Of a DNA stretch of 64,000 nt, positions 1-64,000 are shown in pieces (positions within the stretch are counted from its first letter, which is position 1; the number at the start of each line of letters is the position of its first letter). The translations under genes and the position numbers were made by a program. The DNA is from Spirochaetota bacterium. Lineage in GTDB: Bacteria; Spirochaetota; UBA4802; UBA5550. Under the pieces are notes generated by a model. It did not search any database. It was not told the origin of the DNA and was given only the letters and a program-made list of their open reading frames with translations. The stretch lies in contig JAKLIV010000001.1 in the NCBI GenBank assembly GCA_022709405.1, positions 49,952 through 113,951 on the forward strand. The letters are read 5' to 3'.

Positions 1-1
1 A

Positions 2-472
2 ATTCTTGCGACCGGAAAGGATGTCAGCGGAATGCTCTTCGCACATACCGCAAGCATGATGAAAGAGTATGGTTATGGCAGACATTCAGGGTTGGGAACC
101 TGGATATCAATTGTTCCTGAATCACTGGAGGGAAACGCCTATCTGAAGAAATATACGCCATTCCCCTTTGTATTAGTGTTCAGGGCAAAACCTGATGCAT
201 ATCAGGTAGAAATGTGGATCTACAAGAAAAACCGCTTATACAATAAATTCAGCCAGGCATATTTAAAAAGTTATGAAGACGGCGAACCGTCTGAAGAACA
301 CTTGTTATCAGTTATATATAAAAAAGAAATTATTAAGAGTAACGACATCCGTGAATTGCCCCTGGATATACTTAAAAAGAAGATCGATGATTATTTCAAG
401 AATGAACTTCAGAATTATCTGGATCGTTGCAGTAAAGAAATATTAAGTATCATACAAAAAATAGAGAAGTGA
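2..472 (+). CDS. hypothetical protein, C-terminal part (frame open to window start)
   Basis: ORF 32..472. The same frame has no stop in nt 2..31, so the true start is probably upstream of the window. AT-rich, no recognisable motif. Confidence 0.4.
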   Translation: MLATGKDVSGMLFAHTASMMKEYGYGRHSGLGTWISIVPESLEGNAYLKKYTPFPFVLVFRAKPDAYQVEMWIYKKNRLYNKFSQAYLKSYEDGEPSEEHLLSVIYKKEIIKSNDIRELPLDILKKKIDDYFKNELQNYLDRCSKEILSIIQKIEK

Positions 473-530
473 ATTGTATTGATTGTCCGGTTGCTGAAAT
501 TTCATTACGGAGTTAACGCTGAATATCGTT

Positions 531-2216
531 ATGGAAAAGAAGGATTCACAGGGTAAAAGCACACGGCAATTATATCAAATCAACCCGGACCAATGGTTCA
601 GCAGGATCATTTGCCCTTATTGCAATGCACAAGCGCCGGAATCTTCTGAGTGGGCGATTAAAAAATTCAAATTAAAGACCTATAGATGTAAAGAATGTAA
701 TAGCATCATGACTGTAAAATCATCAGACAGATTCTCAACGAATAAAGTCATCCACACCCTGAGCAAGTCAACCTTCTTGAGGGGACTGCAATGCCACAAG
801 TCGCTCTACCTGAACCGGTACAGGCCCGATCTGCGGGATGAGCTGAGCGAGGCGCAGGAGGCGGTGTTCCGGCGCGGACACGATGTCGGCATGCTTGCCC
901 GCGACCTGTTTCCCGGCGGCGCTGATTCATCCCCGGTAAACAGGGACTATGCCGGCGCGGTTGAGCGCACGCGGGAACTCATTAAAGGCGGGGCAAAGGT
1001 CATCTACGAGGCGGCATTCTGCTTTGATGGCATCCTGTGCCTGGCCGACATCCTGGTGAAGAAAGGCAGGAAGTGGAAGATCTACGAGGTCAAGAGCTCA
1101 ACCGGCCTCAAGGACGTGTACCTGCCCGATGCGGCCCTGCAGTATTATGTGATCACCGGCGCCGGGCTTGCAGTTTCTGATGTATCGATCGTGTATCTCA
1201 ATAACCAGTACGTGAGGCAGGGCGAGCTCGATCTTGAGCAGCTTTTCACCATCGAGAGCGTGCTGGAGCAGGTTGTTTCCATGCAGGATGACGTGGCTGA
1301 ACAGGCAGCGGTCATGAAAAAGGTTCTGGCCGGGAAGAAGGTGCCGTCGATCGATATCGGCCCTCAGTGTTCTGATCCTTATGGATGTGATTTCACCGGT
1401 CACTGCTGGGCGCATGTGCCAGAAGTGTCGGTGTTCAGCCTCGCACGTCTCAATGGAACCAGGAAGTTCGATCTGTATCAGGCCGGCATCGTCAGGCTCG
1501 AGGATATACCCGAGGATTATGAGCTTACCGACCGCCAGCAGTTACAGGTCAATGCCCATATTGCGGGGCGCAGTAAAATCAATAAAAAAGAAATCAGGCG
1601 GTTTCTTGAAGCGATCACCTATCCGCATTACTACATGGATTTCGAAACATTCATGCCAGCAGTGCCTCTTTTCGACAATGTGCGGCCATATCAGCAGGTT
1701 CCGTTCCAGTTTTGCGTGTACTTCCTTGAAGAGAAAGGGGCGCAGCCCGAACTGCGCGAGTTCCTGGCCCGGGCAGGATCTGATCCGCGTGAGGCGTTTA
1801 TAAAGGCCCTCATCGAGGCAACGCCGGCACCGGGACCGATCGTTGTATACAACCAGTCATTCGAATCCACCCGCATGAAGGAGCTTGCGCGTGACTTCCC
1901 GGAATACGAGGACGAGCTTAACGAGCGCAGGGATCGCCTGGTTGACCTGCTCGTGCCTTTCCAGAAGGGACATTTCTACGCGCCGTCAATGAACGGTAGC
2001 GCCTCGATAAAGGCAGTGCTCCCGGCGCTGGTCAGGGACCTGTCGTACAAGGGGCTCGCGGTGAGCGACGGGGGCATGGCCATGCAGGCCTTTGAGCACC
2101 TGTGGACCGAGACCGATCATTCCAGGGTCGATGAGATCAGGGCGCAGCTCCTGGAATACTGCAAGATGGACACCTTCGGCATGGTGAGGATCGTGGAGGA
2201 GCTGGGGAAGGTATGA
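531..2216 (+). CDS. DUF2779-type protein: Cas4-like PD-(D/E)XK nuclease + DEDD/RNase H-like exonuclease, with N-terminal zinc-ribbon extension
   Basis: N-terminal CPYC..x..CKEC zinc ribbon. 'LSKSTFLRGLQCHKSLYL' is a typical DUF2779 start. 'ADILVKK..WKIYEVKSS' is a D..ExK nuclease motif. 'CSDPYGCDFTGHC' is a Cys cluster. 'YYMDFETF' is a DxE exonuclease motif, and 'YCKMDTFGMV' lies at the C-terminus. Confidence 0.75.
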   Translation: MEKKDSQGKSTRQLYQINPDQWFSRIICPYCNAQAPESSEWAIKKFKLKTYRCKECNSIMTVKSSDRFSTNKVIHTLSKSTFLRGLQCHKSLYLNRYRPDLRDELSEAQEAVFRRGHDVGMLARDLFPGGADSSPVNRDYAGAVERTRELIKGGAKVIYEAAFCFDGILCLADILVKKGRKWKIYEVKSSTGLKDVYLPDAALQYYVITGAGLAVSDVSIVYLNNQYVRQGELDLEQLFTIESVLEQVVSMQDDVAEQAAVMKKVLAGKKVPSIDIGPQCSDPYGCDFTGHCWAHVPEVSVFSLARLNGTRKFDLYQAGIVRLEDIPEDYELTDRQQLQVNAHIAGRSKINKKEIRRFLEAITYPHYYMDFETFMPAVPLFDNVRPYQQVPFQFCVYFLEEKGAQPELREFLARAGSDPREAFIKALIEATPAPGPIVVYNQSFESTRMKELARDFPEYEDELNERRDRLVDLLVPFQKGHFYAPSMNGSASIKAVLPALVRDLSYKGLAVSDGGMAMQAFEHLWTETDHSRVDEIRAQLLEYCKMDTFGMVRIVEELGKV

Positions 2217-2228
2217 GGTCAGGGGATT

Positions 2229-2468
2229 ATGAATTCGATGCAGGTTACTGCTGAGTATATTCTCGATCGGGAATTCAGCCCAGAGGAACGGGCCGAGATC
2301 GAGAACGATGTGCTTGTCGGGCTAGATGAGCAGATTGAGAATGTTCGGTTCGTCAGATCGGTTAAGAATCGAAGATATCTGTGCACCCGAAATGTCCAGG
2401 GCGGGAAGATCAGTGTTACCATTGATGTTGAGCTGTCGTTTTTGGGGAAGATTCTGGGCAAAATTTGA
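2229..2468 (+). CDS. small hypothetical protein (79 aa)
   Basis: ORF starting 13 nt after the DUF2779 stop, same strand. No motif recognised. Confidence 0.35.
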   Translation: MNSMQVTAEYILDREFSPEERAEIENDVLVGLDEQIENVRFVRSVKNRRYLCTRNVQGGKISVTIDVELSFLGKILGKI

Positions 2469-2977
2469 ATTTTGTAAAGTTAATCGGTATGTATTTGGGT
2501 CAAGAGGATTGTCGCAAGCAGGAAATTGGTTATATCTGGGAGTCGGGGTGTGGAGTTGAGCGGAATTTGGAATTGGAGAATATATAAAATTATATAGGTG
2601 ACACTTGATTCTACTTGACGATGTGATAGAGCAGGGTAGTATGTGGGGCTAATGTTGTGAATAACGGCCACTTCGATACGACGATTGTGTCATCAAACGG
2701 CAAGTATAGGTTAAATGTAAATGGCCGTTCACATCAATACGATTGCTGTTTACCGAATATTCGTTGAAGGCAGATATATTGATATTGCGGTGATCACTCA
2801 GTAAACCAGCGAGTAATATATCGAGACAAATGGCGGTGAACCAAGATGAGGTTGGCAATATTGATAAATTTCTCTTCGAGAATGGGAATTGTAGCTTAAG
2901 TTAATAATCTCATTGAAGGTTCTTGCTGTTTACGATTTGTTGTTAAAATTATACTATTTTTTTGGAGAAAAGAATAA

Positions 2978-5900
2978 ATGAATTATTCATCTATAAGAGA
3001 CAATCATTCGCATGGCGCAGTAGGTGATTTTTTAAAACAGGCAGTATTAAAAAACTCCGAAGTATCAATTGTTTCGGCATACTTTACAATATATGCTTAC
3101 CACCAATTGAAGAATAATCTTGATGAAATAAATAATTTAAAATTTCTTTTTGGTGAGCCTACGTTCATCAAATCATTGGACCCTGACAAAATTCATGTTC
3201 GTGATTTTAAAATAGAAGATGATAAATTATCCATTCCTTTAGAAACCCGATTATCACAAAAGACTTTAGCAAAAGAATGTTCAGAATGGATTAAGGCAAA
3301 AACAGAAATTCGTTCCATGGTTAAACCTAATTTCTTACATGGGAAATTATACCATGTTAAACAGGAAAGCGGAATAGAAAAAGCAATAGCAGGTAGTTCT
3401 AATTTTACTGTTAATGGACTTGGTCTTGGAGGCAGTAAAAATATCGAGCTAAATCTGATCATTGATAGCGATAGAGACCGACAGGAGTTAAAAAGCTGGT
3501 TTGAGAATATTTGGAATGATAACTCCGGCCTCGTTGAAGATGTTAAGGATCAGGTTTTACATTATCTTGAACAACTATATGTTGAAAATGAACCAGAGTT
3601 TATTTATTTTAAGACTCTTTATCATATTTTTGAGAACTACCTTGATGAACAAAAACGAGGCGGATTACTTAACGAAAAAACAGGTTTTTATGACAGTGAT
3701 ATATGGAATATGCTTTATGATTTCCAGAAAGATGGCGTTAGGGGTTCAATAAATAAAATTTTAAAACACAATGGATGTATTATAGCTGATAGTGTTGGTC
3801 TTGGTAAAACATTCGAGGCACTTGCAATAATTAAATATTTTGAACTTCTTAATGCCCGTGTTCTAGTGGTTTGTCCAAAAAAATTAACCGGTAACTGGAC
3901 AATATACCAGGCAAGTCAGAATCATGCTTTAAATCCATTAAAAAAAGACCGCTTCAATTATACGGTATTATATCACACTGACATGGGCCGCGAGTCAGGC
4001 AGATCAGCAGCAAATGGTATTGATCTCGAAAATTTCAATTGGGGTGCTTATGACCTTGTTGTAATTGATGAATCCCATAATTTTCGTGGCAACCCGATGG
4101 ATAAAGTCAAGGATGATGGTTCAATAAAAATGAACAGAGCCAAATGGCTCATGGAAATGGTCATTAAATCCGGTGTTAAGACAAAAGTGCTAATGCTCTC
4201 GGCAACACCGGTTAATAATACTCTGCGTGACTTGCGTAACCAGATTTCTTTTATTACTGAAGGCAATGAAGCTGCATTATTTGAGACTTGTAAAATTAAA
4301 GATATCGGCTTAACCCTGAAAAATGCCCAAACACATTTTACAAACTGGGCTGATAAAAAGAACAGTAATAAAAATATAAAAAATTTATTAGAACGGCTGG
4401 ACTCTTCATTCTTCAAACTTCTTGATGAACTTACAATAGCACGTTCCCGAAAACACATAAAGAATTTTTACGATATGTCATCCATCGGGAGTTTCCCAGA
4501 ACGCAATAGACCACATTCTGTATACCCAGACATTGACCTTGATAAAAGGTTTCCTTCATACGACAGAATTAATAAGCAAATACTGGAATACAAATTATCT
4601 GTATTTAATCCCTCGGCCTATGTTAAGACAGGTAAAGAGCAAAAATATGAGGAAATGGCAAAAACACAGGTCTTAAACTTCAAGCAGGCTGACCGTGAAA
4701 ATTTCCTCATCGGAATGATGAAAGTTAATTTTTTAAAGAGGCTTGAAAGCTCAATTGAATCTTTTGAAATTTCTCTGGATAGGACCATTCAGAAAATAGA
4801 GAAACTTGAAAATAAAATATCTGATTTTCTCAAGAAAAAAGACAAAACCGCTGAAGAATCTCTAGAAAACTACATACCGAATGAAGAAGAACTCGAAGAA
4901 AACAGCGATGAATTGGATGAATGGCAGGTCGGTAAAAAATTAAAATTCGACCTGGCTGACCTTGAACTTGAAAAATGGCTCGTTGATTTAAAAAAGGACA
5001 AAGATGCTTTAATTGACCTTTTAAATAACGCAAAAGCAGTTACACCTGATAGAGACGCAAAGCTCAAAGAATTAAAATTGCTAATTGAAAATAAAACGAA
5101 AAATTATATCAATGATTCCAACAAAAAGGTTATCGTTTTTACCGCATTCGCTGATACTGCCCAATACCTGTATGGAAATATAAAAGATTGGGTGAAAAAA
5201 GAACTTAAATTGCATTGCGCTCTTGTTTGTGGAAGTTATACTCAAACAACCTTGGGAAAAAATGATTATGACAGCATTCTTACGAATTTCTCCCCTGTAT
5301 CAAAGAACCGTGCGAAGTTAAATTCTTCAAAGTTAAATGAAGAAATCGACATCCTTATTGCTACAGATTGTATAAGCGAAGGTCAAAACCTACAGGATTG
5401 TGACTACCTGATAAATTACGACATTCACTGGAACCCCGTTAGAATTATCCAACGCTTTGGCCGTATTGACCGACTTGGTAGTATAAATAAGACAATACAG
5501 CTTGTTAATTTCTGGCCTACAAAAGATCTTGATAACTATATTAACCTTAAAGAACGAGTCGAAGCTCGTATGGCTCTTGTTGATGTAACCGCCACAGGAG
5601 AAGATAATATTCTTAATACAGAACAAATACATGAATTGATTTCTGATGATTTGAAATACCGCAACCAGCAATTAAAAAAACTGCAAAATGAAATACTCGA
5701 TCTTGAAGACATGGATGAAACAGTTTCACTTACTGATTTTACACTCGATGACTTTAGAATTGAGTTATTAAACTTTCTTGAAGACAACAGAAAAAGATTA
5801 AAAGAAACCCCATTAGGTCTATATGGCATTGTTCCTGCGCCATCCGGTGAACATGCTGATTTAATTAAAAACAGAGAATACAGCGAAACCGAAAAAGAAA

Positions 5901-6313
5901 TAATTAAACCCGGTGTAATTTTCTGTTTATCCCAGAAAGGAGAAAGCCAGGGAAACGAAGAAGTAAATCCTCTCAATCCATTCTTTCTTGTGTATGTTCG
6001 TGATGACGGTACGGTGAGATATAATTACACTCACGCAAAACAAGTTCTTGAAATATACAGATTGCTTTGCCAGAATCAAAAAGCCCCATACGAGAAACTA
6101 TGTGAATTATTCAATCAAGAGACAAATAATGGCGAAAATATGAATAATTACACAGAACTTCTTGAAAAAGCAGTACATGAAATTGTACAAATATTCAAGA
6201 AAAAGGGTGCACAGAAACTCACTTCTGATCGTGGGGCATTATTAATCCCTAAGACAAAACAACTGAATGAAATGAATGACTTTGAACTTGTAACATGGCT
6301 TATCGTGAGGTAA
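2978..6313 (+). CDS. PLD-family (HKD) nuclease domain fused to SNF2-family SF2 helicase/translocase
   Basis: HKD motif 'HGKLYHV...GSSNFT' in the N-terminal ~170 aa. SNF2 motifs: 'DSVGLGKTFEA' (I), 'VVIDESHNFRG' (II), 'LMLSATPVNN' (III), 'SEGQNLQ...NYDIHWNPVRIIQRFGRIDRLGS' (V/VI). RBS-like GGAGAA upstream of the ATG. Confidence 0.9.
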   Translation: MNYSSIRDNHSHGAVGDFLKQAVLKNSEVSIVSAYFTIYAYHQLKNNLDEINNLKFLFGEPTFIKSLDPDKIHVRDFKIEDDKLSIPLETRLSQKTLAKECSEWIKAKTEIRSMVKPNFLHGKLYHVKQESGIEKAIAGSSNFTVNGLGLGGSKNIELNLIIDSDRDRQELKSWFENIWNDNSGLVEDVKDQVLHYLEQLYVENEPEFIYFKTLYHIFENYLDEQKRGGLLNEKTGFYDSDIWNMLYDFQKDGVRGSINKILKHNGCIIADSVGLGKTFEALAIIKYFELLNARVLVVCPKKLTGNWTIYQASQNHALNPLKKDRFNYTVLYHTDMGRESGRSAANGIDLENFNWGAYDLVVIDESHNFRGNPMDKVKDDGSIKMNRAKWLMEMVIKSGVKTKVLMLSATPVNNTLRDLRNQISFITEGNEAALFETCKIKDIGLTLKNAQTHFTNWADKKNSNKNIKNLLERLDSSFFKLLDELTIARSRKHIKNFYDMSSIGSFPERNRPHSVYPDIDLDKRFPSYDRINKQILEYKLSVFNPSAYVKTGKEQKYEEMAKTQVLNFKQADRENFLIGMMKVNFLKRLESSIESFEISLDRTIQKIEKLENKISDFLKKKDKTAEESLENYIPNEEELEENSDELDEWQVGKKLKFDLADLELEKWLVDLKKDKDALIDLLNNAKAVTPDRDAKLKELKLLIENKTKNYINDSNKKVIVFTAFADTAQYLYGNIKDWVKKELKLHCALVCGSYTQTTLGKNDYDSILTNFSPVSKNRAKLNSSKLNEEIDILIATDCISEGQNLQDCDYLINYDIHWNPVRIIQRFGRIDRLGSINKTIQLVNFWPTKDLDNYINLKERVEARMALVDVTATGEDNILNTEQIHELISDDLKYRNQQLKKLQNEILDLEDMDETVSLTDFTLDDFRIELLNFLEDNRKRLKETPLGLYGIVPAPSGEHADLIKNREYSETEKEIIKPGVIFCLSQKGESQGNEEVNPLNPFFLVYVRDDGTVRYNYTHAKQVLEIYRLLCQNQKAPYEKLCELFNQETNNGENMNNYTELLEKAVHEIVQIFKKKGAQKLTSDRGALLIPKTKQLNEMNDFELVTWLIVR

Positions 6314-6319
6314 ATCCGG

Positions 6320-9300
6320 ATGTCAAATACTGAAATTAAACAAAAGATACACGACAGCATTAAATCATTTGCTTCTGGTTCATTAACTGATAACGCGTTG
6401 AATATATTTTCAACCCTTGGCTATATAACCACTCGCCAGAACCCCTTTACGACGAAAACATATAAGTATTTCAAGGACACTTATATTGAAAACAATAACA
6501 AATTTAATGAAGACAAAGCTTTGTTTTCAGAGTGGAAATATATTGATTTACTTTTTCAACTTTCGGAAGAAGAAGTTTCATCTCAGACAAGCCTTTTCGA
6601 TACAAAACGCGTTGACCATACTGTTATTGAGACATACCTATTCTTTATTATAGAACTTTCGGAAAATAACTATTCCAGAACCACATTAAGCAATATCACA
6701 CGTGAAATGAATAAAGTTTTCCCAATGCCGGTCATGGTATTGTTCAAACATGGCGAATCTCTAACCCTTTCAATAATTAATAGAAGGCTCCACAAGAGGG
6801 ATGAACAGAAAGATGTTCTTGAAAAAGTCACACTCATTAAAGATATTTCCATAAGCAATCCTCACAGAGCACATGTAGAAATTCTCTTTGATTTATCTTT
6901 TGAAGAATTACTGACTAATCATGGTTTCACTAACTTTGTAGAGCTGCATAACGCATGGCAAAAGACTCTTAACCTATCAGAGTTAAATGAAAAGTTTTAT
7001 AAAGATTTACAAGACTGGTTCTATTTCGCTTCGCATAATATAAAATTGCCATTTAAGCCTGAATATATCGATTCTCAGGAAAATATCAAAAACTTCCTGG
7101 TAAGGTTACTTGGAAGAACTATGTTTTGCTGGTTTGTAAAAGAAAAAGGTCTAATACAACCAGAATTACTTGAATTGACTGACTGGAACAATATTCGATA
7201 TAATCTTACCGTTGACATTAATGATAAAAACTTTTTAAAAAGCAATAGTTATTATAGAGGTGTCCTGCAGAATATTTTCTTTAATGCTTTAAACAAGAGT
7301 GATAAAAAGAATAAAAAGGATTTTAAGTGGACCAAATATCTGCCCGCCGATTTTAATTATGACATTTTACTTTCAATACCCTATCTTAATGGTGGTATCT
7401 TTGATACTCTTGATGAAGATAATGCGAAAGAAAGTATTGAAGATAGTGTTATCAAAATACCTAATTACCTTTTTTATGGCATAACAGAAAAACAAAAAAT
7501 CACTACTGGCAAAGGGGAAAATAAGGAAGAACAAATTTCAACTGTAGTGCACAAGGGTCTTAATGAAATATTAAAGTCTTACAAGTTTACCCTTGAGGAA
7601 AACACTCCCCTTGAAGAGGACATTGCCCTTGACCCTGAACTTCTCGGCCTTGTTTTTGAAAATCTTTTGGCTGAATTGGACCCAAACCTTGAAGAAAGTA
7701 CAATATCAAGCATCCGAAGGCAAACTGGCAGCTATTATACTCCTCGAAAAGTAATTCAGGAAATGGTAAATGAGAGTCTCTATCTCTATCTTTCAAAGTA
7801 TATTGAAAAGAACCATCCCGGGTTAGCAGGTTATAAGAAAGATTTAGCTGATATTATTTACCATCAGGTATCTACCAATGAAAAAACCAGTGAATGTTGT
7901 GAGGCCGTTGTTTCGGCACTAGATAAGTTCAAGGTGTTAGACCCTGCATGTGGTTCTGGGGCATTCCCTATGGGTATGCTTCATCGTATGGTCGATATTC
8001 TGAAGGCAGTTGATCCTGATAACAAGATATGGCTTGGTTTAAAGTTAAAAGGCGTTGATTCAACGCAGCGGGTTGAATTTAAAAAAATTCTTACGCTCCA
8101 CCTAGATGACTATGGCCGCAAACTCGGCATCATTCGAGATAGCATTTATGGCATAGATATACAGCCCATGGCTGTTCAGATAACAAAACTCCGTTTTTTT
8201 ATAACACTTCTTATCGACCAGAACATTGAGAAAGGCATAACCCCTATGCCGAATATTGAGACAAAGATTATCTGCGCTGACAGTTTGAAAAACATTCAGG
8301 CCGGTTTGTTCAGTAGTGATGCTATTAATCAATTAAAAGAGGCCAGGAGGCGTTTTTATCAGCCAGACATCAGTTATCAAGAAAGAGAAAAAATCACAGA
8401 AGAAATTGTTGTTATTCTTGACCAGGCTTTTCCGGATTTTGCTGAGCAGATTACAGGTAAAAAAATTAAGGGTCAGAATAAGGAACTGATTCGCCACTGG
8501 TTTACCCACGCTACAATTGCTGCACCATTTTTCAATATGGATTTCTTTTATCCGGAGCTTGGAGGCAAGGGTTTTGACTGTGTCATAGGGAATCCACCTT
8601 ACGGTGGCAAAAAGATAAGCGATGAAATCCGTCAGGACCTTGATATTGAAAGCAAAGATCCTTACGGTGCATTCATTGCCCGCTTTATTAATGAACCCAA
8701 CAGTCCCACACCTTTGAAACACGGTGGTGTTCTCGCATACATTGTAAGTGATACTTTTATGACCATAAAAAGTCATTTAAAACTAAGAAAGCATATAATG
8801 CAGAATTATATACATAAAATGCTGCGAGTAAATCCAGATACGTTTAAAGCCACGGTCAATACCGCGATTATTATATTCGAACGAAATACAAACGACAGTA
8901 TAGACCCAAATCATATTTGCCAGATGGCGGATATGACAAATATTAGTATTCACGATAATTATGAGCATTTTGTGGATGTACTCCACCAGACAGAGGGTGT
9001 TGATTTCAGTGAAGCGGACATACGGAAGGCTGTGTCAAATGCCGAGTATGCTATTTATTATTATCCACAAAGTTTGATTAAGACTAACAGCAATTTACCG
9101 TTATTTGTGGCGAGCCCAAAGCTGTTTGCGTTGATGAATGATGGAAATGATCTAGAGAATAAGTCGGATAGTGAATGGAATGAATTGGGTGGGAAAAAGG
9201 TTCAGGTAAGAAGTATACCTATGAATGATTCGATAGTTAAGATAGTTAAGTTAGGAGATGTCGGTTCTGCACCACATGGCATTTCAACAGGCAACAATAA

Positions 9301-10108
9301 GAAGTATGTACGTGCTGTTGAAGGTACAAAAGGAAGTTATGATGCAATAGAAGATTGGATGATTTGCTCTGAGTCAGAAATTAATACTTTATCAGAGAAA
9401 GATAAAATTAACGGTCTAAATAAAGATTGGAAATTATTAAAGAGATGTTTTGTTCCCTTTGAGAAAGGAGGCGAATCAGATTCTGGTGATGGATGGATGC
9501 CAAACTACTATGTGCCAACTACTTACTATATTAACTGGGCTAAAGGTGCAATTAATGATATGAGAAAAAATCCAGGTTTTAGATGGTTCAACGTGCAATA
9601 CTTTTTCAGAAAAGGACTTACTTTTTCCATATCAGGTATTTATGCACCAACATTCAGATTAAACAGTGGAGGCGTTTTCGAAGCAAAGGGTTCAGGTTTA
9701 TTCTGTGATATTTATGATGATGAGACATTGTTGGGTTTTATCGCTTCAAAATTAGCAAAATTTATTTTTAAAAACTATATCAAACATTCTGTTGATACTA
9801 GTGGTGATGATATTGCTTCATTTGTTCTTCTAAGTAATAATAAACATAATAATATAAAATTAAAAGTTGCCAGTATAATCAAAAAACAAAAATCAGATCC
9901 CCGTTACGATTACGCCAGTAACGAACAAATCGAAATCGACAAACTCGTTTACGAAGCATACGGCCTTAACGCTGAAGACATCGAAGAAGTAGAAAACTGG
10001 TATGCCCGCAGATATCCAAAACTTTCATCAGCACAAAAAGCTAACTTAAGGGCTCTTGGCAAGAGTGATGATTATCTTGTGCTGTATGGGTTGAAAAAAG
10101 AAAAATGA
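6320..10108 (+). CDS. large gamma-class N6-adenine DNA methyltransferase (Eco57I/PglX-like architecture; no nuclease motif seen)
   Basis: Motif I 'VLDPACGSGAFPMG' precedes motif IV 'VIGNPPYGG'. C-terminal 'IDKLVYEAYGLNAEDIEEVENWY' tail is typical of type IIG/IIL-like methylases. Starts 6 nt after the helicase stop. Confidence 0.85.
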   Translation: MSNTEIKQKIHDSIKSFASGSLTDNALNIFSTLGYITTRQNPFTTKTYKYFKDTYIENNNKFNEDKALFSEWKYIDLLFQLSEEEVSSQTSLFDTKRVDHTVIETYLFFIIELSENNYSRTTLSNITREMNKVFPMPVMVLFKHGESLTLSIINRRLHKRDEQKDVLEKVTLIKDISISNPHRAHVEILFDLSFEELLTNHGFTNFVELHNAWQKTLNLSELNEKFYKDLQDWFYFASHNIKLPFKPEYIDSQENIKNFLVRLLGRTMFCWFVKEKGLIQPELLELTDWNNIRYNLTVDINDKNFLKSNSYYRGVLQNIFFNALNKSDKKNKKDFKWTKYLPADFNYDILLSIPYLNGGIFDTLDEDNAKESIEDSVIKIPNYLFYGITEKQKITTGKGENKEEQISTVVHKGLNEILKSYKFTLEENTPLEEDIALDPELLGLVFENLLAELDPNLEESTISSIRRQTGSYYTPRKVIQEMVNESLYLYLSKYIEKNHPGLAGYKKDLADIIYHQVSTNEKTSECCEAVVSALDKFKVLDPACGSGAFPMGMLHRMVDILKAVDPDNKIWLGLKLKGVDSTQRVEFKKILTLHLDDYGRKLGIIRDSIYGIDIQPMAVQITKLRFFITLLIDQNIEKGITPMPNIETKIICADSLKNIQAGLFSSDAINQLKEARRRFYQPDISYQEREKITEEIVVILDQAFPDFAEQITGKKIKGQNKELIRHWFTHATIAAPFFNMDFFYPELGGKGFDCVIGNPPYGGKKISDEIRQDLDIESKDPYGAFIARFINEPNSPTPLKHGGVLAYIVSDTFMTIKSHLKLRKHIMQNYIHKMLRVNPDTFKATVNTAIIIFERNTNDSIDPNHICQMADMTNISIHDNYEHFVDVLHQTEGVDFSEADIRKAVSNAEYAIYYYPQSLIKTNSNLPLFVASPKLFALMNDGNDLENKSDSEWNELGGKKVQVRSIPMNDSIVKIVKLGDVGSAPHGISTGNNKKYVRAVEGTKGSYDAIEDWMICSESEINTLSEKDKINGLNKDWKLLKRCFVPFEKGGESDSGDGWMPNYYVPTTYYINWAKGAINDMRKNPGFRWFNVQYFFRKGLTFSISGIYAPTFRLNSGGVFEAKGSGLFCDIYDDETLLGFIASKLAKFIFKNYIKHSVDTSGDDIASFVLLSNNKHNNIKLKVASIIKKQKSDPRYDYASNEQIEIDKLVYEAYGLNAEDIEEVENWYARRYPKLSSAQKANLRALGKSDDYLVLYGLKKEK

Positions 10109-10527
10109 ACTATTGGCTCGTAAAATTTGCACCTTTCCGGTATAGTTGGAATGATGTTCTGAAAAACGGAAAATTTGAAATTTATTCAGTCCGCAGTCCG
10201 CAGGCACGGAACAATCTGAAAGCTATGAAACTAAATGATTTGGTACTGTTCTACCATAGCCAGCAGGAAAATTGTGTAATGGGTATTATGAAAGTAATTA
10301 AGGAAGCGCACCAGGACCCGACTACTGATGATACTCGGTGGGTTTCAGTAACTTTTGAACCTGTTGAAACCTTGAAAAAGCCGCTCTTTTTGAAAGAAAT
10401 ACGATTAGTCTCGGAACTAACCGGTCTACCATTATTAAAACAGCCACGTCTTGCTGTTATGAAGCTTACTGAGAGTGAATTCAATATAATTACACGCTGG
10501 TGGGAGTATCGACGAGAAAAATATTAA
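10105..10527 (+). CDS. EVE (PUA-like) domain protein, predicted modified-base reader
   Basis: 'MNYWLVKFAP...YSWNDV...LVLFYHSQQENCVMGIMKV' matches the canonical EVE N-terminus and core. The ATG overlaps the methylase TGA (ATGA), implying translational coupling. Confidence 0.8.
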   Translation: MNYWLVKFAPFRYSWNDVLKNGKFEIYSVRSPQARNNLKAMKLNDLVLFYHSQQENCVMGIMKVIKEAHQDPTTDDTRWVSVTFEPVETLKKPLFLKEIRLVSELTGLPLLKQPRLAVMKLTESEFNIITRWWEYRREKY

Positions 10528-10789
10528 ATATATTCTCCGCACGTCCTGTTCTTCGGCAGTTCAAGTAGGGGAGAGCAAAGAGGTCGCTTTCGGATAATCT
10601 TATTGTAAGAGTTGACGCTATATTTATAAAACGGCGTTTATACTAAATTCCTTTTACTCGATTGGTATCCTGCACATTTTTACCATCGATAGGCTATTAG
10701 GAAGGAGTGCTTAAGATTATTGCGAAGCTGGTGTAGGTGCTAGGTATTTCAGACTCAAAATCAAGCATTAATGAGGGTGAAATAATAGA

Positions 10790-11773
10790 ATGAATCTATT
10801 CTTGATTGGTTCGGGCTTTACTAAATCTGTTTTCCCTCAAGCGCCTTTAAATAATGACCTTATTAGTGTTCTATTGAGAGAAAATCCAGGTGGCGCATCT
10901 AGAATACTTACTGAAAAATATAATACCGGAGATATTGAAGTTGCCCTTACAAAACTGGAACTTGATATTTCAGTCACCAGTGATGAATCAGAAAGAGGTA
11001 AGTTAACCGAATTGAGAGCAAATATAATATTGGAACTGGTAAAACATTTTCATGCATACAGGGCGAGTGAAGAGCTGATAGGAGGTTTACCTTGGTTAAG
11101 GGACTTCTTCGGCACCGTTGTAAATATTGGCGATACGGTTATCAGCTTAAACTACGATGCGTTATTTGAAGGACTACTGGATTGTATGGGTAAATGGACT
11201 CCGAATGGAGGTTATGGAAACCACTTTGTATATCCATTTGAAGATGAGGAATCTTGTGCCCAAAGCCCGGTTACGGTATTAAAAATCCATGGTTCAATCA
11301 CCTTTAAATCGGCGCCTTATTTTGATAAACCACAGTGCAAATCTGTAAATTTTATTTTTAATGAACACTATTTTCCCAAAACAGCGAAAGACAAACATTT
11401 TGGTTATGGTCTGGATAATGGTGAAATATACTTGATAGCCCCGAGTTATGTAAAAGTTCCTTCCGTAAAAATAACATACTCAATGATCGATGGAATGCAA
11501 GCATCTTCGGATGCAACAAACCTGATGGTTATTGGATGTGGGCTTCGACCTGAGGATACCTTTCTAACTTTGTTATTAACCAATTTTCTTAAACACCCAG
11601 ACTGGAAAGAGCGAAGGATTATTATCGTAGATCCTAAAGCTAATGAGATAGCAGGCAAGATACGCCACTATTGGGGGGTCGATGTTGATCGATGTATTGT
11701 GCCAATTCAAGGAATATTGGAAAAGAAGATCGGAGAATTGCGTCAATATACTCGTGCATCTTTGACTGCCTAG
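10790..11773 (+). CDS. SIR2-like (SIR2_2 family) protein, candidate NAD+-consuming effector
   Basis: 'FLIGSGFTKS' N-terminal glycine loop, 'ISLNYDALFE' (TTNYD-like), 'LKIHGSI' (KLHGS-like), and 'VIGCGLRPED' (GYSxxD-like). Confidence 0.7.
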   Translation: MNLFLIGSGFTKSVFPQAPLNNDLISVLLRENPGGASRILTEKYNTGDIEVALTKLELDISVTSDESERGKLTELRANIILELVKHFHAYRASEELIGGLPWLRDFFGTVVNIGDTVISLNYDALFEGLLDCMGKWTPNGGYGNHFVYPFEDEESCAQSPVTVLKIHGSITFKSAPYFDKPQCKSVNFIFNEHYFPKTAKDKHFGYGLDNGEIYLIAPSYVKVPSVKITYSMIDGMQASSDATNLMVIGCGLRPEDTFLTLLLTNFLKHPDWKERRIIIVDPKANEIAGKIRHYWGVDVDRCIVPIQGILEKKIGELRQYTRASLTA

Positions 11774-11804
11774 TGTGTGTCTTTTTAGTGTATTGGAGGT
11801 AATT

Positions 11805-12815
11805 ATGTTTCTCTCATCAAAAGATAAGATAAGAGAAAAGGAATTTTCTATTATCTTTGAACCTGAACACAGAAGTAAGGTATGGAAGATCATTGAAGAA
11901 AAATTCCATGAATATTTCAATATGATCATTAAAGACGCTTGTCAATCACCCGTCTCGGAGATAGACAGATTGAAGAAAAAATTCTCAAATGTTAGTCCTT
12001 CTGTCAACATCGGTCAATATCTTGATGTTGAAATGTCTTCGGAAATTGAGAATTTTGAGAAGACCCAAAAAACCTACAAGAATTTATTTTCCAAAGCTAA
12101 TATCGAAGAATATGCATCGGATACAAAGCTTTTTAGATCGGATCTGAAGAATGAATGCCCCGTTATACGTGGCCTCTGGAACAGCAAAGATGAGGAATTG
12201 AAGAAGTGGAAGGAAGCGTATAAGTATTCCAATGATGACGAACTCTATGAAGTAATGGCAAATATTGTGAATTTCTCACATGCCTATGCCAAGTCTATGA
12301 AGAAAAAACAGTATGGGGAAAATGACGATTATGCGAAATTAAATTTCGACTGTTTAGATGGTATTAAGGACGATACTGAACCGGACTATGGTCTTGTCGG
12401 TGTTGTTGGTTACGGTATCATGTCTATTATAATGTATCACTTTTACCCGCAGTATTTCCCCTTACACCTGAGCGGTGGGATATATGCTCTATATTTCCTT
12501 TCTGATAAATATGAAATTGGAATGCCGAGCAAGTCATCGGAATTTCTCATGATTGACGACAGTCATTGGGATGGAGATATGCATTTCAAGATGAAACACA
12601 ACTATTTTTATCCCTATAGGCTCTACACATGGTATGCCCTGCGATTGTATCGCCTGCTAAAAACCGAGTGCGCAAAACATAATTTTACTCTCGATGATGC
12701 TTACCGTTATGTGTATCTCAATTCGTTTTGTTGGGATGTATGCAGGAGACATACTGAAGAAATAAGGACCATGGTGGGTGCTGATGAAGACCCGAACAAG
12801 CGCTTCTGGTATTGA
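11805..12815 (+). CDS. hypothetical protein (orphan, ~336 aa)
   Basis: ORF track starts at a GTG at 11775. The ATG at 11805 is preceded by GGAGG plus a 6-nt spacer. No recognised motif. The 3' end overlaps the next gene. Confidence 0.55.
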
Positions 12816-14427
12816 TGATATACTGAAAAGGTATTTTAGCGACATTGCCGGTTGCGGATTGCGTGATCTACAGGAAGCAGCGATACGACGCCTTCTCGAA
12901 GGTGGAAATACCCTCTGCCTCATGCCCACGGGCGGGGGTAAATCGCTCATTTACCAGGTCGCCGGTCTCTGCATTGGTAAAACGACACTGGTAATATCGC
13001 CGCTTATAGCTCTCATGTCCCAGCAGAATGAGCGCCTTATCGATCGAGGCGTCAAAACCTTGTATTTTCCCGGAGGAATAGGTGGAAAAGAGCTCTATGC
13101 CATGCTAAAGAAGCATGGAGAGGGCGATCCACCTGATTTCATTTTCATATCACCGGAGCGGCTCGAATTCGAGGGTTATTTTGAATTTATACTTAATAGA
13201 ATGCGGAATAGAATTGGCCTGGTTGTCGTTGACGAGGCCCATTGTATATCCCAATGGGGGCATACCTTCCGTCCTTCTTATAAGATGATTCCTCGTTTCC
13301 TTGATGATGTGTTTACCCAAGAGTCATGGCCTACAGTCCTGTGTCTTACAGCGACATTGAACAAGAAAGACCAGGGTGAGATTTCTGCTGACTTTCACAT
13401 CCCCGCAGATGGGATAATGAAAAGCCCTTTTCTCCTTCGCGACAACATTGCAATAACCGTGGCGAGAGATTTCAAGAATGAAGAGGACAAGAAATCCTAT
13501 CTTGAAACCTTGCTTTCCAAGCACAAAGCTGATAAAACAATAGTCTATGTTCATCGTAAAAAGGGTCAGTACGGAACGGAGTCCATGGCTGAGGAATTTT
13601 ACAATAAAGGTTTCAAATGTCTCTATTTCGATGCGGATCTATCAGAAAACCAGAAGGTGGAGGCGCTTGAGCGCTTTGAAAGGGGCGATGTTAAAGTTAT
13701 GTTCGCCACCGGTGCGTTCGGCATGGGTATCGATATCGATGATATCCGGGTTGTCATCCATTATCTTCTGCCGGAATCGATAGAACAATTTTACCAGGAA
13801 ATAGGCCGGTCCGGAAGAGACGGCAAGCCTTCATATTCATATCTCCTTTTCACTGAAACGAATATCAAGGTAAGGCGTGACTTGATACGAACAAGCATGC
13901 CAACGACTCAAGAATTGGCTGAAACTTTTACGAAGAGATTTATTCACGCCAGAGAAAGTAAAATCGATACCATCAACGCTTGGGAAGACCTGGCGGATAA
14001 TGAAAAGATATCCTTTCTGTATTTTCGGAAGTATGGTTTAATTGATGTTGTCGCGAAAGGGATACGCTCGATTAAAGGTTTCAAACCAGTCAAGCCTCTA
14101 AAAGAATTTGATGCATTCATGAAAACTTCAAAAATTGGTTCTGTCCTTAATATAGCTTCAAGAACACGAATTGATGTAAAAGGAATTATAAATAAGATAT
14201 ATGAATTGTTTACAATGGGTGATCTAAAACTTGAGAAGGCACCCAGCAAGTGTGTATTTTTAATAAAAAACAAAGAGTTATCCGATGAAATTCAACAAGA
14301 AATAATACGTGATATTGATGAGAAAGTTGCCTATCGTTTACAAGGGTTTGAGAAATTGGTTGTAATGGTGTTGGGGGGAGAGGATCCAACAGATGCGATA
14401 TGCACTCATCTCGGAATTGAAAAGTAA
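12784..14427 (+). CDS. RecQ-family SF2 DNA helicase (short form; no obvious HRDC)
   Basis: '[13 protein letters not shown]' (motif I), '[19 protein letters not shown]' (DEAH plus RecQ signature), 'LTAT' (motif III), '[20 protein letters not shown]', '[11 protein letters not shown]' (motif VI). The ATG at 12784 overlaps the upstream gene by 32 nt. Confidence 0.85.
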
Positions 14428-14508
14428 TAGATTGTGGATATTTTCATGAGACATGAAATATATAAAATCTTTATTAAAAAATTGAATATTTATTTTTAAG
14501 GAGCTCAT

Positions 14509-17500
14509 ATGACATTACCAGTAAAACACCTATCCGCTCGTGTTCCCTGGCATGACAATAGATGGAACGGGACTTACTGTTGTAATGTTCTGGATAACTC
14601 ATTTTGCCGAATTCTACCCAGAATCGATGATGGTAAAAATCCGGAAAAGGAGCCAGACGGCGAAAATATTACTGAAGATAATTTTCCACCCTGTATCGCA
14701 GAAAAGGGAACTTTCCTTTCTCCTTGTGAATACACCCGGCCTCTGGAACATGCCTGGAAAGATATCAACCCGCTTTATAAAGAATATTTACCTGGTAAGT
14801 ATCTTCATAAACCTTATTCTTTTAATGCAGTCCCTTTTTTGTGGATGATGAAAGCCAATTCAAAAGAGGGTCATACATCAGATAAAGCGGAAATCTACGG
14901 ATTGGATTACCAGGCGGAATTAGAAGAGGAAATTGACAAGAAACTTGGTTTTGAAGGCAATACCTGGGTTCAGCATCCGCAAAATCAAAGAGTTTTATTG
15001 GATTCATTTTTTGGATGTCTGAAGGAGTATGAATCATTGATTTTCTTTTACGCAAAGCACACTCCACTTTCAGAACCAAATGAACGCATTATTATTGGAG
15101 TTGCAAAAGTCCGTAAAATTGGTGATATTCAGTATTATGATTTCCCCAAAGGTTATCAAGGTTACAAAAGCTATCCATGGGACCGATGTGTTGAACATAC
15201 ACTAACTAAAAATAATCAGGATGGATTTCTTCTACCTTATCATGAACTGATTGAAAAATCCAAAACAGCTGAATTTGATCTGCGAGAATATGCCGTTATT
15301 GCACCGGATTTTGTGCAGTATTCCTATGCTTCCGAATTGGTGGAGCATGATACCGCTATTGATTCACTCTGGCGAATGGCGGAGTCTCTTCGGAAGTCTG
15401 AAACGACTCTGGGGACTTCATACAAAAAAGAGTTGGAATGGATAGATAACGAAATAAGCCGTATTTGGGATATGCGCGGTGCTTTCCCCGGTATGGGCCC
15501 AGTACTTAGCGCAATAAAAATCACAGAAGGGAATACCATCGCTTGGGAAATTGAAAAACATATCAGAATTAAAGATGAAGACCTTCTTAAGACCAACCCT
15601 TGGGAAGTGCTACAAGAAAGCATTTCTAAACCGGAAAAAATGTTTGGTGAAAGGGGAAAGAAACTTTTTAATGCAACTATGGTTCGTATTTGGAAAAGCG
15701 TACCCAATGATAAGAAAATGTTTTATCAATTGCTCAGCAGAATACAACTCAGTAATGAACAAGCAGAAATAATCATTGATGAGCATGCAGATTTAATCGG
15801 ATTGATGGATGACATTATAAAAAATCCCTATCTTATTTATGAGAAGTTGCGCATTTTATATAAGGGTTTAATCACTTTTAATCAAATTGACAAAGCCGTT
15901 TTTCCACCGTTAAAAATTCGTGAGGCTTTCCCACTTGATCCGGCAAGCAAGATGTCAGACTTTCTTGATGAGCGTAGAGTTAGAGCCTTCGCGGTTATGG
16001 TTCTTGAAGAGGCGGCAGATGATGGGCATTCCATTTTACCGTTTCAAGATGTTTTGAACAGGATAAGCCTGAAAGAATCAGCAGAGGATTTCCCTATCAA
16101 TGAAGATATCCTTCAATCGCAAGCAGAAGAAGCATTTTTTCAAGTGGAGATTGAACTGTTAAAACATCAATCATTGACCTTTCTGAAGTTGCAACGATTG
16201 TTAGAGATCAAACGGTTAATTACTCAGCGTATCAATAAACAATTAAATCAAAAAAAGACATACAATATAAATTATAATTGGGATGAGATTGTCACGAATT
16301 ATTTCAAGAAACATCAAAAGGGGACTGCACCGGTAGCTATAGACGAATTTGAAATTCTTGCCAGAAAAGAAAAGGCGGAATCATTAAAAATTCTCTGCAA
16401 TTACAGGGTGTCCGTACTGATAGGGCCTGCTGGCTCAGGCAAAACAACCTTGCTTGAAATGTTTGAAGAGATCCCAGAAATTATTAAAGGCGGTTTGATT
16501 AAACTTGCTCCTACCGGTAAAGCAAGGGTAAAAATGGGGCACAATGCAAAGACCGTTGCGCAATATCTCTATCCAACCAATAGATATGACGGTTATTATG
16601 GGGTATATCTTACTAACGAAGATGGCGCAAAAGATTCTTCTGCACGAAACATAATTATTGATGAATCCTCTATGCTAACAGAAGAACAGCTGGGAGCGAT
16701 TTTGGATGCACTTGGACCTATGGACAGGATAATTCTGGTGGGAGATTACAGGCAGTTGCCTCCAATAGGAACAGGACGTCCTTTTGTAGACATTGTAAAT
16801 CTCCTTAAACCTGAAGTTTTTGAAAATCCACAAATAAGAATCGGGCATGGTTATGCTGAACTGAGACAGATTCGCCGTCAGAAAAAAGAAATAGGTATTG
16901 AACGAAAGGATATTGTCTTGAGCAGATGTTTTGGCGATGAACCGCAGAAAGAAGAGATTGAATTATTTCAGGAAATTGCCGGAAGCCTGGAAAAGAATAA
17001 TCATATTCGGCTTGAAAAATGGTATGACAGCAAAGATTTCAGGAAGAAATTTGAAAATATAATTCAGGAAGAACTTAACCTAGACCCGGCGGATGTTATT
17101 AAAACTTTTAATAGGACATTGGGTGCGAAAGACATTGGAGATTATCAGTATTTTAACTATGACTATTCCGAAAATGAAATTGAAAACTGGCAGATAATAT
17201 CTCCAGTAAATGGCTATGGTTACGGTGTAAAAGAAATTAATAAATTCATTCAGAGTACATATAGAAAATCTTTTATTGACCTTGCACATAATATCACACA
17301 CCAGAAAAGGAGAATTGCCAAGCCTAAAGGTGCTGACAATATGGTCTATGGCGATAAGGTTATAAGTTTAAAAAATAATACATGGCGTGATCATCAGTGG
17401 ATAAGACCTCAATCAAAAAAATCCGAAGCCCTAAACTATTTTGCCAATGGTGAAATTGGGGTCATAACCGGCGAGTTCAGAGGGCAAAAATCAAATGGAA

Positions 17501-18270
17501 AAGGTGAACCAAAAATAGAAATTACTTTTTCAACACAACCAGGATACAGTTATTCTTTCTGGCCAAATGAACTCGGAGAAGATGGTAAATATCCCTTTGA
17601 ACTCGCTTATGCCATAACAGTTCATAAATCACAGGGTAGTGGTTTTAATAAGGTTTTCTTTGTACTCCCTTCTCAGGGAGCCATTCTTTCTAGAGAACTA
17701 TTATATACTGCATTGACAAGGCAGGAGGAGAAGATCATTATTCTACACCAAGGTGATTTTAGAGATTTTATAAGATTTGCAGGCACTGAAGCGTCGGCTA
17801 CTGCTAAGCGGTTTACCGATTTATTCTTCCTACCGGAAATTAAGCAGATTGAGAAAAAATGTTATGATGCTCGTTATATCAATGTATCGGAACGGGGAGA
17901 GCGGATGATCTCAAAAAGTGAGGTGATTATTGCAAATTGTCTGAATAAATATAAAAACGAGATCAGGTATGCATATGAAAACAAGTTAACGCTGGAATCG
18001 ACAGGTAGGACTATCAAGCCTGACTTTACGATAGAGCATCTTGGAACTGGAAAAGTATTTTACTGGGAACATCTGGGTATGATGACCCGCGAGGACTACC
18101 GAGAAAAATGGGAAAAGAAAAAACAAGGCTACCTGGATGATGGTTTTGTTTTTTTTACCGAACAAAAGGATGATGCGGACAAGGTGTTGATTATTACCGA
18201 GGAAAATCCTAATGGCGGAATTGACTCGCAGCACTTTGATGAAATTATTTGTAAATATATTTTAACATAG
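14509..18270 (+). CDS. 1253-aa protein: uncharacterised ~600-aa N-terminal region + RecD-like SF1 helicase + C-terminal PD-(D/E)XK-like nuclease
   Basis: 'LIGPAGSGKTTLL' (Walker A), 'IIIDESSML' (Walker B), 'ILVGDYRQLPPIG', 'AITVHKSQGS', 'LYTALTRQEEKIIIL'. C-terminus 'KPDFTIEH...VFYWEHLGMM' is nuclease-like. RBS AAGGAG lies before the ATG. Confidence 0.8.
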   Translation: MTLPVKHLSARVPWHDNRWNGTYCCNVLDNSFCRILPRIDDGKNPEKEPDGENITEDNFPPCIAEKGTFLSPCEYTRPLEHAWKDINPLYKEYLPGKYLHKPYSFNAVPFLWMMKANSKEGHTSDKAEIYGLDYQAELEEEIDKKLGFEGNTWVQHPQNQRVLLDSFFGCLKEYESLIFFYAKHTPLSEPNERIIIGVAKVRKIGDIQYYDFPKGYQGYKSYPWDRCVEHTLTKNNQDGFLLPYHELIEKSKTAEFDLREYAVIAPDFVQYSYASELVEHDTAIDSLWRMAESLRKSETTLGTSYKKELEWIDNEISRIWDMRGAFPGMGPVLSAIKITEGNTIAWEIEKHIRIKDEDLLKTNPWEVLQESISKPEKMFGERGKKLFNATMVRIWKSVPNDKKMFYQLLSRIQLSNEQAEIIIDEHADLIGLMDDIIKNPYLIYEKLRILYKGLITFNQIDKAVFPPLKIREAFPLDPASKMSDFLDERRVRAFAVMVLEEAADDGHSILPFQDVLNRISLKESAEDFPINEDILQSQAEEAFFQVEIELLKHQSLTFLKLQRLLEIKRLITQRINKQLNQKKTYNINYNWDEIVTNYFKKHQKGTAPVAIDEFEILARKEKAESLKILCNYRVSVLIGPAGSGKTTLLEMFEEIPEIIKGGLIKLAPTGKARVKMGHNAKTVAQYLYPTNRYDGYYGVYLTNEDGAKDSSARNIIIDESSMLTEEQLGAILDALGPMDRIILVGDYRQLPPIGTGRPFVDIVNLLKPEVFENPQIRIGHGYAELRQIRRQKKEIGIERKDIVLSRCFGDEPQKEEIELFQEIAGSLEKNNHIRLEKWYDSKDFRKKFENIIQEELNLDPADVIKTFNRTLGAKDIGDYQYFNYDYSENEIENWQIISPVNGYGYGVKEINKFIQSTYRKSFIDLAHNITHQKRRIAKPKGADNMVYGDKVISLKNNTWRDHQWIRPQSKKSEALNYFANGEIGVITGEFRGQKSNGKGEPKIEITFSTQPGYSYSFWPNELGEDGKYPFELAYAITVHKSQGSGFNKVFFVLPSQGAILSRELLYTALTRQEEKIIILHQGDFRDFIRFAGTEASATAKRFTDLFFLPEIKQIEKKCYDARYINVSERGERMISKSEVIIANCLNKYKNEIRYAYENKLTLESTGRTIKPDFTIEHLGTGKVFYWEHLGMMTREDYREKWEKKKQGYLDDGFVFFTEQKDDADKVLIITEENPNGGIDSQHFDEIICKYILT

Positions 18271-18394
18271 CATAAAACAGATATTCATATTTCCTGTGCT
18301 AGGCGGTAAATATAAGGTTGGCAATGGGTTGGCCAGTTTGTTCGGAGTGCAGGAATTAAAGTAAATCCGGCCAGTGAGGAGAGTTAATACCCCC

Positions 18395-20311
18395 ATGTCC
18401 CACCTCTATCCCCCATCCCTCGACCATCTCGACTCCCGCTTCGACGCGGAAAAGGAAGTCTTTGACCTCATGAAGGCCCTCGACGACTCGTACCACGTGT
18501 TCCACTCCGCTACCTGGAAGGATAACCGCGACGGCGAGTGTGACCTCATCATCTTCCACGAGCTCAAGGGCTTTATCGCGCTCGAGGTCAAGGGCGGGGG
18601 GATAAAGCATGACGGACAGCAGTGGACATCGTCCGGCAATAAAGGCGTATTTATCATCCATAACCCGATAAAGCAGGCACGGGACGCCATGTACGCGATC
18701 AAGCGCACTTGGGAAGAAAAATACAAAACGCCACTGCCGGGAACGTTCTCCTGGGCAGTATGCTTCCCCGACTGTGTGTGGGACAATTCCAGCCGAACAC
18801 TTGACCTTGATGAAAAGGACGTGCTCGATGCGAAAAAGATGGGTTCTGCCACTGCATGGATCGATGCGCGGTTCGCCGAAATGCACAATCGTCATGGAGC
18901 GAAAATCCTCTCCACCAACGAGTCAAAACAGTTCATCCAGCTTTTCAGCAAGACAATGTCGCTGACCCTGTCGCTCAACAGGGCCATCGTGCGCCAGGAG
19001 GAGGAGCTTCGAATCACTGACCGAATGCAGGACTACCTGCTCGACATCTTTGACGACAAGCACCGCATCGGGTTCCAGGGAGCGGCCGGCACGGGCAAGA
19101 CCTGGATCGCGATGAAGAAGGCGCGACGGCTTTCTGCCGAAGGCAAATCGATACTTTTCCTGAGTTACAATAGGCAGGTGAATGACTTCGTCGCCGGCAA
19201 GCTTAATGATACTAAACCGGTGACTGTGAAAACATTCCATGCGTTCGCCCAGGGAATCATCCGTGAATACCTCAAGGGGCACCTGGTTGACCAGGCATGC
19301 GTGAACTGCTTTTTTTCCTGTCTTGACGATATTAGCCGGCAGTTGAAACAGATCAAGGCGGGCGGGGATAATGATCCAGGTGAACCCAGGGGCAAAGAGC
19401 TGACGATTGACAATAAACTCAACAATGCCCTTCATTTTTTAAGCACCATCCCGGCAGGGACGCAATGCTCATCCATTCTTGAAGAGCACGGGCCCGGCAT
19501 GCCTGCCGCGGTGCGAATGGTAATGAAACATTTGCTCCCCGAAATCAAGGTGTCTGGAGGATACTACGAGGAGCGCATGCCGATGGCACTGATGTCAATC
19601 TTCATTGAAGAGCCGTCGTTCTGCGAGCGTAACCATTTCGACGCGCTCATAATAGACGAAGCCCAGGATTTTCATAAGGACTGGTGCGACTGCCTGCAGT
19701 CCCTGTTCCTCAAATACGAAGACCGCACCTGCTACATTTTTTACGATGACAACCAGACCATCTTTACGAACGATAAGGAACTTCCGGTTGTGGGCCTTAT
19801 CGGTTCTGCCGGTCTCGAGGACCACATATTTCGTCTAAAAGACAATCTCAGGAACACAGCCGCGATCCATGATTACGCGGTCAGCACAACCGGCAAGGGA
19901 GGCACGTCCCGTCCGTTTGAGATACCGGGCATAACGCCGATAGAGAAGACCGTGAAAAGCGATTCTGCGGCCCGTTCCGCTGTCGGCAATATTCTGGATG
20001 AGCTCATTGTGACGCACGGCATATCTCGAGACCGCATCGTGGTGCTGTCGAACCGAAGCATGGACAATTCGGTGTTTTCCGGCACACCCGCAGCAGGGGA
20101 GTATACCATGACCGAAAGCGCCGGTTTGCGTGGCAAGGGAGTGCGGTTCCGCACCATCCAGAAGTTCAAGGGCCTCGAGTCTGATGTGGTCATACTGATC
20201 GTCCACCGTCGCGCGCAGGACAGCGACGCGCGCTACCTGGCCGATGAGCTCTTATACGTGGGCTGCACCAGGGCGAAGCATGTATTGTACGTGGTGAATG
20301 TGGAGGGGTAG
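18395..20311 (+). CDS. NERD-domain nuclease fused to UvrD/Rep-like SF1 helicase
   Basis: NERD-like 'CDLIIFHELKGFIALEVKGG'. Helicase motifs 'FQGAAGTGKTW', 'LIIDEAQDF', 'KFKGLESDVVIL', 'LYVGCTRAKHVLYV'. ORF track starts at a GTG at 18374; the ATG at 18395 follows GAGGAGAG. Much GC-richer than both neighbours. Confidence 0.8.
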   Translation: MSHLYPPSLDHLDSRFDAEKEVFDLMKALDDSYHVFHSATWKDNRDGECDLIIFHELKGFIALEVKGGGIKHDGQQWTSSGNKGVFIIHNPIKQARDAMYAIKRTWEEKYKTPLPGTFSWAVCFPDCVWDNSSRTLDLDEKDVLDAKKMGSATAWIDARFAEMHNRHGAKILSTNESKQFIQLFSKTMSLTLSLNRAIVRQEEELRITDRMQDYLLDIFDDKHRIGFQGAAGTGKTWIAMKKARRLSAEGKSILFLSYNRQVNDFVAGKLNDTKPVTVKTFHAFAQGIIREYLKGHLVDQACVNCFFSCLDDISRQLKQIKAGGDNDPGEPRGKELTIDNKLNNALHFLSTIPAGTQCSSILEEHGPGMPAAVRMVMKHLLPEIKVSGGYYEERMPMALMSIFIEEPSFCERNHFDALIIDEAQDFHKDWCDCLQSLFLKYEDRTCYIFYDDNQTIFTNDKELPVVGLIGSAGLEDHIFRLKDNLRNTAAIHDYAVSTTGKGGTSRPFEIPGITPIEKTVKSDSAARSAVGNILDELIVTHGISRDRIVVLSNRSMDNSVFSGTPAAGEYTMTESAGLRGKGVRFRTIQKFKGLESDVVILIVHRRAQDSDARYLADELLYVGCTRAKHVLYVVNVEG

Positions 20312-20456
20312 GCTGCAACAATATGTATTTAATTATGTGGTTACTATTAAATCGTCAGATCGAGGAAATTTTAATTCTCTAAATCTGCAAAAGATATTTA
20401 CATTACCTCAAAGAAGGTGACCTCTGCATTACAGATGAGCCCTGAGCTGTTGCGAA

Positions 20457-21377
20457 TCACATAGTTTTATCTATCAGCCAATCAACCAATCCATATTTTA
20501 CTACATTTTTTGCAATTTCTGAAATAGACCATATCTCAACATCTTTATCCTGTAGTAATGATGAATCACTGAGGTCATCGCTAATAGTATGAACGATATA
20601 ATATAATCTCCGGAAATTTTCATTATCAAATTTGTCTACATATTCGATAAATTGATCTTTTGAGCTGGATGATTTAATTTGAACCTGATATAAATCTTCG
20701 GTAATAGGGTCAATTAATTCAAGATCAACAAATTTCATGGATTCTCCTAAAACAGATATTCGCTGCCAACCTGTCTCACGAAACATAAGGTCAATTAAGA
20801 GCTCAAAATCTTTCCAATGTAAATTTTTAATTATGGCCTCAATTGTTTTTTCAAGATTTATCTTTGCTGTATTAAGTAATATTGCATCTTCACTTATTTG
20901 GTGATTTAACAATCTGTGTAAAGTATTGAAATCATGTATCTTGCATAATGTACCTGAAAATCTTTGAGTTTTAGTGATATTTCCAGATATTCTATTTATA
21001 TAAAGCAAATTACCATCGATATCCTTACTACTCCATGAACCTTTAACTCTCCTGAACTTTGATATTTTATCTTCTTCAATATCAACTTCAGATGAAGGAA
21101 TACACCAGTATAACATCGAATTTTCAAAAGTTATGAATACTGTTTTTTCATCAGCAGTAATAATTCTTTTTAATGCATTAAAATCTCTGGTTGCCGAACC
21201 ATCATCCTTTGAGGTTAACCTGTTTATTTTATATATTTCATCCCAATCATTATTCTTAATTAAATTAATTGGAATATTTGACCAGCCAATACGAATTAAA
21301 TTATTTTCTAGACTGTTTGAAGCCCATTTGCTATGTGAACCGAGTTTAATATAATATGCTTTCTTAAAATCAATCAT
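20457..21377 (-). CDS. Mrr-like (PD-(D/E)XK) restriction endonuclease with uncharacterised N-terminal domain
   Basis: The C-terminal half 'HWKDFELLIDLMFRETGW...FVDLELIDP...YQVQIKSS' resembles the Mrr_cat D..ExK core. RBS GAGGTG upstream. Confidence 0.6.
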   Translation of the reverse strand: MIDFKKAYYIKLGSHSKWASNSLENNLIRIGWSNIPINLIKNNDWDEIYKINRLTSKDDGSATRDFNALKRIITADEKTVFITFENSMLYWCIPSSEVDIEEDKISKFRRVKGSWSSKDIDGNLLYINRISGNITKTQRFSGTLCKIHDFNTLHRLLNHQISEDAILLNTAKINLEKTIEAIIKNLHWKDFELLIDLMFRETGWQRISVLGESMKFVDLELIDPITEDLYQVQIKSSSSKDQFIEYVDKFDNENFRRLYYIVHTISDDLSDSSLLQDKDVEIWSISEIAKNVVKYGLVDWLIDKTM

Positions 21378-21409
21378 TTAATACACCTCAATTATTGATA
21401 AAAAAATTT

Positions 21410-21421
21410 GAACGAGCTATA
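21410..21421. repeat. left arm of a 12-bp perfect inverted repeat (GAACGAGCTATA) flanking the 62-aa ORF
   Basis: GAACGAGCTATA at 21410..21421. Its reverse complement TATAGCTCGTTC is at 21653..21664. Similarity extends into the adjacent A/T run. Confidence 0.7.
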
Positions 21422-21436
21422 TAAAATGAGACTTTA

Positions 21437-21625
21437 CTACCCTTTAAACCATGAAGGCGGTTTTGATGATGATGTTGGTGAATATACCCAGGTAACTTTA
21501 CATCCCGGATAACGTTTTTGTACAAGTTCTTTTACTTTACTTTGAGATGAACCATTAATTTCTTCATATTGATTATCCGAACTGGAACCACTATCGACTC
21601 GATAACAACAATAATAATTTGACAT
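21437..21625 (-). CDS. small hypothetical protein (62 aa)
   Basis: ATG preceded by AGGAGA plus 5 nt. Lies between the DUF2779 gene and the Mrr-like gene on the same strand. No motif recognised. Confidence 0.45.
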   Translation of the reverse strand: MSNYYCCYRVDSGSSSDNQYEEINGSSQSKVKELVQKRYPGCKVTWVYSPTSSSKPPSWFKG

Positions 21626-21652
21626 TGATTTCTCCTGTAATAATGATTTTAT

Positions 21653-21664
21653 TTATAGCTCGTT
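21653..21664. repeat. right arm of the 12-bp inverted repeat flanking the 62-aa ORF
   Basis: TATAGCTCGTTC at 21653..21664, immediately 3' of the DUF2779 stop codon on the minus strand. Confidence 0.7.
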
Positions 21665-21667
21665 CTT

Positions 21668-23656
21668 TTATTTTCCATTACACTCGTTAACCCAATGTTC
21701 ATAAATCATCACCATGGCAAACGTATCAAGCTCGCAATAACGGAGCAGAGCGGCGACGATCTGTTTTCTCTCAACTTCACTCATCTCACTGAACTGCATT
21801 CTGGCATAGGCCATCATGGCTGCACCGCCGTCGGCGATATTCTTGTCGGTCACAAAGCGTTCAAGGAGCTCATCGTCAATGCCGTCAAATACGGGCGGAA
21901 GGGTCTTGTAGGGATCCTTGACCTGGCTACCATTAAACTCGATCCAGACTTTATCGCGATAATTGAGGCTTGGAATACCGTCTGCTGAACCGTAGATCGG
22001 ACAAGAATACTTCTGCTTGAGGTAATCGCTCTCGTTGAGGACCGCGGGAAGCACCTTCTTGATGGAATTCGAACCGCCCATATTGGGACTATAGTAAAAA
22101 TCAAGTACCAGCTGGCGCATGTCAATCATGGTGCGGGGAGAGTCCCACACGATCTTGCTAGCGTTTTTTTTCGTCGTAATTGATTCTATGAATGCCATGA
22201 GCTCATCGCGGTCAGGGACCTGATCGGCTGTCTCGGCCTCGAGCTGGTCGTGTATCTGGTTGAGCACGGTGTTTTCATGGGCGGCATAGCGAAATATCGT
22301 GCCATTGTCGTTTTCAAGCTCTTTCTTGAGATGACGGAGAAAGTCATAGTTGGGAAACATGCCCTGGCTGCGGTTGATGTACTCACCAGCGTGAGCGATC
22401 GTACCATCTTCTTGAACGGTATGGTGGGAAAACTGAAACGCGATAACCTCGTAGGGCCTGCGGCCGCTGTTGAAGGGGATGGCGACCATGGAGGTTTCAA
22501 AATCAATAAAGTGCAGGGGATATTTCCATGATTTCATGGCACGTTCAAGACCACCTCTGTCGAGGTAGGGAGACGGGTCTTTTTTCTGGATCTTCTCGAC
22601 CTGGAGCCACTGGCGCTCTGATGAAGACAGGCCGGGGCCATCTGAGGATGTAATATTCATGTCATTTTCAGTAACGTCGGATATAAACAGCTTCTCATTT
22701 TCAAGCAGATCATCTTTGCGGCGAAAATTCCAGATATCAAGTATCATCGGTTTGTTAAAGTCAGCATCATCGAGACCGAAAGCTTCTTTCCAGCATTCCT
22801 TGAATCCTGAAAGAAATCCCTTGGCCTCATCATCACTGGTCGCGTTAAATTCACAATCCTTGCAGAAAGCGCCTGGTTTGGTAACTATCTTTTCGTCACG
22901 GGCATACATGTCGGAAAATAAACGGACCCTTTCAATAAAGGACATATCGGGAGGTTTGTTCGTGTCAGAGCCTTCATAGATCATTTCAGCCGCGTGGTCT
23001 GCCGATACCTTCACCAGTATTGTATCGCCCAGGCTGTCTGGATCGCAGGGGCCGTTCAGTTTTACACCGGTCCTGCCTCTTTTGTCCTTGACCAGCATGA
23101 ACCGCTGGTTGAGGCCGTCGACGCTCGCGCATGAGTTCTTGCTTGCAAGCATGAGGAAAGAACGTACGTGAAAATCAGGACGCGCATGGGTCAGAACATA
23201 CTTCTGAAAGGCAACATCATACAGGTACGGGGACCAGGCGCTTGCTATGTACCCCTTTGAACCAAGAAAATCAGCGTCTTTTTCAGCGTCGTATGACTTT
23301 GCCTTGACCTCGATGAGATCAACGCTGTTGCCGTCCTTGACGATGACATCGGCTCGAACGAAAAGGTTCTCGAACCGGAACGCGGCCTCATAAATGATGA
23401 CTTTATCACGCTCAAGCAGTTTATTCGTCTGCTCAAGAGACTTTTCGAAATCAAGCTCATCGATATTGACGCCGCCCGGATGGTAGAGCTTGGCGAGCTC
23501 GCCCACCTGGAAACCTCCCTCGGCAAGGGCCTCAAGAAAGGGGTCATCTATTTTATTATCCTTATACTCCTTTTTTTTACCGGTGTAATACAGCTTTGCC
23601 GGGCACTCGCACGCGAGCTTGAAACGGGATTTGGTCAGGTAGCGGGGCAGGGACAT
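21668..23656 (-). CDS. DUF2779-type protein (Cas4-like PD-(D/E)XK + DEDD-like exonuclease), second paralogue
   Basis: 'LTKSRFKLACECPAKLYY' start, 'ADVIVKDGNSVDLIEVKAKS' (D..ExK), 'HFIDFETSMVAIPF' (DxE), 'YCELDTFAMVMIY' near the C-terminus. Same motif order as 531..2216. Confidence 0.75.
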   Translation of the reverse strand: MSLPRYLTKSRFKLACECPAKLYYTGKKKEYKDNKIDDPFLEALAEGGFQVGELAKLYHPGGVNIDELDFEKSLEQTNKLLERDKVIIYEAAFRFENLFVRADVIVKDGNSVDLIEVKAKSYDAEKDADFLGSKGYIASAWSPYLYDVAFQKYVLTHARPDFHVRSFLMLASKNSCASVDGLNQRFMLVKDKRGRTGVKLNGPCDPDSLGDTILVKVSADHAAEMIYEGSDTNKPPDMSFIERVRLFSDMYARDEKIVTKPGAFCKDCEFNATSDDEAKGFLSGFKECWKEAFGLDDADFNKPMILDIWNFRRKDDLLENEKLFISDVTENDMNITSSDGPGLSSSERQWLQVEKIQKKDPSPYLDRGGLERAMKSWKYPLHFIDFETSMVAIPFNSGRRPYEVIAFQFSHHTVQEDGTIAHAGEYINRSQGMFPNYDFLRHLKKELENDNGTIFRYAAHENTVLNQIHDQLEAETADQVPDRDELMAFIESITTKKNASKIVWDSPRTMIDMRQLVLDFYYSPNMGGSNSIKKVLPAVLNESDYLKQKYSCPIYGSADGIPSLNYRDKVWIEFNGSQVKDPYKTLPPVFDGIDDELLERFVTDKNIADGGAAMMAYARMQFSEMSEVERKQIVAALLRYCELDTFAMVMIYEHWVNECNGK

Positions 23657-23938
23657 TGGTTTACCTTCGCATATGTGAGTATTTAATTAGCTTATCAATG
23701 AAGAAATACGTTTTGTCCACTTCTATTTTATGTGCCGGCGTCAAGATCATTAATAATAATCATGGACAGTCATGTGGTATGTTTATTCACCTCCTGGATG
23801 TATATTGACTGATTGGCATTGCGTGAAAAATCCGAAAATACTGCCGACTATACTGGAACATGCAATCATATTCATACGTCACCGACTTTGCGAATTGATC
23901 CAATCAATGAATACTGAAATTATAATGGGAGGCCGTTT

Positions 23939-24568
23939 ATGACGGATATAAAAGTAAAATACACCGGTAACGCAAACAACGACAAAGATATACCCATCAA
24001 ATGCTGTAAGGATGGGTCCATGGCCGCCGGTGTGGTTCGAGTACTTTCAAGATTCATCATTAAAGTAACGATGACGGAACCGTACCCAGGGGTGGTGTTT
24101 ACTTTAATGTCAAGGGAAAAGGGCCTTGCAGCATGGAATCAACTGTCAAAATACGGCAGATCAGCAGCTGAAGACATACTGGTGCGGATAGAACGAGCAG
24201 GTAAAATACTTGCAAGGCAACGGACCGAGACTGAAAAGCATCTCGAGCGGTTCATGGAGGCGCGTATACTGGAAGAATCGCGGAAAGAAAAATTAAAACA
24301 GGCTGAAGAACTTCTTGAGAATTCCCATGACACAGACGAGAGGATACGACTTTGCGCGGAAATCAACGACAACTGCATGACAACAAAAATCGAGTACGAA
24401 TATATAAACGGGTTATGGAAATACGTTCAGGACATCGTTGGAGTTATTCGCGACCGGAAATCATGCTATATTTATAATGATTCATGCCATCTCCTGGCCA
24501 GGTACGCACTTGAACAGGTTATTTCAACTGAGGACCTGAAGGGTGAAAACAGGCATGATCGTGCCTGA
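23939..24568 (+). CDS. hypothetical protein (209 aa)
   Basis: ORF with GGGAGG RBS upstream. Charged, probably coiled-coil centre. No motif recognised. Confidence 0.45.
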   Translation: MTDIKVKYTGNANNDKDIPIKCCKDGSMAAGVVRVLSRFIIKVTMTEPYPGVVFTLMSREKGLAAWNQLSKYGRSAAEDILVRIERAGKILARQRTETEKHLERFMEARILEESRKEKLKQAEELLENSHDTDERIRLCAEINDNCMTTKIEYEYINGLWKYVQDIVGVIRDRKSCYIYNDSCHLLARYALEQVISTEDLKGENRHDRA

Positions 24569-24638
24569 ATATCAACATGTTGCATAGAAATGTCATATAA
24601 CTTAAATGGTATCATGGGTATTGAGGATAAAAATTTAA

Positions 24639-24666
24639 TTGACAATGACGATTTTTGCAGTATAAT
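24639..24666 (+). promoter_or_regulatory. near-consensus sigma70-type promoter (TTGACA-16 nt-TATAAT)
   Basis: TTGACA at 24639..24644, 16-nt spacer, TATAAT at 24661..24666. It lies inside the ORF-track N-terminus of the WYL gene, 35 nt upstream of an in-frame ATG at 24701. Confidence 0.5.
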
Positions 24667-24700
24667 ACTGCGAAAACCCCGCCAATACAAGGACATACTC

Positions 24701-25636
24701 ATGATAAACCCCAAGGCCAACTACGAAACCGTCAGGAGGACCCTTCATGTGCTCGCGCTTTTGCAGAACATCGATGACCCAATGAACGTCAACGCAACAA
24801 ATTTTTCAGAATACATGACCGAGGAAGCATTGCATTTGTACCCGAATAATGATGATATTGACGTTGACCAAAAATCAATTACACGCATGGCCGATAGCCA
24901 CCTGATAGAAGAATACAAATTAAATATTGAGAAACCCCAGGGATCCCGAAAATGGAAACTGGCAGAACCGCTGTCGCGACAATTATCACCTGATGAAATA
25001 AAATGGATTGCCCACCTGTATTTGAACTACGTTGTCCACGACTCGGCGCGTGACATGGTCATAGACGTGATGATGAAAGAGCAGCCCGACATTTTTCTGT
25101 GGGTGCTCGCCCGCCTGTACTTTGCATCGATCATGAAACAGAAAGTAATCGTCGAGTACCTTAAAAGCGGCTCGGATGAGCCGAAAGAATATACCATTCA
25201 TCCGTATCACCTGGTTTTCAGGGAAAACGAGCTCTATATAATTCTGTTGGATGAAAATCGCGGAATTGTTAAACACTTTGCGGTGTATAGAATTAAAAAT
25301 CTAAAAATAAAGGATGATAGTTTTCAAGAGAAAGGACCTTCAGCAGAAGAGTATTTCAAAGACGTATTCGGCGCTTATACGGGAGAGCAAACTTACGAGG
25401 TAAAATTGAAAGTCAAAGATGATATTGTTGAAACAGTTGCTAATGTATTGAGCAACCTCAATCTAAAGATTGAAAAACAAAATGACGGTTCATCATTGTT
25501 TACTTTCAAGAATCGCGATCCTCGTTCGTTATGTAAACAGCTTTTTTTCTATGGAAAGAAGGTGGAGATACTTGGGTCGAATGAGGTTAGAAAAATTATG
25601 AAAGAAATGATTAATGATGTTAGTGGAATATATTGA
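24701..25636 (+). CDS. WYL-domain transcriptional regulator (HTH + WYL + C-terminal extension)
   Basis: 'YETVRRTLHVLALLQN' is an HTH-like N-terminus. 'YTIHPYHLVFRENELYIILLDENRGIVKHFAVYRIKNL' is the WYL core. Start moved from 24590 to 24701 because of the internal consensus promoter; 24590 remains possible. Confidence 0.7.
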   Translation: MINPKANYETVRRTLHVLALLQNIDDPMNVNATNFSEYMTEEALHLYPNNDDIDVDQKSITRMADSHLIEEYKLNIEKPQGSRKWKLAEPLSRQLSPDEIKWIAHLYLNYVVHDSARDMVIDVMMKEQPDIFLWVLARLYFASIMKQKVIVEYLKSGSDEPKEYTIHPYHLVFRENELYIILLDENRGIVKHFAVYRIKNLKIKDDSFQEKGPSAEEYFKDVFGAYTGEQTYEVKLKVKDDIVETVANVLSNLNLKIEKQNDGSSLFTFKNRDPRSLCKQLFFYGKKVEILGSNEVRKIMKEMINDVSGIY

Positions 25637-25668
25637 CCAGCATCAATCATTAAATAAAAGGTGATTTA

Positions 25669-26838
25669 ATGAAATTATATGAATTGTACCCTGTATTAAA
25701 AGATGGAGTCGATACACTATTCACTCAAAGAGATAGTTCACTTGAGCAATATTTAACTGAACTGGGTCAGATAGCACAAGTAAATGCAAGAATAAATGGA
25801 AATAAAAAATTTACAAATCAGGAATGTTTTAAAGGATTTGCACTTTCAATATTTTCATCACCTACCAAATGGTCGACTATAAAACAAAATCTCGATTTAC
25901 TGAATTGTTTATTTTTTAACGTCGATATAAGTGAGCTTGCTAGATATTCCAGACAAGAGATTTTCGAAGTATCAGAGCAATTGGTTAATGCTGGTATAAA
26001 ACAGTATATTAACAAAAAGCTTGATTTTATATTTGGTTTTTGCAAAACAATTAACAACTACAAATCAGATGGTACCGAACTGTTTAATGAGTATAATAAA
26101 TTATATGCTGATGGAACTATCAATGATAAACTAAACCTAATAAATAGGCTAATGAAAATTCGGGGGCTAGGAATACCTTTAGCAGCTGAGTATATGAAGA
26201 ATATTGGTTTTGATATTGCAAAGCCTGATAGACATATAATGCGTATTTTAAGTAAAGACAGGTTGAATCAAGGAGCATGGAGGACTAAAAATAGCAACGA
26301 AGAATATACAAAATGTGAATTATTTAGTGCAATCGAAATAATATCGGATACAGCATCAAATTTAAAAATACTTAATACAGAAATTGATAATGTTCTATGG
26401 CTTTATTGTGCTAAGGACTATTGTGAGATTTGTGAGTCAAAACCACAATGCGATCGATGCTCAGATAAACTTAGAGATAATTGTTTTTATAACAAATATT
26501 CTACACATAATGCAACTCAATTAAATAATAGAAAAGTATCTACTAGGAGAAACAGAATGAAAAAATCAAATGAATTTATGGGAAGTATTTCTTCTTCAGG
26601 TACAGGGTATAACAGATTAAAAATATATGAACCATATCAAAATCTATTTGAACCTGGAAGAACTTATAATGTTCATTTCGGTAACGAATCAGTACAAGGA
26701 AGTTTTAGCGAAGGGTATTTTGAAATGGACAATAATAGCTTTCAAAGATGGAGTAATAATACATTGTCATATGTAGCTATTGATCCAGGCCCGTTAAGAA
26801 ATAGGATTGTTAAAATAATTTGTATAACTCCACAATAA
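25669..26838 (+). CDS. HhH / Fe-S cluster loop protein, EndoIII/MutY-superfamily DNA glycosylase-like, with extra ~110-aa C-terminal region
   Basis: HhH-like 'LMKIRGLGIPLAAEYM' is followed by 'KPDRHIMRIL' (compare VDTHxxRV with the catalytic Asp). Cys cluster 'CESKPQCDRCSDKLRDNC' is C-x5-C-x2-C-x7-C. RBS AAGGTG. Confidence 0.6.
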   Translation: MKLYELYPVLKDGVDTLFTQRDSSLEQYLTELGQIAQVNARINGNKKFTNQECFKGFALSIFSSPTKWSTIKQNLDLLNCLFFNVDISELARYSRQEIFEVSEQLVNAGIKQYINKKLDFIFGFCKTINNYKSDGTELFNEYNKLYADGTINDKLNLINRLMKIRGLGIPLAAEYMKNIGFDIAKPDRHIMRILSKDRLNQGAWRTKNSNEEYTKCELFSAIEIISDTASNLKILNTEIDNVLWLYCAKDYCEICESKPQCDRCSDKLRDNCFYNKYSTHNATQLNNRKVSTRRNRMKKSNEFMGSISSSGTGYNRLKIYEPYQNLFEPGRTYNVHFGNESVQGSFSEGYFEMDNNSFQRWSNNTLSYVAIDPGPLRNRIVKIICITPQ

Positions 26839-26966
26839 AACTAATATAGTCAATTTCATGTAAATTCCTTTGGTATATCTTTTGAATAATAGTTGGGATA
26901 ATCTATGTGAAAATATGAATCATTCTGAAATGAATTTTTTTCAAATAAATAACTAATGAGGTTCAT

Positions 26967-27197
26967 ATGCCATTAAGAGAAGATATTATTAATGCAGCTC
27001 GTTGTAGGGGTATTGACCCCTACAACGACCCATTTACGCCTGCTGATCTTGGTTTGAATGCAAGTGATTATGGTTCTTTCGCTGATTATTGTGACCCAGA
27101 AGATGCAGAATCTGGGCAATATAATCCAAATGTAATATTAAAGGTAGCTAAAAGGAAAAGGAACAATAGACCCTGGAAATACCTGCTAATTTCATAG
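26967..27197 (+). CDS. small hypothetical protein (76 aa)
   Basis: ORF with GAGG-like RBS; acidic; no motif recognised. Confidence 0.35.
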   Translation: MPLREDIINAARCRGIDPYNDPFTPADLGLNASDYGSFADYCDPEDAESGQYNPNVILKVAKRKRNNRPWKYLLIS

Positions 27198-27281
27198 ACC
27201 TTCGATGGGTATCTATATATAGTACCTTTTATTATCTGATAGCTTTAAAATATTAATAGATATAAGGAAGGGTAAACAACA

Positions 27282-27998
27282 ATGTTTGATGCGCTGTATG
27301 TATTATTCACCCCTGTCGCGTTTATTCTTATCTTTGCGGGTTTTATTCTTATAAGAGTAGCAAAAGGATGGGATAGATTTAATTTCAATGGGCCATCTGT
27401 CAGTATCACAGACTTCAGTATTAATGGTGATGCAGGCGAAATACTTTTTGAGATAAAGGGACGCGTGAGCGGCCTGCTCAGTTTTATCTTTGACAAATTA
27501 AAGCTTGAAACAGAGTACCGTGTCTATGCTGATGGTGAAGGGTATTATTATGATTTCATGACGCCAATTTCGAAACTCAAGGAATTTACCCCGTATCATC
27601 AAATTGCAGGGACAGCGGTTGGTTTTTCACGGAACACGTTCTGGTTAAAAATCGGAATCATAATTGTATTGTCATTTTTATATTACCTGTATTATTTAAT
27701 AAAAAAAGCGGCGACTTCATCAGGGTTTTTGGAGGAGGAAGTTTCGGTTGCTTTCCCCATATTCATTATTTTCCTCTTTATCGTTGCCGTGGCATCATGC
27801 ATTGCTGGTTTCATATATTCAAAGCGGATTGTACTGCTTGTTGAAAGCAGCGGGTCCTTGCCGGTATGGATTAAGTTTTCAGAAAGCATTCTTGAAAGAA
27901 AAAACATCAAGATGTCTGATCTTGATAGAATAACAAATATTATTAATTCGAAAGTAAATCACCACTTCAATCGAGAAGTGCAATTTTTAAGAAAATAG
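27282..27998 (+). CDS. membrane protein, paralogue A of duplicated family
   Basis: N-terminal TM, then 'GWDRFNFNGPSVSITDF...FEIKGRVSGLL', two more hydrophobic segments, and 'CIAGFIYSKRIVLLVESSGSLPVWIKFSES', which is identical in 30317..30988. Confidence 0.7.
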   Translation: MFDALYVLFTPVAFILIFAGFILIRVAKGWDRFNFNGPSVSITDFSINGDAGEILFEIKGRVSGLLSFIFDKLKLETEYRVYADGEGYYYDFMTPISKLKEFTPYHQIAGTAVGFSRNTFWLKIGIIIVLSFLYYLYYLIKKAATSSGFLEEEVSVAFPIFIIFLFIVAVASCIAGFIYSKRIVLLVESSGSLPVWIKFSESILERKNIKMSDLDRITNIINSKVNHHFNREVQFLRK

Positions 27999-27999
27999 T

Positions 28000-29090
28000 A
28001 GTTTAGAAAAGAGGGCAATCTCCTAAGGTTGAGTCACCACAACCAAACCAGAAGGAGAAAGCCTCTTTATGAAGAAAGTAAAGAATACCCGGATAAAAGT
28101 CTACAAACATTTGCAGAATCATGAACGAGATGAAATTGCATATATGCTAGGACAAGGCTTTCGTCAGGTGGAAATAGCTGCCAGACTTGGTAGACACCCA
28201 TCGAGTTTGTCCAGAGAAATTAAAAGAAATGGTTCTTCGATTCGTGAAACTCGATATCGGGCAAACAGAGCCCAATTAAAGGCAGATGAAAGAAAACGAC
28301 TTTCTCATAAAAAAATGCGATTGAAGAACGATACAATCAGAAATTATGTGATCGAGAAACTTTCATTTGATCACACGCCGGAACAAATTGCCGGGCGAAT
28401 TCGTATAGAAAAACCTGGTTACACGACAAATTATGAATCTATTTATCTATTCATATATAATGAACGACCTGATTTGACTGAATATCTTGTCCGAGGAAAG
28501 CGGAAACGTCATAAAAGATCAATAAAACCGGGGAAAAGGATCGTTAAAATAGCCAATCGAACGATGATCAATGAAAGGCCCAAGAAAATCAATGAACGAT
28601 TGGAATATGGTCACTGGGAAGCGGATACAATCGTTTCACGACAAAGTAAGAGTGCTTTAGTCGTAGTGAGAGAACGAAAACTTCAACTTATGTTTATACG
28701 TAAAATTCCAAGAAAGAATGCAAAAAATATGAGGGATGCTGTTATCAGCATATTGGAGAAATTCCCCAAAAGGTTTTGCCGTTCAATTACTTTTGATAAC
28801 GGTCTTGAGAACGCCGATCATGAATTGATTTCAAGAAAACTGAAAGTAAAAACCTATTTTTGTAATCCATATCATAGCTGGGAAAAAGGCGGTGTTGAAA
28901 ACGGTATTGGTCTTGTAAGAAGATATTACCCGAAGAAAACAGATTTTTCATTGATTTCTAGTCAGGAGATTTATCAAATTGAGAAAAGGTTGAACAACCG
29001 GCCGAGAAAAACTCTTGGATTTCTGACTCCGTTAGAAGTTTATAAAAATTGCGCTTAGTCATTGAACGCGGGAATGAAAAAATGGAAAAA
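28000..29090 (+). mobile_element. IS30-family insertion sequence (approximate ends)
   Basis: Contains the transposase gene 28069..29058. Ends were inferred only from where similarity to the paralogous intergenic region (after 30988) is interrupted and resumes (~29095 'atttcacaacatg' vs 'atttctgcaacatg'). Terminal inverted repeats were not identified. Confidence 0.55.
28069..29058 (+). CDS. IS30-family DDE transposase
   Basis: N-terminal HTH 'ERDEIAYMLGQGFRQVEIAARLGRHPSSLSREIKRN'. DDE triad context: 'GHWEADTI', 'ITFDNGLEN', 'PYHSWEKGGVENGIGLVRRY'. Confidence 0.9.
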   Translation: MKKVKNTRIKVYKHLQNHERDEIAYMLGQGFRQVEIAARLGRHPSSLSREIKRNGSSIRETRYRANRAQLKADERKRLSHKKMRLKNDTIRNYVIEKLSFDHTPEQIAGRIRIEKPGYTTNYESIYLFIYNERPDLTEYLVRGKRKRHKRSIKPGKRIVKIANRTMINERPKKINERLEYGHWEADTIVSRQSKSALVVVRERKLQLMFIRKIPRKNAKNMRDAVISILEKFPKRFCRSITFDNGLENADHELISRKLKVKTYFCNPYHSWEKGGVENGIGLVRRYYPKKTDFSLISSQEIYQIEKRLNNRPRKTLGFLTPLEVYKNCA

Positions 29091-29283
29091 ATTAATAATA
29101 TTTCACAACATGTCAGCTGACGGGATATCTTTACTACCTCAATAGTTGTATTTTAACCATAATAAGATGCTGCGGCTTAATAATGAAGTCGCAGCATTGA
29201 TGATCTTTTAGGAAAAAATTATTACAACATGGAATGTGGCTGGGTATTCACCTAGCATATATTCTTGTATTGTTTAATTAACG

Positions 29284-29325
29284 ACAGGCATGCCGGGGCA
29301 TGTTCATGGCCCATCGCATGCCTGT
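29284..29325 (+). repeat. palindromic hairpin ACAGGCATGC-N22-GCATGCCTGT (copy 1 of a duplicated element)
   Basis: 10-bp perfect arms at 29284..29293 and 29316..29325. Homologous to the stronger hairpin at 31161..31211, and the flanking sequence is also similar ('ttacaacatgg..gtg'). Confidence 0.6.
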
Positions 29326-29489
29326 TTCTATTAATGAGGAGGTGTTTGAATGTTGAAACACGGTAAATATTGAACAAACAGGTCAGAAGTGTAAGTTTTG
29401 GGGCGGGAAATCATTTGTGTTAGTTAGTTTCCCGGAATTAGTTTGTTATATTCGGGATTAAACGAACAACAAGAAACCTGGAGGTTTAC

Positions 29490-29720
29490 ATGGTAGAAAT
29501 GGTTCGAGAAAGCATCGTGGTGGCTTTTGGTAAGGATGTGCTGTACCAGTGGATCGAGGAGCTTAACCAAGTCGCGGCCGTGGAAAGAAGGGCACGCGGC
29601 GAGGAATTTTCAGTAAGAGACCATATTCGTGCAATGATACTGGCGCTCTTTTGTCGTTATTATCACAAGATACCCCGTAGCTCTGCTACGGGGAGATTCA
29701 ATAGAAAAACAGGAAGGTAA
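29490..29720 (+). pseudogene. truncated 5' fragment of an Fe-S-loop protein gene (paralogue of 31254..31844)
   Basis: 'MVEMVRESIVVAFGKDVLYQWIEELNQ...DHIRAMILALF' aligns with 'MLENIRETITGVYGEEKLARWVSALEQ...EHARAIVLALL'. Similarity ends after ~55 aa, and the C-terminal Cys cluster is missing. Confidence 0.6.
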
Positions 29721-29722
29721 AA

Positions 29723-30145
29723 ATGAAGAAAATTATCACTATAATGTTCATGGTTGTTACAGTATTGATATATGCGGCAAATATATCTTTTCCAAATTTT
29801 GATAGACAGCAAGTTTTTTTAGAATGTTCACAGGAAGTAAATGACATTTTTATAAAAAAACTTATAAAAGAAGGACTGCATCCGATTGTTATACAAAAGC
29901 CTACTTTTATCAATCCTAACATTATTAAGTTTTCGTTCAAGGCGGACAGCAACAATCGTTATATTATCTGGTATGGTACAATGGATAAAGACAATCTTTA
30001 CGGAAAAATATTTTTTACCCTTGAAATAACGAAAGGTGATGTATCTAAAGGTTTTAAGAAAAACGAGAGGTCTATAGCCGCTTTCTTCAATTCTTCACAA
30101 TTATGCCCAGACATAGATAAAAAATATGCAAAATTGCGTAATTGA
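29723..30145 (+). CDS. small secreted/exported hypothetical protein (140 aa)
   Basis: N-terminal hydrophobic signal-like segment 'MKKIITIMFMVVTVLIYA'. AGGAAGG RBS. AT-rich. Confidence 0.5.
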   Translation: MKKIITIMFMVVTVLIYAANISFPNFDRQQVFLECSQEVNDIFIKKLIKEGLHPIVIQKPTFINPNIIKFSFKADSNNRYIIWYGTMDKDNLYGKIFFTLEITKGDVSKGFKKNERSIAAFFNSSQLCPDIDKKYAKLRN

Positions 30146-30177
30146 GATGAAAGGAGTAACTTTATATAACAAATCAA

Positions 30178-30220
30178 ATGCCGGGACATTAAAAAAAGCC
30201 CCGGCATTTCAAATTTTTAA
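30178..30220 (+). terminator. rho-independent terminator-like hairpin
   Basis: ATGCCGGG (30178..30185) pairs with CCCGGCAT (30200..30207), followed by a T-rich tract 'ttcaaattttt'. Lies 33 nt after the stop at 30145. Confidence 0.6.
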
Positions 30221-30316
30221 TAAAAAATCTTCAACATCCCCTTTCGATGTCTATGTCATATAACTTTTATGTTGTATTTTTAAAATTCAATAAATTTTAA
30301 CAAAGGAAGGTGTTTA

Positions 30317-30988
30317 ATGGGTGATTTATTACGATTGTTGTCTTCCCCGATTGCAATTATTCTGATAGTAATAGGCATTATTCTCATCAGAATGGTAAAA
30401 GGTTGGAACAGGTTTAATTTCAACGGCCCGTCAGTCATTATAACCGATTTCAAAATCAATAACATTGGGGGAGAAAGGCTTTTTGAGATCAGGGGCAGGG
30501 TAAAGGGACTGCTCAGCATGATGTTCAACAAGCTCAGCCTCGAGACCATATTTCTCGTTTATGCCGATCAAAACGGCTACTATTACCATTTCCAGACCCC
30601 TATTTCGCAGGTCAGGGAGTTCACACCCTATCATCAGGTAGCGGGCACCGCGGTTGGCATGTCAAGGAACATCATCTGGATCAACGCCTTACTTGTCACG
30701 GGCCTGTCGCTTTGCTATTATATTTATCATGGCATATACAGCTATGTGGTATACGAAGAATCAGTTTCGGTTGTACTTTTCCCGCTTCTGGCCATCGCGA
30801 CAGGACTTTGCATCGCGGGATTCATATATTCCAAGAGGATCGTGCTTTTAGTGGAAAGCAGCGGGTCATTGCCGGTATGGATAAAGTTCTCGGAAAGCGT
30901 TCTCGAGCAGAAGAACATTTCAAAGAACGACCTGGAAAAGATAACTGAAATCATTAATAAAAAGGTGATTGAAGCAAAACCGCAATAA
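30317..30988 (+). CDS. membrane protein, paralogue B of duplicated family
   Basis: Collinear with 27282..27998 ('GWNRFNFNGPSVIITDF', 'FEIRGRVKGLL', 'EFTPYHQVAGTAVG', identical 30-aa C-terminal block). About 80 nt of upstream sequence is also similar. Confidence 0.7.
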   Translation: MGDLLRLLSSPIAIILIVIGIILIRMVKGWNRFNFNGPSVIITDFKINNIGGERLFEIRGRVKGLLSMMFNKLSLETIFLVYADQNGYYYHFQTPISQVREFTPYHQVAGTAVGMSRNIIWINALLVTGLSLCYYIYHGIYSYVVYEESVSVVLFPLLAIATGLCIAGFIYSKRIVLLVESSGSLPVWIKFSESVLEQKNISKNDLEKITEIINKKVIEAKPQ

Positions 30989-31160
30989 ATTTCTGCAACA
31001 TGGACATTCATAGCCTATGTTGCTGCGGCAATTCGGGTTATTTTCAAACATACCACTGCCTGGACTGTGACTTCAGTCCAGGTGCGGCGGGATTTATTTT
31101 TTTACAACATGGTAGGTGACCGGGTATCTATCCTGGTTACCGGACAGTATTTTTAATTTA

Positions 31161-31216
31161 AACGACAGGCATGCCGGCGGTCATGTACGTGGCCATCGCA
31201 TGCCTGTCGTTTTTTG
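31161..31216 (+). terminator. strong hairpin + T-run (copy 2 of the duplicated palindrome); terminator or attenuator
   Basis: AACGACAGGCATGC (31161..31174) pairs perfectly with GCATGCCTGTCGTT (31198..31211), followed by TTTTT. Only ~40 nt upstream of the ATG at 31254. Confidence 0.6.
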
Positions 31217-31253
31217 ATCTTTAAAATCAATATTAATGAAAAGGGAGGTCCCG

Positions 31254-31844
31254 ATGCTTGAAAACATTCGTGAAACCATAACCGGTGTTTACGGAGAAGA
31301 GAAGCTGGCCCGGTGGGTCTCTGCCCTGGAACAGGCCCCGAACGGTGAAAAAACCGCCCTGGACGAGCATGCCCGCGCTATCGTGCTGGCCCTGCTGTCC
31401 GGGCGGAAGTACGGGCGTTCCGTTTCGCAGAACCCGGGGTATGTCGACGGGATTTTTTCGCAGTATGCCCTGGAATACATCACCGGCGGCACCATCGAAA
31501 AGCCTGTACCGCTCTCGGGCACGCGAGACGAGGCCGACCTGCAGCGCCTTTTCGGCCCTGATTACCTGGGTGTGTTCGAGCACGTCCCCTCGAAAGAAGA
31601 GGCGGACGATGTTATCGAGCAGTGGTCCCTGGCCCATAATTTATTGCCGGGGTACATAAGAAAGATCCTGAAGATCTTCTGTTCAGATGATCTTTCGGGG
31701 ATCTGCGGCTCGAAACCGCTTTGCGACCGGTGCGGCGTCAGGCAGCATTGTTCGTACGGGAAGAATATGCGTTCCCCGTATGGGGAACCGGCGTATTCAA
31801 CGAAGACCGATAACGTGGAGGTGATTCATGGTTTTTTTGAATAA
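31254..31844 (+). CDS. Fe-S cluster loop protein (short relative of the HhH/FCL family; function unknown)
   Basis: 'CGSKPLCDRCGVRQHC' is C-x5-C-x2-C-x5-C, like the EndoIII/MutY iron-sulfur loop and the 25669 gene. The ATG at 31254 follows GGGAGG. No clear HhH seen. Confidence 0.55.
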   Translation: MLENIRETITGVYGEEKLARWVSALEQAPNGEKTALDEHARAIVLALLSGRKYGRSVSQNPGYVDGIFSQYALEYITGGTIEKPVPLSGTRDEADLQRLFGPDYLGVFEHVPSKEEADDVIEQWSLAHNLLPGYIRKILKIFCSDDLSGICGSKPLCDRCGVRQHCSYGKNMRSPYGEPAYSTKTDNVEVIHGFFE

Positions 31845-32208
31845 ATTAAAGTCCCACGACGAGATCGTCAGCACGGTCCTTAACGACCGCATGGACTACT
31901 CGGTCATCGAAACGGCGAGCAGGGGAATTTATCAGTTTCTCAAGTTTGAAAGGCGCACGATGAAATTGGTGTGCGGGGAGATCGCAAACCAGAAATTTCC
32001 CACGCCGAGCCAGATGGTGATCATCGATACAATGTCCATGAAAGGGCCGCACGGGGCGAAACCGGTCATCGTGTATACGGAACTCCTAGGGCAGCGCCCC
32101 AGGTGCACCGTCGTGGACTATTCTAACGAGAGCATGGAAGAGGGGGATGAGTACGAATCGATTTTTTACCATCTTGCATCGAAGAATGACAAAAGGACAC
32201 GCCACTGA
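31828..32208 (+). CDS. hypothetical protein (126 aa)
   Basis: ORF overlapping the upstream gene by 17 nt (coupled). No motif recognised. Confidence 0.45.
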   Translation: MVFLNKLKSHDEIVSTVLNDRMDYSVIETASRGIYQFLKFERRTMKLVCGEIANQKFPTPSQMVIIDTMSMKGPHGAKPVIVYTELLGQRPRCTVVDYSNESMEEGDEYESIFYHLASKNDKRTRH

Positions 32209-32219
32209 GAGGAGGGGAT

Positions 32220-33209
32220 ATGGCAATTGTAGACAGGATCAAGTATGAACCGAAAAGCGGGAGCCAGATCGCGTGGAAGTTCCCGGGGGACAACATAAGG
32301 CTCGGTAGCCAGCTCATTGTAAACCAGAGCCAGGAGGCCCTGCTGTACAGGGATGGGCAGGTGACCAGGGTGTTTACGCCGGGGACGTACACGATCGACT
32401 CATCGAACATACCGTTTCTCGGAAAAATAGTCAACGCGCCTTTCGGCGGGGAGACTCCATTCAGCGTAGAGGTATGGTTTGTCAGCCGGAACGATCACCG
32501 CGACATGAAATGGGGAACAAAGACGCCGATACAGCTCACTGACCCGGTGCATGACGTGCCGCTCAGGGTAGGATCATATGGGCAATGGGGGTTCAGAGTG
32601 ACAGATTCGCGGACCTTCCTGGTATCGCTTCTCGGGGCCTCGCCGTCGGCGGATTCGGCCGGGGTGAACCAGTGGTTCATCGGCGAAATAATGCAGGCGT
32701 TCACCCGGGAGCTCGGCGAATTTATCATCGAGCGTAAAATATCGCTCCTGCATATGGCGACGCAGATCGAGGGCCTCGCAGATGCCGCGCGCAAGAAGAT
32801 CGCCCTGGTTTTTAAAAGCTATGGTATGGAGATTACGAACTTCACCATTGGGGCTATATCCATACTCGAGGAGGACCTGAAAAGGATACAGGACGTGCTG
32901 ATGCGCGGCATGGAGGCGAAACAGTACAGCAATGCCAGGTTAAACGAGAATTACGAGAAAATCAGGTCGCTGAATATATTGGAAAAAGCGGCCACCTCCG
33001 GCGCTGACGGGATCGTTTCCCAGGCCATGAGCGCATGCATAGGCCTCCTGGGAGCGGCAAACCTGGTCCAAAAGACATTCGGCGCTTCGCCTGAACATAA
33101 GCGCAGCTATAAGGAACGGCTTGCCGAAGCTGAAGAGATGTTCAGGGAGAAACTCATCACCGAGGAAGAATACCTGGAAAAGCGCAAAGATCTTTTAAGG
33201 GAGGTGTAA
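32220..33209 (+). CDS. SPFH-domain protein of the YdjI/COG4260 type with C-terminal SHOCT-like helix
   Basis: 'IAWKFPGDNIRLGSQLIVNQSQEALLYRDGQVTRVFTPGTYTIDSSNIPFL' matches the characteristic COG4260 N-terminus. C-terminal 'LITEEEYLEKRKDLL' is SHOCT-like. RBS GAGGAGGGG. Confidence 0.7.
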   Translation: MAIVDRIKYEPKSGSQIAWKFPGDNIRLGSQLIVNQSQEALLYRDGQVTRVFTPGTYTIDSSNIPFLGKIVNAPFGGETPFSVEVWFVSRNDHRDMKWGTKTPIQLTDPVHDVPLRVGSYGQWGFRVTDSRTFLVSLLGASPSADSAGVNQWFIGEIMQAFTRELGEFIIERKISLLHMATQIEGLADAARKKIALVFKSYGMEITNFTIGAISILEEDLKRIQDVLMRGMEAKQYSNARLNENYEKIRSLNILEKAATSGADGIVSQAMSACIGLLGAANLVQKTFGASPEHKRSYKERLAEAEEMFREKLITEEEYLEKRKDLLREV

Positions 33210-33213
33210 TGCA

Positions 33214-33648
33214 ATGAAACACGCATCGATCATCATTTTATGTGCACTGGCGACGGGCCTTGCCGTTGCCGGCGTCGCGCATGTTGTCGTTCCCGTAGAA
33301 TACCGGTCGCAGTATTTCATGGTCAAGCTGCTGTGGGCGGAATTTATCGTTCTGGTTTTCTGGTCGTATGTCGCATGGTACTGGCGGGTCAACTCCGCCG
33401 GAACGGCAAGAAGCGGCGCCACGGTACGAATGGTTGCGGGCATGGGGCTGGTGACCTTCCTGTTCTCGGCTTCATCCGCGCTCGCGCTGGCGGTATTTTC
33501 TATAGCCGGGGACGGCGACGCGGTCAACAGGGCGCACCTTACCGTGCAGATTGTCATGACTGCCATGTTCGCCGTTGTATGGCTCCTTCTCGGGCTTTCG
33601 CGTCAACGTACCGGAAACAGCAGCCAGACGGAGGTATCGGATGAGTAA
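33214..33648 (+). CDS. integral membrane protein (4 predicted TM segments)
   Basis: Hydrophobic stretches throughout. RBS GGGAGG. Its stop overlaps the next gene's ATG (ATGAGTAA). Confidence 0.6.
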   Translation: MKHASIIILCALATGLAVAGVAHVVVPVEYRSQYFMVKLLWAEFIVLVFWSYVAWYWRVNSAGTARSGATVRMVAGMGLVTFLFSASSALALAVFSIAGDGDAVNRAHLTVQIVMTAMFAVVWLLLGLSRQRTGNSSQTEVSDE

Positions 33649-35095
33649 AACGGCGGCTTTCACGTGTCAATCTTGCGGGGCCGGAGTGGTGATCAACGGT
33701 GGGTCAGGCAAGTGCGAATACTGCGGAAGCACCGTCAGCCTTCCTGTCGAAACGGAAGACGGAGATTGCACGGCAGCGATTCCAGACAAGCCGAAGATCA
33801 CCGGGGGACGTCTTGTGCTCAAGGGGCGGAGAATAAAGTCCCTTAACCAGATCATATCGCTGTACAGCGACAATGAACTGGAAGAAGTGATAACACTGGA
33901 CCTTTCTGGAAATCTCCTTGAAAGCCTCGAAGGTATTAAAAGATTTAAGTCAGTCAGAGTGCTTTGCCTGAATAACAACAGATTAACCAGCATAGATCAA
34001 TTGCCTGAAAGCGTCGGTAGTCTGTCAGTGAAAGGGAACCTTCTCGGAGGCTTCAAGTCTTTCAGTGGATTTGACCATATTGTCGAGCTTGATATATGCA
34101 ACAACGGATACGAATTCCTTCCGGAGTTGCCCCCTCGACTGACCAGACTTGATGCAAGCAATAATTCAATTGAATGTATCGAATCAGTGGCAAAATACAC
34201 ATCACTGAATTTCATCAATCTCAATCATAACAGGATGTCTTGTGTCCCCGTGCTTCCCCCACGACCATGGAATTTGATGGTTTACATGGAGCATAACGTT
34301 TTCGAATATCTCGATGATGTTTCGATCGACAATATCAGCTGCTGCGAGTTTAAAAAGACGCTGTTTATCTCACTGAAAAACAACTCGTTATGCGACTTTT
34401 CATCGATTTTACGTATATCTTTTCCGACTTTTGGACAGATACGCGACCAGCAGCATGACAAAGGGGAGGAGAATGCCCTTTCGGGTTATAATGAAAATCG
34501 GTTCTTCCATATACATTTCGATAAAAGCAACGAAACCCTGACAGCTGAACGGTTCGACCAGGAGCTGACGGCCGCCGAAGACGGGGTACACTTAAAAATT
34601 TATCCTGACAGACCTCTTCATCAAGGAGTACAACAGGAAGTCGTTGAGGCAAAACCTAAACGTTTAAACATTCCATTGATGGTTTTAACAGGCATCCTCG
34701 CATCACTCACCAACGTATACCTGGGCTACAAGTTTTTCAATTTTATGGTGGAGAGCCCCGGCAGGTTCGGGTGGATTAGACTGATGCTCACTTCAGCGGT
34801 GATTTTTTCGGCAGGATGGATCGGCGTTTACATCTCCCATCTCATATTAAGGCCCAACGGGATTGCAAAAGCAATCGGTTTCATATTCTATGCGATACCC
34901 GCTGCGGTGTTAACCGGGATCATGGGCCCGATGGCTGCTGTCGGCCTGGCGATAGTGCTGTCCATTTTGATGTTAATATCCATATTGTTCTCCATGGATA
35001 TTTTCACATATTTATGCATCGGTTACTCCGCGGTCCTCGTTATCATCGGTTCAATAACAATTATAGTTACTGCCAACTCGTTAAATGATATATGA
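33641..35095 (+). CDS. zinc-ribbon + leucine-rich-repeat + C-terminal multi-TM protein
   Basis: 'CQSCGA..x..CEYCGS' zinc ribbon. Repeated LxxLxLxxNxL units ('LDLSGNLLESL', 'LCLNNNRLTSIDQLP', 'LDICNNGYEFLPELPPRLTRLDASNNSI', 'INLNHNRMSCVP'). The last ~140 aa are hydrophobic. Start set at the ATG at 33641 rather than the ORF-track 33575. Confidence 0.7.
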   Translation: MSKTAAFTCQSCGAGVVINGGSGKCEYCGSTVSLPVETEDGDCTAAIPDKPKITGGRLVLKGRRIKSLNQIISLYSDNELEEVITLDLSGNLLESLEGIKRFKSVRVLCLNNNRLTSIDQLPESVGSLSVKGNLLGGFKSFSGFDHIVELDICNNGYEFLPELPPRLTRLDASNNSIECIESVAKYTSLNFINLNHNRMSCVPVLPPRPWNLMVYMEHNVFEYLDDVSIDNISCCEFKKTLFISLKNNSLCDFSSILRISFPTFGQIRDQQHDKGEENALSGYNENRFFHIHFDKSNETLTAERFDQELTAAEDGVHLKIYPDRPLHQGVQQEVVEAKPKRLNIPLMVLTGILASLTNVYLGYKFFNFMVESPGRFGWIRLMLTSAVIFSAGWIGVYISHLILRPNGIAKAIGFIFYAIPAAVLTGIMGPMAAVGLAIVLSILMLISILFSMDIFTYLCIGYSAVLVIIGSITIIVTANSLNDI

Positions 35096-35162
35096 TCAAC
35101 AGCTCTTCAATGCCCGGCATTATATCATTGCGCCGGGTTAAATAATTCATCTGGAGGATTTC

Positions 35163-35417
35163 ATGGAACAAAAGTATGTAGTGGTTAAACCCGTTAAAAG
35201 CATGGGGATTTCGATTCTGCTGAGCCTGCTTTTCGGGCCGATCGGCCTTTTTTACTCATCGATAGCAGGAGGCGTAATCATGAGCCTGTTGTCACTGATT
35301 ATCGGCGTTCTCACTATGGGGATCGGCGCCTTCGTACTATGGCCGGTGTGCGCGGTATGGGGTGCAGTGTCGGTAAGGCATTATAACCGCGCACTTGCAG
35401 CAGATTCAGCAGCGTGA
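35163..35417 (+). CDS. small membrane protein (84 aa, 2 TM)
   Basis: 'ISILLSLLFGPIGLFY' and 'LIIGVLTMGIGAFVLWPVCAVWG' are hydrophobic helices. GGAGGA RBS. Confidence 0.55.
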   Translation: MEQKYVVVKPVKSMGISILLSLLFGPIGLFYSSIAGGVIMSLLSLIIGVLTMGIGAFVLWPVCAVWGAVSVRHYNRALAADSAA

Positions 35418-35466
35418 AGCATAATATGACAATGAATTGTTCAGTAATGATTGATCGAAGCCGTAA

Positions 35467-35490
35467 GCTCTCCGGGTTTTCCCGGAGAGC
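35467..35490 (+). terminator. perfect 10-bp GC-rich hairpin (GCTCTCCGGG-TTTT-CCCGGAGAGC)
   Basis: Lies 50 nt after the stop at 35417. No downstream T-run, so terminator function is uncertain. Confidence 0.45.
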
Positions 35491-35656
35491 AGTCTTGAAG
35501 TGTGCAGAGTAGAATGCGGAGAAGCGCATATGCAGTACACAGGAAGCCCCAGGAGTATTAAAAGCTGATGCCATCTTATCAATGGCAGTTATCTGAATCA
35601 TCATAGAGATACACATTGTTTCTCTAATCAAGGAAGAGGCAATAAGCAGGAGGTAT

Positions 35657-36928
35657 ATGATAACGAATATGACAACTAACAATAAAGAAATTAATAAAAG
35701 CGTGAAAGCTAATACTAATTTTTACATTGCAAACCAGATCACACCCGAAGGACTTGACGAAATCCAACGCTTGATACTGGCCCATTCCCTTGGCTTACAT
35801 GTCGCCTTAGAAGGCCCTCCCGGGGTAGGCAAGACAAAGAGTGTTTATGAGATAGCTAAAATACTGGGGCTACCACTTCACCTTAAATCATGTTCAAGCC
35901 GCACCGTGGAGTCGCATATAATCTCTTATCCGGTGCTTATGGAAAAAAATGGCGTCAGTATAACCGAACATGTGAACGGCCCTTTGTGCAGTGCCATGCT
36001 TGACGGCGGAATTTTCTACGGAGACGAGTTCAATCTGCTAAGATCTGATGTACAGAAGCGATTGAACAGCGCCTTTGATGATAGACGTACGGTTGACCGT
36101 AACGATGGCGCACAGATAACGGCGGCCCCTGGTTTCTGGGCGGTTATCTCTTACAATCCAACAGAAAATGTAGTAGCGAGAGATCTTGAGGATTCTGTTG
36201 CAGACAGATTTATTCACTTTTATTATGGACGATGGGATCCGGATTTTAAGGCATATGTTTCATCTCGAATTGCCATGGGGAAAAATAATATAAATACGGA
36301 TACCGCACAAGAATTTAATCTTGCGGCATCCTGGCGCGCTATTACACCGCAACTCGAATTTCTTTCTGGTAAGATCGAATCGGGAAAGTTTATATGGCGC
36401 AACTACTTCACCGGCGAACTGTGGAATGGAAAGCCACGCTATATATACCGAGTATGCGTAGGTAAGAGTATTACAAATGCTTCACTCCCTGTCGCTAAGA
36501 ACTATTCCTCAAACGCATTCGCACGTTTAATCTCACGCTTTACCGAAATCATTTACAACCTCGCAACCACAGGAAAATCGCCAATTCTGAATGAAAATGG
36601 CATGAAAAACATCTTAGATAACGAGGATCTTGAACTACTTTCAGTTCATGAAAGCTCAACCCGCATTGAAAGCGCAGCATTGTCACATTATAATGAACTA
36701 CTTCGCCGGGGATGCAATGCCGTTATTGCTCAAGCCTACTCAACGCGACTGGTAATAGACCAGATATGCTACGGCCAGTTCAGAGGTCGCAAACTCACAA
36801 GTTTGACAGTTCATGATCTGGTGACCGCAATCGCACGTTGTTTAAATTTGCTCGGAGAGCAAACCCGTTATAATACCACTGCAGAAACGGATCAGGCAAA
36901 TACAGCCGCAACAAGAGGAAATAAATAA
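35657..36928 (+). CDS. MoxR-like AAA+ ATPase (AAA_5 type)
   Basis: Walker A 'LEGPPGVGKTK', Walker B 'IFYGDEFN', then 'FWAVISYNP'. RBS AGGAGG. Confidence 0.8.
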   Translation: MITNMTTNNKEINKSVKANTNFYIANQITPEGLDEIQRLILAHSLGLHVALEGPPGVGKTKSVYEIAKILGLPLHLKSCSSRTVESHIISYPVLMEKNGVSITEHVNGPLCSAMLDGGIFYGDEFNLLRSDVQKRLNSAFDDRRTVDRNDGAQITAAPGFWAVISYNPTENVVARDLEDSVADRFIHFYYGRWDPDFKAYVSSRIAMGKNNINTDTAQEFNLAASWRAITPQLEFLSGKIESGKFIWRNYFTGELWNGKPRYIYRVCVGKSITNASLPVAKNYSSNAFARLISRFTEIIYNLATTGKSPILNENGMKNILDNEDLELLSVHESSTRIESAALSHYNELLRRGCNAVIAQAYSTRLVIDQICYGQFRGRKLTSLTVHDLVTAIARCLNLLGEQTRYNTTAETDQANTAATRGNK

Positions 36929-39900
36929 TGATATTTTCTAAAACATCCATCTTGATATCAAAATCATCACGGATCGCCATTGACGCGCTGTTCGGAAGCA
37001 GATCAAGGCACCACCAGATATTTTTAAATGCAGTTGAATACTATTTTGAAAATTCAAAAACCATCATGTATCTTGAATCATTTGTCGCGACACCAGGCTT
37101 CAACGATTTTATAATGAAAACTATAAAAACACCACCGAGTCGCCTACATATCATTTTTGAGGTTATTTTTGAATGTTTAAGGATCGGACGCGATCCCAGG
37201 GCTATTGTCTTGGCTGGTTGCCTGATAACATCTCAAAAATTCCAATATCTGCTTTCAACCTATTTCAGGCCCCCTAACGGACAACAGAACATTAAACGAC
37301 TCATGGAAGGAGTAGTAAACTATTTCATACGATCGCACACTAATACGAAAGAATTGAAAGGCCTGTTGTTTTCGAACGAATACGCACATTTACTGGAAAA
37401 TTACGAAAGCTATCCGGACGCACGAACATCAATAATAGACATGATATTGTATATCATGAAGGTAAAAGGATCAGCGGTATACGCCCGACAATGCGCCGAG
37501 ATACTCTCGGATGACTCGACCCGCAATCTTGTCCTCATGAGCGAAATTATCGGGACCAGGGATATTTTTCTCTCATCACTAACTTATGTATTTTCAAGGC
37601 AGCAGCACCCTGACCGGTTCTTTAATATGCTGCATATCTATCAAGAACACTATTGCCCTTCCCGATTAAATTCACCATCTGCAATAAATTCAAAATTTAG
37701 ACGTCTTGCCGATTTATGGCGCGTTTTTTTAAATGCCGGAGACAGCGATACCAGTACTATTGGGAAATTCATAACCATGTACGGGCATGATCGGAACGCC
37801 TATAAGAGATATATATGGAATATTGTTCTTGAAGCCGATCCTTCAACTTCGATGGAGGCCATATCTATCGTTATTTCGCAGGAATTCCAGGCTCTCTGCA
37901 AAAACTACATGAACGAAATAGATGCTGTTAAAATATTAATGCATAATATCATACAGGCCTTGAATATATCAGAAGGGAAGTACCGTAATGGCCTGATAAA
38001 AGCAATATTACGAACCAAGATTGATAAACAATCTCTTGCAAGGCGGGCCATATTTTTTGACTGGTTATTACAAAATGGGCGATCCCGTCGTATTGAAAAT
38101 GTTATAAATAATTATCTTTTTCATGAGCACATATACGATTCGCTAAGACGGGAATCGGGTACAGGAACTTGCAGATTACCTGAATTTTGCAATAAAGGAC
38201 ATAAATTATTTTGTCTTGTCATTGATAAGATACAGTCCAATTACGAAATCCCACCTGATATGCTTTTCAGGAGAATTATCACAAACATCCGGGATTCATT
38301 CTGGAAATCGGTGAATGATAAATTACCGGGCTTTGTCGGGAATATAAATGATATCAGGTCAATCGCTGAAATGGCAGGTTTAGAGGATGAGATTTTATGC
38401 GCCATGGAATCTATCAGAGATGAAGACTTAAAACACTACCATCGGAATCTTCTTTCAATATGGCTAAATTGCCCACGCTTTATAAAGAAAGCAGTTAGCC
38501 CTGACGACTGGTACAAGGTTGTATTCGCCGAGGCTCTCCCTTATTGCGTTGAAACAATTAGCCCAATAATCGGAATGATCAGTGTCCGCGAGTCAGGCGA
38601 CCAAAGGGCATTCACGAATGGCAAGGCTATTTATCTTCCGTCGTATGTTAAACTTTTCAATGATCCTTTCATGCCAATCGAATCAAACAGGAACCTGTCA
38701 ACATACATAGCATTAAGTCTTCATGAAGCAGGCCATATACTGTGCGGTTCATATCACTTCAACATCAGGGATTTTGTTAACAGCCTGGAGAGGCCTGATC
38801 TTTTTCGTTTGATCCATAACGTTTTTGAAGATTACCGTATTGAATCGTCTATCACCAGATTAAATATACATCCACAGGCAAGGGAGCTTTTTTCAATGGT
38901 CAATCGTAGCTATATGGAGAAAATGGGCGGCAGCAATATTTCTCCAGGAGCCTATTTTCTATTATATATCATGCACATGGCAAACAGTTACAATAATATC
39001 TCTCAAAATGTGGATTATTTCCCCGAAGCCAATGAATTTCTTGATATTGATTACTATTCAGGGGAGTTTAATGATCTTCATGAACTCGCGACATACGGAA
39101 TTAACTGCTTATTAAAGCTTGAAGTCGCCAATCCGCTTTCTGCAATAGTACTGGCTGAGAAATTTTATGATATCATGAAACACTGGCCGGATAATGCAAT
39201 AAACGGAATGTGCGAGACCATAATGCTGCCGCCTCCAGAAGTGATAAATGGCAGCCCGGGCAATAATTCAGAACCCCTCACGCGCGAACAACTGGACGAA
39301 CTTTACCAACTCTGCAACCGCGATATCGAATCTTTTCTCGATCGTCATGGCCTCAGAAAATTGCCTGCTTCCGAAGTAATGAATGGCGGCAACGAAAATA
39401 AATCAGAAAATTCATCAGGATATTGCATTCCTGATTATGAAATTCACGGGACTATTGACAAATCTACCAGAACACAACTGGATGACATTATAGCCGGTGA
39501 ACAGATTGAATTCAGGCCAAAGGATGATGAATGTGCGATCCTTGCATGGCGTCAGTCGAATATTCGAAAATCTGATTTATTGCAGGAAGAGGAGAGGAAC
39601 AGCCCATATGATATACTAGAAAAAAGTAAGATAAAACGAATCAAGGTCGGTTTAATATCTCAAACAAAGCTATCAGAATTAAAGGTGTTTAGTGTTAAAA
39701 ACATTAACTTGGCCTACCTCAAATTATTTCACCAGTGGGAACCGATTGTCAAGCGCGTATATGTAGAGCTATCACGTCTTATTCCTTTAATTGATGACGG
39801 GTATGAGATAACTTCCGAAGGAGATGAAATAGATAATGAACGACTCGTAGAATTATTAAGTGATCACAAGCATTGTTTCAATGCGCCCGATTTTTTTGAA

Positions 39901-40482
39901 ACACCCTCTGATGAAAGCAGGATTCCAGTTGAAGTATTAATTGGACTCGATGCCAGCGGGTCAACCATGGCAAGGATAAATAACGATGGTGCAACAATTC
40001 TGGACATAGAAAAGGCTTTCGCGATAATACTGGGCCGTGCATTGAGGTTTTTAACGCCTGACGTACGAGCATACGCTTTTAACTCACTAACTTCAACAAA
40101 CATATATCGCGCTGAATCATTCGAAGCAATATCAAGTTTCAAATCATCTGAAGGTAATCGTGACGGTGATTTCATACGATATCTGACATCACTGCTCAAG
40201 AAAAGTTCGGCTGAATCCCGTTTTATCTTTCTGCTTAGCGATGGAAAACCGAGTTCGATTAACTACTGGGGAACAGAGGCCATGGAAGACACACTTCTTG
40301 CTATGCGAGAGGCTGTCAATTCGGGGATCAAGCTAATATATTATAATTTCGATAGAAAAAAAAGCGACTATTTCGATATTCTTAAAAAAGAAGCCACCTA
40401 CGCAAGGTATTTTACTGACCCAACGCAGATTTTGCCAACGATTCCTGAAATGCTAAAAAGTATTACAACATCAGTGATTTGA
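36928..40482 (+). CDS. 1184-aa protein: unknown ~550-aa N-terminal region + metallopeptidase-like (HExxH) domain + C-terminal vWA domain
   Basis: 'AFTNGKAIYLPSY...LSLHEAGHILCG' is a DUF2201-like putative metallopeptidase pattern. 'VLIGLDASGSTM' is a MIDAS DxSxS motif about 230 aa from the C-terminus. The ATG overlaps the MoxR stop (TAATG). Confidence 0.75.
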   Translation: MIFSKTSILISKSSRIAIDALFGSRSRHHQIFLNAVEYYFENSKTIMYLESFVATPGFNDFIMKTIKTPPSRLHIIFEVIFECLRIGRDPRAIVLAGCLITSQKFQYLLSTYFRPPNGQQNIKRLMEGVVNYFIRSHTNTKELKGLLFSNEYAHLLENYESYPDARTSIIDMILYIMKVKGSAVYARQCAEILSDDSTRNLVLMSEIIGTRDIFLSSLTYVFSRQQHPDRFFNMLHIYQEHYCPSRLNSPSAINSKFRRLADLWRVFLNAGDSDTSTIGKFITMYGHDRNAYKRYIWNIVLEADPSTSMEAISIVISQEFQALCKNYMNEIDAVKILMHNIIQALNISEGKYRNGLIKAILRTKIDKQSLARRAIFFDWLLQNGRSRRIENVINNYLFHEHIYDSLRRESGTGTCRLPEFCNKGHKLFCLVIDKIQSNYEIPPDMLFRRIITNIRDSFWKSVNDKLPGFVGNINDIRSIAEMAGLEDEILCAMESIRDEDLKHYHRNLLSIWLNCPRFIKKAVSPDDWYKVVFAEALPYCVETISPIIGMISVRESGDQRAFTNGKAIYLPSYVKLFNDPFMPIESNRNLSTYIALSLHEAGHILCGSYHFNIRDFVNSLERPDLFRLIHNVFEDYRIESSITRLNIHPQARELFSMVNRSYMEKMGGSNISPGAYFLLYIMHMANSYNNISQNVDYFPEANEFLDIDYYSGEFNDLHELATYGINCLLKLEVANPLSAIVLAEKFYDIMKHWPDNAINGMCETIMLPPPEVINGSPGNNSEPLTREQLDELYQLCNRDIESFLDRHGLRKLPASEVMNGGNENKSENSSGYCIPDYEIHGTIDKSTRTQLDDIIAGEQIEFRPKDDECAILAWRQSNIRKSDLLQEEERNSPYDILEKSKIKRIKVGLISQTKLSELKVFSVKNINLAYLKLFHQWEPIVKRVYVELSRLIPLIDDGYEITSEGDEIDNERLVELLSDHKHCFNAPDFFETPSDESRIPVEVLIGLDASGSTMARINNDGATILDIEKAFAIILGRALRFLTPDVRAYAFNSLTSTNIYRAESFEAISSFKSSEGNRDGDFIRYLTSLLKKSSAESRFIFLLSDGKPSSINYWGTEAMEDTLLAMREAVNSGIKLIYYNFDRKKSDYFDILKKEATYARYFTDPTQILPTIPEMLKSITTSVI

Positions 40483-40584
40483 GCAAAAGATCGATATCAT
40501 ACATATCGATTTGATCAGTGATATTGTTATACAAGCAAAATTTTATAATAAAAGAGTTTAAAAACAATTACCGGGGGTAAACCG

Positions 40585-43500
40585 ATGAAGCCATATCTTA
40601 GGAGCAGCAATGCTCTTGCTTTTTTCCGTAGGCATGCTGAAGAGCAGAATGGGATCAAATCGGGCCAAAAAGTAGCCGGACATATTTCAGTAATTGAAAA
40701 ATATGCAGGGCAGGACGCAAAATCACGAGCATCGTTGAACGCGCTTTTCAGGGAGTTTCCCGGGATAAGGGAAAAGCAGGGTGAGGAAAAACTGCATCTC
40801 GTACTTGAACTCCTTTCACGCGGGGAATCACTGAACATACCCGCTACCAACATGATCTATGCAATCAGGCAATCGGCACGACTGCATTTCGGCAGGAAGA
40901 GCATGAATGAAGTTAGATGCGCATTTTACCTCATTATACCGGGAATACTGAGCAACGATGCCGCGACAGAAGGAGAGATAGACACTGTTGTTTACAAGGC
41001 GGACCGTTTTATAACGATGAACCGGCGGATGGTACTGGACGACAATGGCGGCAGATGCTCAAAATTGATCGCGGAAACCATACCCTGGGAGATCTGCGGG
41101 TCAATCGATATTGAAGATGCTTTTCTTATACTGCTGGGGCATATGGTTGATCTTGAATGGAACACAGAAAAACAGAGGAAAACTTTCATCGAGACAATAG
41201 CCGTAAATGCGGAGAAACTGAAGCTTTCATTTATAATTGATACTCTGAAAAATACACTGGAACAGTGGCCATGGCTCGGGAAAAAACGCTGTTCAGGATT
41301 GCGCATTTCGGTGAACACCTTGATTTTTGCATTAAAATCGAGCGTCAATTCAATATATTATGAAAACTCGCTGGTAATGCATTCTTTAAAGTATTTGATG
41401 AACAACTTCCCCTTATTCTACAGGGAAAACTACCTGCATACCATAGAATTATTTATCGAATTATCCCTTAATGCCGCAATTGCGGGGAAAAACCCGAGCC
41501 CGATAATGAAACTATGCCGGTACCTGATTGACCGTCACCCTGTCTTGAAAAACAAAAAGGGGGTTGAAATAATCACTCATTTGATCGAAGCGGCGATAGG
41601 GCAGGCAGGAATCGTATCATACAGCAACATGATAAGTTCAACATGCCGCATTCTAAATTTTCTAATCAGCGAGGAACGCGGGGATAACTGTAAGCGTGGG
41701 CGAATGGAAAAAAGCGACGAGTTGATTGCGCAAGCCGCAGTTTCCGGAGAGATCGGCCATCTCAAACCCCTGATCACCATGGCGCAGGAGGATGAGAACG
41801 CTCCCGGTTCGTCTGAGTTAAAAGAGCACATGTGCAGGTCAATTGAACTGATCGAGTATCTTCTGGAAAAAATAAAAATAAGCCGAATCGCACATGAAGA
41901 TCATCTCGATTACCAAAACGGCATCAAGGACGTTGTCGAACCATTCATTGCCGTGCTTAAAATGTTTCCGGCGCTCAGGGAGAAAAAAAATATAGAAAAC
42001 CTGTGCATCATCATGGACCTCGCGGTTAAATATAATGAAAAAAAATATGACGCATGGCAGCTTGTTGACCAAATAATATCACCGCTTTTAAATGATGACC
42101 CGTCGCTTGCGAAGGTTTCGGGCCTCGACCGGCTTAAAAAAACGTCCGACAAGGTAAGATTATTTCTCGATAAGAACCTGTTCCCGCGGGACATTGACGA
42201 CCTTGAAAGTGGGCCGGCAGCGTATCTTTTACGCATGCAGGAACTCCGGTATATTGAGCCCGATTTCTCTTCACCGGTCGACAGATTTCTCTATTATTTC
42301 CAGTTAGTTCAATCTTCTTCCAGAAGGATATTGTTCTCGGAATACACTATGATGCTCAACGAGTCAATGAACACCATTATCAAACCCATGCCTGATATTT
42401 TTAGCCGTGTCACTTTGACCGGCAACAAAATCGAATATGTCCGAAGGGACAACGAATCTCTGGAGCCGGTCAGGGAATTGCAGGAACATGTCATTCGGAT
42501 GATAGACGACCCGGAAATAACAATGAATCGGATAAGAAACCTGAAACAGATAGGCAAATCGCAAAAATCGGCGCTGGCATTAGTTCGGATATCTGATGAA
42601 AAAACGGCAAAAAAAATCGCCGCACATATTGCCATGCAGCTTTCTAAAAATTATCAGCCTGAACTCGCCTGCATATTACATGACCTGATTATCATGTTTT
42701 CACTATTTCATGAAACGTATCTATTAAAAGAGATACGTGAAAGCCGTGAAGAAGCCTGCGGGATCGCAATAAAGCAGCTCTATGAAGACCGCCTGTTTGA
42801 ATCATGTGATATGGTTTTGCCGGACGCGTATTTTAATTCTATTCTCGACAGGATCGCGACAACAGGAGGAGTTGTCATGACAGATGAAAAGCGGCAGGAA
42901 TTCCTCTCGTCACCCATTACCGGGAAAATAGCTATGGTACGGTCGGAACTAAAGACGCTGAACAGCCTGATAGCGGCATCGAAAAAAATATTGAGCATAC
43001 CGCAGATGGCCGAAAATGGAAGCCTTGACGAACGGAGTATGCTCATCGATGTCAAGTTCGCCATCGAAGGAAGGGGATTCGGCCTCGGTCTTTTTAGGGG
43101 TTTTATGGAATCAATTGTTCCTGCGCGCCTTGAAATTTTCGCACAAAATGACACAGTAAAATACCGTTTGAAGACCGGAAACCGCATACACGAACTTAGA
43201 AGTGATGGAAATTCACTGTTTATAAACGATAAAATATCCGCAGATAAAGATAATTCACATCACGCCAAGGCCGCCAGCATACTTGACGCGGTAAACAGTG
43301 CGTCTGCTTTAACCGAAAAAGAGCTGGAGCAGGCCGGGAAGATAGCACATTTGCTTAACCGGCACATACTGCCGCTTCTCGATGTGACCGACAGGAAAAG
43401 AATAAAGCAGATAAACAGAGCGCTTCAGTTCACGGCGAATACAACAGGCGATACCGAGGAGCTTCTTTTCGTACCAGCACGCGACCATTCGATGGTTTTC

Positions 43501-43959
43501 CGCGGAATGATCGGGAAAGACTGCTCTATGGGCAACACGCGACAGTTAAGCCAACCCGGCGCGTACTTCTATAAAATAATCCAGAACAGCATTTGGAAAG
43601 GGTACATCACCCTAATTGAACTCGAAAACCCGCAAGGCGAGAAGGCGCTGCTGTTCGATGTAATCAACGTCGATACCAATGAAAAGGTTGATTGGCTCGG
43701 GGTGTTTAACCGTTTCACGGAATACCTGTCGGGACTGGCCGTTAATCGAAAATGGCGGTATATTCTGTTGCCGGCACAATACACGTATATATCCAATTAC
43801 GATTATATACGTATGCCGATCGGTAAAGCCATGAGCGGTAAAAAAAGACTGCCAAAGGGTGATTTCACGCTCAGGGGAATAGAGTACCATGATAATCTTA
43901 AAACGGCTAAATTCCAGTCACTATCAGGGGACTTTATCGTTGTGTGGGAACGGGACTAA
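40585..43959 (+). CDS. 1124-aa hypothetical protein (orphan, third gene of the MoxR-vWA cluster)
   Basis: Long uninterrupted ORF, same strand, 102 nt after the vWA gene, with a GGGGG RBS. Predominantly helical-looking sequence. No catalytic motif recognised. Confidence 0.6.
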   Translation: MKPYLRSSNALAFFRRHAEEQNGIKSGQKVAGHISVIEKYAGQDAKSRASLNALFREFPGIREKQGEEKLHLVLELLSRGESLNIPATNMIYAIRQSARLHFGRKSMNEVRCAFYLIIPGILSNDAATEGEIDTVVYKADRFITMNRRMVLDDNGGRCSKLIAETIPWEICGSIDIEDAFLILLGHMVDLEWNTEKQRKTFIETIAVNAEKLKLSFIIDTLKNTLEQWPWLGKKRCSGLRISVNTLIFALKSSVNSIYYENSLVMHSLKYLMNNFPLFYRENYLHTIELFIELSLNAAIAGKNPSPIMKLCRYLIDRHPVLKNKKGVEIITHLIEAAIGQAGIVSYSNMISSTCRILNFLISEERGDNCKRGRMEKSDELIAQAAVSGEIGHLKPLITMAQEDENAPGSSELKEHMCRSIELIEYLLEKIKISRIAHEDHLDYQNGIKDVVEPFIAVLKMFPALREKKNIENLCIIMDLAVKYNEKKYDAWQLVDQIISPLLNDDPSLAKVSGLDRLKKTSDKVRLFLDKNLFPRDIDDLESGPAAYLLRMQELRYIEPDFSSPVDRFLYYFQLVQSSSRRILFSEYTMMLNESMNTIIKPMPDIFSRVTLTGNKIEYVRRDNESLEPVRELQEHVIRMIDDPEITMNRIRNLKQIGKSQKSALALVRISDEKTAKKIAAHIAMQLSKNYQPELACILHDLIIMFSLFHETYLLKEIRESREEACGIAIKQLYEDRLFESCDMVLPDAYFNSILDRIATTGGVVMTDEKRQEFLSSPITGKIAMVRSELKTLNSLIAASKKILSIPQMAENGSLDERSMLIDVKFAIEGRGFGLGLFRGFMESIVPARLEIFAQNDTVKYRLKTGNRIHELRSDGNSLFINDKISADKDNSHHAKAASILDAVNSASALTEKELEQAGKIAHLLNRHILPLLDVTDRKRIKQINRALQFTANTTGDTEELLFVPARDHSMVFRGMIGKDCSMGNTRQLSQPGAYFYKIIQNSIWKGYITLIELENPQGEKALLFDVINVDTNEKVDWLGVFNRFTEYLSGLAVNRKWRYILLPAQYTYISNYDYIRMPIGKAMSGKKRLPKGDFTLRGIEYHDNLKTAKFQSLSGDFIVVWERD

Positions 43960-44194
43960 AGAGAATTACAATCGTAAGGTTGTTTCAGTTCCAGTAAATA
44001 CTTTTACGACTGTAGCACAAACTGTAGCATAACTTCTTACATTTGCCTCCAGCGAATACCATAATTTTACACGAAACATAAAAAATACTTGCACAATCAG
44101 TACGATAACGCATAGTATTTCATCAAGAAACATTAAGAAGCAGCCGCATATCAGTCTGTTATTCGGATCACAGGCAGGAGGTCGATGGTTAATT

Positions 44195-45379
44195 CTATAA
44201 TTCATCGTATCCAATTGGTTTAAACAACGAATCCTGCACCACCTGTACCACGTCCCCCATATCATCAACATGATAATAATGCTGTGTCATCGCAGAGGTC
44301 AGGTGTCCGGTTAAACTCTGAATCTTATGGACAGGAACTCTGGCATTAATGAGAAGACTATTAAACCAGTGCCGCCATGAATGAAAGGTGATATTTCGTT
44401 CCCGACGCATCTGTTCGTTGATACCAATCTGTCTCATGGCGGTATAGAGAGAGCGGGTGAATACCTTCGGTTCTGCAGGTTTTCCCGGTGTCTTTTGACT
44501 GAAAAACACAAAGCTCTCCGGGTTATCCGGTTCAGGATTCATCTGCATAAGCTTAGAAAGTTCGATCTGGGTTTTAACAGGAAAAAAGATATTACGTACT
44601 TTCCCGGTTTTTGTTGTTTCATTCAGTCCAAAGAAATTATCCCATGACCGTCTCACATAAATGTACCCTTCATTAAGATGAATATCTGATAGGGTGAGTG
44701 CCTGTAATTCACCCAGCCGTAATCCGGTAGATGAGGCAAGAAGATTGCCGACATATCCCATATATAGCTCACGCGATGGATTGCAGTGTTTTGCCTCAGT
44801 TCTCCATTCCAGGGAAAAGAGTTGCCGTACTTCCTCAAGGGTTAGTATCCCTTTTAATTTTGGATTCATTGCAGCACGGTCAATCCTGGGCACAAATTGG
44901 ATTAATGACTGGTCTTCTGCGGCTTCAAGAATTGCCTTGAGAGCCGACAGGGTTTTATTGATAGTGTTGCCTGAATATCCCCTGTTAAAAAGGTCATTAC
45001 GGAGGTCTCGGATTACTGCCCGATCGATGTTGGTCAATCGCATAGACCCAATACGAGGTAAGAGATGGCTGTTCAGTATGTATGTCAGGTTGTGACATTG
45101 ACGTTTGCTGATTCGTAGCCCTCTGACTCGTTTATCCGTTGCCCAGGCGCCACCCCAATTGAAGAAATCCTTTGCATATTCTACAAGGGTAAGGTTTTCC
45201 CGGCGTACGATATTGCCGGCGTTCAAATACTCAATGCACCATCGTTCGGCAGCACCACGGGAAGTCTGTCCGGTGGTTTTGGCAACACTTCGGGTTCCAT
45301 CAGGGAGTCTGAATTGTGCGTAGTAGAAGCGGTTACGTTTGAAGATTGTGTAGGGTTTGCTACGGGATCCGTAATACAT
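44195..45379 (-). CDS. tyrosine recombinase / phage-type integrase
   Basis: C-terminal catalytic context: 'GLRLGELQALTLSDI', 'HSWRHWFNSLL', 'LTGHLTSAMTQHYYH' (R..HxxR..Y). GGAGG plus 5 nt precedes the ATG at 45379. Adjacent to the tRNA 3' end. Confidence 0.85.
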   Translation of the reverse strand: MYYGSRSKPYTIFKRNRFYYAQFRLPDGTRSVAKTTGQTSRGAAERWCIEYLNAGNIVRRENLTLVEYAKDFFNWGGAWATDKRVRGLRISKRQCHNLTYILNSHLLPRIGSMRLTNIDRAVIRDLRNDLFNRGYSGNTINKTLSALKAILEAAEDQSLIQFVPRIDRAAMNPKLKGILTLEEVRQLFSLEWRTEAKHCNPSRELYMGYVGNLLASSTGLRLGELQALTLSDIHLNEGYIYVRRSWDNFFGLNETTKTGKVRNIFFPVKTQIELSKLMQMNPEPDNPESFVFFSQKTPGKPAEPKVFTRSLYTAMRQIGINEQMRRERNITFHSWRHWFNSLLINARVPVHKIQSLTGHLTSAMTQHYYHVDDMGDVVQVVQDSLFKPIGYDEL

Positions 45380-45475
45380 CTTAACCTCCAAGCGAAAAGT
45401 GTGCTCACATGTTGCTCACACTTTACACTTTATATAGAGTTTTTTAAGATGCGCCGGTGGTCCGGTAGCCTCTTA

Positions 45476-45496
45476 AGTCCTGAATCATTCAGGACT
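45476..45496 (-). terminator. 9-bp stem-loop immediately 3' of tRNA-Val
   Basis: AGTCCTGAA-TCA-TTCAGGACT, a perfect inverted repeat 6 nt downstream of the tRNA 3' end. No U-run. Confidence 0.4.
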
Positions 45497-45502
45497 TCTA
45501 TT

Positions 45503-45575
45503 TGGGCGCTGACGGGATCGAACCGCCGACCCTCTGCTTGTAAGGCAGATGCTCTCCCAGCTGAGCTAAGCGCCC
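45503..45575 (-). tRNA. tRNA-Val: tRNA-Val (anticodon TAC)
   Basis: The reverse complement GGGCGCTTAGCTCAGCTGGGAGAGCATCTGCCTTACAAGCAGAGGGTCGGCGGTTCGATCCCGTCAGCGCCCA folds as a cloverleaf by hand: 7-bp acceptor stem, GCTC/GAGC D-stem, TCTGC/GCAGA anticodon stem with loop CTTACAA, GGCGG/CCGTC T-stem with TTCGATC loop. No encoded CCA. Confidence 0.9.
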
Positions 45576-45859
45576 GTTGTCGTTGTCGGTTCCAGCTCCT
45601 TCTCGGTGGACTTGCTCGGCTTGAAAGCGAGGGTCGTCTTTGCCGGAACCGAAATTTCTTTTTCTGCTATGGGCGAGTAGATGGTCCTCGCTTTTTTGTC
45701 CGAGGGATAAAAGGTGCCGAATCCCCGAATCTCGACCTTCTCTCCCTGGTCTATGCTTTCCCTGATCCTGTCCAGAAAATTGTCGATTATATAGAGAACT
45801 TCTTTACGCTTCATCCCGCTCTGGCGGGTGAGGCGCTCGACTATCTCCGATTTGGTCAA
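45566..45859 (-). CDS. HU/IHF-family DNA-binding protein
   Basis: 'KSEIVERL...KRKEVLYIIDNFLDRIRESI..GEKVEIRGFGTF...ISVPAKTTLAFKPSK' matches the HU/IHF fold signature. The last codons overlap the tRNA 5' end by 10 nt. Confidence 0.8.
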   Translation of the reverse strand: MTKSEIVERLTRQSGMKRKEVLYIIDNFLDRIRESIDQGEKVEIRGFGTFYPSDKKARTIYSPIAEKEISVPAKTTLAFKPSKSTEKELEPTTTTGA

Positions 45860-45871
45860 GGGATTGTTCTC

Positions 45872-46156
45872 CTAAGCCTGTTGCTTGATCTGCGCGTTTA
45901 CTTTCTTGGCAAGTCTGGATTTTTTCCTGGATGCGGTCTTTTTTTGTATTACGCCTTTCTGAACCGCGGAATCGATGGTTTTTATGAAACTTTTCTGGAG
46001 CAGCTGTAGCTCGTCTGCGCCTTTGCCTTCTTTCTGGTCGAGGGCCCTGGCGATTTTTCTCGAGGCTGTCCGTACCGATGACTTCACCTGGACGTTTTTC
46101 TTCCGGTTTTTTTCGTTCTGCCTGTTTCTTTTTTCCTGTGATTGAATGTTAGCCAC
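45872..46156 (-). CDS. rpsT: 30S ribosomal protein S20
   Basis: 'MANIQSQEKRNRQNEKNRKKN...SFIKTIDSAVQKGVIQKKTASRKKSRLAKKV' is the typical bS20 sequence. GTG start preceded by GAAGGTG. Confidence 0.9.
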   Translation of the reverse strand: MANIQSQEKRNRQNEKNRKKNVQVKSSVRTASRKIARALDQKEGKGADELQLLQKSFIKTIDSAVQKGVIQKKTASRKKSRLAKKVNAQIKQQA

Positions 46157-46210
46157 AATTACACCTTCATATTTTCTTATTTGGTCCGTTCCCGACCAAT
46201 ATGGATGGCA

Positions 46211-46239
46211 AATATGTAATTACTTGCCCGAACTGTCAA
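46211..46239 (-). promoter_or_regulatory. candidate sigma70-type promoter for rpsT
   Basis: On the minus strand: TTGACA (46239..46234), 17-nt spacer, CATATT (46216..46211), with an A/T-rich tract upstream. About 50 nt upstream of the rpsT start. Confidence 0.4.
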
Positions 46240-46275
46240 CAAAATTTATTCAAAAAATGGGACATACGCCCGCTT

Positions 46276-46818
46276 TTAATTGTCGAGAATGAGCATCCTG
46301 AAAAGCTTGCTGGTGTAGTAATACACCTTGCATTTTGCCTTGCCGTCAGGCTGTTTAAGCATGTAAAAAAGCACGTTTGTGCCCGGGCTCTTGAACGAGT
46401 TGATGTAAAAGTTTTCCTCCTTCTGGATCGAGGGCTCGCCGTACTGCCGCTTGAGCTCGTTCATGATGCCGGCCTGCCGGTCCTCGTCGATCATGTTCCA
46501 GTCTTCGAGGGTGGTGCACAGCTTGCCTTTCACGAACAGGAAGTCTTTCTCGGGGATTCCCCTCTGCCTGAGGATGACGATTTCGCTGATGAGTTTTTCG
46601 TCGATGGCGGTGATGTATGACATTATTTTGTTCTTGTAGTCCGGATTGTCCCGGGGAGTGAATTCGATGAATTCGCCTTTGTCTGCCTGGGCTTTCTTGA
46701 AATCCGACATGGTCGTTCCCCAGGGGATTGCCCGGTTTTCCTGCGCGAGGGCCGCGGCTGCAAGAAAGAACAGCATGGCTGACGGCAGGAACATCATGAT
46801 CATGATCGTTTTCTTCAT
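46276..46818 (-). CDS. secreted hypothetical protein (180 aa)
   Basis: Signal peptide-like 'MKKTIMIMMFLPSAMLFFLAAAALAQE'. No motif recognised. Confidence 0.55.
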   Translation of the reverse strand: MKKTIMIMMFLPSAMLFFLAAAALAQENRAIPWGTTMSDFKKAQADKGEFIEFTPRDNPDYKNKIMSYITAIDEKLISEIVILRQRGIPEKDFLFVKGKLCTTLEDWNMIDEDRQAGIMNELKRQYGEPSIQKEENFYINSFKSPGTNVLFYMLKQPDGKAKCKVYYYTSKLFRMLILDN

Positions 46819-47061
46819 CGGGTTTTCAGTCGCCTCGTCGGTTTAGCCGGTATAACAGTTCTGCGCCGGGGCCGCGGCCCGTTTACGGCAGTTTATTTAT
46901 GTTCCGTGATCAGGTATTATTTGTCAAATCATTTCACGCTAAACGGTCCCGGCACTATTTTCACCGCGCCCGGTAATTCTATTTGAAAAAAAACAAGCCA
47001 TGTACTATGTTGTTTTCAGGCCCTCCCGGCGCGGTGATTATAATTTATTAAGGAGGATGTC

Positions 47062-47370
47062 ATGCGTATCGCGGGATTTGTACTGGCTCTCCTGGCGTTT
47101 ATACCTCTGGTTTCCGACGGCGCTGAAGCATCAAAATCCTTCAGCGGCCGCGTCATTTATTGCGATAACGCGGCTCTCGAGGTGAAAAAAGGCCCGAAGG
47201 AGATGCTTTTCGTGATCAACGAATCCACCAGGGTCGTTTCGAATAAAACCGACCGCACTGCGTCCGATCTGGACCTGTGCCAGCAGGTGACGGTGAAGTA
47301 CGCCGGCGGCAAGAAAGGCAGGGTCGCCCTTGAAGTGGATATTCTCCGCGAGAGCGACTGCAGGCCCTGA
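47062..47370 (+). CDS. small secreted hypothetical protein (102 aa)
   Basis: Signal-like 'MRIAGFVLALLAFIPLVSDGAEA'. Its stop overlaps the mpl ATG (TGATG). RBS AGGAGG. Confidence 0.5.
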   Translation: MRIAGFVLALLAFIPLVSDGAEASKSFSGRVIYCDNAALEVKKGPKEMLFVINESTRVVSNKTDRTASDLDLCQQVTVKYAGGKKGRVALEVDILRESDCRP

Positions 47371-48803
47371 TGAAAACCAGGGAAATCTATCTCATTGGCA
47401 TATGCGGCATCGCAATGGGCACGCTTGCGCAGATGTTCAGGGAGGCCGGCTACTCGGTGCGCGGGTCCGACAGCAACGTGTATCCTCCGATGAGCGACAT
47501 GCTCAGGAGCGCAGGCATCGAGATCTACAGCGGCTTTTCCGAGAAGCAGGTCGGCTCGCCCGACATGGTGGTCATCGGCAACGCCATAAGCAGGGGCAAC
47601 CCCGAGGTCGAGCATGTGCTGAATAAATCCATCCCATACACCTCGATGGCGGGCGCGCTGTACACCTATTTCCTGAGCGGAAAAGACGTGATCGCGGTCG
47701 CAGGGACCCACGGCAAGAGCACGACATCCGCGCTGCTCTCGCATATCCTGCTGTCCGCGGACATGGACCCGTCGTATTTCGTGGGCGGTGTGCTCAGGAA
47801 CTACAACACCAACTACCGGCTGGGCCGGGGCGGGCTTTTCGTGATCGAGGGCGACGAGTACGACTCGGCGTTCTTCGAAAAGGTCCCCAAGTTCGTGTTC
47901 TACCGTCCGAGGCACTGCGTGCTCACCTCGCTTGAGTTCGACCACGCCGACATCTACCGAGACCTGGCCGAGATCGAGCTCTGGTTCAAACGGCTGGTCA
48001 ACATGGTCCCGTCAGAGGGGCACATCGTGTATTCATCCGAATATGAGACGCTCGGGCGGGTCATGGAGAAGTCCCGATCGCACGGCGCGTCGTTCGGCCT
48101 TCACGGGGATTACCGCTGGTCCTTTTTGGGATACGAGGGAGATGAGGCCCTTGTGGAGCTTGCATACCCGGGCGGGTCTGTGGAGCTCAGGTCGGCGATA
48201 TTCGGCCCCTTCAACTACGAGAACATCGCCGCAGCCTCGGCCATGGCGCTCAGGCTCGGCGTTTCCCCCGATGATTTACGCAGGGGCGTGGCATCTTTCC
48301 AGGGCGTCAAGCGGCGCCAGGAGCTCATCTACTCCGCCGAAAATATCCGCATATACGAGGATTTCGCGCACCATCCCACGGCGATCGCCATGGTCCTCGA
48401 CACCATGAGGCACCGCTTTCCCGGGGCTGCGGTATGGGCGGTGTATGAGCCGCGGTCGGCGACGAGCAGGCGCAACGTCTTTCAGGACGAGCTGCCCTTG
48501 TCGTTTCTGAAGGCCGACCACGCGATCATCAAGACGCCCTTCAACCTCGACGCGATTCCGGCGTCCGAAAGGATCGACGCCGCGAAGGTGGCGGCCGACG
48601 TCAACAGCCGCGGCGGCGACGCGATCCTGTGCGCGACCGTGGATGAGATCATCGAGCGCATGTACGGATCGATGTCGGCGGACAGGGAAAACATCGTCAT
48701 ACTCATGTCCAACGGCGGCTTCGACGGTATATATGCAAGGCTTATCGGGCGTATCACCCCGTTGTTCGCGCCCGAAGTCTGCTGCGACAATTCGCCGAAT
48801 TGA
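47370..48803 (+). CDS. mpl: UDP-N-acetylmuramate:L-alanyl-gamma-D-glutamyl-meso-diaminopimelate ligase
   Basis: 'IYLIGICGIAMGTLAQMFREAGYSVRGSDSNVYPPMSDML' closely matches the Mpl N-terminus. Mur-ligase P-loop 'VAGTHGKSTT'. Confidence 0.85.
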   Translation: MKTREIYLIGICGIAMGTLAQMFREAGYSVRGSDSNVYPPMSDMLRSAGIEIYSGFSEKQVGSPDMVVIGNAISRGNPEVEHVLNKSIPYTSMAGALYTYFLSGKDVIAVAGTHGKSTTSALLSHILLSADMDPSYFVGGVLRNYNTNYRLGRGGLFVIEGDEYDSAFFEKVPKFVFYRPRHCVLTSLEFDHADIYRDLAEIELWFKRLVNMVPSEGHIVYSSEYETLGRVMEKSRSHGASFGLHGDYRWSFLGYEGDEALVELAYPGGSVELRSAIFGPFNYENIAAASAMALRLGVSPDDLRRGVASFQGVKRRQELIYSAENIRIYEDFAHHPTAIAMVLDTMRHRFPGAAVWAVYEPRSATSRRNVFQDELPLSFLKADHAIIKTPFNLDAIPASERIDAAKVAADVNSRGGDAILCATVDEIIERMYGSMSADRENIVILMSNGGFDGIYARLIGRITPLFAPEVCCDNSPN

Positions 48804-48894
48804 CGGCCGATTGCGGTCAGGCTACTGATTAGCCGCCCGGGCCCGGTGCGAAAAATCCGGTAACAATGATTGAGCGAGGAGAGTCTTAACATCC

Positions 48895-50202
48895 ATGAAA
48901 AAAATATTTACTATACTCCTGATTATTACCGCTTCGCTCGCCGCGGCGCAAAAACCTGAACCGGCCCGGTATGGCGTGGTAAAGCTCCAGGGCATGGTGA
49001 ACCCGATCATGGGCGAATTCATCGTCGACTCGATCAAAAAGGCCGGGGAGGAGAAGCTCGCGTTCATGGTCATCCAGCTCGATACTCCGGGCGGGCTCAT
49101 GGAGCCGATGCGCGACATCATCAAGGCGATCATGACGTCGACCGTCCCTGTGATCGTGTACACGTATCCCAAGGGCGCGCAGGCCGCATCTGCCGGCGGA
49201 TTCATCATGCTGTCGGCCCACATAGCAGCCATGGCCCCGGGCACCGAGATCGGCGCCATGCATCCGGTGAGCCCGATGCTCGACTTCATGCAGAAAGACG
49301 AGAAGGGCGATCCCGACGGGGTCATGGAGAAGAAGGTCCTCAACGACACGGTGGCCTACGCCAAGAGCCTGGCGGAAAAACGCGGGCGCAACACCACCTG
49401 GACCGTCAATGCGGTGAAAAAGGCGATTTCGAGCACATACTCCGAGGCGTTGAAGCTCGGCGTGATCGACATCGTCGCCGAGGACATGGACGATCTTGTC
49501 AGGCAGATCGACAGACGCACGGTCAATATAAACGGCGCCAATGTAACCGTCTCTTCATCCGGAAAGGCCCCGCATGAGTACCTGATGGACTGGAAGCAGA
49601 AGCTGCTCAACCATCTGGCTGATCCGCAGATCGTGTTCATCCTTTTCATCCTGGCGGTCGCCGGTATCGGCATGGAATTCAAGAACCCGGGAATGATCGT
49701 TCCGGGCGTGCTCGGCGCCATATCCCTGTTTCTTTTTCTCATGGCAGTGAGGATCATTCCCATCAACATCATGGGCCTCATACTGATTATCCTGGGCATC
49801 ACGCTTTTCATCCTCGAACTGACCGTGACGAGCTACGGGCTTCTGACGATCGGCGGCATCATAGCCTTTGTCATCGGTTCAATGATTCTCGTGGATTCGC
49901 CCCTGCCGGGAGGCGGCATTCCGCTATCGACGATCGGCGGTTCGATACTGTTCATACTGGGCTTCGTGTTCATCGTGATCAGGGCGGTGCTGAACGCCCA
50001 CCGGGCCCGGGTAACGACCGGGAGTGACGGCATGATCGGCGAGGCCGGCCGCGCCATAATTGATTTTTCGAAAGATGGAAAGGTGATGGTGCACGGCGAG
50101 ATCTGGAACGCGGCCTCCGACGAGGAGATCAAAAAAGGCGACAGGATAACCGTCACCGGAATGAGCGGAATGTCTCTTCAGGTGAAAAAACTCCCTGATT
50201 GA
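48895..50202 (+). CDS. NfeD-family membrane-bound ClpP-class serine protease
   Basis: Signal peptide, ClpP-like '[28 protein letters not shown]', several TM segments, and a C-terminal NfeD OB-fold '[25 protein letters not shown]'. Sits upstream of a stomatin gene. Confidence 0.8.
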
Positions 50203-50306
50203 CAGTTCCTGTTTTTTTTGCGATTCGTTGCGTCTCGTGGAGCGGCGTTTGCGTTACCCGGACGCGGTTTGTAATATTATCAAAAAAAGGTACTGGAGGA
50301 AAATTT

Positions 50307-51065
50307 ATGGGAATATTCGATATCGGTTCAGCGTTTTCCATTATAATATTTGGATTACTGCTGCTTATTTCTTCTATTAAAATCATCAAGGAGTACGAAC
50401 GTGCGGTCGTGTTTCGCCTCGGGCGCCTGCTCAAGAAATCGAAGGGGCCGGGAATCATCATCATAATCCCCTTTATCGACAAGTGGGTGAGGGTGAACCT
50501 CAGGCTCATCGCCATGGATGTGCCGCCGCAGGACGTCATCACCAAGGACAACGTTTCGGTCAAGGTCAACGCGGTCGTCTATTTCAGGGTAATCGACCCC
50601 AATAAGGCAATAACTGAAGTCGACGATTATCTCTACGCCACCTCTCAGCTTTCGCAGACAACACTTCGGAGCATTCTCGGCATGGTCGAGCTTGACGATC
50701 TCCTGAGCAATCGTGAGCACATAAACCAGGAGTTGCAGAGCGTACTTGATACCCAGACCGACCCGTGGGGAATCAAGGTCTCGGCTGTCGAGGTCAAGCA
50801 CGTTGACCTTCCCCAGGAGATGCAGCGGGCGATGGCCAAGCAGGCTGAGGCGGAGCGCGAGCGAAGGGCCAAGGTCATCAGCGCCGAGGGTGAGTTCCAG
50901 GCAGCGGCGAAGATGGTCGAAGCAGCAAGCCTCATGGAAGTGCATCCCATAGCGCTGCAGCTTCGGTATCTTCAGACGCTCAAGGAAGTGGCGGCCGAAA
51001 ACAATTCGACCACGCTTTTTCCGGTCCCGATCGACCTGTTCGATGTATTCAAGCCGAAAAAATAA
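50307..51065 (+). CDS. SPFH/band 7 stomatin-like protein
   Basis: '[18 protein letters not shown]...[13 protein letters not shown]...[13 protein letters not shown]' is a classic stomatin/slipin sequence. The ATG at 50307 follows GGAGGA; the ORF-track start at 50199 was rejected. Confidence 0.85.
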
Positions 51066-51106
51066 CGAACAGCACCGCATGTGTAAATGAATAAACGGCG
51101 GTACGG

Positions 51107-52594
51107 ATGATGAAGGCCCGAAAAAGGCGCCCGGCCGGTAAGGTTGCAGGACCGGCCGAGGCGTCCGTGCTGAAGTTTTCGGCCGGCGGGGTCAGAGCAC
51201 CGTTAAAAAGCTCTGCAGCCCCTGATGTCGATGCGGCCGGGTCCGTTGAAACACTTGCGCGCAGGATTTCTCAGGCTGTCAGTATCCCAACAGTATCATA
51301 TGCCGATTATTCCCGCATCGACCTGAAACAGCACCGCAGTTTCCATGCTTTTCTCAGGCAGGCCTTCCCACTGGTGCATAAAAACCTGGAATTTCGCAAG
51401 ATCAACGACTACGCACTCCTGTATTTCTGGAAGGGGTCAGAGCAATCCCTGAAACCCTGTCTTCTGGCCGCGCATTTCGATGTTGTTCCGGCTGAAGATT
51501 CCGGTGATAACAAATGGATCCATCCCCCGTTTGCCGGGCATATCGACGGGGGATATGTGTGGGGCAGGGGAACCCTTGACATCAAGATGAGCCTGGTTGC
51601 GATCATGCACGCGGCTGAGTCGCTCCTGGCCGAGGGTTTCAGGCCCGCACGGGGCGTATACTTTGCGTTCGGCGGAGACGAGGAGATTGACGGCAAAAAA
51701 GGCGCTCGCAGCATTGCTTCGTTTCTGGCTGAACAGGGCGTGGAACTCGAGTATGTGCTTGATGAAGGCACGGTTATTGCCAGCGGGATGTATCCCGGAA
51801 TTGAAGAGCCGATGGCTCTGGTCAGCATCGCCGAAAAGGGCCATTGCAATGTCAGCCTGATTGTTTCGGCAGGAGGAGGGCATTCCTCGCTCCCGCATAA
51901 AGAAAATGCCGTAGGTATCCTCTGTAAAGCTGTAACGAGACTCGATTCCCGGCCATTCCCGGCGCGGCTCACCGACCCGGTAAGGCTATTCCTGAAAGGA
52001 ATCTCCCGTCATTCCTCTTTCCCTGAACGGGTGGTGCTGTCTCGACCCGGGCTTTTCTGGCCGATTCTGAAAATCGTATTCTCCCGGAATTCAAATACAA
52101 ACGCCATGATCAGGACATCAGCCGCGGTGACCATGATCAGCGGAAGCGAGAAAGAAAACGTGCTCCCGGTTGCAGCGCAGGCCAATATCAATGTGCGCAT
52201 TCTTCCCGGTGAGAGTATTCGCTCGGTACTCGACAGAATTGAGAAGGTTATTGACGATTCAAGGGTCGCCGTGAGGCCGAATCCGGATTGGCTTCCGAAT
52301 GAACCGGTGGGTTGCTCTGACCCCCTGTCTTACGGATATTCGGCGATTTCTCAGGCTATAAAAAGAATAGTCCCGGAAGCGTTGATCCTGCCTTTTCTTT
52401 TAAGCGGTTCAACCGATTCAAAACATTATACCGCTCTGACCCCGTATATTTATCGTTTTTCTCCTGTGGTTTTAAATGAAGATGAATTGAAGGGAATTCA
52501 TGGCGTCAATGAAAGGATCTCCATGGATAATATTCGCCGCTGCGCCGATTTTTATATCACCATTATCCGTATTACCTCTGAAAAAGCCTTATAG
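51107..52594 (+). CDS. M20-family metallopeptidase
   Basis: 'LLAAHFDVVPA', 'GRGTLDIKMSLVAIM', 'FGGDEEIDGKKGA', and 'IHGVNERIS' are typical M20/M25/M40 motifs. Confidence 0.75.
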   Translation: MMKARKRRPAGKVAGPAEASVLKFSAGGVRAPLKSSAAPDVDAAGSVETLARRISQAVSIPTVSYADYSRIDLKQHRSFHAFLRQAFPLVHKNLEFRKINDYALLYFWKGSEQSLKPCLLAAHFDVVPAEDSGDNKWIHPPFAGHIDGGYVWGRGTLDIKMSLVAIMHAAESLLAEGFRPARGVYFAFGGDEEIDGKKGARSIASFLAEQGVELEYVLDEGTVIASGMYPGIEEPMALVSIAEKGHCNVSLIVSAGGGHSSLPHKENAVGILCKAVTRLDSRPFPARLTDPVRLFLKGISRHSSFPERVVLSRPGLFWPILKIVFSRNSNTNAMIRTSAAVTMISGSEKENVLPVAAQANINVRILPGESIRSVLDRIEKVIDDSRVAVRPNPDWLPNEPVGCSDPLSYGYSAISQAIKRIVPEALILPFLLSGSTDSKHYTALTPYIYRFSPVVLNEDELKGIHGVNERISMDNIRRCADFYITIIRITSEKAL

Positions 52595-52711
52595 CTGACC
52601 TGAAAATAAAATTAATCGAAAAAATACTAATCCGTTCATGTCCTTTTTCCCGAAAATGAAGTGAGACTTTCTAATGAGGCTCGATGAGAAAACTTACCCA
52701 GGAGTAGTATT

Positions 52712-53224
52712 ATGCAGGAATTATTGAATGAAGCCATTATTCCCATGCTCAATGATGGACTTATCAGCATGAGGAGGGTCAGTGATCTCATCTCCATCAA
52801 GGAATTCATTGACAGGGTATCCACCAAAAAATACATCGAAGATAAAGATGCCGATCAGTTATTTCAGCGTTATGGGGTCTTGCCGAGCGTCATTACCTGG
52901 GGAGATTACTTCCAGACAGATCTGGCCTCTTCACTGCTTGTTATTCCGGACGAAGAATTCGAAACCGTTCTGGATACGGTTCGATTTGATATTATGTCCA
53001 GTCAGTCGATTTTTTCCGGTAAAGGAAAGGATTTTTTCTCATGGGTAGAAGACACTCATGTAAAGATCATGATCCAGGAAAAATCAGAATATACTGAGGA
53101 GGAGGAAGAAATACTCCATCTGAAGATTCTTATGGATTATTATCTCAATCTTGGTATTGTAGACAGATTTACCGAGAGTGAATTGCTCTGGTATTCTTCA
53201 TACGATGAAGCTAAGGCTGTATAG
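52712..53224 (+). CDS. hypothetical protein (170 aa)
   Basis: ORF with AGGAG RBS; no motif recognised. Confidence 0.4.
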   Translation: MQELLNEAIIPMLNDGLISMRRVSDLISIKEFIDRVSTKKYIEDKDADQLFQRYGVLPSVITWGDYFQTDLASSLLVIPDEEFETVLDTVRFDIMSSQSIFSGKGKDFFSWVEDTHVKIMIQEKSEYTEEEEEILHLKILMDYYLNLGIVDRFTESELLWYSSYDEAKAV

Positions 53225-53230
53225 TTCGTT

Positions 53231-53299
53231 ACTCTGACCCCACTGAACTGTTTTACTTAAACTGCTCTGCCCCAGAGAAAATTTTGCTCTGACCCCCAC
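53231..53299 (+). repeat. three direct copies of a CTCTG(A/C)CCC(C) motif upstream of the Y1 transposase gene
   Basis: ACTCTGACCCCAC at 53231..53243, GCTCTGCCCCA at 53264..53274, GCTCTGACCCCCAC at 53286..53299. Confidence 0.6.
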
Positions 53300-53364
53300 A
53301 TATTTTTGAAAAAATTTTCAATTTTATCCCCTCCCAATCGTATATTAAGCATCTGGCAAAGATT

Positions 53365-53955
53365 ATGGCAAGAAAACACAGAATATGTGCTCCGGGATTG
53401 ACCTATCACGCCATGTCCCGGTGTATCGAAAATAGTGAGAAAATGAAAAGCGATAAAGTAAAAAACATTATTGTGGAGGTAATAAATATGGCTCTTGATA
53501 AATATTCCTTTGAATTTATCAATTATAGTATTCTAAATAACCACTTTCATTTCACCATCCGAACTGTTGAACGCGGAGAAACAATTTCGAGAATCATGCA
53601 ATATATTAAATCGCTTATTGCCCGTAAGTATAACAAGATGATGAACCGTATCGGACCGCTCTGGAACGAACGCTTTAAGGACAGAATTGTTGAACATTCA
53701 GATAATCCACCGAAAAGCCTGTTTACGCTTATATGGTATCAGGCATTTAATGCTGTCAGAAAAGGCCATGTTTTAGATCCCAGGCACTATCGATACAGCA
53801 GTATAAACGCATATTTAGATGAGAATTATCAATCACCTATTAAAATAACACTACATCCGTATTTCATGGCTTTGGGTAATTCTTTTACTGAACGAGTAAA
53901 GAAATTTTTGGTTTATGAAGAGATGTATAGAAAGAGAATAGATTTAATAATGTAA
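53365..53955 (+). CDS. IS200/IS605-like Y1 (HUH) transposase, RAYT-like
   Basis: 'MARKHRICAPGLTYHAMSRC' N-terminus, HUH motif 'NHFHFTI', and a C-terminal Tyr context 'PRHYRYSS'. Confidence 0.7.
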   Translation: MARKHRICAPGLTYHAMSRCIENSEKMKSDKVKNIIVEVINMALDKYSFEFINYSILNNHFHFTIRTVERGETISRIMQYIKSLIARKYNKMMNRIGPLWNERFKDRIVEHSDNPPKSLFTLIWYQAFNAVRKGHVLDPRHYRYSSINAYLDENYQSPIKITLHPYFMALGNSFTERVKKFLVYEEMYRKRIDLIM

Positions 53956-54134
53956 TATGCATTTAGTTTAATCTGTAATTAGTATAAAATTCCCTTCTAA
54001 AGCATCCTTTATCTTCGAAGATTCCTTGTTTGAGCATGAATCTATAATATAACTTCAATGAAATTTTAAGTCTCAAGCATCTATGCCTGAAAATGCTAAT
54101 AATTGAAGTATAATCTTCTGTGATTGTAAGACAT

Positions 54135-54151
54135 ACTCTGACCCCCTGACC
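54135..54151 (+). repeat. fourth copy of the CTCTGACCCC motif, downstream of the Y1 transposase gene
   Basis: ACTCTGACCCCCTGACC at 54135..54151, in the same orientation as the upstream copies. Confidence 0.55.
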
Positions 54152-54360
54152 TTGCCCCATACGGTACAGCATAATACTACCATATATCTTTTCCCGTTTA
54201 AAATTCCTGAAAAAACCGAATTCTGATCTGAAACAGATTAATCAGAAATTGCAGAGATTAATACTCGCGTTCATGTTTATATATATACTAAATACAGTCC
54301 AATTGGACGGTCTGCCTGTTGTAATTATGGTCTTGACTGTCCTTTACAAAGGGGGCCCTT

Positions 54361-56622
54361 ATGAAGATTAAAACCATGTTTTTCTATAAACATTCGGTTG
54401 TTGTACTGCTCCTGTTTTGTTTGATTGTTATTTCGGGAATAAACGCATGTGACAGCACCGATTATGAGGGCCAAACACTGGCGGTCGATAACGGTTTCCT
54501 CGACGATGAAGTCGTTGTGATGAATTCTAATCTGGAGTCGGCTTCCGGGGACATTTACCTGGTCGGAGCCGGAATCTATGATATCACCGGACCGGCGGCC
54601 GAAATTGGTATGGGCGGTTTTGCAGCCGATAACCAGAAAACTGCCGGCATCAGCCTGCGTCTCCGTTCACGAGCATTCGTTGTCGGCGACGGCAACAAAA
54701 GGGTAGTGTTCGTGAGCGCCGATCTCTGGGCCATGAGCCAGATGGTTGTTCTCCATGTCGGTAAAAGAATCGCGGCAGACCCGGTGCTCAGCAAATACTA
54801 CAGCCTGAAAAACATATGCATAAGCGCGACCCATACGCACAATTCGCACGCCGGATTCGACGGTTACTTCCTTTACGATGTTCCTCCCAAGGGCTTTATC
54901 CGTGACTGCTTCAACGTCGTGGTTGACGGGATATTCAATTCAATCCTGCTCGCACACAACAATCTCGAACCCGGAAAAATTCTTGTGAACCGGGGCGCTC
55001 TCGACAAGTGCGGATGGAACAGGTCTCCGGCAATGTACGAGAACAACCCCTCATGGGAGAAGGCATTGTATAATTCAAACACCGACAAGACCATGACGCT
55101 TCTCAAGCTCGTCAATCTGGAGGGCGACGGGATCGGCATGATCAATTGGTTCGCGGTGCATCCGGATTCCATCGGCCCGGAAAACCTGATGCTGAGCGGC
55201 GACAACAAGGGCCACGCTTCATATATGTTCGAAAAAGATATGGGCACGGATTACCAGTCCACCAAAACGTTCGTGGCCGCATTCGCGCAGACCAATGCGG
55301 GAGACGTTACCCCGAACGTGCCGTTCACCGAGCATTTCGGTACGGTCGAGTCCGCGATGGAAGCGGCCGATATCGATAGCGAGACGGCGGTTGAACTCGG
55401 GTTCCCTTGGTACCAGGCGCTCGGCGAGGCCGACATTCAGAAGAACATCGCGCTCAGAGTGATAGCCACAAGGCAATATTCGAAAGCAAGGGATCTGTAT
55501 GATTCGGCCGCCGAAGAACTGAAGGGATCGGTCGACTTCCGTCATGAATGGGTCGACATGAGGGATCTCTATGTCGAGGAGGTCGACGCCGAAACATGCC
55601 CCGGAGGCATGGGCGCATCATACTCGTACGGAAGCCCGGCGGACAATCCCTCTCCCTATCCGCTTTTTGACGAGGGAGTCACCACCGACAGTATCGACTG
55701 GAGCGAGGATTTCGAAACCGCTTTCCTGAGCACGTTCCTGCCGTGGGCGATCGGCCTCGTGTATCCGGCATCCATGACCGATGAATACAGGGATTGTCAT
55801 AAACCCAAACCGGTCATTCTCGCTACGGGTCTCATGAGCCTCAATCTCGCGAAATGGATACCGCTCACGCCGCAGATAGTCCCTCTGCAGGTCATGAAAA
55901 TCGGCGGCATGGCCATCGGCGCCATCCCCACTGAGGTGACGACCATGGCAGGACGCAGGATTAAAAACACGCTAATAGACGGATTGGAAGACAGCGGGGT
56001 CAAATACTCCGTCGTGGCCGCACTGTCAAATACCTATGCTTCGTACATGGCGACAAAAGAGGAGTACCAGCTTCAGGGATATGAGGGCGGCGGGACGTTT
56101 TTCGGCCCCAATCAGCTGCTCGCCTTCCAGCAGGAGCTGACGAAAATGTGTGATGCCATTGCGGCTGATATTGAAATCGACGACGGAACGGCTCCGGCGG
56201 ACGTTACGTCGTACACGGTGGATCTCAATTCCAAGGTCTGTTTCGACGATAAACCGGCCTCGGTGAGTTTCGGCAGCGTACAGACCCAGCCTGCTGATTC
56301 ATATGCCAGGGGCGACGTCGCGAGTGCCGTTTTCTGGGGAGGGCATCCGCGCAACAATCTCATGACCCAGAAGACCTATCTCGAGATAATCAAGGTGAAT
56401 TCCGACGGTACGGGAACGGTGGTCGCCAGGGACTGGGACCCGGAGACGAAGTATAAATGGGCCAGATCGGGCGTCGCGTATTCAAAAATCACCATAGAGT
56501 GGAATACGACAAACGCAGAGCCGGGGACCTATCAGATCAAGCATTACGGTCACTGGAAATCCGGCTGGACCGGAAAGATCAAGGCCTATTCAGGCATAAC
56601 CAAGACATTTACCGTTAAATAG
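54361..56622 (+). CDS. neutral/alkaline ceramidase family protein (secreted)
   Basis: Signal/TM 'VVVLLLFCLIVISGINAC'. 'YLVGAGIYDITGPAAEIGMGGFA' and 'SATHTHNSHAG' match neutral ceramidase N-terminal motifs. Confidence 0.7.
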   Translation: MKIKTMFFYKHSVVVLLLFCLIVISGINACDSTDYEGQTLAVDNGFLDDEVVVMNSNLESASGDIYLVGAGIYDITGPAAEIGMGGFAADNQKTAGISLRLRSRAFVVGDGNKRVVFVSADLWAMSQMVVLHVGKRIAADPVLSKYYSLKNICISATHTHNSHAGFDGYFLYDVPPKGFIRDCFNVVVDGIFNSILLAHNNLEPGKILVNRGALDKCGWNRSPAMYENNPSWEKALYNSNTDKTMTLLKLVNLEGDGIGMINWFAVHPDSIGPENLMLSGDNKGHASYMFEKDMGTDYQSTKTFVAAFAQTNAGDVTPNVPFTEHFGTVESAMEAADIDSETAVELGFPWYQALGEADIQKNIALRVIATRQYSKARDLYDSAAEELKGSVDFRHEWVDMRDLYVEEVDAETCPGGMGASYSYGSPADNPSPYPLFDEGVTTDSIDWSEDFETAFLSTFLPWAIGLVYPASMTDEYRDCHKPKPVILATGLMSLNLAKWIPLTPQIVPLQVMKIGGMAIGAIPTEVTTMAGRRIKNTLIDGLEDSGVKYSVVAALSNTYASYMATKEEYQLQGYEGGGTFFGPNQLLAFQQELTKMCDAIAADIEIDDGTAPADVTSYTVDLNSKVCFDDKPASVSFGSVQTQPADSYARGDVASAVFWGGHPRNNLMTQKTYLEIIKVNSDGTGTVVARDWDPETKYKWARSGVAYSKITIEWNTTNAEPGTYQIKHYGHWKSGWTGKIKAYSGITKTFTVK

Positions 56623-57304
56623 CTGCAGATCGAGTTAGGGATACAAATCTCAGGATTTTCCATCCTTCCCGACGGGCTTTCTCTTCGAGGAGCCTGTCGG
56701 GATTTACCACGACCGGGGCGCCCACCTTTTCGAGAAGCGGAACATCGTTGATACTGTCGGAATAAAACGCGCATTCTGAGAAAGCAATATTGTATCTGCC
56801 TGCATAATCCCCGGCCCAGAAAATTTTTCCCTCCCTGAATGCATACGGCTCGACGGCCCGGGTAAATCGGCCGTCTTCTTGAAGGAATGAATTTCCGATC
56901 ACCGCAGACATCCCAAGATGGCGGGCGAAATACCCCGCAATGATGCTGTTCTGGGCGGTGATCATCACTGTAGGGACGCCCCGTTTCTCGTACTCGTCAA
57001 TTATCTTCGCAGCTTCATTCCATATGTGCCGCCTGCCATATTCAACAAAGAATTTTTCGGCAAGCTTTGAATATCGTTCAGGGGACAAAAAGAGGGTCCT
57101 GAAGCGCTGGTATCGCATGTACCGGGCTCCGGTAAGCCGCCCCCTGCGGTAGGCCCTGTTGAGAAAGATGAGACGCAGTATTTCAGCGATTCCCATGAGG
57201 GGGTTTTTTTTAATCCGCCACATGGCCCAGAGCATGTCGGTGTCGCGGTCGGTGATGGTTTCATCGAGGTCGAAAAAAGCCAGCCTGACGTCAGATTGGT
57301 CCAT
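56615..57304 (-). CDS. HAD-IB family hydrolase
   Basis: 'LAFFDLDETITDRDT' is HAD motif I (DxDxT). 'YSDSINDVPLLE' is motif IV-like. Confidence 0.7.
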   Translation of the reverse strand: MDQSDVRLAFFDLDETITDRDTDMLWAMWRIKKNPLMGIAEILRLIFLNRAYRRGRLTGARYMRYQRFRTLFLSPERYSKLAEKFFVEYGRRHIWNEAAKIIDEYEKRGVPTVMITAQNSIIAGYFARHLGMSAVIGNSFLQEDGRFTRAVEPYAFREGKIFWAGDYAGRYNIAFSECAFYSDSINDVPLLEKVGAPVVVNPDRLLEEKARREGWKILRFVSLTRSAAI

Positions 57305-57375
57305 TGATCTGTTCCGTAAAAAAAATTCCGGGAGGGCCTTGTTCTAGTCCCGGCCCTCCCGTTATGGAGAAATAT

Positions 57376-58605
57376 TTATGAATTTTCGGATGGTTTTGTC
57401 AAGGGGGATTCGTTCAGTGAAAGCGTCAATGCCACGGCGATTATCGAAAGTACGATGAATATCTTCATGAAGGGCATTATCCCGGCGTGGTTGATCCCCA
57501 GTACAAAGAGTATGCCCGATACCTGTCCGGTAAGCAGAATGAGCCCCTGTGTGGTGGATTCAGGCGAGGGCGCTGCGACCTCCGCGCTGTATTGGAATCC
57601 GACAGGAGCGCCTGCCCCTAGGAGAAAGAATCCCAGCAGGCCTGATGAAACAAGCAACAGGGTGTAATCACTGAAGAAGTTCAATCCGGCAATCCCTATG
57701 GCCATGAACAGCATCGCCAGTATGACGAACGGCTTGCGTTTGCCCATCTTGTCCGAGATGGCGGGAAGAATTATGGCGCCAAGTATTCCGGCGATAAGCA
57801 TCATCCCTCCGACGAGGCCGGTCTCTTCGACCGAAAGTCCTTTTTTCTCGCATAGCTGATCGATGCATGTGCTGACCGAGTTGAATATGCCCAGACCGAT
57901 GAAAAACAGCACCAGTACTTTTATGATGTCGGGTTTCTTCACCAGCTCCTTCAATACCTTGTAAAAGTGAAACGATTCGTCGTTCGCAGCGTTTTCGGCG
58001 GCGCCGGCGGGACGCTCTCTCAGCAGAAGCAGAGTGAGGATCGCTCCGATGATCGAGATCACGCCGTATGTCATCAGCATGCCGGGGAAATCGAGAACGT
58101 CAGATCCCTCGGTCCTGATCATGTAGGGGGTGGCCATCATGACCGTGATTATTCCGACGAACTGGGCCAGCGTGGCGATACCCACTGCTGTCGCCCGTTC
58201 GTTCAGGGGAAACCATCGAACAGCCACCTTGGTCGATGCGTTCAACAAGAAAGGCTGCCCGATCGCGAGAAAGACCTGGCATACGACAATCATCGTATAG
58301 CTGTCCGCATATATCCCTTTCAGAAGGCCGAATATGCCGGTCAGGGCCGCCCCTATGCTGATTCCTATCCGTATGCCTTTTTTATCGATTACATAGGATG
58401 CCGGCACGCACATGACGAGGAACAGACCCATGAAAAGTTCCGATAGCAGGTCGACCTGGTTTGCCGAAACATTATAATAGTTCCGCACGTCGCGGGCGAT
58501 CGGGGCGAACGCGAGCCAGTGCATCTCGACGATCACCGTGATCAGAAAGAAAACCGCGAGCACGATCCATCTGTAGGGATGACGTGAGCTTGAATTTTTA
58601 TCCAT
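57376..58605 (-). CDS. MFS transporter
   Basis: About 12 hydrophobic segments. The ATG at 58605 is preceded by AGGAGA. The ORF-track extension to 58824 overlaps the kinase gene and was rejected. Confidence 0.7.
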   Translation of the reverse strand: MDKNSSSRHPYRWIVLAVFFLITVIVEMHWLAFAPIARDVRNYYNVSANQVDLLSELFMGLFLVMCVPASYVIDKKGIRIGISIGAALTGIFGLLKGIYADSYTMIVVCQVFLAIGQPFLLNASTKVAVRWFPLNERATAVGIATLAQFVGIITVMMATPYMIRTEGSDVLDFPGMLMTYGVISIIGAILTLLLLRERPAGAAENAANDESFHFYKVLKELVKKPDIIKVLVLFFIGLGIFNSVSTCIDQLCEKKGLSVEETGLVGGMMLIAGILGAIILPAISDKMGKRKPFVILAMLFMAIGIAGLNFFSDYTLLLVSSGLLGFFLLGAGAPVGFQYSAEVAAPSPESTTQGLILLTGQVSGILFVLGINHAGIMPFMKIFIVLSIIAVALTLSLNESPLTKPSENS

Positions 58606-58660
58606 ACTATCTCCTGGTTGTAATATGCTGCAGGGCGCATCATGTGCGCCCGTGCAATAA

Positions 58661-60268
58661 TCAGCATGCGTTGAGCTGCTCAAAGAGCTTCTTGTTCTTG
58701 CCGTAGAGTTCCTTGAATACGTTGAAGTTCTTGTCATACCGGGCTTTGTTGGCCTTGTTCGGTTCGTATATCTTGTCGACCGGGATGAAAGACTTCGCGT
58801 CCGAAAAATCCTTGAAAAGACCAAGGCCCACAGCGCAGGTGATGGTCGCGCCGATGGTGCCGGCGTTCTGGGTGTTCCTGATGGTCTCGATTCTCCTTCC
58901 GGTGATGTCGGCCATTATCTGGCAGCCGATGGGAGATTTCGCCCCTCCGCCGACGAAACGAAGGGTTTCGCGGTGGGGGATCCGCTTCTCGATCGCTTCA
59001 AGCATCCAGCGTTTGTGGAACGCCATACCCTCAACCACCGAGCGTATCATCTGGCGCTTGCCCGTGGTGAGGCTCAGGTTGAAGAACATGCCCCTGGCGT
59101 ATGGGTCTTCTTTCGGGGCGCGGTTGCCGTGCAGCCATGGCGTGAAGATGACGCCTCCCGAACCCGCCGGAGTCTGACTGATGACCTGGTTCAGGAAATC
59201 GTACAGGCTTTCGTACACGTCGTTCATTTCGCACACGTGTTTCGCTTCGAGGTACATTCCGATCTCGTCCAGGGCCAGGTGGTCCCTGACCCACTGCAGG
59301 CAGGCGCCCGACGTCTCCTGTTCGGCCACGTAATTGTACCTTCCCGGTATCGCCCCGAGGATCGAGGCGACGAAATTGTCTATGTCGACCATGCGGCGGT
59401 CGACGTTGGCAACGACCCATCCGGATGTGCCTATGTAAATGTGGGTATCATGCAGATCCAGGCAGCCGGAGCCGATCGAGATGAGCGATACGTCGCCGCC
59501 GCCTCCGAACACCGGCGTGCCCTCGGCGAGCCCCATCTCTCCTGCGGCCCTGGCGCTCAGGTTCCCGACGATATCGGTCGAATCGAGCACCGGCGGCAGG
59601 TGATTCATGTCAACGTCGAACAGGCGGCACAGGCTCTTGCTCCAACCGAGCTTGCCCGGCCGGGTGTCGTACACGAATGTCGCGTTCGCGGAGTCCCTGG
59701 TCATGCCGTAATTGCCGGTGCACCTGAGGGTGAGGTAGTCCTTGACGTCCAGCCACTTGTGGGTTTTCTTGAATATTTCAGGTTCGTTGTCGCGGACCCA
59801 GTGATACTTCCACAGCGGGTCCTTCGCGGTTGCAGCCATGCCTCCCGTGTAGTAAAGCGATTTCAGGGTTGAGGGGATGTGAAACTTCCCGCCGATCTTG
59901 AACAGTCCGCGGTACAGGTAGCGGGCGATCTGCTCGGTGGACCTGCCGTCCATGTAGCTCATGGGATTCCGGAGCGCATCGCCGTTTTCATCGACCATGA
60001 TCGATCCCTGCATCTGGGCGCAGAACGTCATGCCCATAATGTCTTTTTTAGCGATCTTCGACCTGGTCAGGATGGCCTTTGTGGCGGTGCACAGGGCGTT
60101 CCACCATTCGTCGGCTTTCTGTTCAACGCCGCCGTTGCTCAGTGTATACACGGGATATTCCGCAAGGTACGAGTCAACGAGTTCGATCTTGTCGGTGATC
60201 CGGTAAATGCAGGATTTGTTTCCGGTGGTGCCCACATCGTGAGCCAGGATGTATGCTGTGTCTGACAT
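58661..60268 (-). CDS. FGGY-family carbohydrate kinase
   Basis: 'YILAHDVGTTGNKSC' is the N-terminal actin-fold phosphate-1 motif. 'LRFVGGGAKSPIGCQIMADITG' is the FGGY C-terminal signature. Confidence 0.8.
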   Translation of the reverse strand: MSDTAYILAHDVGTTGNKSCIYRITDKIELVDSYLAEYPVYTLSNGGVEQKADEWWNALCTATKAILTRSKIAKKDIMGMTFCAQMQGSIMVDENGDALRNPMSYMDGRSTEQIARYLYRGLFKIGGKFHIPSTLKSLYYTGGMAATAKDPLWKYHWVRDNEPEIFKKTHKWLDVKDYLTLRCTGNYGMTRDSANATFVYDTRPGKLGWSKSLCRLFDVDMNHLPPVLDSTDIVGNLSARAAGEMGLAEGTPVFGGGGDVSLISIGSGCLDLHDTHIYIGTSGWVVANVDRRMVDIDNFVASILGAIPGRYNYVAEQETSGACLQWVRDHLALDEIGMYLEAKHVCEMNDVYESLYDFLNQVISQTPAGSGGVIFTPWLHGNRAPKEDPYARGMFFNLSLTTGKRQMIRSVVEGMAFHKRWMLEAIEKRIPHRETLRFVGGGAKSPIGCQIMADITGRRIETIRNTQNAGTIGATITCAVGLGLFKDFSDAKSFIPVDKIYEPNKANKARYDKNFNVFKELYGKNKKLFEQLNAC

Positions 60269-60384
60269 GTCGCGGTACCTTTTTTACTGTCGTGTAATGG
60301 TGCGTTCGCCTGATATTAAATATTATATACCAGATTGAAATTTTGTCATCTCATTGTCTGACCGGTCAGAAAGTGCATATTCAT

Positions 60385-63303
60385 TCATAACCCCGTATCA
60401 TTGATCCCGGCTCCGGCGAACATATGGCGGATTCGGTCGATCTCGGTGCCGAACTGGTCGGTGAGCCGTCCCTCCCGGGCCGCGTGTTGTATCCCGATCG
60501 CCAGGAACGCCTTGCGCATCGAAACCCTGTAGCGCCGCGAAAGGGCAATTGACTCGATAGTTGCGCTTCGCAGGATGAAATTGAACGCCATTCCATAGGC
60601 CTTTTCGTCGATTTCCCTGATGTCGTCCTTCAGCGCTCCAGGATGGAAGTGGAGTATCAGGTTGTGCGCTATGGGATGGACGAACCTGTTCTGGCTCACT
60701 TTCCTGTATCCGAAAACGGCCGTCAGGCCCTTGATCCACTCGAGATACGAGGCGAGCACCCCGCCTGCGTTCGCGAGAATGTCGGGGAACGAAACGGTGC
60801 CCATGTCCTCGAGGGCCTCTTCGGCCTCGGCTGTGGCTGGGCCATTGGCGCCCTGGAGTAGGTATATGCCCCTGAAATCGGAGACATGCACGTTGCCGCT
60901 TTCATCCTGATCGCCCGCCACGATCACCTCTTCCAGGGCCGCGGGCACGACAACGTCGACTATCGCTTTAAGGGGCATGACCGTATCGCCGGGGATGAAC
61001 TCGGCGCTTCCGGTTATTTCACGCGGGGCCTGCTGGAGCGTGAGTCCGCTCTTGAAGCAGCGGTCGAAGAGCGCAGGGATTCCCTTTATTCCCGCGGGAT
61101 CGCTCAGGGTGCCCGACACGTCGGATATCATTTTCACCGTCGCGCCGATTTCGTCGATCATCTTCGCTAAGTTCGCGCCGACCTTGCCGAAGCCCTGGAT
61201 CGAGAACGAAAGCATGCGAAGTTTCGATTCGGCTTTCACGCGGTATTCGACTTCGCGTTCAAGCGCTTCGGTGATGCGTGCGGGGTCCGACCAGAGGGCG
61301 GCGTCGCCGTAATCCTGGAAATTCTGCTGCGCAGAGAGCACCTCGATCAGGCCCCTGGACGTCGCTCCGGCCCTGAGCGCCAGACCGTGCGGGCCGGGCT
61401 TGCCGGTGATGGCGGGGGATGTATAGGCGGCCGTCAGCTCCGCCGACGACGATATTTTTTTGAGCAGCGATGCATCGGTGCATGGCACCCCGAAATGTTC
61501 GCCCAGGATCTTTTTAATGTTTGCCGGCGCTCCATGAGGATTGCCGGCAATCGCGGTGATGTCTGAAAGCGCGTTATGCGTGATTCGGTCGAAAATGACT
61601 GAAATTTCGTCTCCTCCGATGCCGACATCTCCTGCGGGGACGTCCGAGAGCGGCCCGACCTCGGCCCTGTAGTACAGAAAATCCGCGTATGACTGGAGCA
61701 CATTTTTCCTGGCTTGCGCGCGGGTATCCCCGTCATGGCCGGCAAACTTCATGTCACCGAGAATGCCTCCCTTGCCGATGGTGTACCAGGGGACTCCCAG
61801 GCCGATGTTCTTGAAAAGCATGTTCGTCGCCAGGGCGCCCTCCCCGGAGAACGTGACCTCGTGCTCGTGCGCGCGGATGCCTCCTTTCCCGATGCCGATG
61901 CCGTTGATCCTTATGAAAAGGTAGGCCTTGCCGGTCAGCGGCTCCTCGTAGCGTTCGTAGAATATATTTCTGAACCGCAGCAGGTTCATGATCTCACCGT
62001 CCAGAAGGGCCCTGTCAAGACGGTCCGATTCGCGTTTGATCGGGACGGTGGCGGCGGAAAAGACGTTCTTCAGCGTGGACCAGTAATAGTCGTTTTTCAT
62101 CGAGCTGTCCGGATTGAGGACGTAGTGCCTGATCAGCCCGAAGGCCTTGGCGCGTATCTCCGCATTGGGATCGTTCATCAGAAGAACGAGGGGGATCAGG
62201 TATTCCTTCTGCTTGTTCTGCTGCATCGTGAGGATGAGTTCGAGTTTTTCATAGTCGCGCGCGCCCGCGATTGTTTCCAGAATTTCGCGTATTTCGCCGA
62301 CCGAGACCGGGGCTGATTTGAGGAGCAGCGATCGGGCGTAGAGTTCGTTTTTGAGGTACTCTCTGAGCTCGCTTGTAAGGATTTTCGTCATAACGGGCGT
62401 GGCCATGCCGATGAAATGCCTGCCTGCAGCAATGATCGAGTGAAAAAACTGTCCGTTGAAAGGAATGCCCTTGCGCTCGAATATCAGGTTGAGAGTGCCG
62501 TAGTTTTCCTGGAACTTTTCACGCGGCATCCAGAGAATGAACCATGTTTCGGCATGGTCTGTTCCCGGATTTTCATCGATATCGGCGACAAGGACGTCCT
62601 CTCCCTGCCTGACTGCGGCGTCGATTTCCGAGAGCGAGGCCGCGTAGCGGGCAACGGTTTTCGGGCCGAACGATTTGAGGGCCATTAGCCCGAAAGCTTC
62701 GGTTGAGGCGCTTAAAAGCGAATCGATGGAGTCCCTTTCCGCAACGGATTCCCCGCCGCTTATCCTTGACATCAACCGATTAACTGCCTCGTTCCTGGAG
62801 GTCTCCGGTGTCGCCGTTTTCTGCTCCTCGAGCACATACAGGCGGCGCCGGTCCTTCGAGCGCGCGAGGTTTACGATAGGTATCGCGGAAAGACTGAAGC
62901 GGGAAGTCCCTCTTTTACCGATGATTTTCTGTATGCTGTTAGTTGTTTTGTTCACCAGGTCGGTGCTGTCCGATATCAGGAAGAGATATTTGTCTCCGAT
63001 GTGCCCTTTGACGTCGATGCCTTTGTACCCTCCCGATTTTATCCCGTGAGTTTTTTCCTGGTACCGGTTGTGCTCGATCAGAAAGGATATCTCGTCGATG
63101 CCCAGGTTCAGGGCCGGTTTGCCGCCGAACTCAATGTGGGAAAGGAGCGATTCAATTTCGTGCATTATCGCTTCTTCGGAAAGGTCTGATTTTTCAACAA
63201 GAATGTCATAGATTCTGGTCAGTTCTGCCGGGTTCAGGGGAAACCTGCACGTGGATGCAAGTGCGTGCAGCTTTTCATGTGCGGCGTTTATCGGATGCTT
63301 CAT
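60385..63303 (-). CDS. large Glu/Leu/Phe/Val dehydrogenase-family protein (972 aa) with long N-terminal extension
   Basis: 'GIGKGGIRAHEHEV' is the catalytic K-G-G motif. 'IQGFGKVGANLAKMIDEIGATVKMISD' is a Rossmann fold. About 430 aa precede the catalytic core. Confidence 0.75.
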   Translation of the reverse strand: MKHPINAAHEKLHALASTCRFPLNPAELTRIYDILVEKSDLSEEAIMHEIESLLSHIEFGGKPALNLGIDEISFLIEHNRYQEKTHGIKSGGYKGIDVKGHIGDKYLFLISDSTDLVNKTTNSIQKIIGKRGTSRFSLSAIPIVNLARSKDRRRLYVLEEQKTATPETSRNEAVNRLMSRISGGESVAERDSIDSLLSASTEAFGLMALKSFGPKTVARYAASLSEIDAAVRQGEDVLVADIDENPGTDHAETWFILWMPREKFQENYGTLNLIFERKGIPFNGQFFHSIIAAGRHFIGMATPVMTKILTSELREYLKNELYARSLLLKSAPVSVGEIREILETIAGARDYEKLELILTMQQNKQKEYLIPLVLLMNDPNAEIRAKAFGLIRHYVLNPDSSMKNDYYWSTLKNVFSAATVPIKRESDRLDRALLDGEIMNLLRFRNIFYERYEEPLTGKAYLFIRINGIGIGKGGIRAHEHEVTFSGEGALATNMLFKNIGLGVPWYTIGKGGILGDMKFAGHDGDTRAQARKNVLQSYADFLYYRAEVGPLSDVPAGDVGIGGDEISVIFDRITHNALSDITAIAGNPHGAPANIKKILGEHFGVPCTDASLLKKISSSAELTAAYTSPAITGKPGPHGLALRAGATSRGLIEVLSAQQNFQDYGDAALWSDPARITEALEREVEYRVKAESKLRMLSFSIQGFGKVGANLAKMIDEIGATVKMISDVSGTLSDPAGIKGIPALFDRCFKSGLTLQQAPREITGSAEFIPGDTVMPLKAIVDVVVPAALEEVIVAGDQDESGNVHVSDFRGIYLLQGANGPATAEAEEALEDMGTVSFPDILANAGGVLASYLEWIKGLTAVFGYRKVSQNRFVHPIAHNLILHFHPGALKDDIREIDEKAYGMAFNFILRSATIESIALSRRYRVSMRKAFLAIGIQHAAREGRLTDQFGTEIDRIRHMFAGAGINDTGL

Positions 63304-63441
63304 AATGATCCCTCCAAAGCGAGCGCTGAATGGATCGCCTGATCCGTTCAGCGGCGTAATGTATCTGGTTTTCTGACATTCAGTATAGGGAGAAGCGGAC
63401 GCTGCATCCTATCAGAATCTGATCGATCAAAAATCGGGGAA

Positions 63442-64000
63442 TCAGGGCTGACCGCTTTTCTCGCGGTGCTCGCTTGGGGTCATTTTCATCACCTTCATGA
63501 AGGCCCTGTTGAAGGTGGTAAGGCTTTCAAATCCGACTGCGAAAGCTATATCTATTATGCTCTTGTCGGTAGAGGAAATCTGCGCCGCCGCCTCGCTGAT
63601 GCGAAGGTCGTTGATGAATTCGTTGATTCTCTTGCCGGTGTACATTTTAAAAAAGCGTCCCAGGGAATCGGGGTGCATGTTCAGGGATGCCGCCAGTCCC
63701 TCCCGCGAGATGTTTGAGGTGTAATTCTCGGTAAGGTAGGCCATCGCCTGTTTGATTTTTTCCTCGATCGAGCTTGTTATAGACGGCTTCCGCTGAACAT
63801 CCTGGTCGGATTTTACTTTTTTATACAGGAATGAATTATCGACCGCTATGGCGACCTGGTCCATGAACGAGATCACGAGGTTGGCGTCCCTTTCGGTGAA
63901 TTTTTTTCCAGGCGTGTAGTTTTCCAGGTGGCAGACGCCGATAACCAGCCCCCTGGTCATGATGGGGATAGTCAGAATGTGATCGATCCTGCTTCCCGTT
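63442..64000 (-). CDS. GAF-domain AraC-family transcriptional regulator (N-terminus beyond window end)
   Basis: AraC HTH: 'SREGLAASLNMHPDSLGRFFKMYTG...IIDIAFAVGFESLTTFNRAFMKVMKMTPSEHR'. 'VIGVCHLEN...FTERDANLVISFMDQVAIAVDNSFLY' is the end of a GAF domain. The frame is open from 63960 to nt 63999. Confidence 0.75.
   Translation of the reverse strand, partial: TGSRIDHILTIPIMTRGLVIGVCHLENYTPGKKFTERDANLVISFMDQVAIAVDNSFLYKKVKSDQDVQRKPSITSSIEEKIKQAMAYLTENYTSNISREGLAASLNMHPDSLGRFFKMYTGKRINEFINDLRISEAAAQISSTDKSIIDIAFAVGFESLTTFNRAFMKVMKMTPSEHREKSGQP

What the first reader, a model, noticed from the sequence alone, without database searches (positions are those of the whole stretch)
2978..10527. Split PLD-SNF2 translocase-nuclease + 1262-aa N6A methylase + translationally coupled EVE reader
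Seen in sequence: this is a three-gene operon with a 6-nt gap and then an ATGA overlap. The nuclease (HKD) and motor (SNF2) are on one polypeptide. The methylase (motif I, then NPPY) and a presumed target-recognition region are on another. A stand-alone EVE domain is coupled to the methylase stop codon.

Established: type ISP enzymes combine nuclease, SF2 motor and methylase/TRD. DISARM class 1 combines an SNF2 helicase, an N6A methylase and a PLD protein, but also needs DrmA and DrmB (DUF1998). EVE domains bind modified bases and have been noted in restriction-type contexts.

Inference: a modification-dependent reader inside a modification-generating operon is unusual. It might gate the PLD-SNF2 nuclease by reading self or foreign modification.
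Basis: partly seen in the sequence, partly recalled or inferred. Interest (0 to 1): 0.65.

Follow-up and report, generated by a model that had tools for sequence, protein, structure and literature searches.

The report
Restriction-like operon with a dedicated EVE reader
The three genes are real and form a restriction-modification-like defence operon (a DNA-cutting motor, an adenine methylase and a small EVE protein that binds modified bases), and the EVE gene has stayed with one branch of these methylases across many bacterial phyla, so it is probably a working subunit rather than a chance neighbour.

Summary
ORFs 2978-6313 (PLD/HKD nuclease + SNF2 motor), 6320-10108 (N6-adenine methylase) and 10105-10527 (EVE) have the stated 6-nt gap and ATGA overlap, and all catalytic motifs are intact.

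The motor/methylase pair belongs to a large, uncharacterised family found in about 600 or more species genomes. Its constant core is PLD-SNF2 plus a DUF4391 domain, which here is fused to the methylase N-terminus. It is not type ISP, DISARM or Hma/MANTIS.

EVE linkage is clade-specific:
- 32 of 35 loci whose methylase shares the window's C-terminal region carry EVE.
- 0 of 57 other loci carry it.
- Three EVE homologues chosen without reference to the methylase all sit directly after such a methylase.

EVE divergence tracks the methylase core and C-terminal tail (rho 0.74-0.81) but not the nuclease (0.24). The first 118 methylase residues track the nuclease (0.81).

This suggests a chain: PLD-SNF2 to DUF4391 adaptor to methylase hub to EVE. 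What EVE reads is unresolved. My best guess is that it gives a classical methylation-protected restriction system a second arm against modified phage DNA. The main rival is that it reads the system's own m6A mark.

Novelty: a new variant of a known kind, since Bell et al. 2020 described EVE next to other SNF2-nuclease/methylase systems.

The parts
2978..6313 (+). Gene 1: single-HKD PLD nuclease fused to an SNF2-family SF2 translocase (1111 aa).
   Evidence: Pfam finds PLDc_2, RE_NgoFVII, SNF2-rel_dom and Helicase_C. PADLOC model C3a139 'HKD+Snf2' matches end to end at 437 bits. More than 8000 homologues exist, 75-88% identical across phyla.
3338..3403 (+). PLD catalytic signature, H121-G-K123 ... 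G139-S-S-N142.
   Evidence: Read from the translation. It aligns to the BfiI HxK...SxN motif (PDB 2c1l) and is conserved in both PLD-SNF2 lineages.
3797..3811 (+). Helicase motif I (Walker A), GLGKT, aa 274-278.
4067..4078 (+). Helicase motif II, DESH, aa 364-367.
5450..5473 (+). Helicase motif VI, QRFGRIDR, aa 825-832.
6314..6319 (+). 6-nt spacer between gene 1 and gene 2. A GAGG Shine-Dalgarno-like motif lies at the 3' end of gene 1.
   Evidence: Sequence read. A metatranscriptome contig spans 6196-6346.
6320..10108 (+). Gene 2: DUF4391 adaptor + helical region + gamma-class N6-adenine methylase + variable recognition region + conserved C-terminal tail (1262 aa).
   Evidence: Pfam finds Eco57I, N6_Mtase and MmeI_Mtase. 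The best PADLOC match is to type IIG methylase models, covering the methylase part only. The 120 homologues listed are 55-68% identical.
6320..6673 (+). Methylase aa 1-118: the segment that co-varies with the PLD-SNF2 partner, so the probable interface with the nuclease.
   Evidence: Pairwise identity of this segment tracks PLD-SNF2 identity (rho 0.81) and not EVE identity (0.30). The aa 1-300 bit score tracks the PLD-SNF2 score (rho 0.79, n=103). The closest methylase homologues align only from aa 107-119 onward.
6461..7099 (+). DUF4391-homologous domain, aa 48-260.
   Evidence: jackhmmer seeded with a bona fide stand-alone DUF4391 protein (L079, Pfam E=2.8e-62) converges on this region of the window methylase and of 131 long methylases. 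Direct Pfam matches are only sub-threshold (E=9e-4). The AF2 model has pLDDT 74.6 and has no significant match to any solved structure in a Foldseek search of the PDB.
7940..7969 (+). Methylase motif I (AdoMet binding), DPACGSGAFP, aa 541-550.
   Evidence: Read from the translation. Invariant in 28 homologues.
8591..8602 (+). Methylase motif IV, NPPY, aa 758-761 (the N6-adenine catalytic motif).
   Evidence: Read from the translation. Invariant in 28 homologues.
9020..9889 (+). Variable region, aa 901-1190: the probable target-recognition domain. It is not detected as TaqI_C, unlike in methylases of the EVE-less clade.
   Evidence: Identity to the window falls into two groups (0.64-0.76 or 0.34-0.45) and tracks neither EVE (0.29) nor PLD-SNF2 (0.06). 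TaqI_C is found in 4 of 4 EVE-less methylases tested and in none of the 31 EVE-clade methylases scanned.
9890..10105 (+). Conserved C-terminal tail, aa 1191-1262 (...IDKLVYEAYGLNAEDIEEVENWYARRYPKLSSAQKANLRALGKSDDYL...). It is specific to the EVE-linked clade and is a candidate docking site for EVE.
   Evidence: Mean pairwise identity is 0.68, the highest of any methylase segment, and it tracks EVE identity (rho 0.74). phmmer detects it only in EVE-clade loci, apart from a marginal 20-bit match in the EVE-less locus L129. The docking role is inferred.
10105..10108 (+). ATGA overlap: the EVE start codon overlaps the methylase stop codon.
   Evidence: Sequence read. The same 4-nt overlap occurs in L105, L109, L113, L123 and L125, and gaps of 5-10 nt occur in 10 more loci.
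10105..10527 (+). Gene 3: stand-alone EVE domain protein (140 aa, PUA-like superfamily base-flipping reader).
   Evidence: Pfam EVE scores 123 bits. It is 40% or less identical to canonical stand-alone EVE structures 1zce, 2gbs, 2eve and THYN1. Across 31 operon EVEs there are 10 invariant and 22 near-invariant columns, including W4, W15, Y50, D71 and R115.
10528..10789 (.). 262-nt spacer that ends the operon. The downstream genes belong to other systems.
   Evidence: The downstream SIR2-like, 346-aa and RecQ-like genes have no counterpart in any of about 170 related loci. No terminator-like site was found.

Best explanation
This is an ATP-dependent, restriction-modification-like defence operon built from three co-adapted modules.

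1. The nuclease-motor. A PLD(HKD)-SNF2 protein has a single HKD motif, which implies a dimer that forms one active site, as in BfiI, SauUSI and MtsD. It translocates on double-stranded DNA and cuts.

2. The methylase hub. Its variable C-terminal region recognises a DNA site, and its NPPY domain marks host adenines as self. Its N-terminal DUF4391 domain is the adaptor that recruits or activates the PLD-SNF2 nuclease on unmethylated sites.

3. The EVE protein. It is a dedicated, translationally coupled subunit of the methylase hub, not of the nuclease.

Most likely role of EVE (inferred): it flips out and binds a modified base that the methylase cannot assess, such as hypermodified cytosine or adenine in phage DNA. 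This would give the hub a second, modification-dependent way to license the nuclease. The system would then cover both unmodified DNA and DNA modified to evade restriction. In effect it would combine an ISP-like and a SauUSI-like enzyme from separate parts.

Shown: the gene architecture, intact motifs, family membership, the clade-specific conservation of EVE, and the domain-level co-variation.

Inferred: dimerisation, the physical contacts, the ligand of EVE, and the defence function itself.
For: - Architecture and motifs.
- Conserved pairing of PLD-SNF2 and methylase: most of 80 species-level loci from many phyla have it, out of 597 or more relatives found.
- DUF4391 is the constant partner of PLD-SNF2. 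It is stand-alone next to type III Mod/Res genes in Firmicutes and fused to the methylase elsewhere.
- The methylase N-terminus co-varies with PLD-SNF2 (rho 0.79-0.81), while the rest of the methylase does not.
- EVE is present in 32 of 35 loci with the window-type methylase C-terminus and in 0 of 57 others (Fisher p about 1e-21, not corrected for phylogeny).
- EVE lies directly after the methylase, with an overlap or a gap of 10 nt or less, in about 15 loci.
- EVE persists although at least seven different genes have been inserted between it and the methylase, and although the clade pairs with two PLD-SNF2 lineages that are only about 30% identical.
- EVE identity tracks the methylase core and tail (rho 0.74-0.81) and not the nuclease (0.24).
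- The 120 closest EVE homologues are all stand-alone, and three chosen without reference to the methylase all sit after such a methylase.
- Ten columns are invariant across 31 operon EVEs, including W15 and Y50.
- Experimentally studied EVE and related PUA-superfamily readers in defence sense modified bases for nucleases: VcaM4I (PMC7897488), and SauUSI, which is PLD + SF2 + an SRA reader (PMC7913695). Bell et al. (PMC7641849) proposed the same dual logic for other EVE-linked SNF2-nuclease/methylase systems.
- Genomic setting: a low-GC defence island (35% GC against about 55% in the host) bounded by an integrase and tRNA-Val.
Against: - No biochemical or genetic data exist for any member of this family. 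None was found in the literature searches.
- If EVE merely targeted the nuclease to modified DNA, one might expect it to travel with the nuclease. Instead it travels with one methylase clade, which fits a reader of the methylase's own product at least as well.
- The ligand cannot be inferred. The position matching pocket residue W26 of PSPTO5229 (2eve) is Ile or Leu here, and Y82 of that protein has no counterpart.
- No EVE fusion to the methylase or the nuclease was found among the 120 closest homologues.
- The clade association could in principle reflect one ancestral acquisition kept by linkage.
- The metatranscriptome contigs cover genes 1 and 2 but not EVE.
Confidence: 0.42

Rival explanations
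1. The architecture is the same, but EVE reads the system's own mark. It binds m6A, possibly at hemimethylated or freshly replicated sites made by the partner methylase. It either vetoes nuclease activation on self DNA or stimulates maintenance methylation. This would be a bacterial writer-reader pair comparable to DNMT1 and the UHRF1 SRA domain. It is close to the first reader's 'gating' idea.
For: - EVE co-inherits and co-varies with the methylase core and tail, not with the nuclease.
- EVE is translationally coupled to the methylase stop codon.
- EVE is indifferent to swapping of the recognition region (rho 0.29), as expected for a reader of a flipped m6A base that does not depend on sequence context.
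- PUA-superfamily readers of 6mA exist: the YTH domain of T. gammatolerans McrB, cited in PMC7897488, and the SRA domain of HHPV4I (PMC10101028).
- EVE-clade methylases lack the TaqI_C-type domain found in their EVE-less relatives, so they may need help to assess methylation state.
Against: - In characterised type I, III, ISP and MANTIS systems the methylase itself senses the methylation state, and no separate reader is needed.
- The 57 EVE-less relatives work without one.
- The one EVE domain (sensu stricto) with solved ligand complexes, VcaM4I, reads 5mC and 5hmC (PMC7897488).
- Nothing in the sequence points to m6A specificity.
Confidence: 0.3
2. EVE is a passenger. It would be one more of the many small accessory or selfish genes that settle inside these operons, with a function of its own (for example binding modified RNA, acting in a toxin-antitoxin-like way, or working with another nearby nuclease such as the PLDc_2, PDDEXK_3, Schlafen or DUF3644 genes). 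In that case it is kept in the clade mainly by linkage.
For: - These operons are full of variable inserts: HATPase_c_4/Schlafen, DUF1016/YhcG, PDDEXK_3, KilA-N, RhuM, AbiEii, TIR-TPR and SMC-like ATPase genes.
- In some loci EVE is separated from the methylase by another gene and overlaps a DUF3644 gene by 4 nt instead.
- The EVE sequence is close to the canonical stand-alone EVE proteins of unknown function.
- No fusions were found.
Against: - No other accessory gene shows anything like a 32 of 35 against 0 of 57 distribution.
- EVE has stayed with the methylase down to 26-28% EVE identity, through changes of nuclease lineage, recognition region and neighbours.
- Ten columns are invariant across 31 operon EVEs, including W15 and Y50.
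Confidence: 0.13
3. The operon is simply a member of an already characterised system: type ISP, DISARM class 1, Hma/MANTIS (Gao_RL, type-2 'BR') or a type IIG enzyme with a helper.
For: - There are partial matches to DrmD, HmaA, BrxH and PglX/DrmMI models.
- PADLOC models would label the methylase 'type IIG'.
- MtsD of MANTIS is also an N-terminal PLD + SF2 protein (10.64898/2026.09.23.753747).
Against: - All of these matches are partial and far below the curated cut-offs: DrmD 158 bits against 610, and BREX PglX 47 against 900.
- No DrmA, DrmB/DUF1998, DUF499, DUF3780, PglZ or BrxC was found in the 28 neighbouring ORFs scanned against Pfam; the 18 scanned against PADLOC matched no full DISARM, BREX or Hma component, only a weak partial DrmA-like match on the RecQ-like helicase.
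- The nuclease and methylase are on separate polypeptides and the nuclease is PLD, not Mrr, so it is not type ISP.
- The methylase N-terminus is DUF4391, not a PD-(D/E)XK nuclease, so it is not type IIG.
Confidence: 0.03
4. It is not a defence system. The SNF2 motor, methylase and EVE might serve epigenetic regulation or DNA repair in the host.
For: SNF2, methylase and reader combinations serve chromatin regulation in eukaryotes. No phage assay exists for this family.
Against: - The catalytic PLD nuclease is intact.
- The recognition region is variable and swaps freely.
- The distribution is patchy and driven by horizontal transfer, with 75-88% identity across phyla.
- The operon lies in a low-GC island among PDC-S68, NERD-UvrD and SIR2-like genes, next to an integrase and a tRNA gene.
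- The accessory genes are typical of R-M operons.
Confidence: 0.05

Closest known systems
Stand-alone EVE associated with COG1743 methylase - DUF499 ATPase - SWI2/SNF2-nuclease operons and with type I R-M (Bell, Wolf and Koonin 2020, PMC7641849). These operons were later named Hma, or 'BR' types 1 and 2 (PMC12839542); type 2 matches MANTIS/Gao_RL (10.64898/2026.09.23.753747) by components.
   Same: An RM-like operon with an SNF2-family helicase fused to a nuclease (PLD in type 2), an N6A methylase and a separately encoded EVE. The same dual logic was proposed: methylation protects self and EVE senses modified foreign DNA.
   Different: - The window has no DUF499 AAA+ ATPase and no DUF3780/MtsB.
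- Its methylase is Eco57I/PglX-like with a fused DUF4391 domain, not the COG1743 type.
- The HmaA model matches only the C-terminal lobe of the helicase (88 bits).
- The EVE association described there is mainly archaeal, and co-variation with the methylase was not shown.
SauUSI (type IV; PLD nuclease + SF2 motor + coupler + SRA reader in one chain; PMC7913695, 10.1101/2025.10.16.682607).
   Same: An N-terminal single-HKD PLD nuclease followed by an SF2 translocase. It combines with a PUA-superfamily base-flipping reader, forms its active site by dimerising, and cleaves in an ATP-driven way.
   Different: Structural similarity could not be tested because the AF2 model of the PLD-SNF2 protein was poor (pLDDT 46.6).
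Type ISP enzymes LlaGI and LlaBIII, and type III R-M.
   Same: They use one recognition-plus-methylase module to decide between methylation and restriction, joined to an SF2 dsDNA translocase and a nuclease. The methylase is a gamma-class N6A enzyme followed by a recognition domain. This comparison rests on my own knowledge of these enzymes.
   Different: ISP enzymes are single polypeptides with an Mrr-type PD-(D/E)XK nuclease. Here the system is split into two proteins joined through DUF4391, the nuclease is PLD and the motor is SNF2-type. Firmicute relatives of the PLD-SNF2/DUF4391 pair sit beside a complete type III Mod/Res pair.
CglI and NgoAVII (PLD nuclease R-protein + DEAD-family ATPase + methylase; PMC4267653, PMC4267654, PMC5737866).
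   Same: ATP-dependent restriction with a BfiI-like or NgoFVII-like PLD nuclease. The Pfam RE_NgoFVII model scores 31.4 bits against a cut-off of 23.8.
   Different: In CglI and NgoAVII the nuclease carries its own DNA-recognition domain, the motor is a separate DEAD-Z1 protein, and neither DUF4391 nor EVE is present.
PADLOC candidate family C3a139 'HKD+Snf2', and the Cj0031-like type IIG methylases flanked by a PLD+SNF CDS noted by Milman et al. 2023 (PMC9881135).
   Same: This is the family the window's first gene belongs to (437 bits, end-to-end match). The pairing with a type IIG-like methylase has been noted in passing.
   Different: These sources list only a domain label. They give no function, no DUF4391 adaptor, no EVE and no experiments.

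Membership tests
PLD(HKD)-SNF2 / DUF4391 / methylase family (PADLOC C3a139 'HKD+Snf2'; no formal name) | Full-length match of gene 1 to the HKD+Snf2 model, with intact HxK and helicase motifs. | tested here: met
   PDLC01075 scores 437 bits, with aa 25-1110 matching model positions 23-947 of 948. Motifs checked.
PLD(HKD)-SNF2 / DUF4391 / methylase family | A DUF4391 domain encoded next to or fused with the partner methylase. | tested here: met
   jackhmmer seeded with stand-alone DUF4391 converges on methylase aa 48-260. The direct Pfam match is sub-threshold (19.6 bits against 29.9), so the homology rests on the iterative search and on position.
PLD(HKD)-SNF2 / DUF4391 / methylase family | A methylase gene immediately downstream of the PLD-SNF2 gene on the same strand. 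| tested here: met
   Seen in most of 80 genome loci and in nearly all the metagenome loci that reach far enough upstream of the methylase.
EVE domain (Pfam PF01878) | Score above the Pfam gathering threshold over the whole domain. | tested here: met
   123.2 bits against a cut-off of 23, with aa 2-130 matching model positions 1-143 of 145. PDB sequence relatives are 1zce, 2gbs, 2eve and THYN1.
Type ISP R-M (LlaGI/LlaBIII) | Nuclease, SF2 motor, methylase and recognition domain all in one polypeptide. | tested here: not met
   Two ORFs are separated by a stop codon and 6 nt.
Type ISP R-M (LlaGI/LlaBIII) | An Mrr-like PD-(D/E)XK nuclease domain. | tested here: not met
   The nuclease is PLD/HKD.
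DISARM class 1 | DrmD score above the NCBIfam cut-off. | tested here: not met
   NF038317 scores 158 bits against a cut-off of 610, and the match is partial.
DISARM class 1 | DrmA helicase and DrmB (DUF1998) present in the locus. | tested here: not met
   Pfam found no DUF1998 in the 28 neighbouring ORFs scanned, and no DrmB model matched in the PADLOC scans of 18 neighbours; only a weak partial DrmA-like match (E 6e-6) on the RecQ-like helicase. No such cluster was seen among the accessory genes of 151 related loci, but this was not tested directly: only ten representatives of the larger clusters were annotated.
Hma / type-2 'BR' / MANTIS (Gao_RL) | DUF499 AAA+ ATPase (MtsA/HmaC) and DUF3780 (MtsB) in the operon. 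| tested here: not met
   Neither family was found by Pfam or PADLOC in the window's neighbours. The defining features are taken from PMC12839542 and 10.64898/2026.09.23.753747.
Hma / type-2 'BR' / MANTIS (Gao_RL) | A helicase with an N-terminal HKD nuclease. | tested here: inconclusive
   The domain order is the same, but the HmaA model matches only aa 535-862 (88 bits). Structural comparison was not possible because the model was poor.
Type IIG (Eco57I/MmeI-like) | Eco57I/MmeI-type gamma-class N6A methylase domain. | tested here: met
   Eco57I scores 71.8 bits against a cut-off of 25.3. PADLOC REase_MTase_IIG scores 165 bits over aa 407-659 and later residues.
Type IIG (Eco57I/MmeI-like) | A PD-(D/E)XK endonuclease domain at the N-terminus of the same polypeptide. 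| tested here: not met
   The N-terminus is DUF4391-like and Pfam finds no nuclease family there. The AF2 model of aa 1-320 has no significant PDB match (best Foldseek E=0.11, TM-score 0.17).
BREX | PglZ phosphatase and BrxC ATPase together with PglX. | tested here: not met
   The PglX models match only partially (47 bits against a cut-off of 900). No PglZ or BrxC was found in the neighbours.
SauUSI-type type IV enzyme | PLD + SF2 + modified-base reader in a single chain, with no cognate methylase. | tested here: not met
The resemblance is functional only.
Any restriction-modification system | Demonstrated methylation motif and restriction of unmodified DNA. | not testable with these tools
   This needs SMRT or Nanopore methylomes and phage or plasmid assays.

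The most novel reading that the evidence does not exclude
EVE is an obligate reader subunit of the methylase that recognises the enzyme's own m6A mark, or the hemimethylated state after replication. It uses that reading to hold back the PLD-SNF2 nuclease or to drive maintenance methylation. This would be a prokaryotic writer-reader pair built like DNMT1 and the UHRF1 SRA domain. It would be a so far undescribed way for restriction systems to tell self from non-self, in which the methylation state is read by a separate protein rather than by the methylase's own active site.
Probability: 0.25. Interest if true: 0.8.

Novelty: new variant of a known kind. Interest (0 to 1): 0.58.

Why it matters
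The PLD-SNF2/DUF4391/methylase family is among the more widespread RM-like systems. Relatives were found in at least 597 stretches of species-representative genomes, and its proteins are 75-88% identical across phyla. I found no experimental work on it, and current tools would file it as 'type IIG'.

The co-variation analysis gives a testable wiring diagram: nuclease to DUF4391 N-terminus to methylase to EVE. It also identifies a methylase clade in which a modified-base reader has been kept as a near-obligate third subunit.

If EVE senses modified phage DNA, this is a compact way to close the main loophole of classical restriction, which is phage DNA hypermodification. If EVE reads the system's own m6A, it is a new principle of self-recognition.

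Either outcome would also give the first function for the canonical stand-alone EVE fold (Atu2648, PSPTO5229 and THYN1 type), which has had solved structures but no assigned role for years.

Tried and rejected
- E. coli genome searches with the operon and with the high-GC flank found nothing. The window is a metagenome contig from an anaerobic digester.
- The 327-aa ORF after EVE (10790-11773) was tested as a DUF3644 homologue, because EVE-DUF3644 pairs occur in L085 and L086. There is no similarity. The downstream SIR2-like, 346-aa and RecQ-like genes have no counterpart in related loci, so they are excluded from the operon.
- The AF2 model of the whole PLD-SNF2 protein was too poor to use (pLDDT 46.6, pTM 0.29), probably because the 20-sequence alignment was about 80% identical. 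No fold search was run on it, so the SauUSI/MtsD-like fold is untested.
- The AF2 model of methylase aa 1-320 was usable (pLDDT 74.6), but Foldseek against the PDB gave nothing significant (best E=0.11). The idea that DUF4391 is a degenerate PD-(D/E)XK nuclease is neither supported nor excluded.
- Profile searches of the PDB found nothing for the methylase and only generic SNF2/DEAD C-lobes for gene 1.
- A 164-aa ORF replaces EVE in the only EVE-less lineage of the clade (L118, L124, L149). It was tested as a divergent EVE and is not one (hhalign probability 1.3%).
- A search for EVE fusions as evidence of physical interaction found none. All 120 closest homologues are stand-alone.
- A repeat search for a specificity shufflon or programmed inversion near the methylase found only chance-level repeats.
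- Promoter and terminator scans gave counts not clearly above the shuffled expectation (promoter-like sites 38 against 29.7 ± 5.5; terminator-like 5 against 5.6), so they were not used.
- EVE ligand specificity could not be read from pocket residues. 2eve W26 corresponds to Ile or Leu here, and Y82 lies in an insertion that this subfamily lacks.
- A literature search for DUF4391 found two unrelated papers.
- Only 3 relatives were found on viral contigs, so this is not a phage-borne system.

Full report
**1. Observation**

The ORF list gives three same-strand genes: 2978-6313 (1111 aa), 6320-10108 (1262 aa) and 10105-10527 (140 aa). The raw sequence shows a TAA stop, the 6-nt spacer ATCCGG and an ATG at the first junction, with a GAGG motif just upstream. 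The second junction is an ATGA stop/start overlap.

Pfam assigns the domains as follows:
- Gene 1: PLDc_2, RE_NgoFVII, SNF2-rel_dom and Helicase_C.
- Gene 2: Eco57I, N6_Mtase and MmeI_Mtase, plus a weak DUF4391 match.
- Gene 3: a full-length EVE domain (123 bits).

All catalytic signatures are intact. These are HxK...GSSN in the PLD domain, GLGKT, DESH and QRFGRIDR in the motor, and DPACGSGAFP followed by NPPY in the methylase.

**2. Where the window comes from**

The window is a contig from an anaerobic-digester metagenome (JGI 3300010429). It is not E. coli.

The operon has 34-39% GC and lies in a mosaic low-GC island. Other candidate defence genes in the island are a SIR2-like/RecQ-like trio, PDC-S68 and a NERD-UvrD helicase. 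The island ends at a tyrosine integrase and a tRNA-Val gene, after which housekeeping genes of 52-59% GC follow.

Low-depth metatranscriptome contigs, 100% identical, cover parts of genes 1 and 2 and span their junction. They do not cover EVE. This is weak evidence of expression.

**3. The family**

Gene 1 matches the PADLOC candidate model 'HKD+Snf2' end to end (437 bits). It has more than 8000 homologues, and the best 120 are 75-88% identical although they come from many phyla. That points to strong constraint and frequent horizontal transfer.

A scan of one genome per species found at least 597 relatives. I examined 80 loci:
- In most of them a homologue of the window's methylase follows on the same strand.
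- In Firmicutes the PLD-SNF2 gene is instead followed by a stand-alone DUF4391 gene (Pfam E=2.8e-62) and a complete type III Mod/Res pair.

An iterative search seeded with that stand-alone DUF4391 converges on aa 48-260 of the window's methylase and on the N-termini of 131 other long methylases. The constant core of the family is therefore PLD-SNF2 plus DUF4391. DUF4391 is either free or fused to the methylase.

An AF2 model of aa 1-320 is of fair quality (pLDDT 74.6) but resembles no solved structure.

The operons also carry many variable accessory genes:
- HATPase_c_4/Schlafen-like proteins
- DUF1016/YhcG
- PDDEXK_3
- KilA-N
- RhuM
- AbiEii
- TIR-TPR
- an SMC-like ATPase

**4. Is EVE linked?**

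In the 80 genome loci, which were chosen by similarity to the nuclease, EVE appeared only twice. Those two loci had the methylases most like the window's. I therefore searched from the methylase side.

- The four closest methylase homologues looked up (62-67% identical) all have EVE in the operon. It is either adjacent or separated by one inserted gene.
- A metagenome scan with a methylase alignment added 80 more loci.
- Across all loci with at least 1.5 kb of sequence after the methylase, EVE is present in 32 of 35 whose methylase shares the window's C-terminal region (aa 901-1262). It is present in 0 of 57 others. Fisher p is about 1e-21. This test is not corrected for phylogeny.
- Two of the three exceptions (L118, L149) belong to one lineage that has an unrelated 164-aa ORF in the EVE position. 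The third (L128) has only 1.3 kb of sequence after the methylase, and its close relative L114 carries EVE 2.2 kb downstream.
- EVE directly follows the methylase with a 4-nt overlap in 5 loci and a 5-10-nt gap in 10 loci.
- From the EVE side, the 120 closest homologues are all stand-alone proteins.

For the family as a whole, EVE is dispensable.

**5. Module wiring from co-variation**

I scored each methylase segment against the window and compared the scores with those of the partner PLD-SNF2 across 103 loci:
- Only aa 1-300 track the nuclease (rho 0.79).
- The remaining segments are weakly anti-correlated.

I then compared pairwise identities in the 17 loci that have all three complete genes:

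| Segment | Tracks PLD-SNF2 (rho) | Tracks EVE (rho) |
|---|---|---|
| Methylase aa 1-118 | 0.81 | 0.30 |
| Methylase aa 301-520 | 0.40 | 0.81 |
| Methylase aa 521-900 | 0.40 | 0.76 |
| Methylase aa 901-1190 | 0.06 | 0.29 |
| Methylase tail aa 1191-1262 | 0.26 | 0.74 |
| EVE | 0.24 | not applicable |

The region aa 901-1190 tracks neither partner. Its identity to the window falls into two groups, as expected for a recognition domain that is swapped between systems.

The EVE-linked methylase clade pairs with two PLD-SNF2 lineages that are only about 30% identical to each other. Both lineages keep the catalytic motifs.

The two methylase clades also differ at the C-terminus. EVE-less methylases carry a recognisable TaqI_C specificity domain (4 of 4 tested). 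EVE-linked ones do not, and they have a conserved extra tail instead.

The simplest reading is a physical and functional chain: nuclease to DUF4391 N-terminus to methylase hub to EVE. This reading is inferred from co-variation and has not been shown directly.

**6. What EVE is**

It is a canonical stand-alone EVE. The closest solved structures are Atu2648, Rpa0253, PSPTO5229 and THYN1.

Across 31 operon EVEs, 10 columns are invariant and 22 more are nearly so. This indicates purifying selection.

The pocket cannot be assigned a ligand. The residue corresponding to PSPTO5229 W26 is Ile or Leu, and Y82 of that protein lies in an insertion that this subfamily lacks.

Experimentally, the EVE domain of VcaM4I flips 5mC or 5hmC into a hydrophobic pocket. 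A related YTH domain reads 6mA (PMC7897488).

**7. Mechanism**

The PLD domain aligns with BfiI over the HxK...SxN motif. Single-HKD nucleases form one active site by dimerising. This has been shown for SauUSI (PMC7913695) and for MtsD of MANTIS (10.64898/2026.09.23.753747).

I propose a classical logic. The methylase recognises its site. It methylates host DNA. On unmethylated sites it recruits or activates the dimeric PLD-SNF2 through DUF4391, and PLD-SNF2 then translocates and cuts. For asymmetric, hemimethylated sites, a dependence on site orientation like that of type III, type ISP and MANTIS systems is plausible but untested.

For EVE I commit to a modified-base sensor docked on the methylase hub that licenses the nuclease on hypermodified DNA (confidence 0.42 for the whole statement). 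Every EVE domain proper that has been studied in defence does this, as do most related PUA-superfamily readers. SauUSI shows that a PLD + SF2 nuclease can be driven by a PUA-superfamily reader.

The main rival (0.30) is that EVE reads the methylase's own m6A or hemimethylated sites. The co-inheritance with the methylase fits this at least as well.

A passenger role (0.13) is made unlikely by the 32 of 35 against 0 of 57 pattern, and by EVE staying with the methylase through changes of nuclease lineage, recognition region and neighbouring genes.

**8. Comparison with known systems**

The operon is not any of the following:
- Type ISP, because it is split into two proteins and the nuclease is PLD.
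- DISARM, because DrmD scores 158 bits against a cut-off of 610 and there is no DrmA or DrmB.
- Hma/MANTIS, because there is no DUF499 or DUF3780 and the methylase is of a different class.
- BREX, because there is no PglZ or BrxC.
- A true type IIG enzyme, because the N-terminus is DUF4391 and not a nuclease.

The closest concept in the literature is the stand-alone EVE beside SNF2-nuclease/methylase/DUF499 operons and type I R-M systems (PMC7641849). The pairing of a Cj0031-like methylase with a PLD+SNF gene has been noted only in a table (PMC9881135). I found no experimental work on this family.

**9. Verdict**

It is a new variant of a known kind.

New here are three points: the identification of the family, the DUF4391 adaptor, and the finding that EVE is a co-evolving companion of one methylase clade rather than of the nuclease. 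Interest is 0.58.

Noticed in passing
window 44195-45575: A tyrosine integrase (44195-45391, minus strand) lies next to tRNA-Val (45503-45575). Beyond it come housekeeping genes (Mur ligase, NfeD, M20 peptidase, ceramidase) at 52-59% GC. The region from before position 1 to about 45.5 kb therefore looks like an integrative defence island of 45 kb or more inserted at tRNA-Val.
   Followed up: partly
window 10790-14427: A three-gene set lies right after EVE: a SIR2-like protein (weak match, 327 aa), a 346-aa protein with no family, and a RecQ/DpdF-like helicase (549 aa, overlapping the previous gene). It is not found in any related locus, so it is probably a separate, unnamed defence candidate.
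   Followed up: partly
window 14509-20311: A PDC-S68 candidate defence protein (1253 aa, RecD-like, PADLOC E=0) is followed by a NERD + UvrD-like helicase (645 aa).
   Followed up: no
window 35657-43959: An AAA_5 (MoxR/McrB-like) ATPase of 423 aa is followed by two ORFs of 1184 and 1124 aa with no Pfam or PADLOC match at all. This is an uncharacterised three-gene cluster inside the island.
   Followed up: no
window 531-2216 and 21668-23656 (minus strand): The island holds two DUF2779 proteins. The first has a weak Cas4-like match. In the parent contig a PDDEXK_4 gene precedes the first one.
   Followed up: no
window 24590-26838: A WYL-WCX regulator is followed by a protein that weakly resembles OGG/8-oxoguanine glycosylase (PADLOC 'OGG' model).
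   Followed up: no
L073-L080 (e.g. L079 10001-18954, Clostridium carboxidivorans P7): In Firmicutes the PLD-SNF2 gene is followed by a stand-alone DUF4391 gene and then a full type III Mod (N6_N4_Mtase) and Res (ResIII + RE_endonuc) pair. That makes two nuclease-motors for one methylase.
   Followed up: partly
L169 503-9402 and L170 1-7311 (Bacteroidales): An IS3-family element (HTH_Tnp_1 + rve) splits the PLD-SNF2 gene, while the methylase and the adjacent EVE stay intact. This looks like a natural 'nuclease-off, methylase+EVE-on' variant that could be informative for function.
   Followed up: no
L085 12034-13427 and L086 10256-11643: In these loci EVE overlaps a downstream DUF3644 gene (about 328 aa) by 4 nt. 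An extra gene sits between the methylase and EVE: a PLDc_2/NgoFVII nuclease of 423 aa in L085 and an unknown 377-aa protein in L086.
   Followed up: partly
L050 14367-19058, L118 4202-9094 (also L063, L108, L149): Some EVE-clade methylases are about 1560-1630 aa long because of an extra block near the C-terminus. Pfam identifies it as a DUF3800 domain in the two scanned, L050 and L118.
   Followed up: no
L118/L124 12887-13381 and L149: The only EVE-clade lineage without EVE has a 164-aa ORF with no family in the same position, followed by an HTH + Peptidase_M78 (ImmA/IrrE-like) gene. This may be a functional replacement.
   Followed up: partly
window 2978-6313 compared with P0002-P0120: The PLD-SNF2 protein is unusually conserved for a defence gene. 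It is 75-88% identical across Chrysiogenia, Thermodesulfovibrionia, Lentisphaeria, Marinimicrobia, Desantisbacteria, Omnitrophica and others. Its partner methylase reaches only 55-68%.
   Followed up: partly
L174 (IMG/VR UViG 3300050026_001190): One of only three relatives on viral contigs carries PLD-SNF2, an EVE-clade methylase and an EVE fragment (8630-8875), which is possibly truncated.
   Followed up: no

Follow-up and report, generated by a model that had tools for sequence, protein, structure and literature searches.

The conserved unit of the locus described here is a gene pair, an orphan gene followed by a gene for a RecQ-like helicase, which apparently represents an undescribed two-gene family. 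The pair was analyzed in a window of 64,000 nt of genomic DNA from a Spirochaetota bacterium, where it is preceded by a gene for a SIR2-like protein and followed by the gene of the defense candidate PDC-S68. Our preferred, tentative reading (probability of about 0.45) is that SIR2, adaptor (the orphan protein) and RecQ form a variant, with a swapped effector, of a helicase-based defense family that is so far undescribed, with PDC-S68 as an independent neighbor. Orphan and RecQ would then belong to a scattered immune family that combines a RecQ-type sensor, an all-alpha adaptor of new fold and interchangeable suicide effectors, and the window would hold its split-gene SIR2 version. The effector would take one of several forms: a nuclease on the helicase, a TIR, caspase, SIR2 or EAD11 domain on the adaptor, or a separate protein (NERD-helicase or SIR2) whose gene lies just upstream.

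Gene content and composition of the locus

The following genes are encoded at the locus (window coordinates):

10790-11773, + strand: SIR2-like gene, 327 aa
11805-12815, + strand: orphan gene, 336 aa, counted from the ATG 3' of a GGAGG ribosome-binding site
12784-14427, + strand: RecQ-like helicase gene, 547 aa
14509-18270, + strand: PDC-S68 gene, 1253 aa
18374-20311, + strand: NERD and UvrD-like SF1 helicase gene, 645 aa, with Pfam matches to NERD and UvrD_C_2

The first four genes are real, being long intact open reading frames with full-length homologs. Their coordinates, the gaps of 31 and 81 nt and the 32-nt overlap of orphan and RecQ are reproduced as given in the original prediction, and the features named there are present: the glycine loop, NYD and KIHGS motifs of the SIR2-like protein, the DEAH motif of the RecQ-like protein, and the RecD-like plus nuclease architecture of the 1253-aa protein. 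The 31-nt spacer between SIR2 and orphan contains a ribosome-binding site as its sole content, and a terminator was not found in it. The 81-nt gap upstream of PDC-S68 has a GC content of 20% and contains promoter-like hexamers. Promoter-like sites (33 observed vs. 25.1 ± 4.8 in shuffled sequence) and terminator-like sites (8 vs. 6.4 ± 2.3) are both close to background.

The four genes are located in a low-GC block (2978-18270), within which the region may be viewed as a stack of separate defense modules. GC3 is 0.31 in SIR2, 0.42 in orphan and RecQ, 0.335 in PDC-S68 and 0.69 in the NERD-UvrD gene; the difference between SIR2 and the pair suggests different histories. On four contigs from four samples, all four proteins are 100% identical, and another contig, taken from a fifth sample, runs out inside the fourth gene. 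Megablast with 10600-18350 as the query gave no match in E. coli genomes or plasmids, and an Rfam search over 9500-21500 returned nothing. An integrase element at a tRNA-Val gene was considered as the container of the region and rejected; because 16 nt of the tRNA 3' end recur at 33000, this element is placed at about 33.0-45.5 kb.

The SIR2-like protein carries a glycine loop (FLIGSGFT) as well as SLNYD and KIHGS motifs, and its residues G7, G9, N121 and H167 are invariant across 31 family members. Sequence profiles match weakly (Pfam SIR2_2, 20.1 bits, under the cut-off of 24.5). In the AlphaFold2 model (pLDDT 92.4), the SIR2 fold is predicted with confidence. The best Foldseek matches are the SIR2 proteins of SIR2-HerA (8sub, 8wld, 8w9l) with an E-value of 4.5e-8 and TM scores of 0.55-0.64; Sir2Af, FAM118B, DSR2 and ThsA are further matches. 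With N121 and H167 invariant and the modeled fold confident, the catalytic Asn and His proposed in the original prediction are upheld. The 327-aa protein consists of the catalytic domain alone. It is predicted to consume NAD+ and, in this lineage, is a candidate for the effector that serves the adaptor-RecQ pair.

Relatives of the SIR2-like gene are found at four other loci (L097-L100), and orphan and RecQ are absent from all of them. At these loci the gene resembles a mobile cassette that consists of a single gene; at L097, for instance, its GC3 is 0.35 vs. 0.54 and 0.67 in the neighboring genes. The adjacency of SIR2 and orphan is confined to one lineage, in which the five carrying contigs are identical over these genes. 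A tblastn search of plasmids with the window SIR2 gave no match. An EVE gene is found among the neighbors of the SIR2-like gene in the window.

The cassette had been described as matching no named defense system, but its fourth gene is already listed as a computational candidate. The 1253-aa protein matches the PADLOC model PDLC05065 (PDC-S68) from end to end (E = 0, 1330.9 bits, residues 1-1250 on profile positions 1-1218 of 1221), with no difference from it. Matches to AAA_30, AAA_19, UvrD_C_2 and RecD2-like models cover about residues 487-1079, and E1138, D1172, E1187 and H1188 are present in the C-terminal restriction-endonuclease-like domain. The N-terminal ~480-600 residues belong to no Pfam or NCBIfam family, yet they are conserved among PDC-S68 proteins. 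The family comprises more than 839 clusters across phyla, and over 100 homologs share the architecture and length of the 1253-aa protein. In the genome scan, a single-protein query found no relative, and the scan was repeated with an alignment. Among 35 S68-family loci (33 with flanking sequence on the contig), none contains the orphan, RecQ or the window SIR2 family, and no neighbor family is common to more than 5 of the 33 flanked loci. On a B. cereus plasmid, the S68 gene is flanked by an integrase and by DISARM and has no companion gene. PDC-S68 is most likely an independent single-gene module next door; literature searches found no experimental test of this candidate.

The conserved pair of orphan and RecQ-like helicase

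A RecQ-like gene directly follows the orphan gene at 91 of 92 other loci, and the pair is represented in about 40 lineages (70% identity). Beside it, no third gene family recurs in more than four lineages, and the 97 other orphan loci contain neither a relative of the window SIR2 (BLAST) nor a full S68 gene. The pair is also present on a plasmid of Aulosira laxa (BAZ78642/BAZ78643). Its neighbors include type I and type IIG restriction-modification genes, PDC-S02, toxin-antitoxin genes, recombinases and prophage ends. The pair is not described in the literature searched, which covered PDC-S68, RecQ with SIR2 or TIR in phage defense, and a conflict-system paper of the Aravind group.

In agreement with the original prediction, the orphan protein has no matching model in PADLOC v2 (0 families at E <= 0.01), nor does it match Pfam, NCBIfam or PHROG. 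Its AlphaFold2 model (pLDDT 87.9, pTM 0.88) is all-alpha; Foldseek searches of PDB and BFVD gave no significant match to it, and a sequence-profile search of PDB gave none either. Weak Foldseek matches to the queuine-salvage family DUF2419 (E-values of 7-9, probability 0.05) were rejected as noise. The orphan family comprises 274 representative clusters among 1.84 billion, and a tblastn search of a phage collection with an orphan protein gave no match. The orphan is translationally coupled to the helicase and is interpreted as its adaptor or regulator.

The RecQ-like protein contains DEAD and Helicase_C domains and passes the cut-off of the NCBIfam model recQ_fam (249.5 vs. 219.8 bits). Against the RecQ equivalog TIGR01389 it reaches 295.7 bits vs. 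a cut-off of 640.2, and only profile positions 3-348 of 591 are covered, in contrast to a housekeeping RecQ, for which the match would extend over the RQC and HRDC regions. Judged from these profiles, the RecQ-likeness of the 547-aa protein is restricted to the helicase core. Walker A (K53), DEAH (D150, E151, H153) and an arginine motif are invariant. The protein is the short form of a RecQ-family SF2 helicase and the predicted sensor or motor.

At 66 of 70 orphan-pair loci, the helicase has a C-terminal nuclease domain. This restriction-endonuclease-like domain, which shares 37-57% identity with its counterpart at the C-terminus of PDC-S68, would be the effector in the usual form of the family. 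The window RecQ ends (HLGIEK*) precisely at the boundary where long forms enter the nuclease domain. The short form is kept at 42-49% identity in L014, L015 and L101, and it is therefore no recent pseudogene. The window RecQ is thus a variant form without nuclease, like those of L015, L101 and L141.

Effector domains and alternative readings

In distant homologs of the orphan, a TIR, caspase, EAD11 or SIR2 domain is found at the N-terminus. The relationship of the fused subfamily to the orphan is supported by an hhalign probability of 100% (E = 9e-49). The following fusions were found:

TIR_2/SEFIR: P0353, P0372, P0377, P0398
Peptidase_C14: P0374, P0386, P0413
EAD11: P0392
SIR2_2: P0394

The SIR2 domain of P0394 represents a different SIR2 subfamily without BLAST similarity to the window SIR2. 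One fusion context was inspected (L141), in which the gene of the TIR-orphan fusion overlaps that of a nuclease-less RecQ-like helicase of 557 aa; the predicted loss of the nuclease alongside an effector fusion was borne out in this sole case tested (n=1). The N-terminal side of the orphan may be regarded as an effector slot, occupied in other lineages by a TIR, caspase, EAD11 or SIR2 fusion or by a NERD-nuclease helicase ahead of the orphan. At the loci with a filled slot whose contig extends to the RecQ C-terminus (L015, L101, L141), the helicase nuclease is lost in 3 of 3 cases. In the window, the slot gene would be the SIR2-like enzyme 31 nt upstream, combined with the nuclease-less form of the helicase.

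In L014 and L015, a helicase gene immediately precedes the orphan, and its product has the same best PADLOC model, RTasNERD-Hel, as the 645-aa NERD-UvrD protein of the window. The copy in L101, truncated where the contig ends, matches the L015 protein (tblastn). At these three loci, the start of the orphan gene is overlapped by the NERD-UvrD gene, and GC3 is common to the three genes. The window protein is collinear with the L015 protein at 25-30% identity, and its GC3 is like that of the host-like flank and unlike that of the pair. As regards a role as third component of the pair, the evidence points both ways: family match and restriction to short-RecQ loci argue for it, composition and gene order against it.

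Beyond gene linkage, domain architectures, fusions and the SIR2 fold, which are shown by the analysis, we infer a defense function with SIR2 as partner of the pair in the window. The RecQ-like motor would engage replication or recombination intermediates of phage DNA. The adaptor would relay this signal to the effector, probably via a changed assembly state, and the SIR2 enzyme would deplete NAD+, so that the infection is aborted.

Somewhat less probably than in the preferred reading, the locus comprises three independent modules, namely an autonomous SIR2 cassette, the orphan with the short RecQ, and PDC-S68, the tight spacing being island packing only. Orphan and short RecQ would then have lost a NERD-helicase partner and would either work without SIR2 or be decaying. 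This is consistent with the lack of orphan and RecQ at 4 of 4 loci with window-SIR2 relatives, whose composition is unlike their neighbors there, and with the GC3 steps from 0.31 to 0.42 to 0.335 over SIR2, pair and S68. Moreover, other short-RecQ members with visible neighbors have NERD-UvrD and not SIR2 upstream, and decayed copies of the pair are known (L051, L092, P0055). In the window, by contrast, the SIR2, orphan and RecQ reading frames are all intact, and the spacer of 31 nt is too small for a separate promoter between SIR2 and orphan. SIR2 is among the few domain types fused to the adaptor, which makes a chance neighbor of that type unlikely, and the nuclease-less pair would have no recognizable effector without it. 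It is improbable that the pair instead uses a helicase-nuclease in trans, either PDC-S68 or NERD-UvrD, in which case the unit would reach 18270 or 20311. The similarity of the S68 nuclease domain to that of long RecQ forms points in this direction, as does the finding that all short-RecQ loci with context, but no long-RecQ lineage, have a NERD-UvrD helicase gene from one PADLOC family on the same strand and no more than 4 kb away. However, S68 never occurs with orphan or RecQ at its 35 other loci (33 flanked), and here it is preceded by an AT-rich 81-nt gap with promoter-like sites. The window NERD-UvrD gene is host-like in GC3 (0.69 vs. 0.42), differs in position and order, and its product is only 25-30% identical to the partners at other loci.

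RecQ helicases are classically repair enzymes, and plasmids and prophage-like contigs carry the pair, which also lies next to recombinases. This would fit a module that processes DNA for mobile elements, for example in restarting replication, in recombination or in maintaining the element, rather than an immune function. We give this little credence, given that TIR, caspase, SIR2 and EAD11 fusions are hallmarks of conflict systems and not of repair, that restriction and toxin systems make up most of the neighbors, and that the family is thinly and unevenly distributed, with 274 of 1.84 billion clusters. The integrated system of all four genes that was first proposed is barely credible. The genes share one strand, are separated by short gaps without a clear terminator within 10790-18270 and are identical on four contigs of different samples, but the four do not co-occur outside this lineage, the very finding that the original prediction had named as the sign of a chance juxtaposition, and S68 is a widespread stand-alone candidate. 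Of the proposed SIR2 effector coupled to two helicases and a nuclease, the four-gene unit is disfavored, while the link between SIR2 and a helicase stays plausible in reduced form, because distant orphan homologs are fused to SIR2, TIR, caspase or EAD11 and the window RecQ lacks the usual nuclease.

Relation to known defense systems

As the original prediction stated, the region has no TIR partner, HerA, prokaryotic Argonaute or giant DSR architecture. The SIR2-like protein shares its best fold match and the invariant N121 and H167 with SIR2-HerA (Nezha); among the genes scanned (32-26838), however, no Pfam or PADLOC match names HerA, and HerA is absent from the precomputed Pfam labels at the SIR2-family loci L097-L100. 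In contrast to Thoeris, the 327-aa protein has no SLOG or sensor domain, no TIR gene is found in the region and no Thoeris model matches. DSR1 and DSR2 differ in being single large proteins (about 1000 aa or more) in which SIR2 is joined to an extensive sensor region, and DSR2 is a distant fold match at Foldseek rank 22 (E = 1.3e-4). For SPARSA, which pairs SIR2 with an adjacent short Argonaute (MID-PIWI) and an APAZ domain, there is a weak match to Aga_SIR2 (E = 2.7e-5) and no Argonaute match in the scanned neighbors.

The helicase side resembles several systems in part. Like Hachiman, the family combines a small protein upstream of an SF2 helicase that is thought to sense DNA states, an effector of restriction-endonuclease fold and a defense-island setting. 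In contrast to Hachiman, the four proteins match neither HamA, HamB nor DUF1837 (PADLOC, Pfam), the helicase is of RecQ type and carries the nuclease in place of the small protein, and the orphan is all-alpha without nuclease motifs or known fold. PsyrTA/RqlHI similarly consists of a RecQ-like helicase and a small partner, and the PsyrT model reaches 241 bits (positions 11-370 of 689). Neither the window RecQ nor the long forms match the C-terminal half of PsyrT, however. The orphan does not match PsyrA, and here the partner gene is located upstream and overlaps the helicase gene. DpdF models are the best PADLOC matches to the RecQ-like core (301 bits), but they match this core only (positions 22-358 of 610), and NCBIfam DpdF reaches 203 bits vs. 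a cut-off of 550. No neighbor is best matched by a Dpd model, weak DpdE matches being limited to the helicase core of the PLD-Snf2 protein. In Lamassu, LmuA with swappable N-terminal effectors (SIR2, nuclease, protease) is combined with the SMC protein LmuB. As in Lamassu and Avs/NLR-type systems, a conserved sensor or motor and a scaffold domain with interchangeable N-terminal effectors are found here, but the motor is a RecQ-like SF2 helicase and not an SMC or STAND ATPase, and there is no PADLOC match and no sequence or fold relationship to Lamassu.

For the cloning of cassettes, it is relevant that modules independent of one another can make up a tight same-strand "operon" in a defense island. 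If the preferred reading is true, the pair would represent a new helicase-based sensor class in bacterial immunity and a new adaptor fold linked to the effector repertoire of NLR-type and conflict systems (TIR, caspase, SIR2 and death-like adaptor domains). The series of architectures, from a nuclease on the helicase to an effector on the adaptor and a separate effector gene, would then provide an experimental handle on how the helicase, acting on foreign DNA, activates the effector.

The four genes and the PDC-S68 family

The genes under study are encoded on a 141-kb JGI metagenome contig:

10790-11773 (+): SIR2-like gene, 327 aa
11805-12815 (+): orphan gene, 336 aa
12784-14427 (+): RecQ-like helicase gene, 547 aa
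14509-18270 (+): PDC-S68 gene, 1253 aa

The four ORFs, the intergenic gaps of 31 and 81 nt and the single overlap of 32 nt agree exactly with the original prediction, which had read the genes as one defence operon of new composition. The motifs it had named are real as well: the SIR2 residues G7, G9, N121 and H167 are unchanged across 31 relatives, the RecQ-like protein passes the NCBIfam RecQ-family cut-off with its helicase core only, and the 1253-aa protein contains a helicase and a nuclease-like domain. All four genes recur with 100% protein-level identity on four contigs, each of a different sample; in a further sample, the fifth, the contig breaks off inside the fourth gene. No similar sequence was found by megablast against E. 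coli and plasmid collections.

The SIR2-like protein scores 20.1 bits with the Pfam SIR2_2 profile, which is under the cut-off, and matches the Aga_SIR2 profile weakly (2.7e-5). Its AlphaFold2 model (pLDDT 92.4) is closest to the SIR2 subunits of SIR2-HerA; archaeal Sir2, FAM118B, DSR2 and ThsA rank next. The family comprises about 92 clusters. Neither the orphan nor RecQ is found beside its relatives in the four contexts fetched, two of which have AbiD on one side and a McrB-like GTPase on the other and two of which are integrase-bearing islands. In locus L097, the SIR2-like gene has a GC3 of 0.35 versus 0.54 and 0.67 for its neighbours, a sharp contrast that fits the expectation for a mobile single-gene cassette.

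The 1253-aa protein is an end-to-end match to the PADLOC candidate PDC-S68 (E = 0, 1331 bits). A conserved N-terminal region, for which no known family was matched, is followed by a RecD2-like SF1B helicase and a C-terminal restriction-endonuclease-like domain. The family exceeds 839 clusters, with full-length homologues in Bacteroidota, Bacillota, Chloroflexota, Acidobacteriota and archaea. Among the loci surveyed (29 from reference genomes, 6 from viral contigs), 33 have flanking sequence on the contig; in these, BLAST and profile searches found no orphan, RecQ-like gene or relative of the window SIR2 within 8 kb, and no neighbour family is common to more than five loci. On a Bacillus cereus plasmid, PDC-S68 stands alone, flanked by an integrase and a DISARM system. 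The literature searched yielded no published test of this candidate. The fourth gene is thus already catalogued, as a PADLOC candidate, and most likely independent of the other three.

Genomic surroundings of the block

A tightly packed three-gene module is located directly upstream, at 2978-10527:

in 2978-10527: PLD(HKD)+Snf2 helicase, 1111 aa (PADLOC C3a139 'HKD+Snf2', E 4e-131)
in 2978-10527: Eco57I/type IIG-like methyltransferase, 1262 aa
in 2978-10527: EVE-domain protein, 140 aa, overlapping the methylase stop by 4 nt

This module has the look of a restriction-modification-like or modified-base-reading system. The low-GC block 2978-18270 (GC3 0.30-0.43), outside of which the genes are host-like (GC3 about 0.69), is bracketed by an 11-nt direct repeat, AGGTTGGCAAT, at 2849-2859 and 18315-18325. 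With a chance expectation of about 0.05 for such matches, the bracketing repeat no more than hints at one insertion event. Directly to the right lies a further helicase gene:

18374-20311: NERD-UvrD gene, PADLOC family RTasNERD-Hel

In sample ERZ795054 (L002), the contig diverges completely from locus position 17210 (about window 19014), partway through this gene, and the NERD part alone remains; this reflects variation between strains or, alternatively, a break in the assembly at the block's right edge. DUF2779 proteins are encoded on both sides of the defence block, at 531-2216 (+) and 21668-23656 (-), one of them with a weak Cas4-like PADLOC match. At 24590-26838, the gene after a WYL-WCX regulator is very low in GC (0.30); its product has a weak 8-oxoguanine-glycosylase-like HhH match (PADLOC OGG, 1.6e-7) and may be another defence candidate. 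Further downstream, three features suggest an integrative element of roughly 12.5 kb:

33000-33015: exact 16-nt copy of the tRNA-Val 3' end, inside the SPFH-domain ORF 32220-33209
44195-45391 (-): tyrosine integrase
45503-45575 (-): tRNA-Val, adjoining the integrase

The cargo of this putative element includes an LRR protein, a MoxR-like AAA_5 ATPase and two proteins longer than 1100 aa (36928-43959) that have no Pfam match.

The orphan and the RecQ-like helicase as a conserved pair

The orphan is modeled as an all-alpha protein (pLDDT 87.9, pTM 0.88) and has no match by structure in PDB or BFVD, nor any by sequence profile. Its family is small: a word-indexed search gave 55 clusters, and in a set of 1.84 billion proteins 274 representatives reach E <= 1e-3. 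The nearest relatives are P0002, at 53% identity, and P0003. The survey of the pair covered 97 loci outside the window, from about 40 lineages at 70% identity. A RecQ-like gene follows the orphan, mostly overlapping its stop, in 91 of the 92 loci with at least 300 nt 3' of the orphan; the sole exception, L051, is an orphan without helicase. No third gene family recurs beside the pair in more than four lineages. Around the pair lie restriction genes of type I and IIG, PDC-S02, toxin-antitoxin pairs, recombinases and prophage ends. Together, the orphan and the RecQ-like helicase make up the conserved unit. No description of it was found in PADLOC v2, Pfam, NCBIfam, PHROGs or the literature searched, though it may already bear a name elsewhere; an isolate copy, on Aulosira laxa NIES-50 plasmid3, is annotated as 'hypothetical protein' and 'RecQ'.

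At 66 of the 70 loci with the helicase C-terminus on the contig, the helicase (about 660 aa) carries a C-terminal nuclease-like domain that is 37-57% identical to the one of PDC-S68. The window helicase ends in 'HLGIEK*' exactly where these long forms run on in the alignment ('...YLGVEKHMLNRIY...SKSEVIIA...PDFT...WEHLGM'). Short RecQ proteins, 42-49% identical to that of the window, are also found in L014, L015 and L101, the last with a similar C-terminal tail, and the short form is therefore an old, maintained architecture. In these three loci, a NERD plus UvrD-like helicase gene with a base composition like that of the orphan overlaps the orphan start.

In L013 (8891-11572), the pair lies inside a type I RM operon adjoining a PDC-S02 Mrr-type gene, and its 893-aa RecQ-nuclease has an additional C-terminal domain similar to that of PADLOC RT-Toprim/RT-TIR retron-type proteins (E 5e-32). 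In one Clostridiales lineage (L008 6491-8014; L022, L025-L028, L035), the RecQ-nuclease gene is followed by a 507-521-aa protein without a family match, the longest ORF of which overlaps the end of the helicase gene. In L006-L009 and L021, a 323-344-aa protein is encoded before the orphan. Both proteins may be lineage-specific accessories. Decayed copies, namely the lone orphan of L051 and the helicase-core deletions in L092 and P0055 that fuse an orphan or RecQ stub to the nuclease tail, show turnover of the pair module.

A predicted adaptor and its candidate effectors

An N-terminal extension of 170-530 residues is present in 18 of the best 150 orphan profile matches. A Pfam scan of 10 of these identified TIR_2/SEFIR (4 proteins), caspase (Peptidase_C14; 3 proteins), EAD11 (1 protein) and SIR2_2 (1 protein, P0394, with canonical TTNYD and HLHG motifs) as the N-terminal domain; one extension had no match. 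Profile-profile comparison confirms homology between the orphan and this fused subfamily (probability 100%, E 9e-49). Judged by these sequences, the orphan is probably an adaptor with an effector slot. On this model, a helicase that accompanies an effector-bearing adaptor should lack the nuclease, as was found in the one case examined: on the viral contig L141, a 477-aa TIR-orphan fusion overlaps with a RecQ-like helicase of 557 aa, which shares 35% identity with the window core and has no nuclease domain. In six homologues of about 485 aa (P0362, P0367, P0379, P0383, P0387, P0393), a recurrent domain of about 190 aa with the motif 'LFISCPSD...EE...GTPTG..SGTEEEI' is fused N-terminally to the adaptor. 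By eye it resembles a TIR-like or DUF4062-type domain; P0362, the one scanned, had no significant Pfam match.

In the window, the SIR2-like gene lies directly upstream of the orphan, at a distance of just 31 nt that includes a GGAGG ribosome-binding site. Because the spacer is this short and no terminator was found, a SIR2-adaptor fusion occurs elsewhere and the nuclease is missing, SIR2, adaptor and RecQ tentatively form the most economical functional unit (probability about 0.45). The four-gene system is not supported in its original form, since the PDC-S68 and SIR2 families are found without the others, but the proposed coupling of SIR2 to a helicase remains plausible in this three-gene form. 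Against it, the adjacency of SIR2 and orphan comes from one lineage only, the SIR2 family lacks the pair at 4/4 loci fetched, the fused SIR2 of P0394 belongs to another subfamily, and GC3 is unequal (0.31 for SIR2 versus 0.42 and 0.425 for the pair; 0.335 for PDC-S68). Fully independent modules are a less probable reading. It is quite improbable that the pair instead uses a helicase-nuclease in trans, either PDC-S68 or the downstream NERD-UvrD protein. A link of the NERD-UvrD gene to the pair is favoured by its PADLOC family, to which the partners encoded upstream in L014 and L015 also belong, and by the occurrence of such genes near the pair in the short-RecQ clade only. Its different position and its GC3 of 0.69, a value typical of the host-like flank, speak against a link.

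The cassette is none of Thoeris, DSR, SIR2-HerA, SPARSA, Hachiman, PsyrTA or Dpd, for which the defining partner or a full-length match was sought and not found. Hachiman and PsyrTA are closest in working, likewise combining a small partner with an SF2 helicase, and effector swapping on a conserved scaffold is shared with Lamassu and Avs. The cassette would belong with helicase-plus-effector defence. As in other helicase-based systems, the RecQ-like motor may engage phage replication or recombination intermediates, and the adaptor would turn this engagement into effector activation: in the common form, of the nuclease fused to the helicase; in the window, of NAD+ hydrolysis by SIR2. Since assembly is what generally activates TIR, SIR2 and caspase effectors, the adaptor probably controls oligomeric state. 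The lasting result is an adaptor-RecQ family with modular effectors.

Follow-up and report, generated by a model that had tools for sequence, protein, structure and literature searches.

Three adjacent genes in the 64,000-nt stretch of DNA analyzed here, from an uncultured member of the Spirochaetota (the window, to which all positions refer) are best explained as a protein-remodelling pair of the CbbQ-CbbO/NorQ-NorD type together with an uncharacterised GNAT-fold partner. The module is cargo of an integrative island at tRNA-Val, and this context makes a conflict role, in defence or counter-defence, plausible. The probability of this reading is put at about 0.55.

Gene Organization

The three genes are co-directional and are followed by an integrase and a tRNA gene.

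35657-36928, plus strand: MoxR-class AAA+ ATPase, 423 aa (ORF list)
35813-35836, plus strand: Walker A of the ATPase, GPPGVGKT, aa 53-60
36020-36034, plus strand: Walker B of the ATPase, GDEFN, aa 122-126
36928-40482, plus strand: 1184-aa vWA adaptor, the "giant" (ORF list; start overlaps the ATPase stop)
38500-38907, plus strand: CbbO-like adaptor module of the giant, aa ~525-660, assigned from BLASTP to P0004 and conserved motifs
38611-38640, plus strand: FTNGKAIYLP in this middle module, aa 562-571
38722-38736, plus strand: HEAGH in the middle module, aa 599-603
38827-38844, plus strand: EDYRIE in the middle module
39805-40479, plus strand: C-terminal vWA domain of the giant, aa ~960-1184, assigned from PDB matches and hhalign to NorD
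39949-39966, plus strand: MIDAS motif DASGST of the giant, aa 1008-1013
40237-40251, plus strand: distal SDGKP of the vWA domain
40483-40584, plus strand: spacer between the giant and the third gene, 102 nt (sequence)
40585-43959, plus strand: third protein, 1124 aa (ORF list)
43387-43956, plus strand: predicted GNAT (acyl-CoA N-acyltransferase)-fold domain of the third protein, aa 935-1124 (AF2, Foldseek, alignment A3)
44195-45391, minus strand: tyrosine integrase, context outside the system (Pfam Phage_integrase, 3.1e-24, and SAM-like N-terminal domains)
45503-45575, minus strand: tRNA-Val (TAC), the integration target (ARAGORN)

The three reading frames and every motif quoted in a preliminary description of this DNA were confirmed at these positions, as were the TAATG overlap and the 102-nt spacer. 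Base 36928 is common to the stop codon of the ATPase gene and the start codon of the giant (AATAAATAATGATA, TAATG), and this 1-nt overlap implies coupled expression. The spacer before the third gene is AT-rich; directly 3' of it lies CCGGGGGTAAACCGATG, and the third gene has its own GG-rich RBS. No terminator-like site was found within the spacer, and a single weak one (40599-40618) begins shortly after the start codon of the third ORF. Purifying selection acts on all three genes (dN/dS 0.12-0.27). By the Nei-Gojobori method, dN/dS is 0.22 for the giant and 0.27 for the N-terminal 403 aa of the third gene, each against a relative with ~73% nucleotide identity, and 0.12 for the C-terminal part of the third gene, against another relative.

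The ATPase and Its Giant Adaptor

The ATPase matches Pfam AAA_5 (4.7e-16). In a phmmer search of the PDB, it aligns with NorQ (9qhd_A, 1.8e-19), midasin (5e-18) and CbbQ (1.3e-13) across both Walker motifs (A and B), SYNP and VADRF; the aligned stretch includes the sensor-1 and Arg-finger regions. Judged by these alignments, NorQ, CbbQ and midasin are its closest relatives. The C-terminal extension of ~220 aa has no family match, the Pfam CbbQ_C domain is absent, and no clear counterpart of the NorQ helix-2-insert motif GRxLL/IxxxxT is seen.

At full length, the giant has no match in Pfam, NCBIfam or PADLOC. Its first ~520 aa match no family, and no transmembrane segment is predicted. Among 5.8 billion proteins, only three related clusters were found (100%, 66% and 34% identity), with two further clusters sharing mainly the vWA domain. 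This domain aligns with NorD in the PDB (9qhd_G, 1e-8) over aa 965-1179, ending a few residues short of both C-termini, and, by hhalign, with a NorD alignment over aa 963-1180 (probability 98%, E 6.6e-14). The alignment includes the finger-equivalent segment and the C-terminal tail; in cryo-EM structures, NorD docks NorQ by its C-terminus and the finger ahead of it (PMC13036017). The MIDAS keeps DxSxS and the distal Asp, with Asn1077 aligned at the Thr position. In a tblastn search of plasmids, all matches of the giant are NorD-type genes annotated as "VWA domain-containing protein", with 23-27% identity. On sequence grounds, the giant is an adaptor of the NorD/CbbO type whose vWA domain is C-terminal, and the coupled pair described earlier, with intact ATPase and MIDAS motifs, is upheld.

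The middle module has no Pfam or PDB match, and its AF2 model is unusable (pLDDT 41.5). FTNGKAIYLP, HEAGH and EDYRIE are invariant in all three sequences of the giant family. BLASTP links the module to P0004 (4e-9) and P0004 to P0005 (3e-32), both of which are vWA-protein partners of CbbQ-type ATPases at non-defence loci. At the same positions, P0004 reads HQEAH/EDFRIE and P0005 HLFYQ/DTARIE; both lack the catalytic Glu, and the complete HExxH is therefore specific to the small giant family. What had been called a metallopeptidase-like module is thus a domain common to the vWA adaptors associated with CbbQ, and HExxH is not a conserved part of it.

The Third Protein

Sequence searches of Pfam, NCBIfam, PADLOC and the PDB revealed no motif in the third protein, as first reported, and no transmembrane segment is predicted. 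The "orphan" label, however, has to be dropped, as relatives and a recognisable fold exist. An exhaustive phmmer search places the protein in a rare family, 36 of 1.84 billion representative clusters (E<=1e-3). The N-terminal ~450 aa are lineage-specific, and the middle region (aa ~457-935) is common to a few large relatives (alignments A1 and A2). Throughout the family, the GNAT-fold domain lies C-terminal to long, variable regions.

The C-terminus is confidently predicted to adopt a GNAT fold, in a family without a Pfam model. AF2 modelled this domain with pLDDT 88 and pTM 0.85, and in Foldseek against the PDB, 49 of the 50 best matches listed are GNAT-fold acyltransferases (among these, probability up to 1.0, TMq 0.31-0.50, TMt up to 0.67). 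They include NatD, the ribosomal-protein-alanine N-acetyltransferase 7n1l, FeeM, GCN5, aminoglycoside acetyltransferases and GmvT; named matches in a viral structure library are likewise GNAT-fold proteins. The TM-scores on the query are moderate (0.31-0.50). No GNAT Pfam model matches the protein at the sequence level. In alignment A3 (26 sequences), P964, D979, C980, G1006, D1025 and N1071 are invariant, and S1070, W1004, Y1007 and N1028 nearly so. The Q/RxxGxG/A CoA-binding (pyrophosphate) loop after strand 4 is absent from this alignment, so the donor substrate, and even catalysis, is uncertain; from its modelled fold, the domain is probably acyl-transferring.

Island Context and Distribution

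The genome to the right of tRNA-Val is core sequence with a GC content of 0.53-0.59, encoding a Mur ligase and NfeD. PADLOC matches in the island comprise HKD+Snf2 (4e-131), a type IIG RM-like methylase, NERD+UvrD, a DpdF/PsyrT-like helicase (6e-90) and PDC-S68 (E=0, full length). Together with the integrase and tRNA-Val, these bear out an integrase-proximal position in a defence-rich island, and annotation of the neighbours agrees that no nor, cbb or cob genes lie near the triad. The triad itself matches no known defence model in PADLOC. These points of the earlier proposal hold; its ternary architecture and synteny do not.

Apart from identical copies, the full triad was found in a single relative, at ~65% identity (L002), where the gene downstream of the giant is 63% identical to the third protein over 403 aa. 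Adjacency and orientation of the third gene are kept there at ~35% protein divergence. Nucleotide identity across the island segment is 73.6%, and the adjacency may stem from common descent of one segment, not from selection to keep the genes linked. The third gene also keeps its RBS and start codon there, the remaining spacer being only loosely conserved. Linkage of the third gene is favoured by this RBS, by the spacer without terminator and by the adjacency retained at ~65% identity.

Beyond these, the sole distant MoxR-giant pair (L001, ATPase 53% identical) lacks a third gene and has ordinary genes around it, and the P0004 and P0005 pairs, the nearest to share the middle module, are found among ordinary or metabolic genes. 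At six independent loci, third-protein homologues are without a MoxR or vWA neighbour for 8-10 kb or as far as the contig extends (only ~0.8-2.4 kb for L022 and L023). As far as these data reach, this is the lack of synteny that the earlier proposal named first among the findings that would refute it, and the third protein need not accompany such pairs. One relative adjoins a type III CRISPR-Cas/Card1 locus; another, P0010, is surrounded by genes for a HerA/FtsK-like ATPase, SSB, HepT/MNT, SNase and PcfJ.

Proposed Mechanism and Alternatives

The first two genes would encode an ATP-driven protein-remodelling pair. A hexameric MoxR AAA+ ring would dock a single copy of the giant through its C-terminal vWA domain, the "finger" segment and the C-terminal tail. 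ATP hydrolysis would then cause a twist between the vWA domain and the N-terminal parts of the giant, and a client bound at the MIDAS would thereby be remodelled. The giant appears to be an enlarged CbbO-like protein that kept the middle module and gained ~520 unique N-terminal residues; its HExxH...EDYRIE, a putative site read from sequence, could serve in Zn binding or peptide cleavage. The third protein, large and soluble, is most likely the client or output enzyme of the pair in this lineage.

The most credible alternative, possible though a good deal less probable, is that island accretion joined two unrelated units: a self-sufficient MoxR-adaptor module and an independent GNAT-fold gene. 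Each occurs alone elsewhere (the L001 pair; the GNAT-fold gene in spirochaete chromosomes), the AT-rich 102-nt spacer between them is poorly conserved and followed by a separate RBS, and hhalign finds no domain, adaptor or other, common to the giant and the third protein. However, adjacency and orientation have persisted in L002, no terminator separates the units, and the lineage-specific N-terminal region of the third protein could be a docking region.

An obligate three-component, NTP-driven vWA-MoxR ternary immunity system, with the third protein as sensor or effector, is unlikely. The defence-rich island, the co-directional genes with no terminator in the spacer, the lack of metabolic partner genes nearby and the relative beside CRISPR-Cas would all suit it. 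On the other side, none of the four published classes shares this architecture (PMC7159879), contrary to the build first proposed; no VMAP, iSTAND, FtsH or beta-propeller was detected at the locus with Pfam, nor any PADLOC match; the triad is not kept beyond close relatives; and the L001, P0004 and P0005 pairs lie among ordinary or metabolic genes. Since the three genes are not together in more distant relatives, an immunity role is to be regarded as no more than possible.

More doubtful still is a metal-insertion chaperone like NorQD, CobST and CoxDE, in which the HExxH...E site of the giant would hold a metal ion for delivery to a client, possibly the third protein, with no peptide cutting. 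NorQD, the nearest relatives with a solved structure, insert iron into cNOR (PMC13036017), and P0004 keeps both His and EDFRIE with the catalytic Glu replaced by Gln, a pattern that fits binding rather than catalysis. But P0005 has lost the second His, the third protein shows no sign of a metal site, and the N-terminal M20/M28 metallopeptidase domain of four third-protein relatives is absent here. Service of the third gene, or possibly the whole triad, to the mobile element (establishment or counter-defence) instead of host immunity is very improbable: the integrase directly adjoins the triad, the P0010 neighbours are typical of plasmids and ICEs and phage genomes often encode GNAT-fold proteins, but the L004 and L019 family members occupy stable chromosomal contexts kept between two assemblies, neither family was found on viral contigs and the third gene was found on no plasmid.

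Comparison with Known Systems

The vWA-MoxR ternary conflict systems of Kaur et al. (2020) go back to CoxD/CoxE. Their variable effector domains follow the vWA domain on its C-terminal side, and VMAP, iSTAND, FtsH or a beta-propeller serves as a constant, diagnostic third component (PMC7159879). The locus resembles them in combining MoxR, vWA and a large third protein with a proposed conflict role, and in the peptidase-like module on the vWA protein. Membership was rejected: the vWA domain is at the extreme C-terminus, the ATPase is NorQ/CbbQ-like, no diagnostic third component is present and, unlike in those systems, the third gene is dispensable in relatives of the locus.

In DUF2201-type proteins, encoded beside MoxR ATPases, a "TDG..I..P" strand is followed by HExxH and then by a vWA-like domain. 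The giant resembles this order, which is a lead only, as Pfam PF13203 and PF09967 give no match to it even at E<=5. The C-terminal 190 aa of the third protein have the predicted fold of the GNAT superfamily (NatD/Naa40, 7n1l, the N-acyl amino acid synthase FeeM, GCN5 and the toxin GmvT) and are set apart by the invariant Asp-Cys pair, the missing Q/RxxGxG/A loop and the lack of a Pfam-level match.

CbbQ-CbbO is the MoxR/vWA pair known as a Rubisco activase. For CbbQ6-CbbO1, the adaptor model, with client capture by the MIDAS through an acidic residue, is experimental (PMC4660213). Unlike NorQ-NorD and CbbQ-CbbO, the present pair is found in a mobile island without nor or cbb genes, its ATPase has the C-terminal extension and no CbbQ_C, its adaptor is 1.5-1.9 times longer, with the unique N-terminal residues, the MIDAS Thr is an Asn, and HExxH is complete where CbbQ-associated relatives read HQEAH or HLFYQ. 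On the other hand, the AAA+ core is closest to theirs, the two genes are likewise adjacent and coupled, the vWA domain is at the extreme C-terminus as in NorD and CbbO, and the middle module is homologous to that of CbbQ-associated vWA proteins.

Locus and Genomic Island

The three genes of the triad run in the same direction toward a tyrosine integrase and a tRNA gene, both on the opposite strand.

Genes of the triad (by ORF call) and its right border
35657..36928, + strand, MoxR ATPase, 423 aa
36928..40482, + strand, giant adaptor with vWA domain, 1184 aa
40585..43959, + strand, third protein, 1124 aa
44195..45391, - strand, tyrosine integrase, 3' of the triad
45503..45575, - strand, tRNA-Val, beyond the integrase

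The ATPase stop and the giant start share one base at 36928 (…AATAAATAATGATA…), and the 102-nt spacer between the giant and the third gene ends in CCGGGGGTAAACCGATG. The ORF positions, stop/start overlap and spacer of the preliminary description were exact according to the ORF call and the sequence, and the motifs that it quoted (GPPGVGKT, FTNGKAIYLP, HEAGH, DASGST and the Walker B DEFN) are all present. All tested genes are genuine and constrained: against a relative of ~73% nucleotide identity, dN/dS is 0.22 for the giant and 0.27 for the N-terminus of the third gene, and the C-terminal part of the third gene gives 0.12 against another relative.

The placement of the triad at the integrase-proximal end of a defence-rich island was confirmed, as the integrase and tRNA-Val adjoin it and defence genes were detected by PADLOC. 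To the right of tRNA-Val, GC climbs to 0.53-0.59, and Mur ligase and NfeD mark the onset of housekeeping genes; to its left lie ~43 kb with a GC content of mostly 0.33-0.47. The defence-type genes of the island, which also include WYL, are as follows.

Island cargo
2978..10108, HKD/PLD-Snf2 fusion (HKD+Snf2, PADLOC C3a139, 4e-131) and Eco57I/type IIG-like (PglX-like) methylase
10790..14427, SIR2-like ORF, unknown ORF and DpdF/PsyrT-like helicase
14509..18270, PDC-S68 candidate defence protein, full length (PADLOC E=0)
18374..20311, NERD-UvrD helicase

Two DUF2779-domain proteins are encoded on opposite strands, one near the left margin of the low-GC stretch (531-2216) and one in its middle (21668-23656), and an IS30-like transposase (HTH_38 + rve) is located at 28069..29058.

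Within the island, the stretch 32001-35417 has a core-like GC content (0.54 at 32-34 kb). It encodes an SPFH/Band_7_1 protein (32220..33209), a 144-aa membrane protein, a 506-aa protein and, immediately 5' of the ATPase, an 84-aa membrane protein. The 506-aa protein combines an N-terminal CxxC…CxxC ribbon and leucine-rich repeats with a hydrophobic C-terminal tail, in which several transmembrane segments seem likely by eye. None of these genes was found beside the distant ATPase-giant pair of locus L001. Two independent metagenome contigs, L006 (ENA ERZ795054, 19.4 kb) and L007 (JGI 3300025715, 13 kb), both begin exactly at position 35245 of the window, inside the 84-aa membrane ORF, and three shorter contigs read across this position; the shared start points to strain-level differences on the left side of the triad.

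The tRNA-Val 3' end (45505-45520; GGCGCTGACGGGATCG) has an exact direct copy of 16 nt located 12.5 kb leftward, at 33000-33015 (blastn-short E 0.003). Read as an attL, this copy would bound a 12.5-kb element. This reading was set aside, and the match treated as probably due to chance, because the copy falls in the C-terminal coding part of the SPFH/Band_7 ORF and no further similarity flanks it. Alternatively, it could be the trace of a former att site or of a nested element.

The ATPase and the vWA Domain of the Giant

The first gene had been described as a MoxR ATPase with intact Walker A and B motifs, and this is borne out by a match to Pfam AAA_5 (4.7e-16) and by the alignment of GPPGVGKT (aa 53-60, Walker A), GDEFN (aa 122-126, Walker B), SYNP (sensor 1) and VADRF (Arg-finger region) to their NorQ counterparts. 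The closest solved relatives in the PDB are NorQ (1.8e-19), the midasin AAA modules (~5e-18) and CbbQ (1.3e-13). As judged from these core motifs and the nearest similarity, the protein is a MoxR AAA+ ATPase of the CbbQ/NorQ subgroup. In a Pfam scan it lacks CbbQ_C (PF08406), a domain that the ATPases beside P0004 and P0005 (vWA partners of CbbQ-type ATPases) do have. Its C-terminal extra ~220 residues recur, at 53% identity, in the ATPase of L001, where the only distant relative pair lies. In NorQ, the helix-2-insert motif GRxLL/IxxxxT grips the vWA finger (PMC13036017); the stretch aligned to it here reads CSSRTVESHIISYPVL, which contains an Arg, and the motif is unrecognisable. Against PADLOC-DB 2.0, the ATPase gave only P-loop-level matches (MkoA 1.7e-4, IetA 1e-3).

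The full-length giant matched nothing in Pfam, NCBIfam or PADLOC. Its final ~225 residues form a NorD-type vWA domain, detected by phmmer (NorD 9qhd_G, 1e-8) and by hhalign (98% probability, E 6.6e-14, aa 963-1180 of 1184). The alignment takes in both the segment forming the pore-inserting "finger" of NorD and the extreme C-terminal tail, the two elements that fix NorD on the NorQ ring according to cryo-EM (PMC13036017). The MIDAS motif, noted earlier as intact, is so for its DxSxS part (DASGST, aa 1008-1013); the distal Asp (SDGKP) is also kept, and Asn1077 aligns with the Thr position. PDB searches with profiles of the giant and of its HExxH module returned the NorD vWA domain and noise only, and no transmembrane segment is predicted in either the giant or the third protein.

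The giant family is very small: among 5.8 billion clustered proteins, it consists only of a copy identical to the giant and two relatives at 66% and 34% identity, and two further proteins have mainly the vWA domain in common with it. The giant profile gave no relative in scans of metagenome and viral contigs. Against plasmids, the vWA domain alone gives matches, all of them NorD-like vWA domains from norCBQD-type loci (L017 and L018, the canonical loci used for comparison). Among the ORFs of the window that were scanned against Pfam, neither norCB nor cbbLS/cbbM turned up, in agreement with the earlier remark that no nor or cbb genes lie nearby.

The HExxH Module

The module spans aa ~525-660 of the giant. 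The series A[FY]T[ND]GK.I[YF]LP … SLHE.GHI..GS … EDYRIE is invariant in 3/3 giant-family members; in the giant itself, FTNGKAIYLP occupies aa 562-571 and HEAGH aa 599-603, and EDYRIE follows 31-36 aa past HEAGH. The Glu or Asp of EDYRIE, invariant like HEAGH in the three sequences, could serve as a metal ligand. The module was called metallopeptidase-like in the preliminary description, a label that fits the motif but gains no support from peptidase similarity. No peptidase family was matched in Pfam (E<=5), NCBIfam or the PDB profile search, and homologues do not keep the motif. An AF2 model of the module from the 3-sequence alignment was unusable (pLDDT 41.5), and the NorD N-terminal domain gave only a weak hhalign match over 29 columns (20% probability).

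These homologues are P0004 (1473 aa) and P0005 (783 aa, CbbO-sized), both vWA partners of AAA_5 + CbbQ_C ATPases. Residues 562-660 of the giant match P0004 (tblastn 4e-6, BLASTP 4e-9), and P0004 matches P0005 over the same region with 3e-32. The HExxH position reads HQEAH in P0004 and HLFYQ in P0005, and the equivalent of EDYRIE reads EDFRIE and DTARIE, respectively. Gene neighbours belong to acyl-CoA metabolism for P0004 and are methyltransferase/MFS genes for P0005. Because of this homology, the module appears to be a feature of CbbO-like adaptors rather than an inserted peptidase, and only the branch of the giant has the complete zincin motif. The region that precedes the vWA domain in CbbO-like adaptors was reported to be without discernible homology (PMC4660213). 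The present locus reveals a recognisable pre-vWA module that links CbbO-sized adaptors to the 1184- and 1473-aa giants, and the full HExxH...E in one small branch may mean that the module derives from a metal site or can act as one.

By eye, the ~800 N-terminal residues of P0004 show a helical repeat every ~37-40 aa (…SPxxIDRLGxEGL…). The genes flanking P0004, on the opposite strand, encode GNAT+histone-deacetylase and acetyl-CoA hydrolase+GNAT proteins; its locus (L012, 9159-14422 and 14726-18757) is a second instance of a giant CbbO-like adaptor close to GNAT-domain genes.

The Third Protein

The 1124-aa protein, previously taken for an orphan, belongs to a family with a predicted fold. A word-indexed search found nothing, missing even the identical 1124-aa JGI copy, and a profile search found only P0007, a family member. 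Exhaustive HMMER, on the contrary, recovered 36 clusters among 1.84 billion representatives; the former nulls thus reflect tool insensitivity, and "no homologue" in a word-indexed protein search is not readable as orphan status. Pfam, NCBIfam and PADLOC gave no informative match, plasmids gave no match to the third protein, E. coli genomes gave none to the locus, and a profile of the GNAT domain run against metagenome and viral contigs matched the P0007 contig only.

The core of the family is formed by the last ~190 residues, which are C-terminal in every member, in proteins of 102-1438 aa. P964, D979, C980, G1006, D1025 and N1071 are invariant in this core, and S1070, W1004, Y1007 and N1028 are near-invariant. 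AF2 modelled the domain from a 26-sequence alignment with pLDDT 88 and pTM 0.85. Among the matches listed by Foldseek against the PDB, 49 of 50 were GNAT-fold acyltransferases (probability up to 1.0, TMq 0.31-0.50, TMt up to 0.67), including NatD, the ribosomal-protein-alanine N-acetyltransferase 7n1l, FeeM, GCN5, aminoglycoside acetyltransferases and GmvT; the named matches in a viral structure library agree on this fold. The third protein is therefore predicted, from the model, to end in a GNAT fold. PcfJ-like phage proteins were also seen among the weak Foldseek matches to the model. The Q/RxxGxG/A loop between strand 4 and helix 3 is absent: in its place stands LLFDVINVDTNEKVDWLGVF, and the 26-sequence alignment shows no conserved Gly there. 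As there is no canonical CoA loop, the acyl donor may not be a CoA thioester.

Upstream of the core, the family is variable. An M20/M28/M42 peptidase domain is N-terminal in four relatives, one of which has HEAT repeats too; aa ~457-1122 are common to a few large relatives, and the first ~450 aa are lineage-specific. In a lineage of ~70% identity (L015, 3-842 and 867-1829; L016), a scaffold ORF and a 320-aa ORF with the GNAT-fold domain, both intact, take the place of the single third gene; the break falls at ~aa 800 and is seen in two independent assemblies. Selection on the downstream piece is strongly purifying (dN/dS 0.12). This split indicates that the GNAT-fold domain can exist as a free polypeptide. 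A conserved GNAT-fold family outside Pfam, with an invariant Asp-Cys pair, thus caps varied large proteins, some of them fused to M20/M28 aminopeptidases and others located beside CRISPR-Cas or in mobile elements.

An adaptor domain common to the giant and the third protein, comparable to the EADs of the systems of Kaur et al. 2020, was also looked for and rejected (hhalign probability 0.3%).

Conservation of the Triad

Identical copies of the triad occur in several digester-type metagenome assemblies, and in its ~65%-identity relative at L002 (giant 66%, third gene 63% identity) gene order and RBS are kept. At L001, the ATPase (53% identity) and the giant (34%) keep their order, with an 8-nt overlap of the called genes. 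A convergent gene lies directly downstream, the neighbours are PilZ, GH43 and GGDEF genes, and no third-gene homologue was found on the 15-kb contig.

The surroundings of third-gene relatives were compared at six independent sites. Two are spirochaete chromosomal neighbourhoods with ordinary genes (L004/L019 and L005), one of which is kept across two assemblies. In the third (L020/L021, 8001-12083), P0009 (1360 aa) lies directly 3' of a type III CRISPR-Cas locus (RAMP, Csm6-like, Cas6, Cas1 and two Cas2 genes) and the CARF nuclease Card1; P0009 occurs on eight contigs. In the fourth (L024, 3624-7667), P0010 (1347 aa) resides in a region resembling a mobile element, where a HerA/FtsK-like ATPase, two SSBs, a HepT/MNT toxin-antitoxin pair, an SNase and PcfJ are encoded. 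The last two are short contigs (L022 and L023), which carry little weight since their flanking sequence breaks off after only ~0.8-2.4 kb. In none of the six did tblastn detect a homologue of MoxR or the giant. The notion of a conserved three-gene system thus does not withstand the synteny comparison, given six contexts without MoxR/vWA and L001 without the third gene, among relatives that are few and distant. The association dissolves beyond L002-level relatives.

Possible Mechanism and Role

The homologous CbbQO and NorQD systems serve as models for a mechanism (PMC4660213; PMC13036017). By analogy, a hexameric ATPase would bind one adaptor via the vWA finger and the C-terminal tail, and the MIDAS site would take hold of an acidic residue on the client. 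The vWA domain, turned by ATP against the N-terminal parts of the adaptor, would then remodel this client. The extra ~520 N-terminal residues of the giant and the HExxH module presumably set client specificity or supply a second activity, and the co-expressed GNAT-fold protein would be the most economical client or output.

Both the metal site of the giant and any conflict role of the triad are putative. A defence role is kept alive only by guilt by association, and relatives of both halves also occur in non-defence contexts. It is improbable, at about one chance in eight, that the triad is an island-borne conflict module in which the oversized HExxH adaptor of a CbbQO/NorQD-type motor proteolytically or conformationally frees a latent GNAT-fold acyltransferase from an ~800-aa inhibitory scaffold, leading to modification of a host or invader target.

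MoxR-vWA pairs are widespread, and clients are known for only a handful of them (Rubisco, cNOR, chelatases, CO dehydrogenase). If the triad acts as one unit, it would offer a tractable model of a MoxR motor passing a client to an enzyme, and if phage defence is true, it would be the first defence system on the NorQD/CbbQO branch. All families involved are very rare, which limits the wider impact as long as no function has been demonstrated.

Comparison with Known Systems

The triad had been proposed as a candidate NTP-driven vWA-MoxR ternary conflict system. Those systems are of CoxD/CoxE ancestry, carry variable effector domains C-terminal to the vWA domain, and have as diagnostic third component VMAP (VMAP-C), iSTAND, a double FtsH or a beta-propeller fused to the vWA protein (PMC7159879). 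In the triad, by contrast, the vWA domain fills the last ~225 aa, the nearest relatives are NorQD/CbbQO and not CoxDE, and the third protein ends in a predicted GNAT fold. Pfam holds models for VMAP-C/-M, iSTAND and bpMoxR, and no Pfam match of any sort was found on the third protein or the giant; neither protein matched any PADLOC-DB 2.0 defence model. Membership in this class is not supported, as third component, domain order, ancestry and neighbour conservation all differ, and the triad is, on sequence grounds, to be placed outside the published vWA-MoxR ternary conflict systems and any PADLOC system.

By the tests applied here, the pair instead belongs with the NorD/CbbO branch of MoxR-vWA pairs, with which it has in common a vWA domain at the extreme C-terminus, a gene coupled to that of the ATPase, and a module as in the CbbO-like P0004 and P0005. 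Unlike NorD and CbbO, it is found without a client operon (norCB, cbbLS/cbbM) among the Pfam-scanned ORFs. The triad is best described as a CbbQO/NorQD-type pair joined, in one lineage, to a protein from a GNAT-fold family that had not been modelled before.
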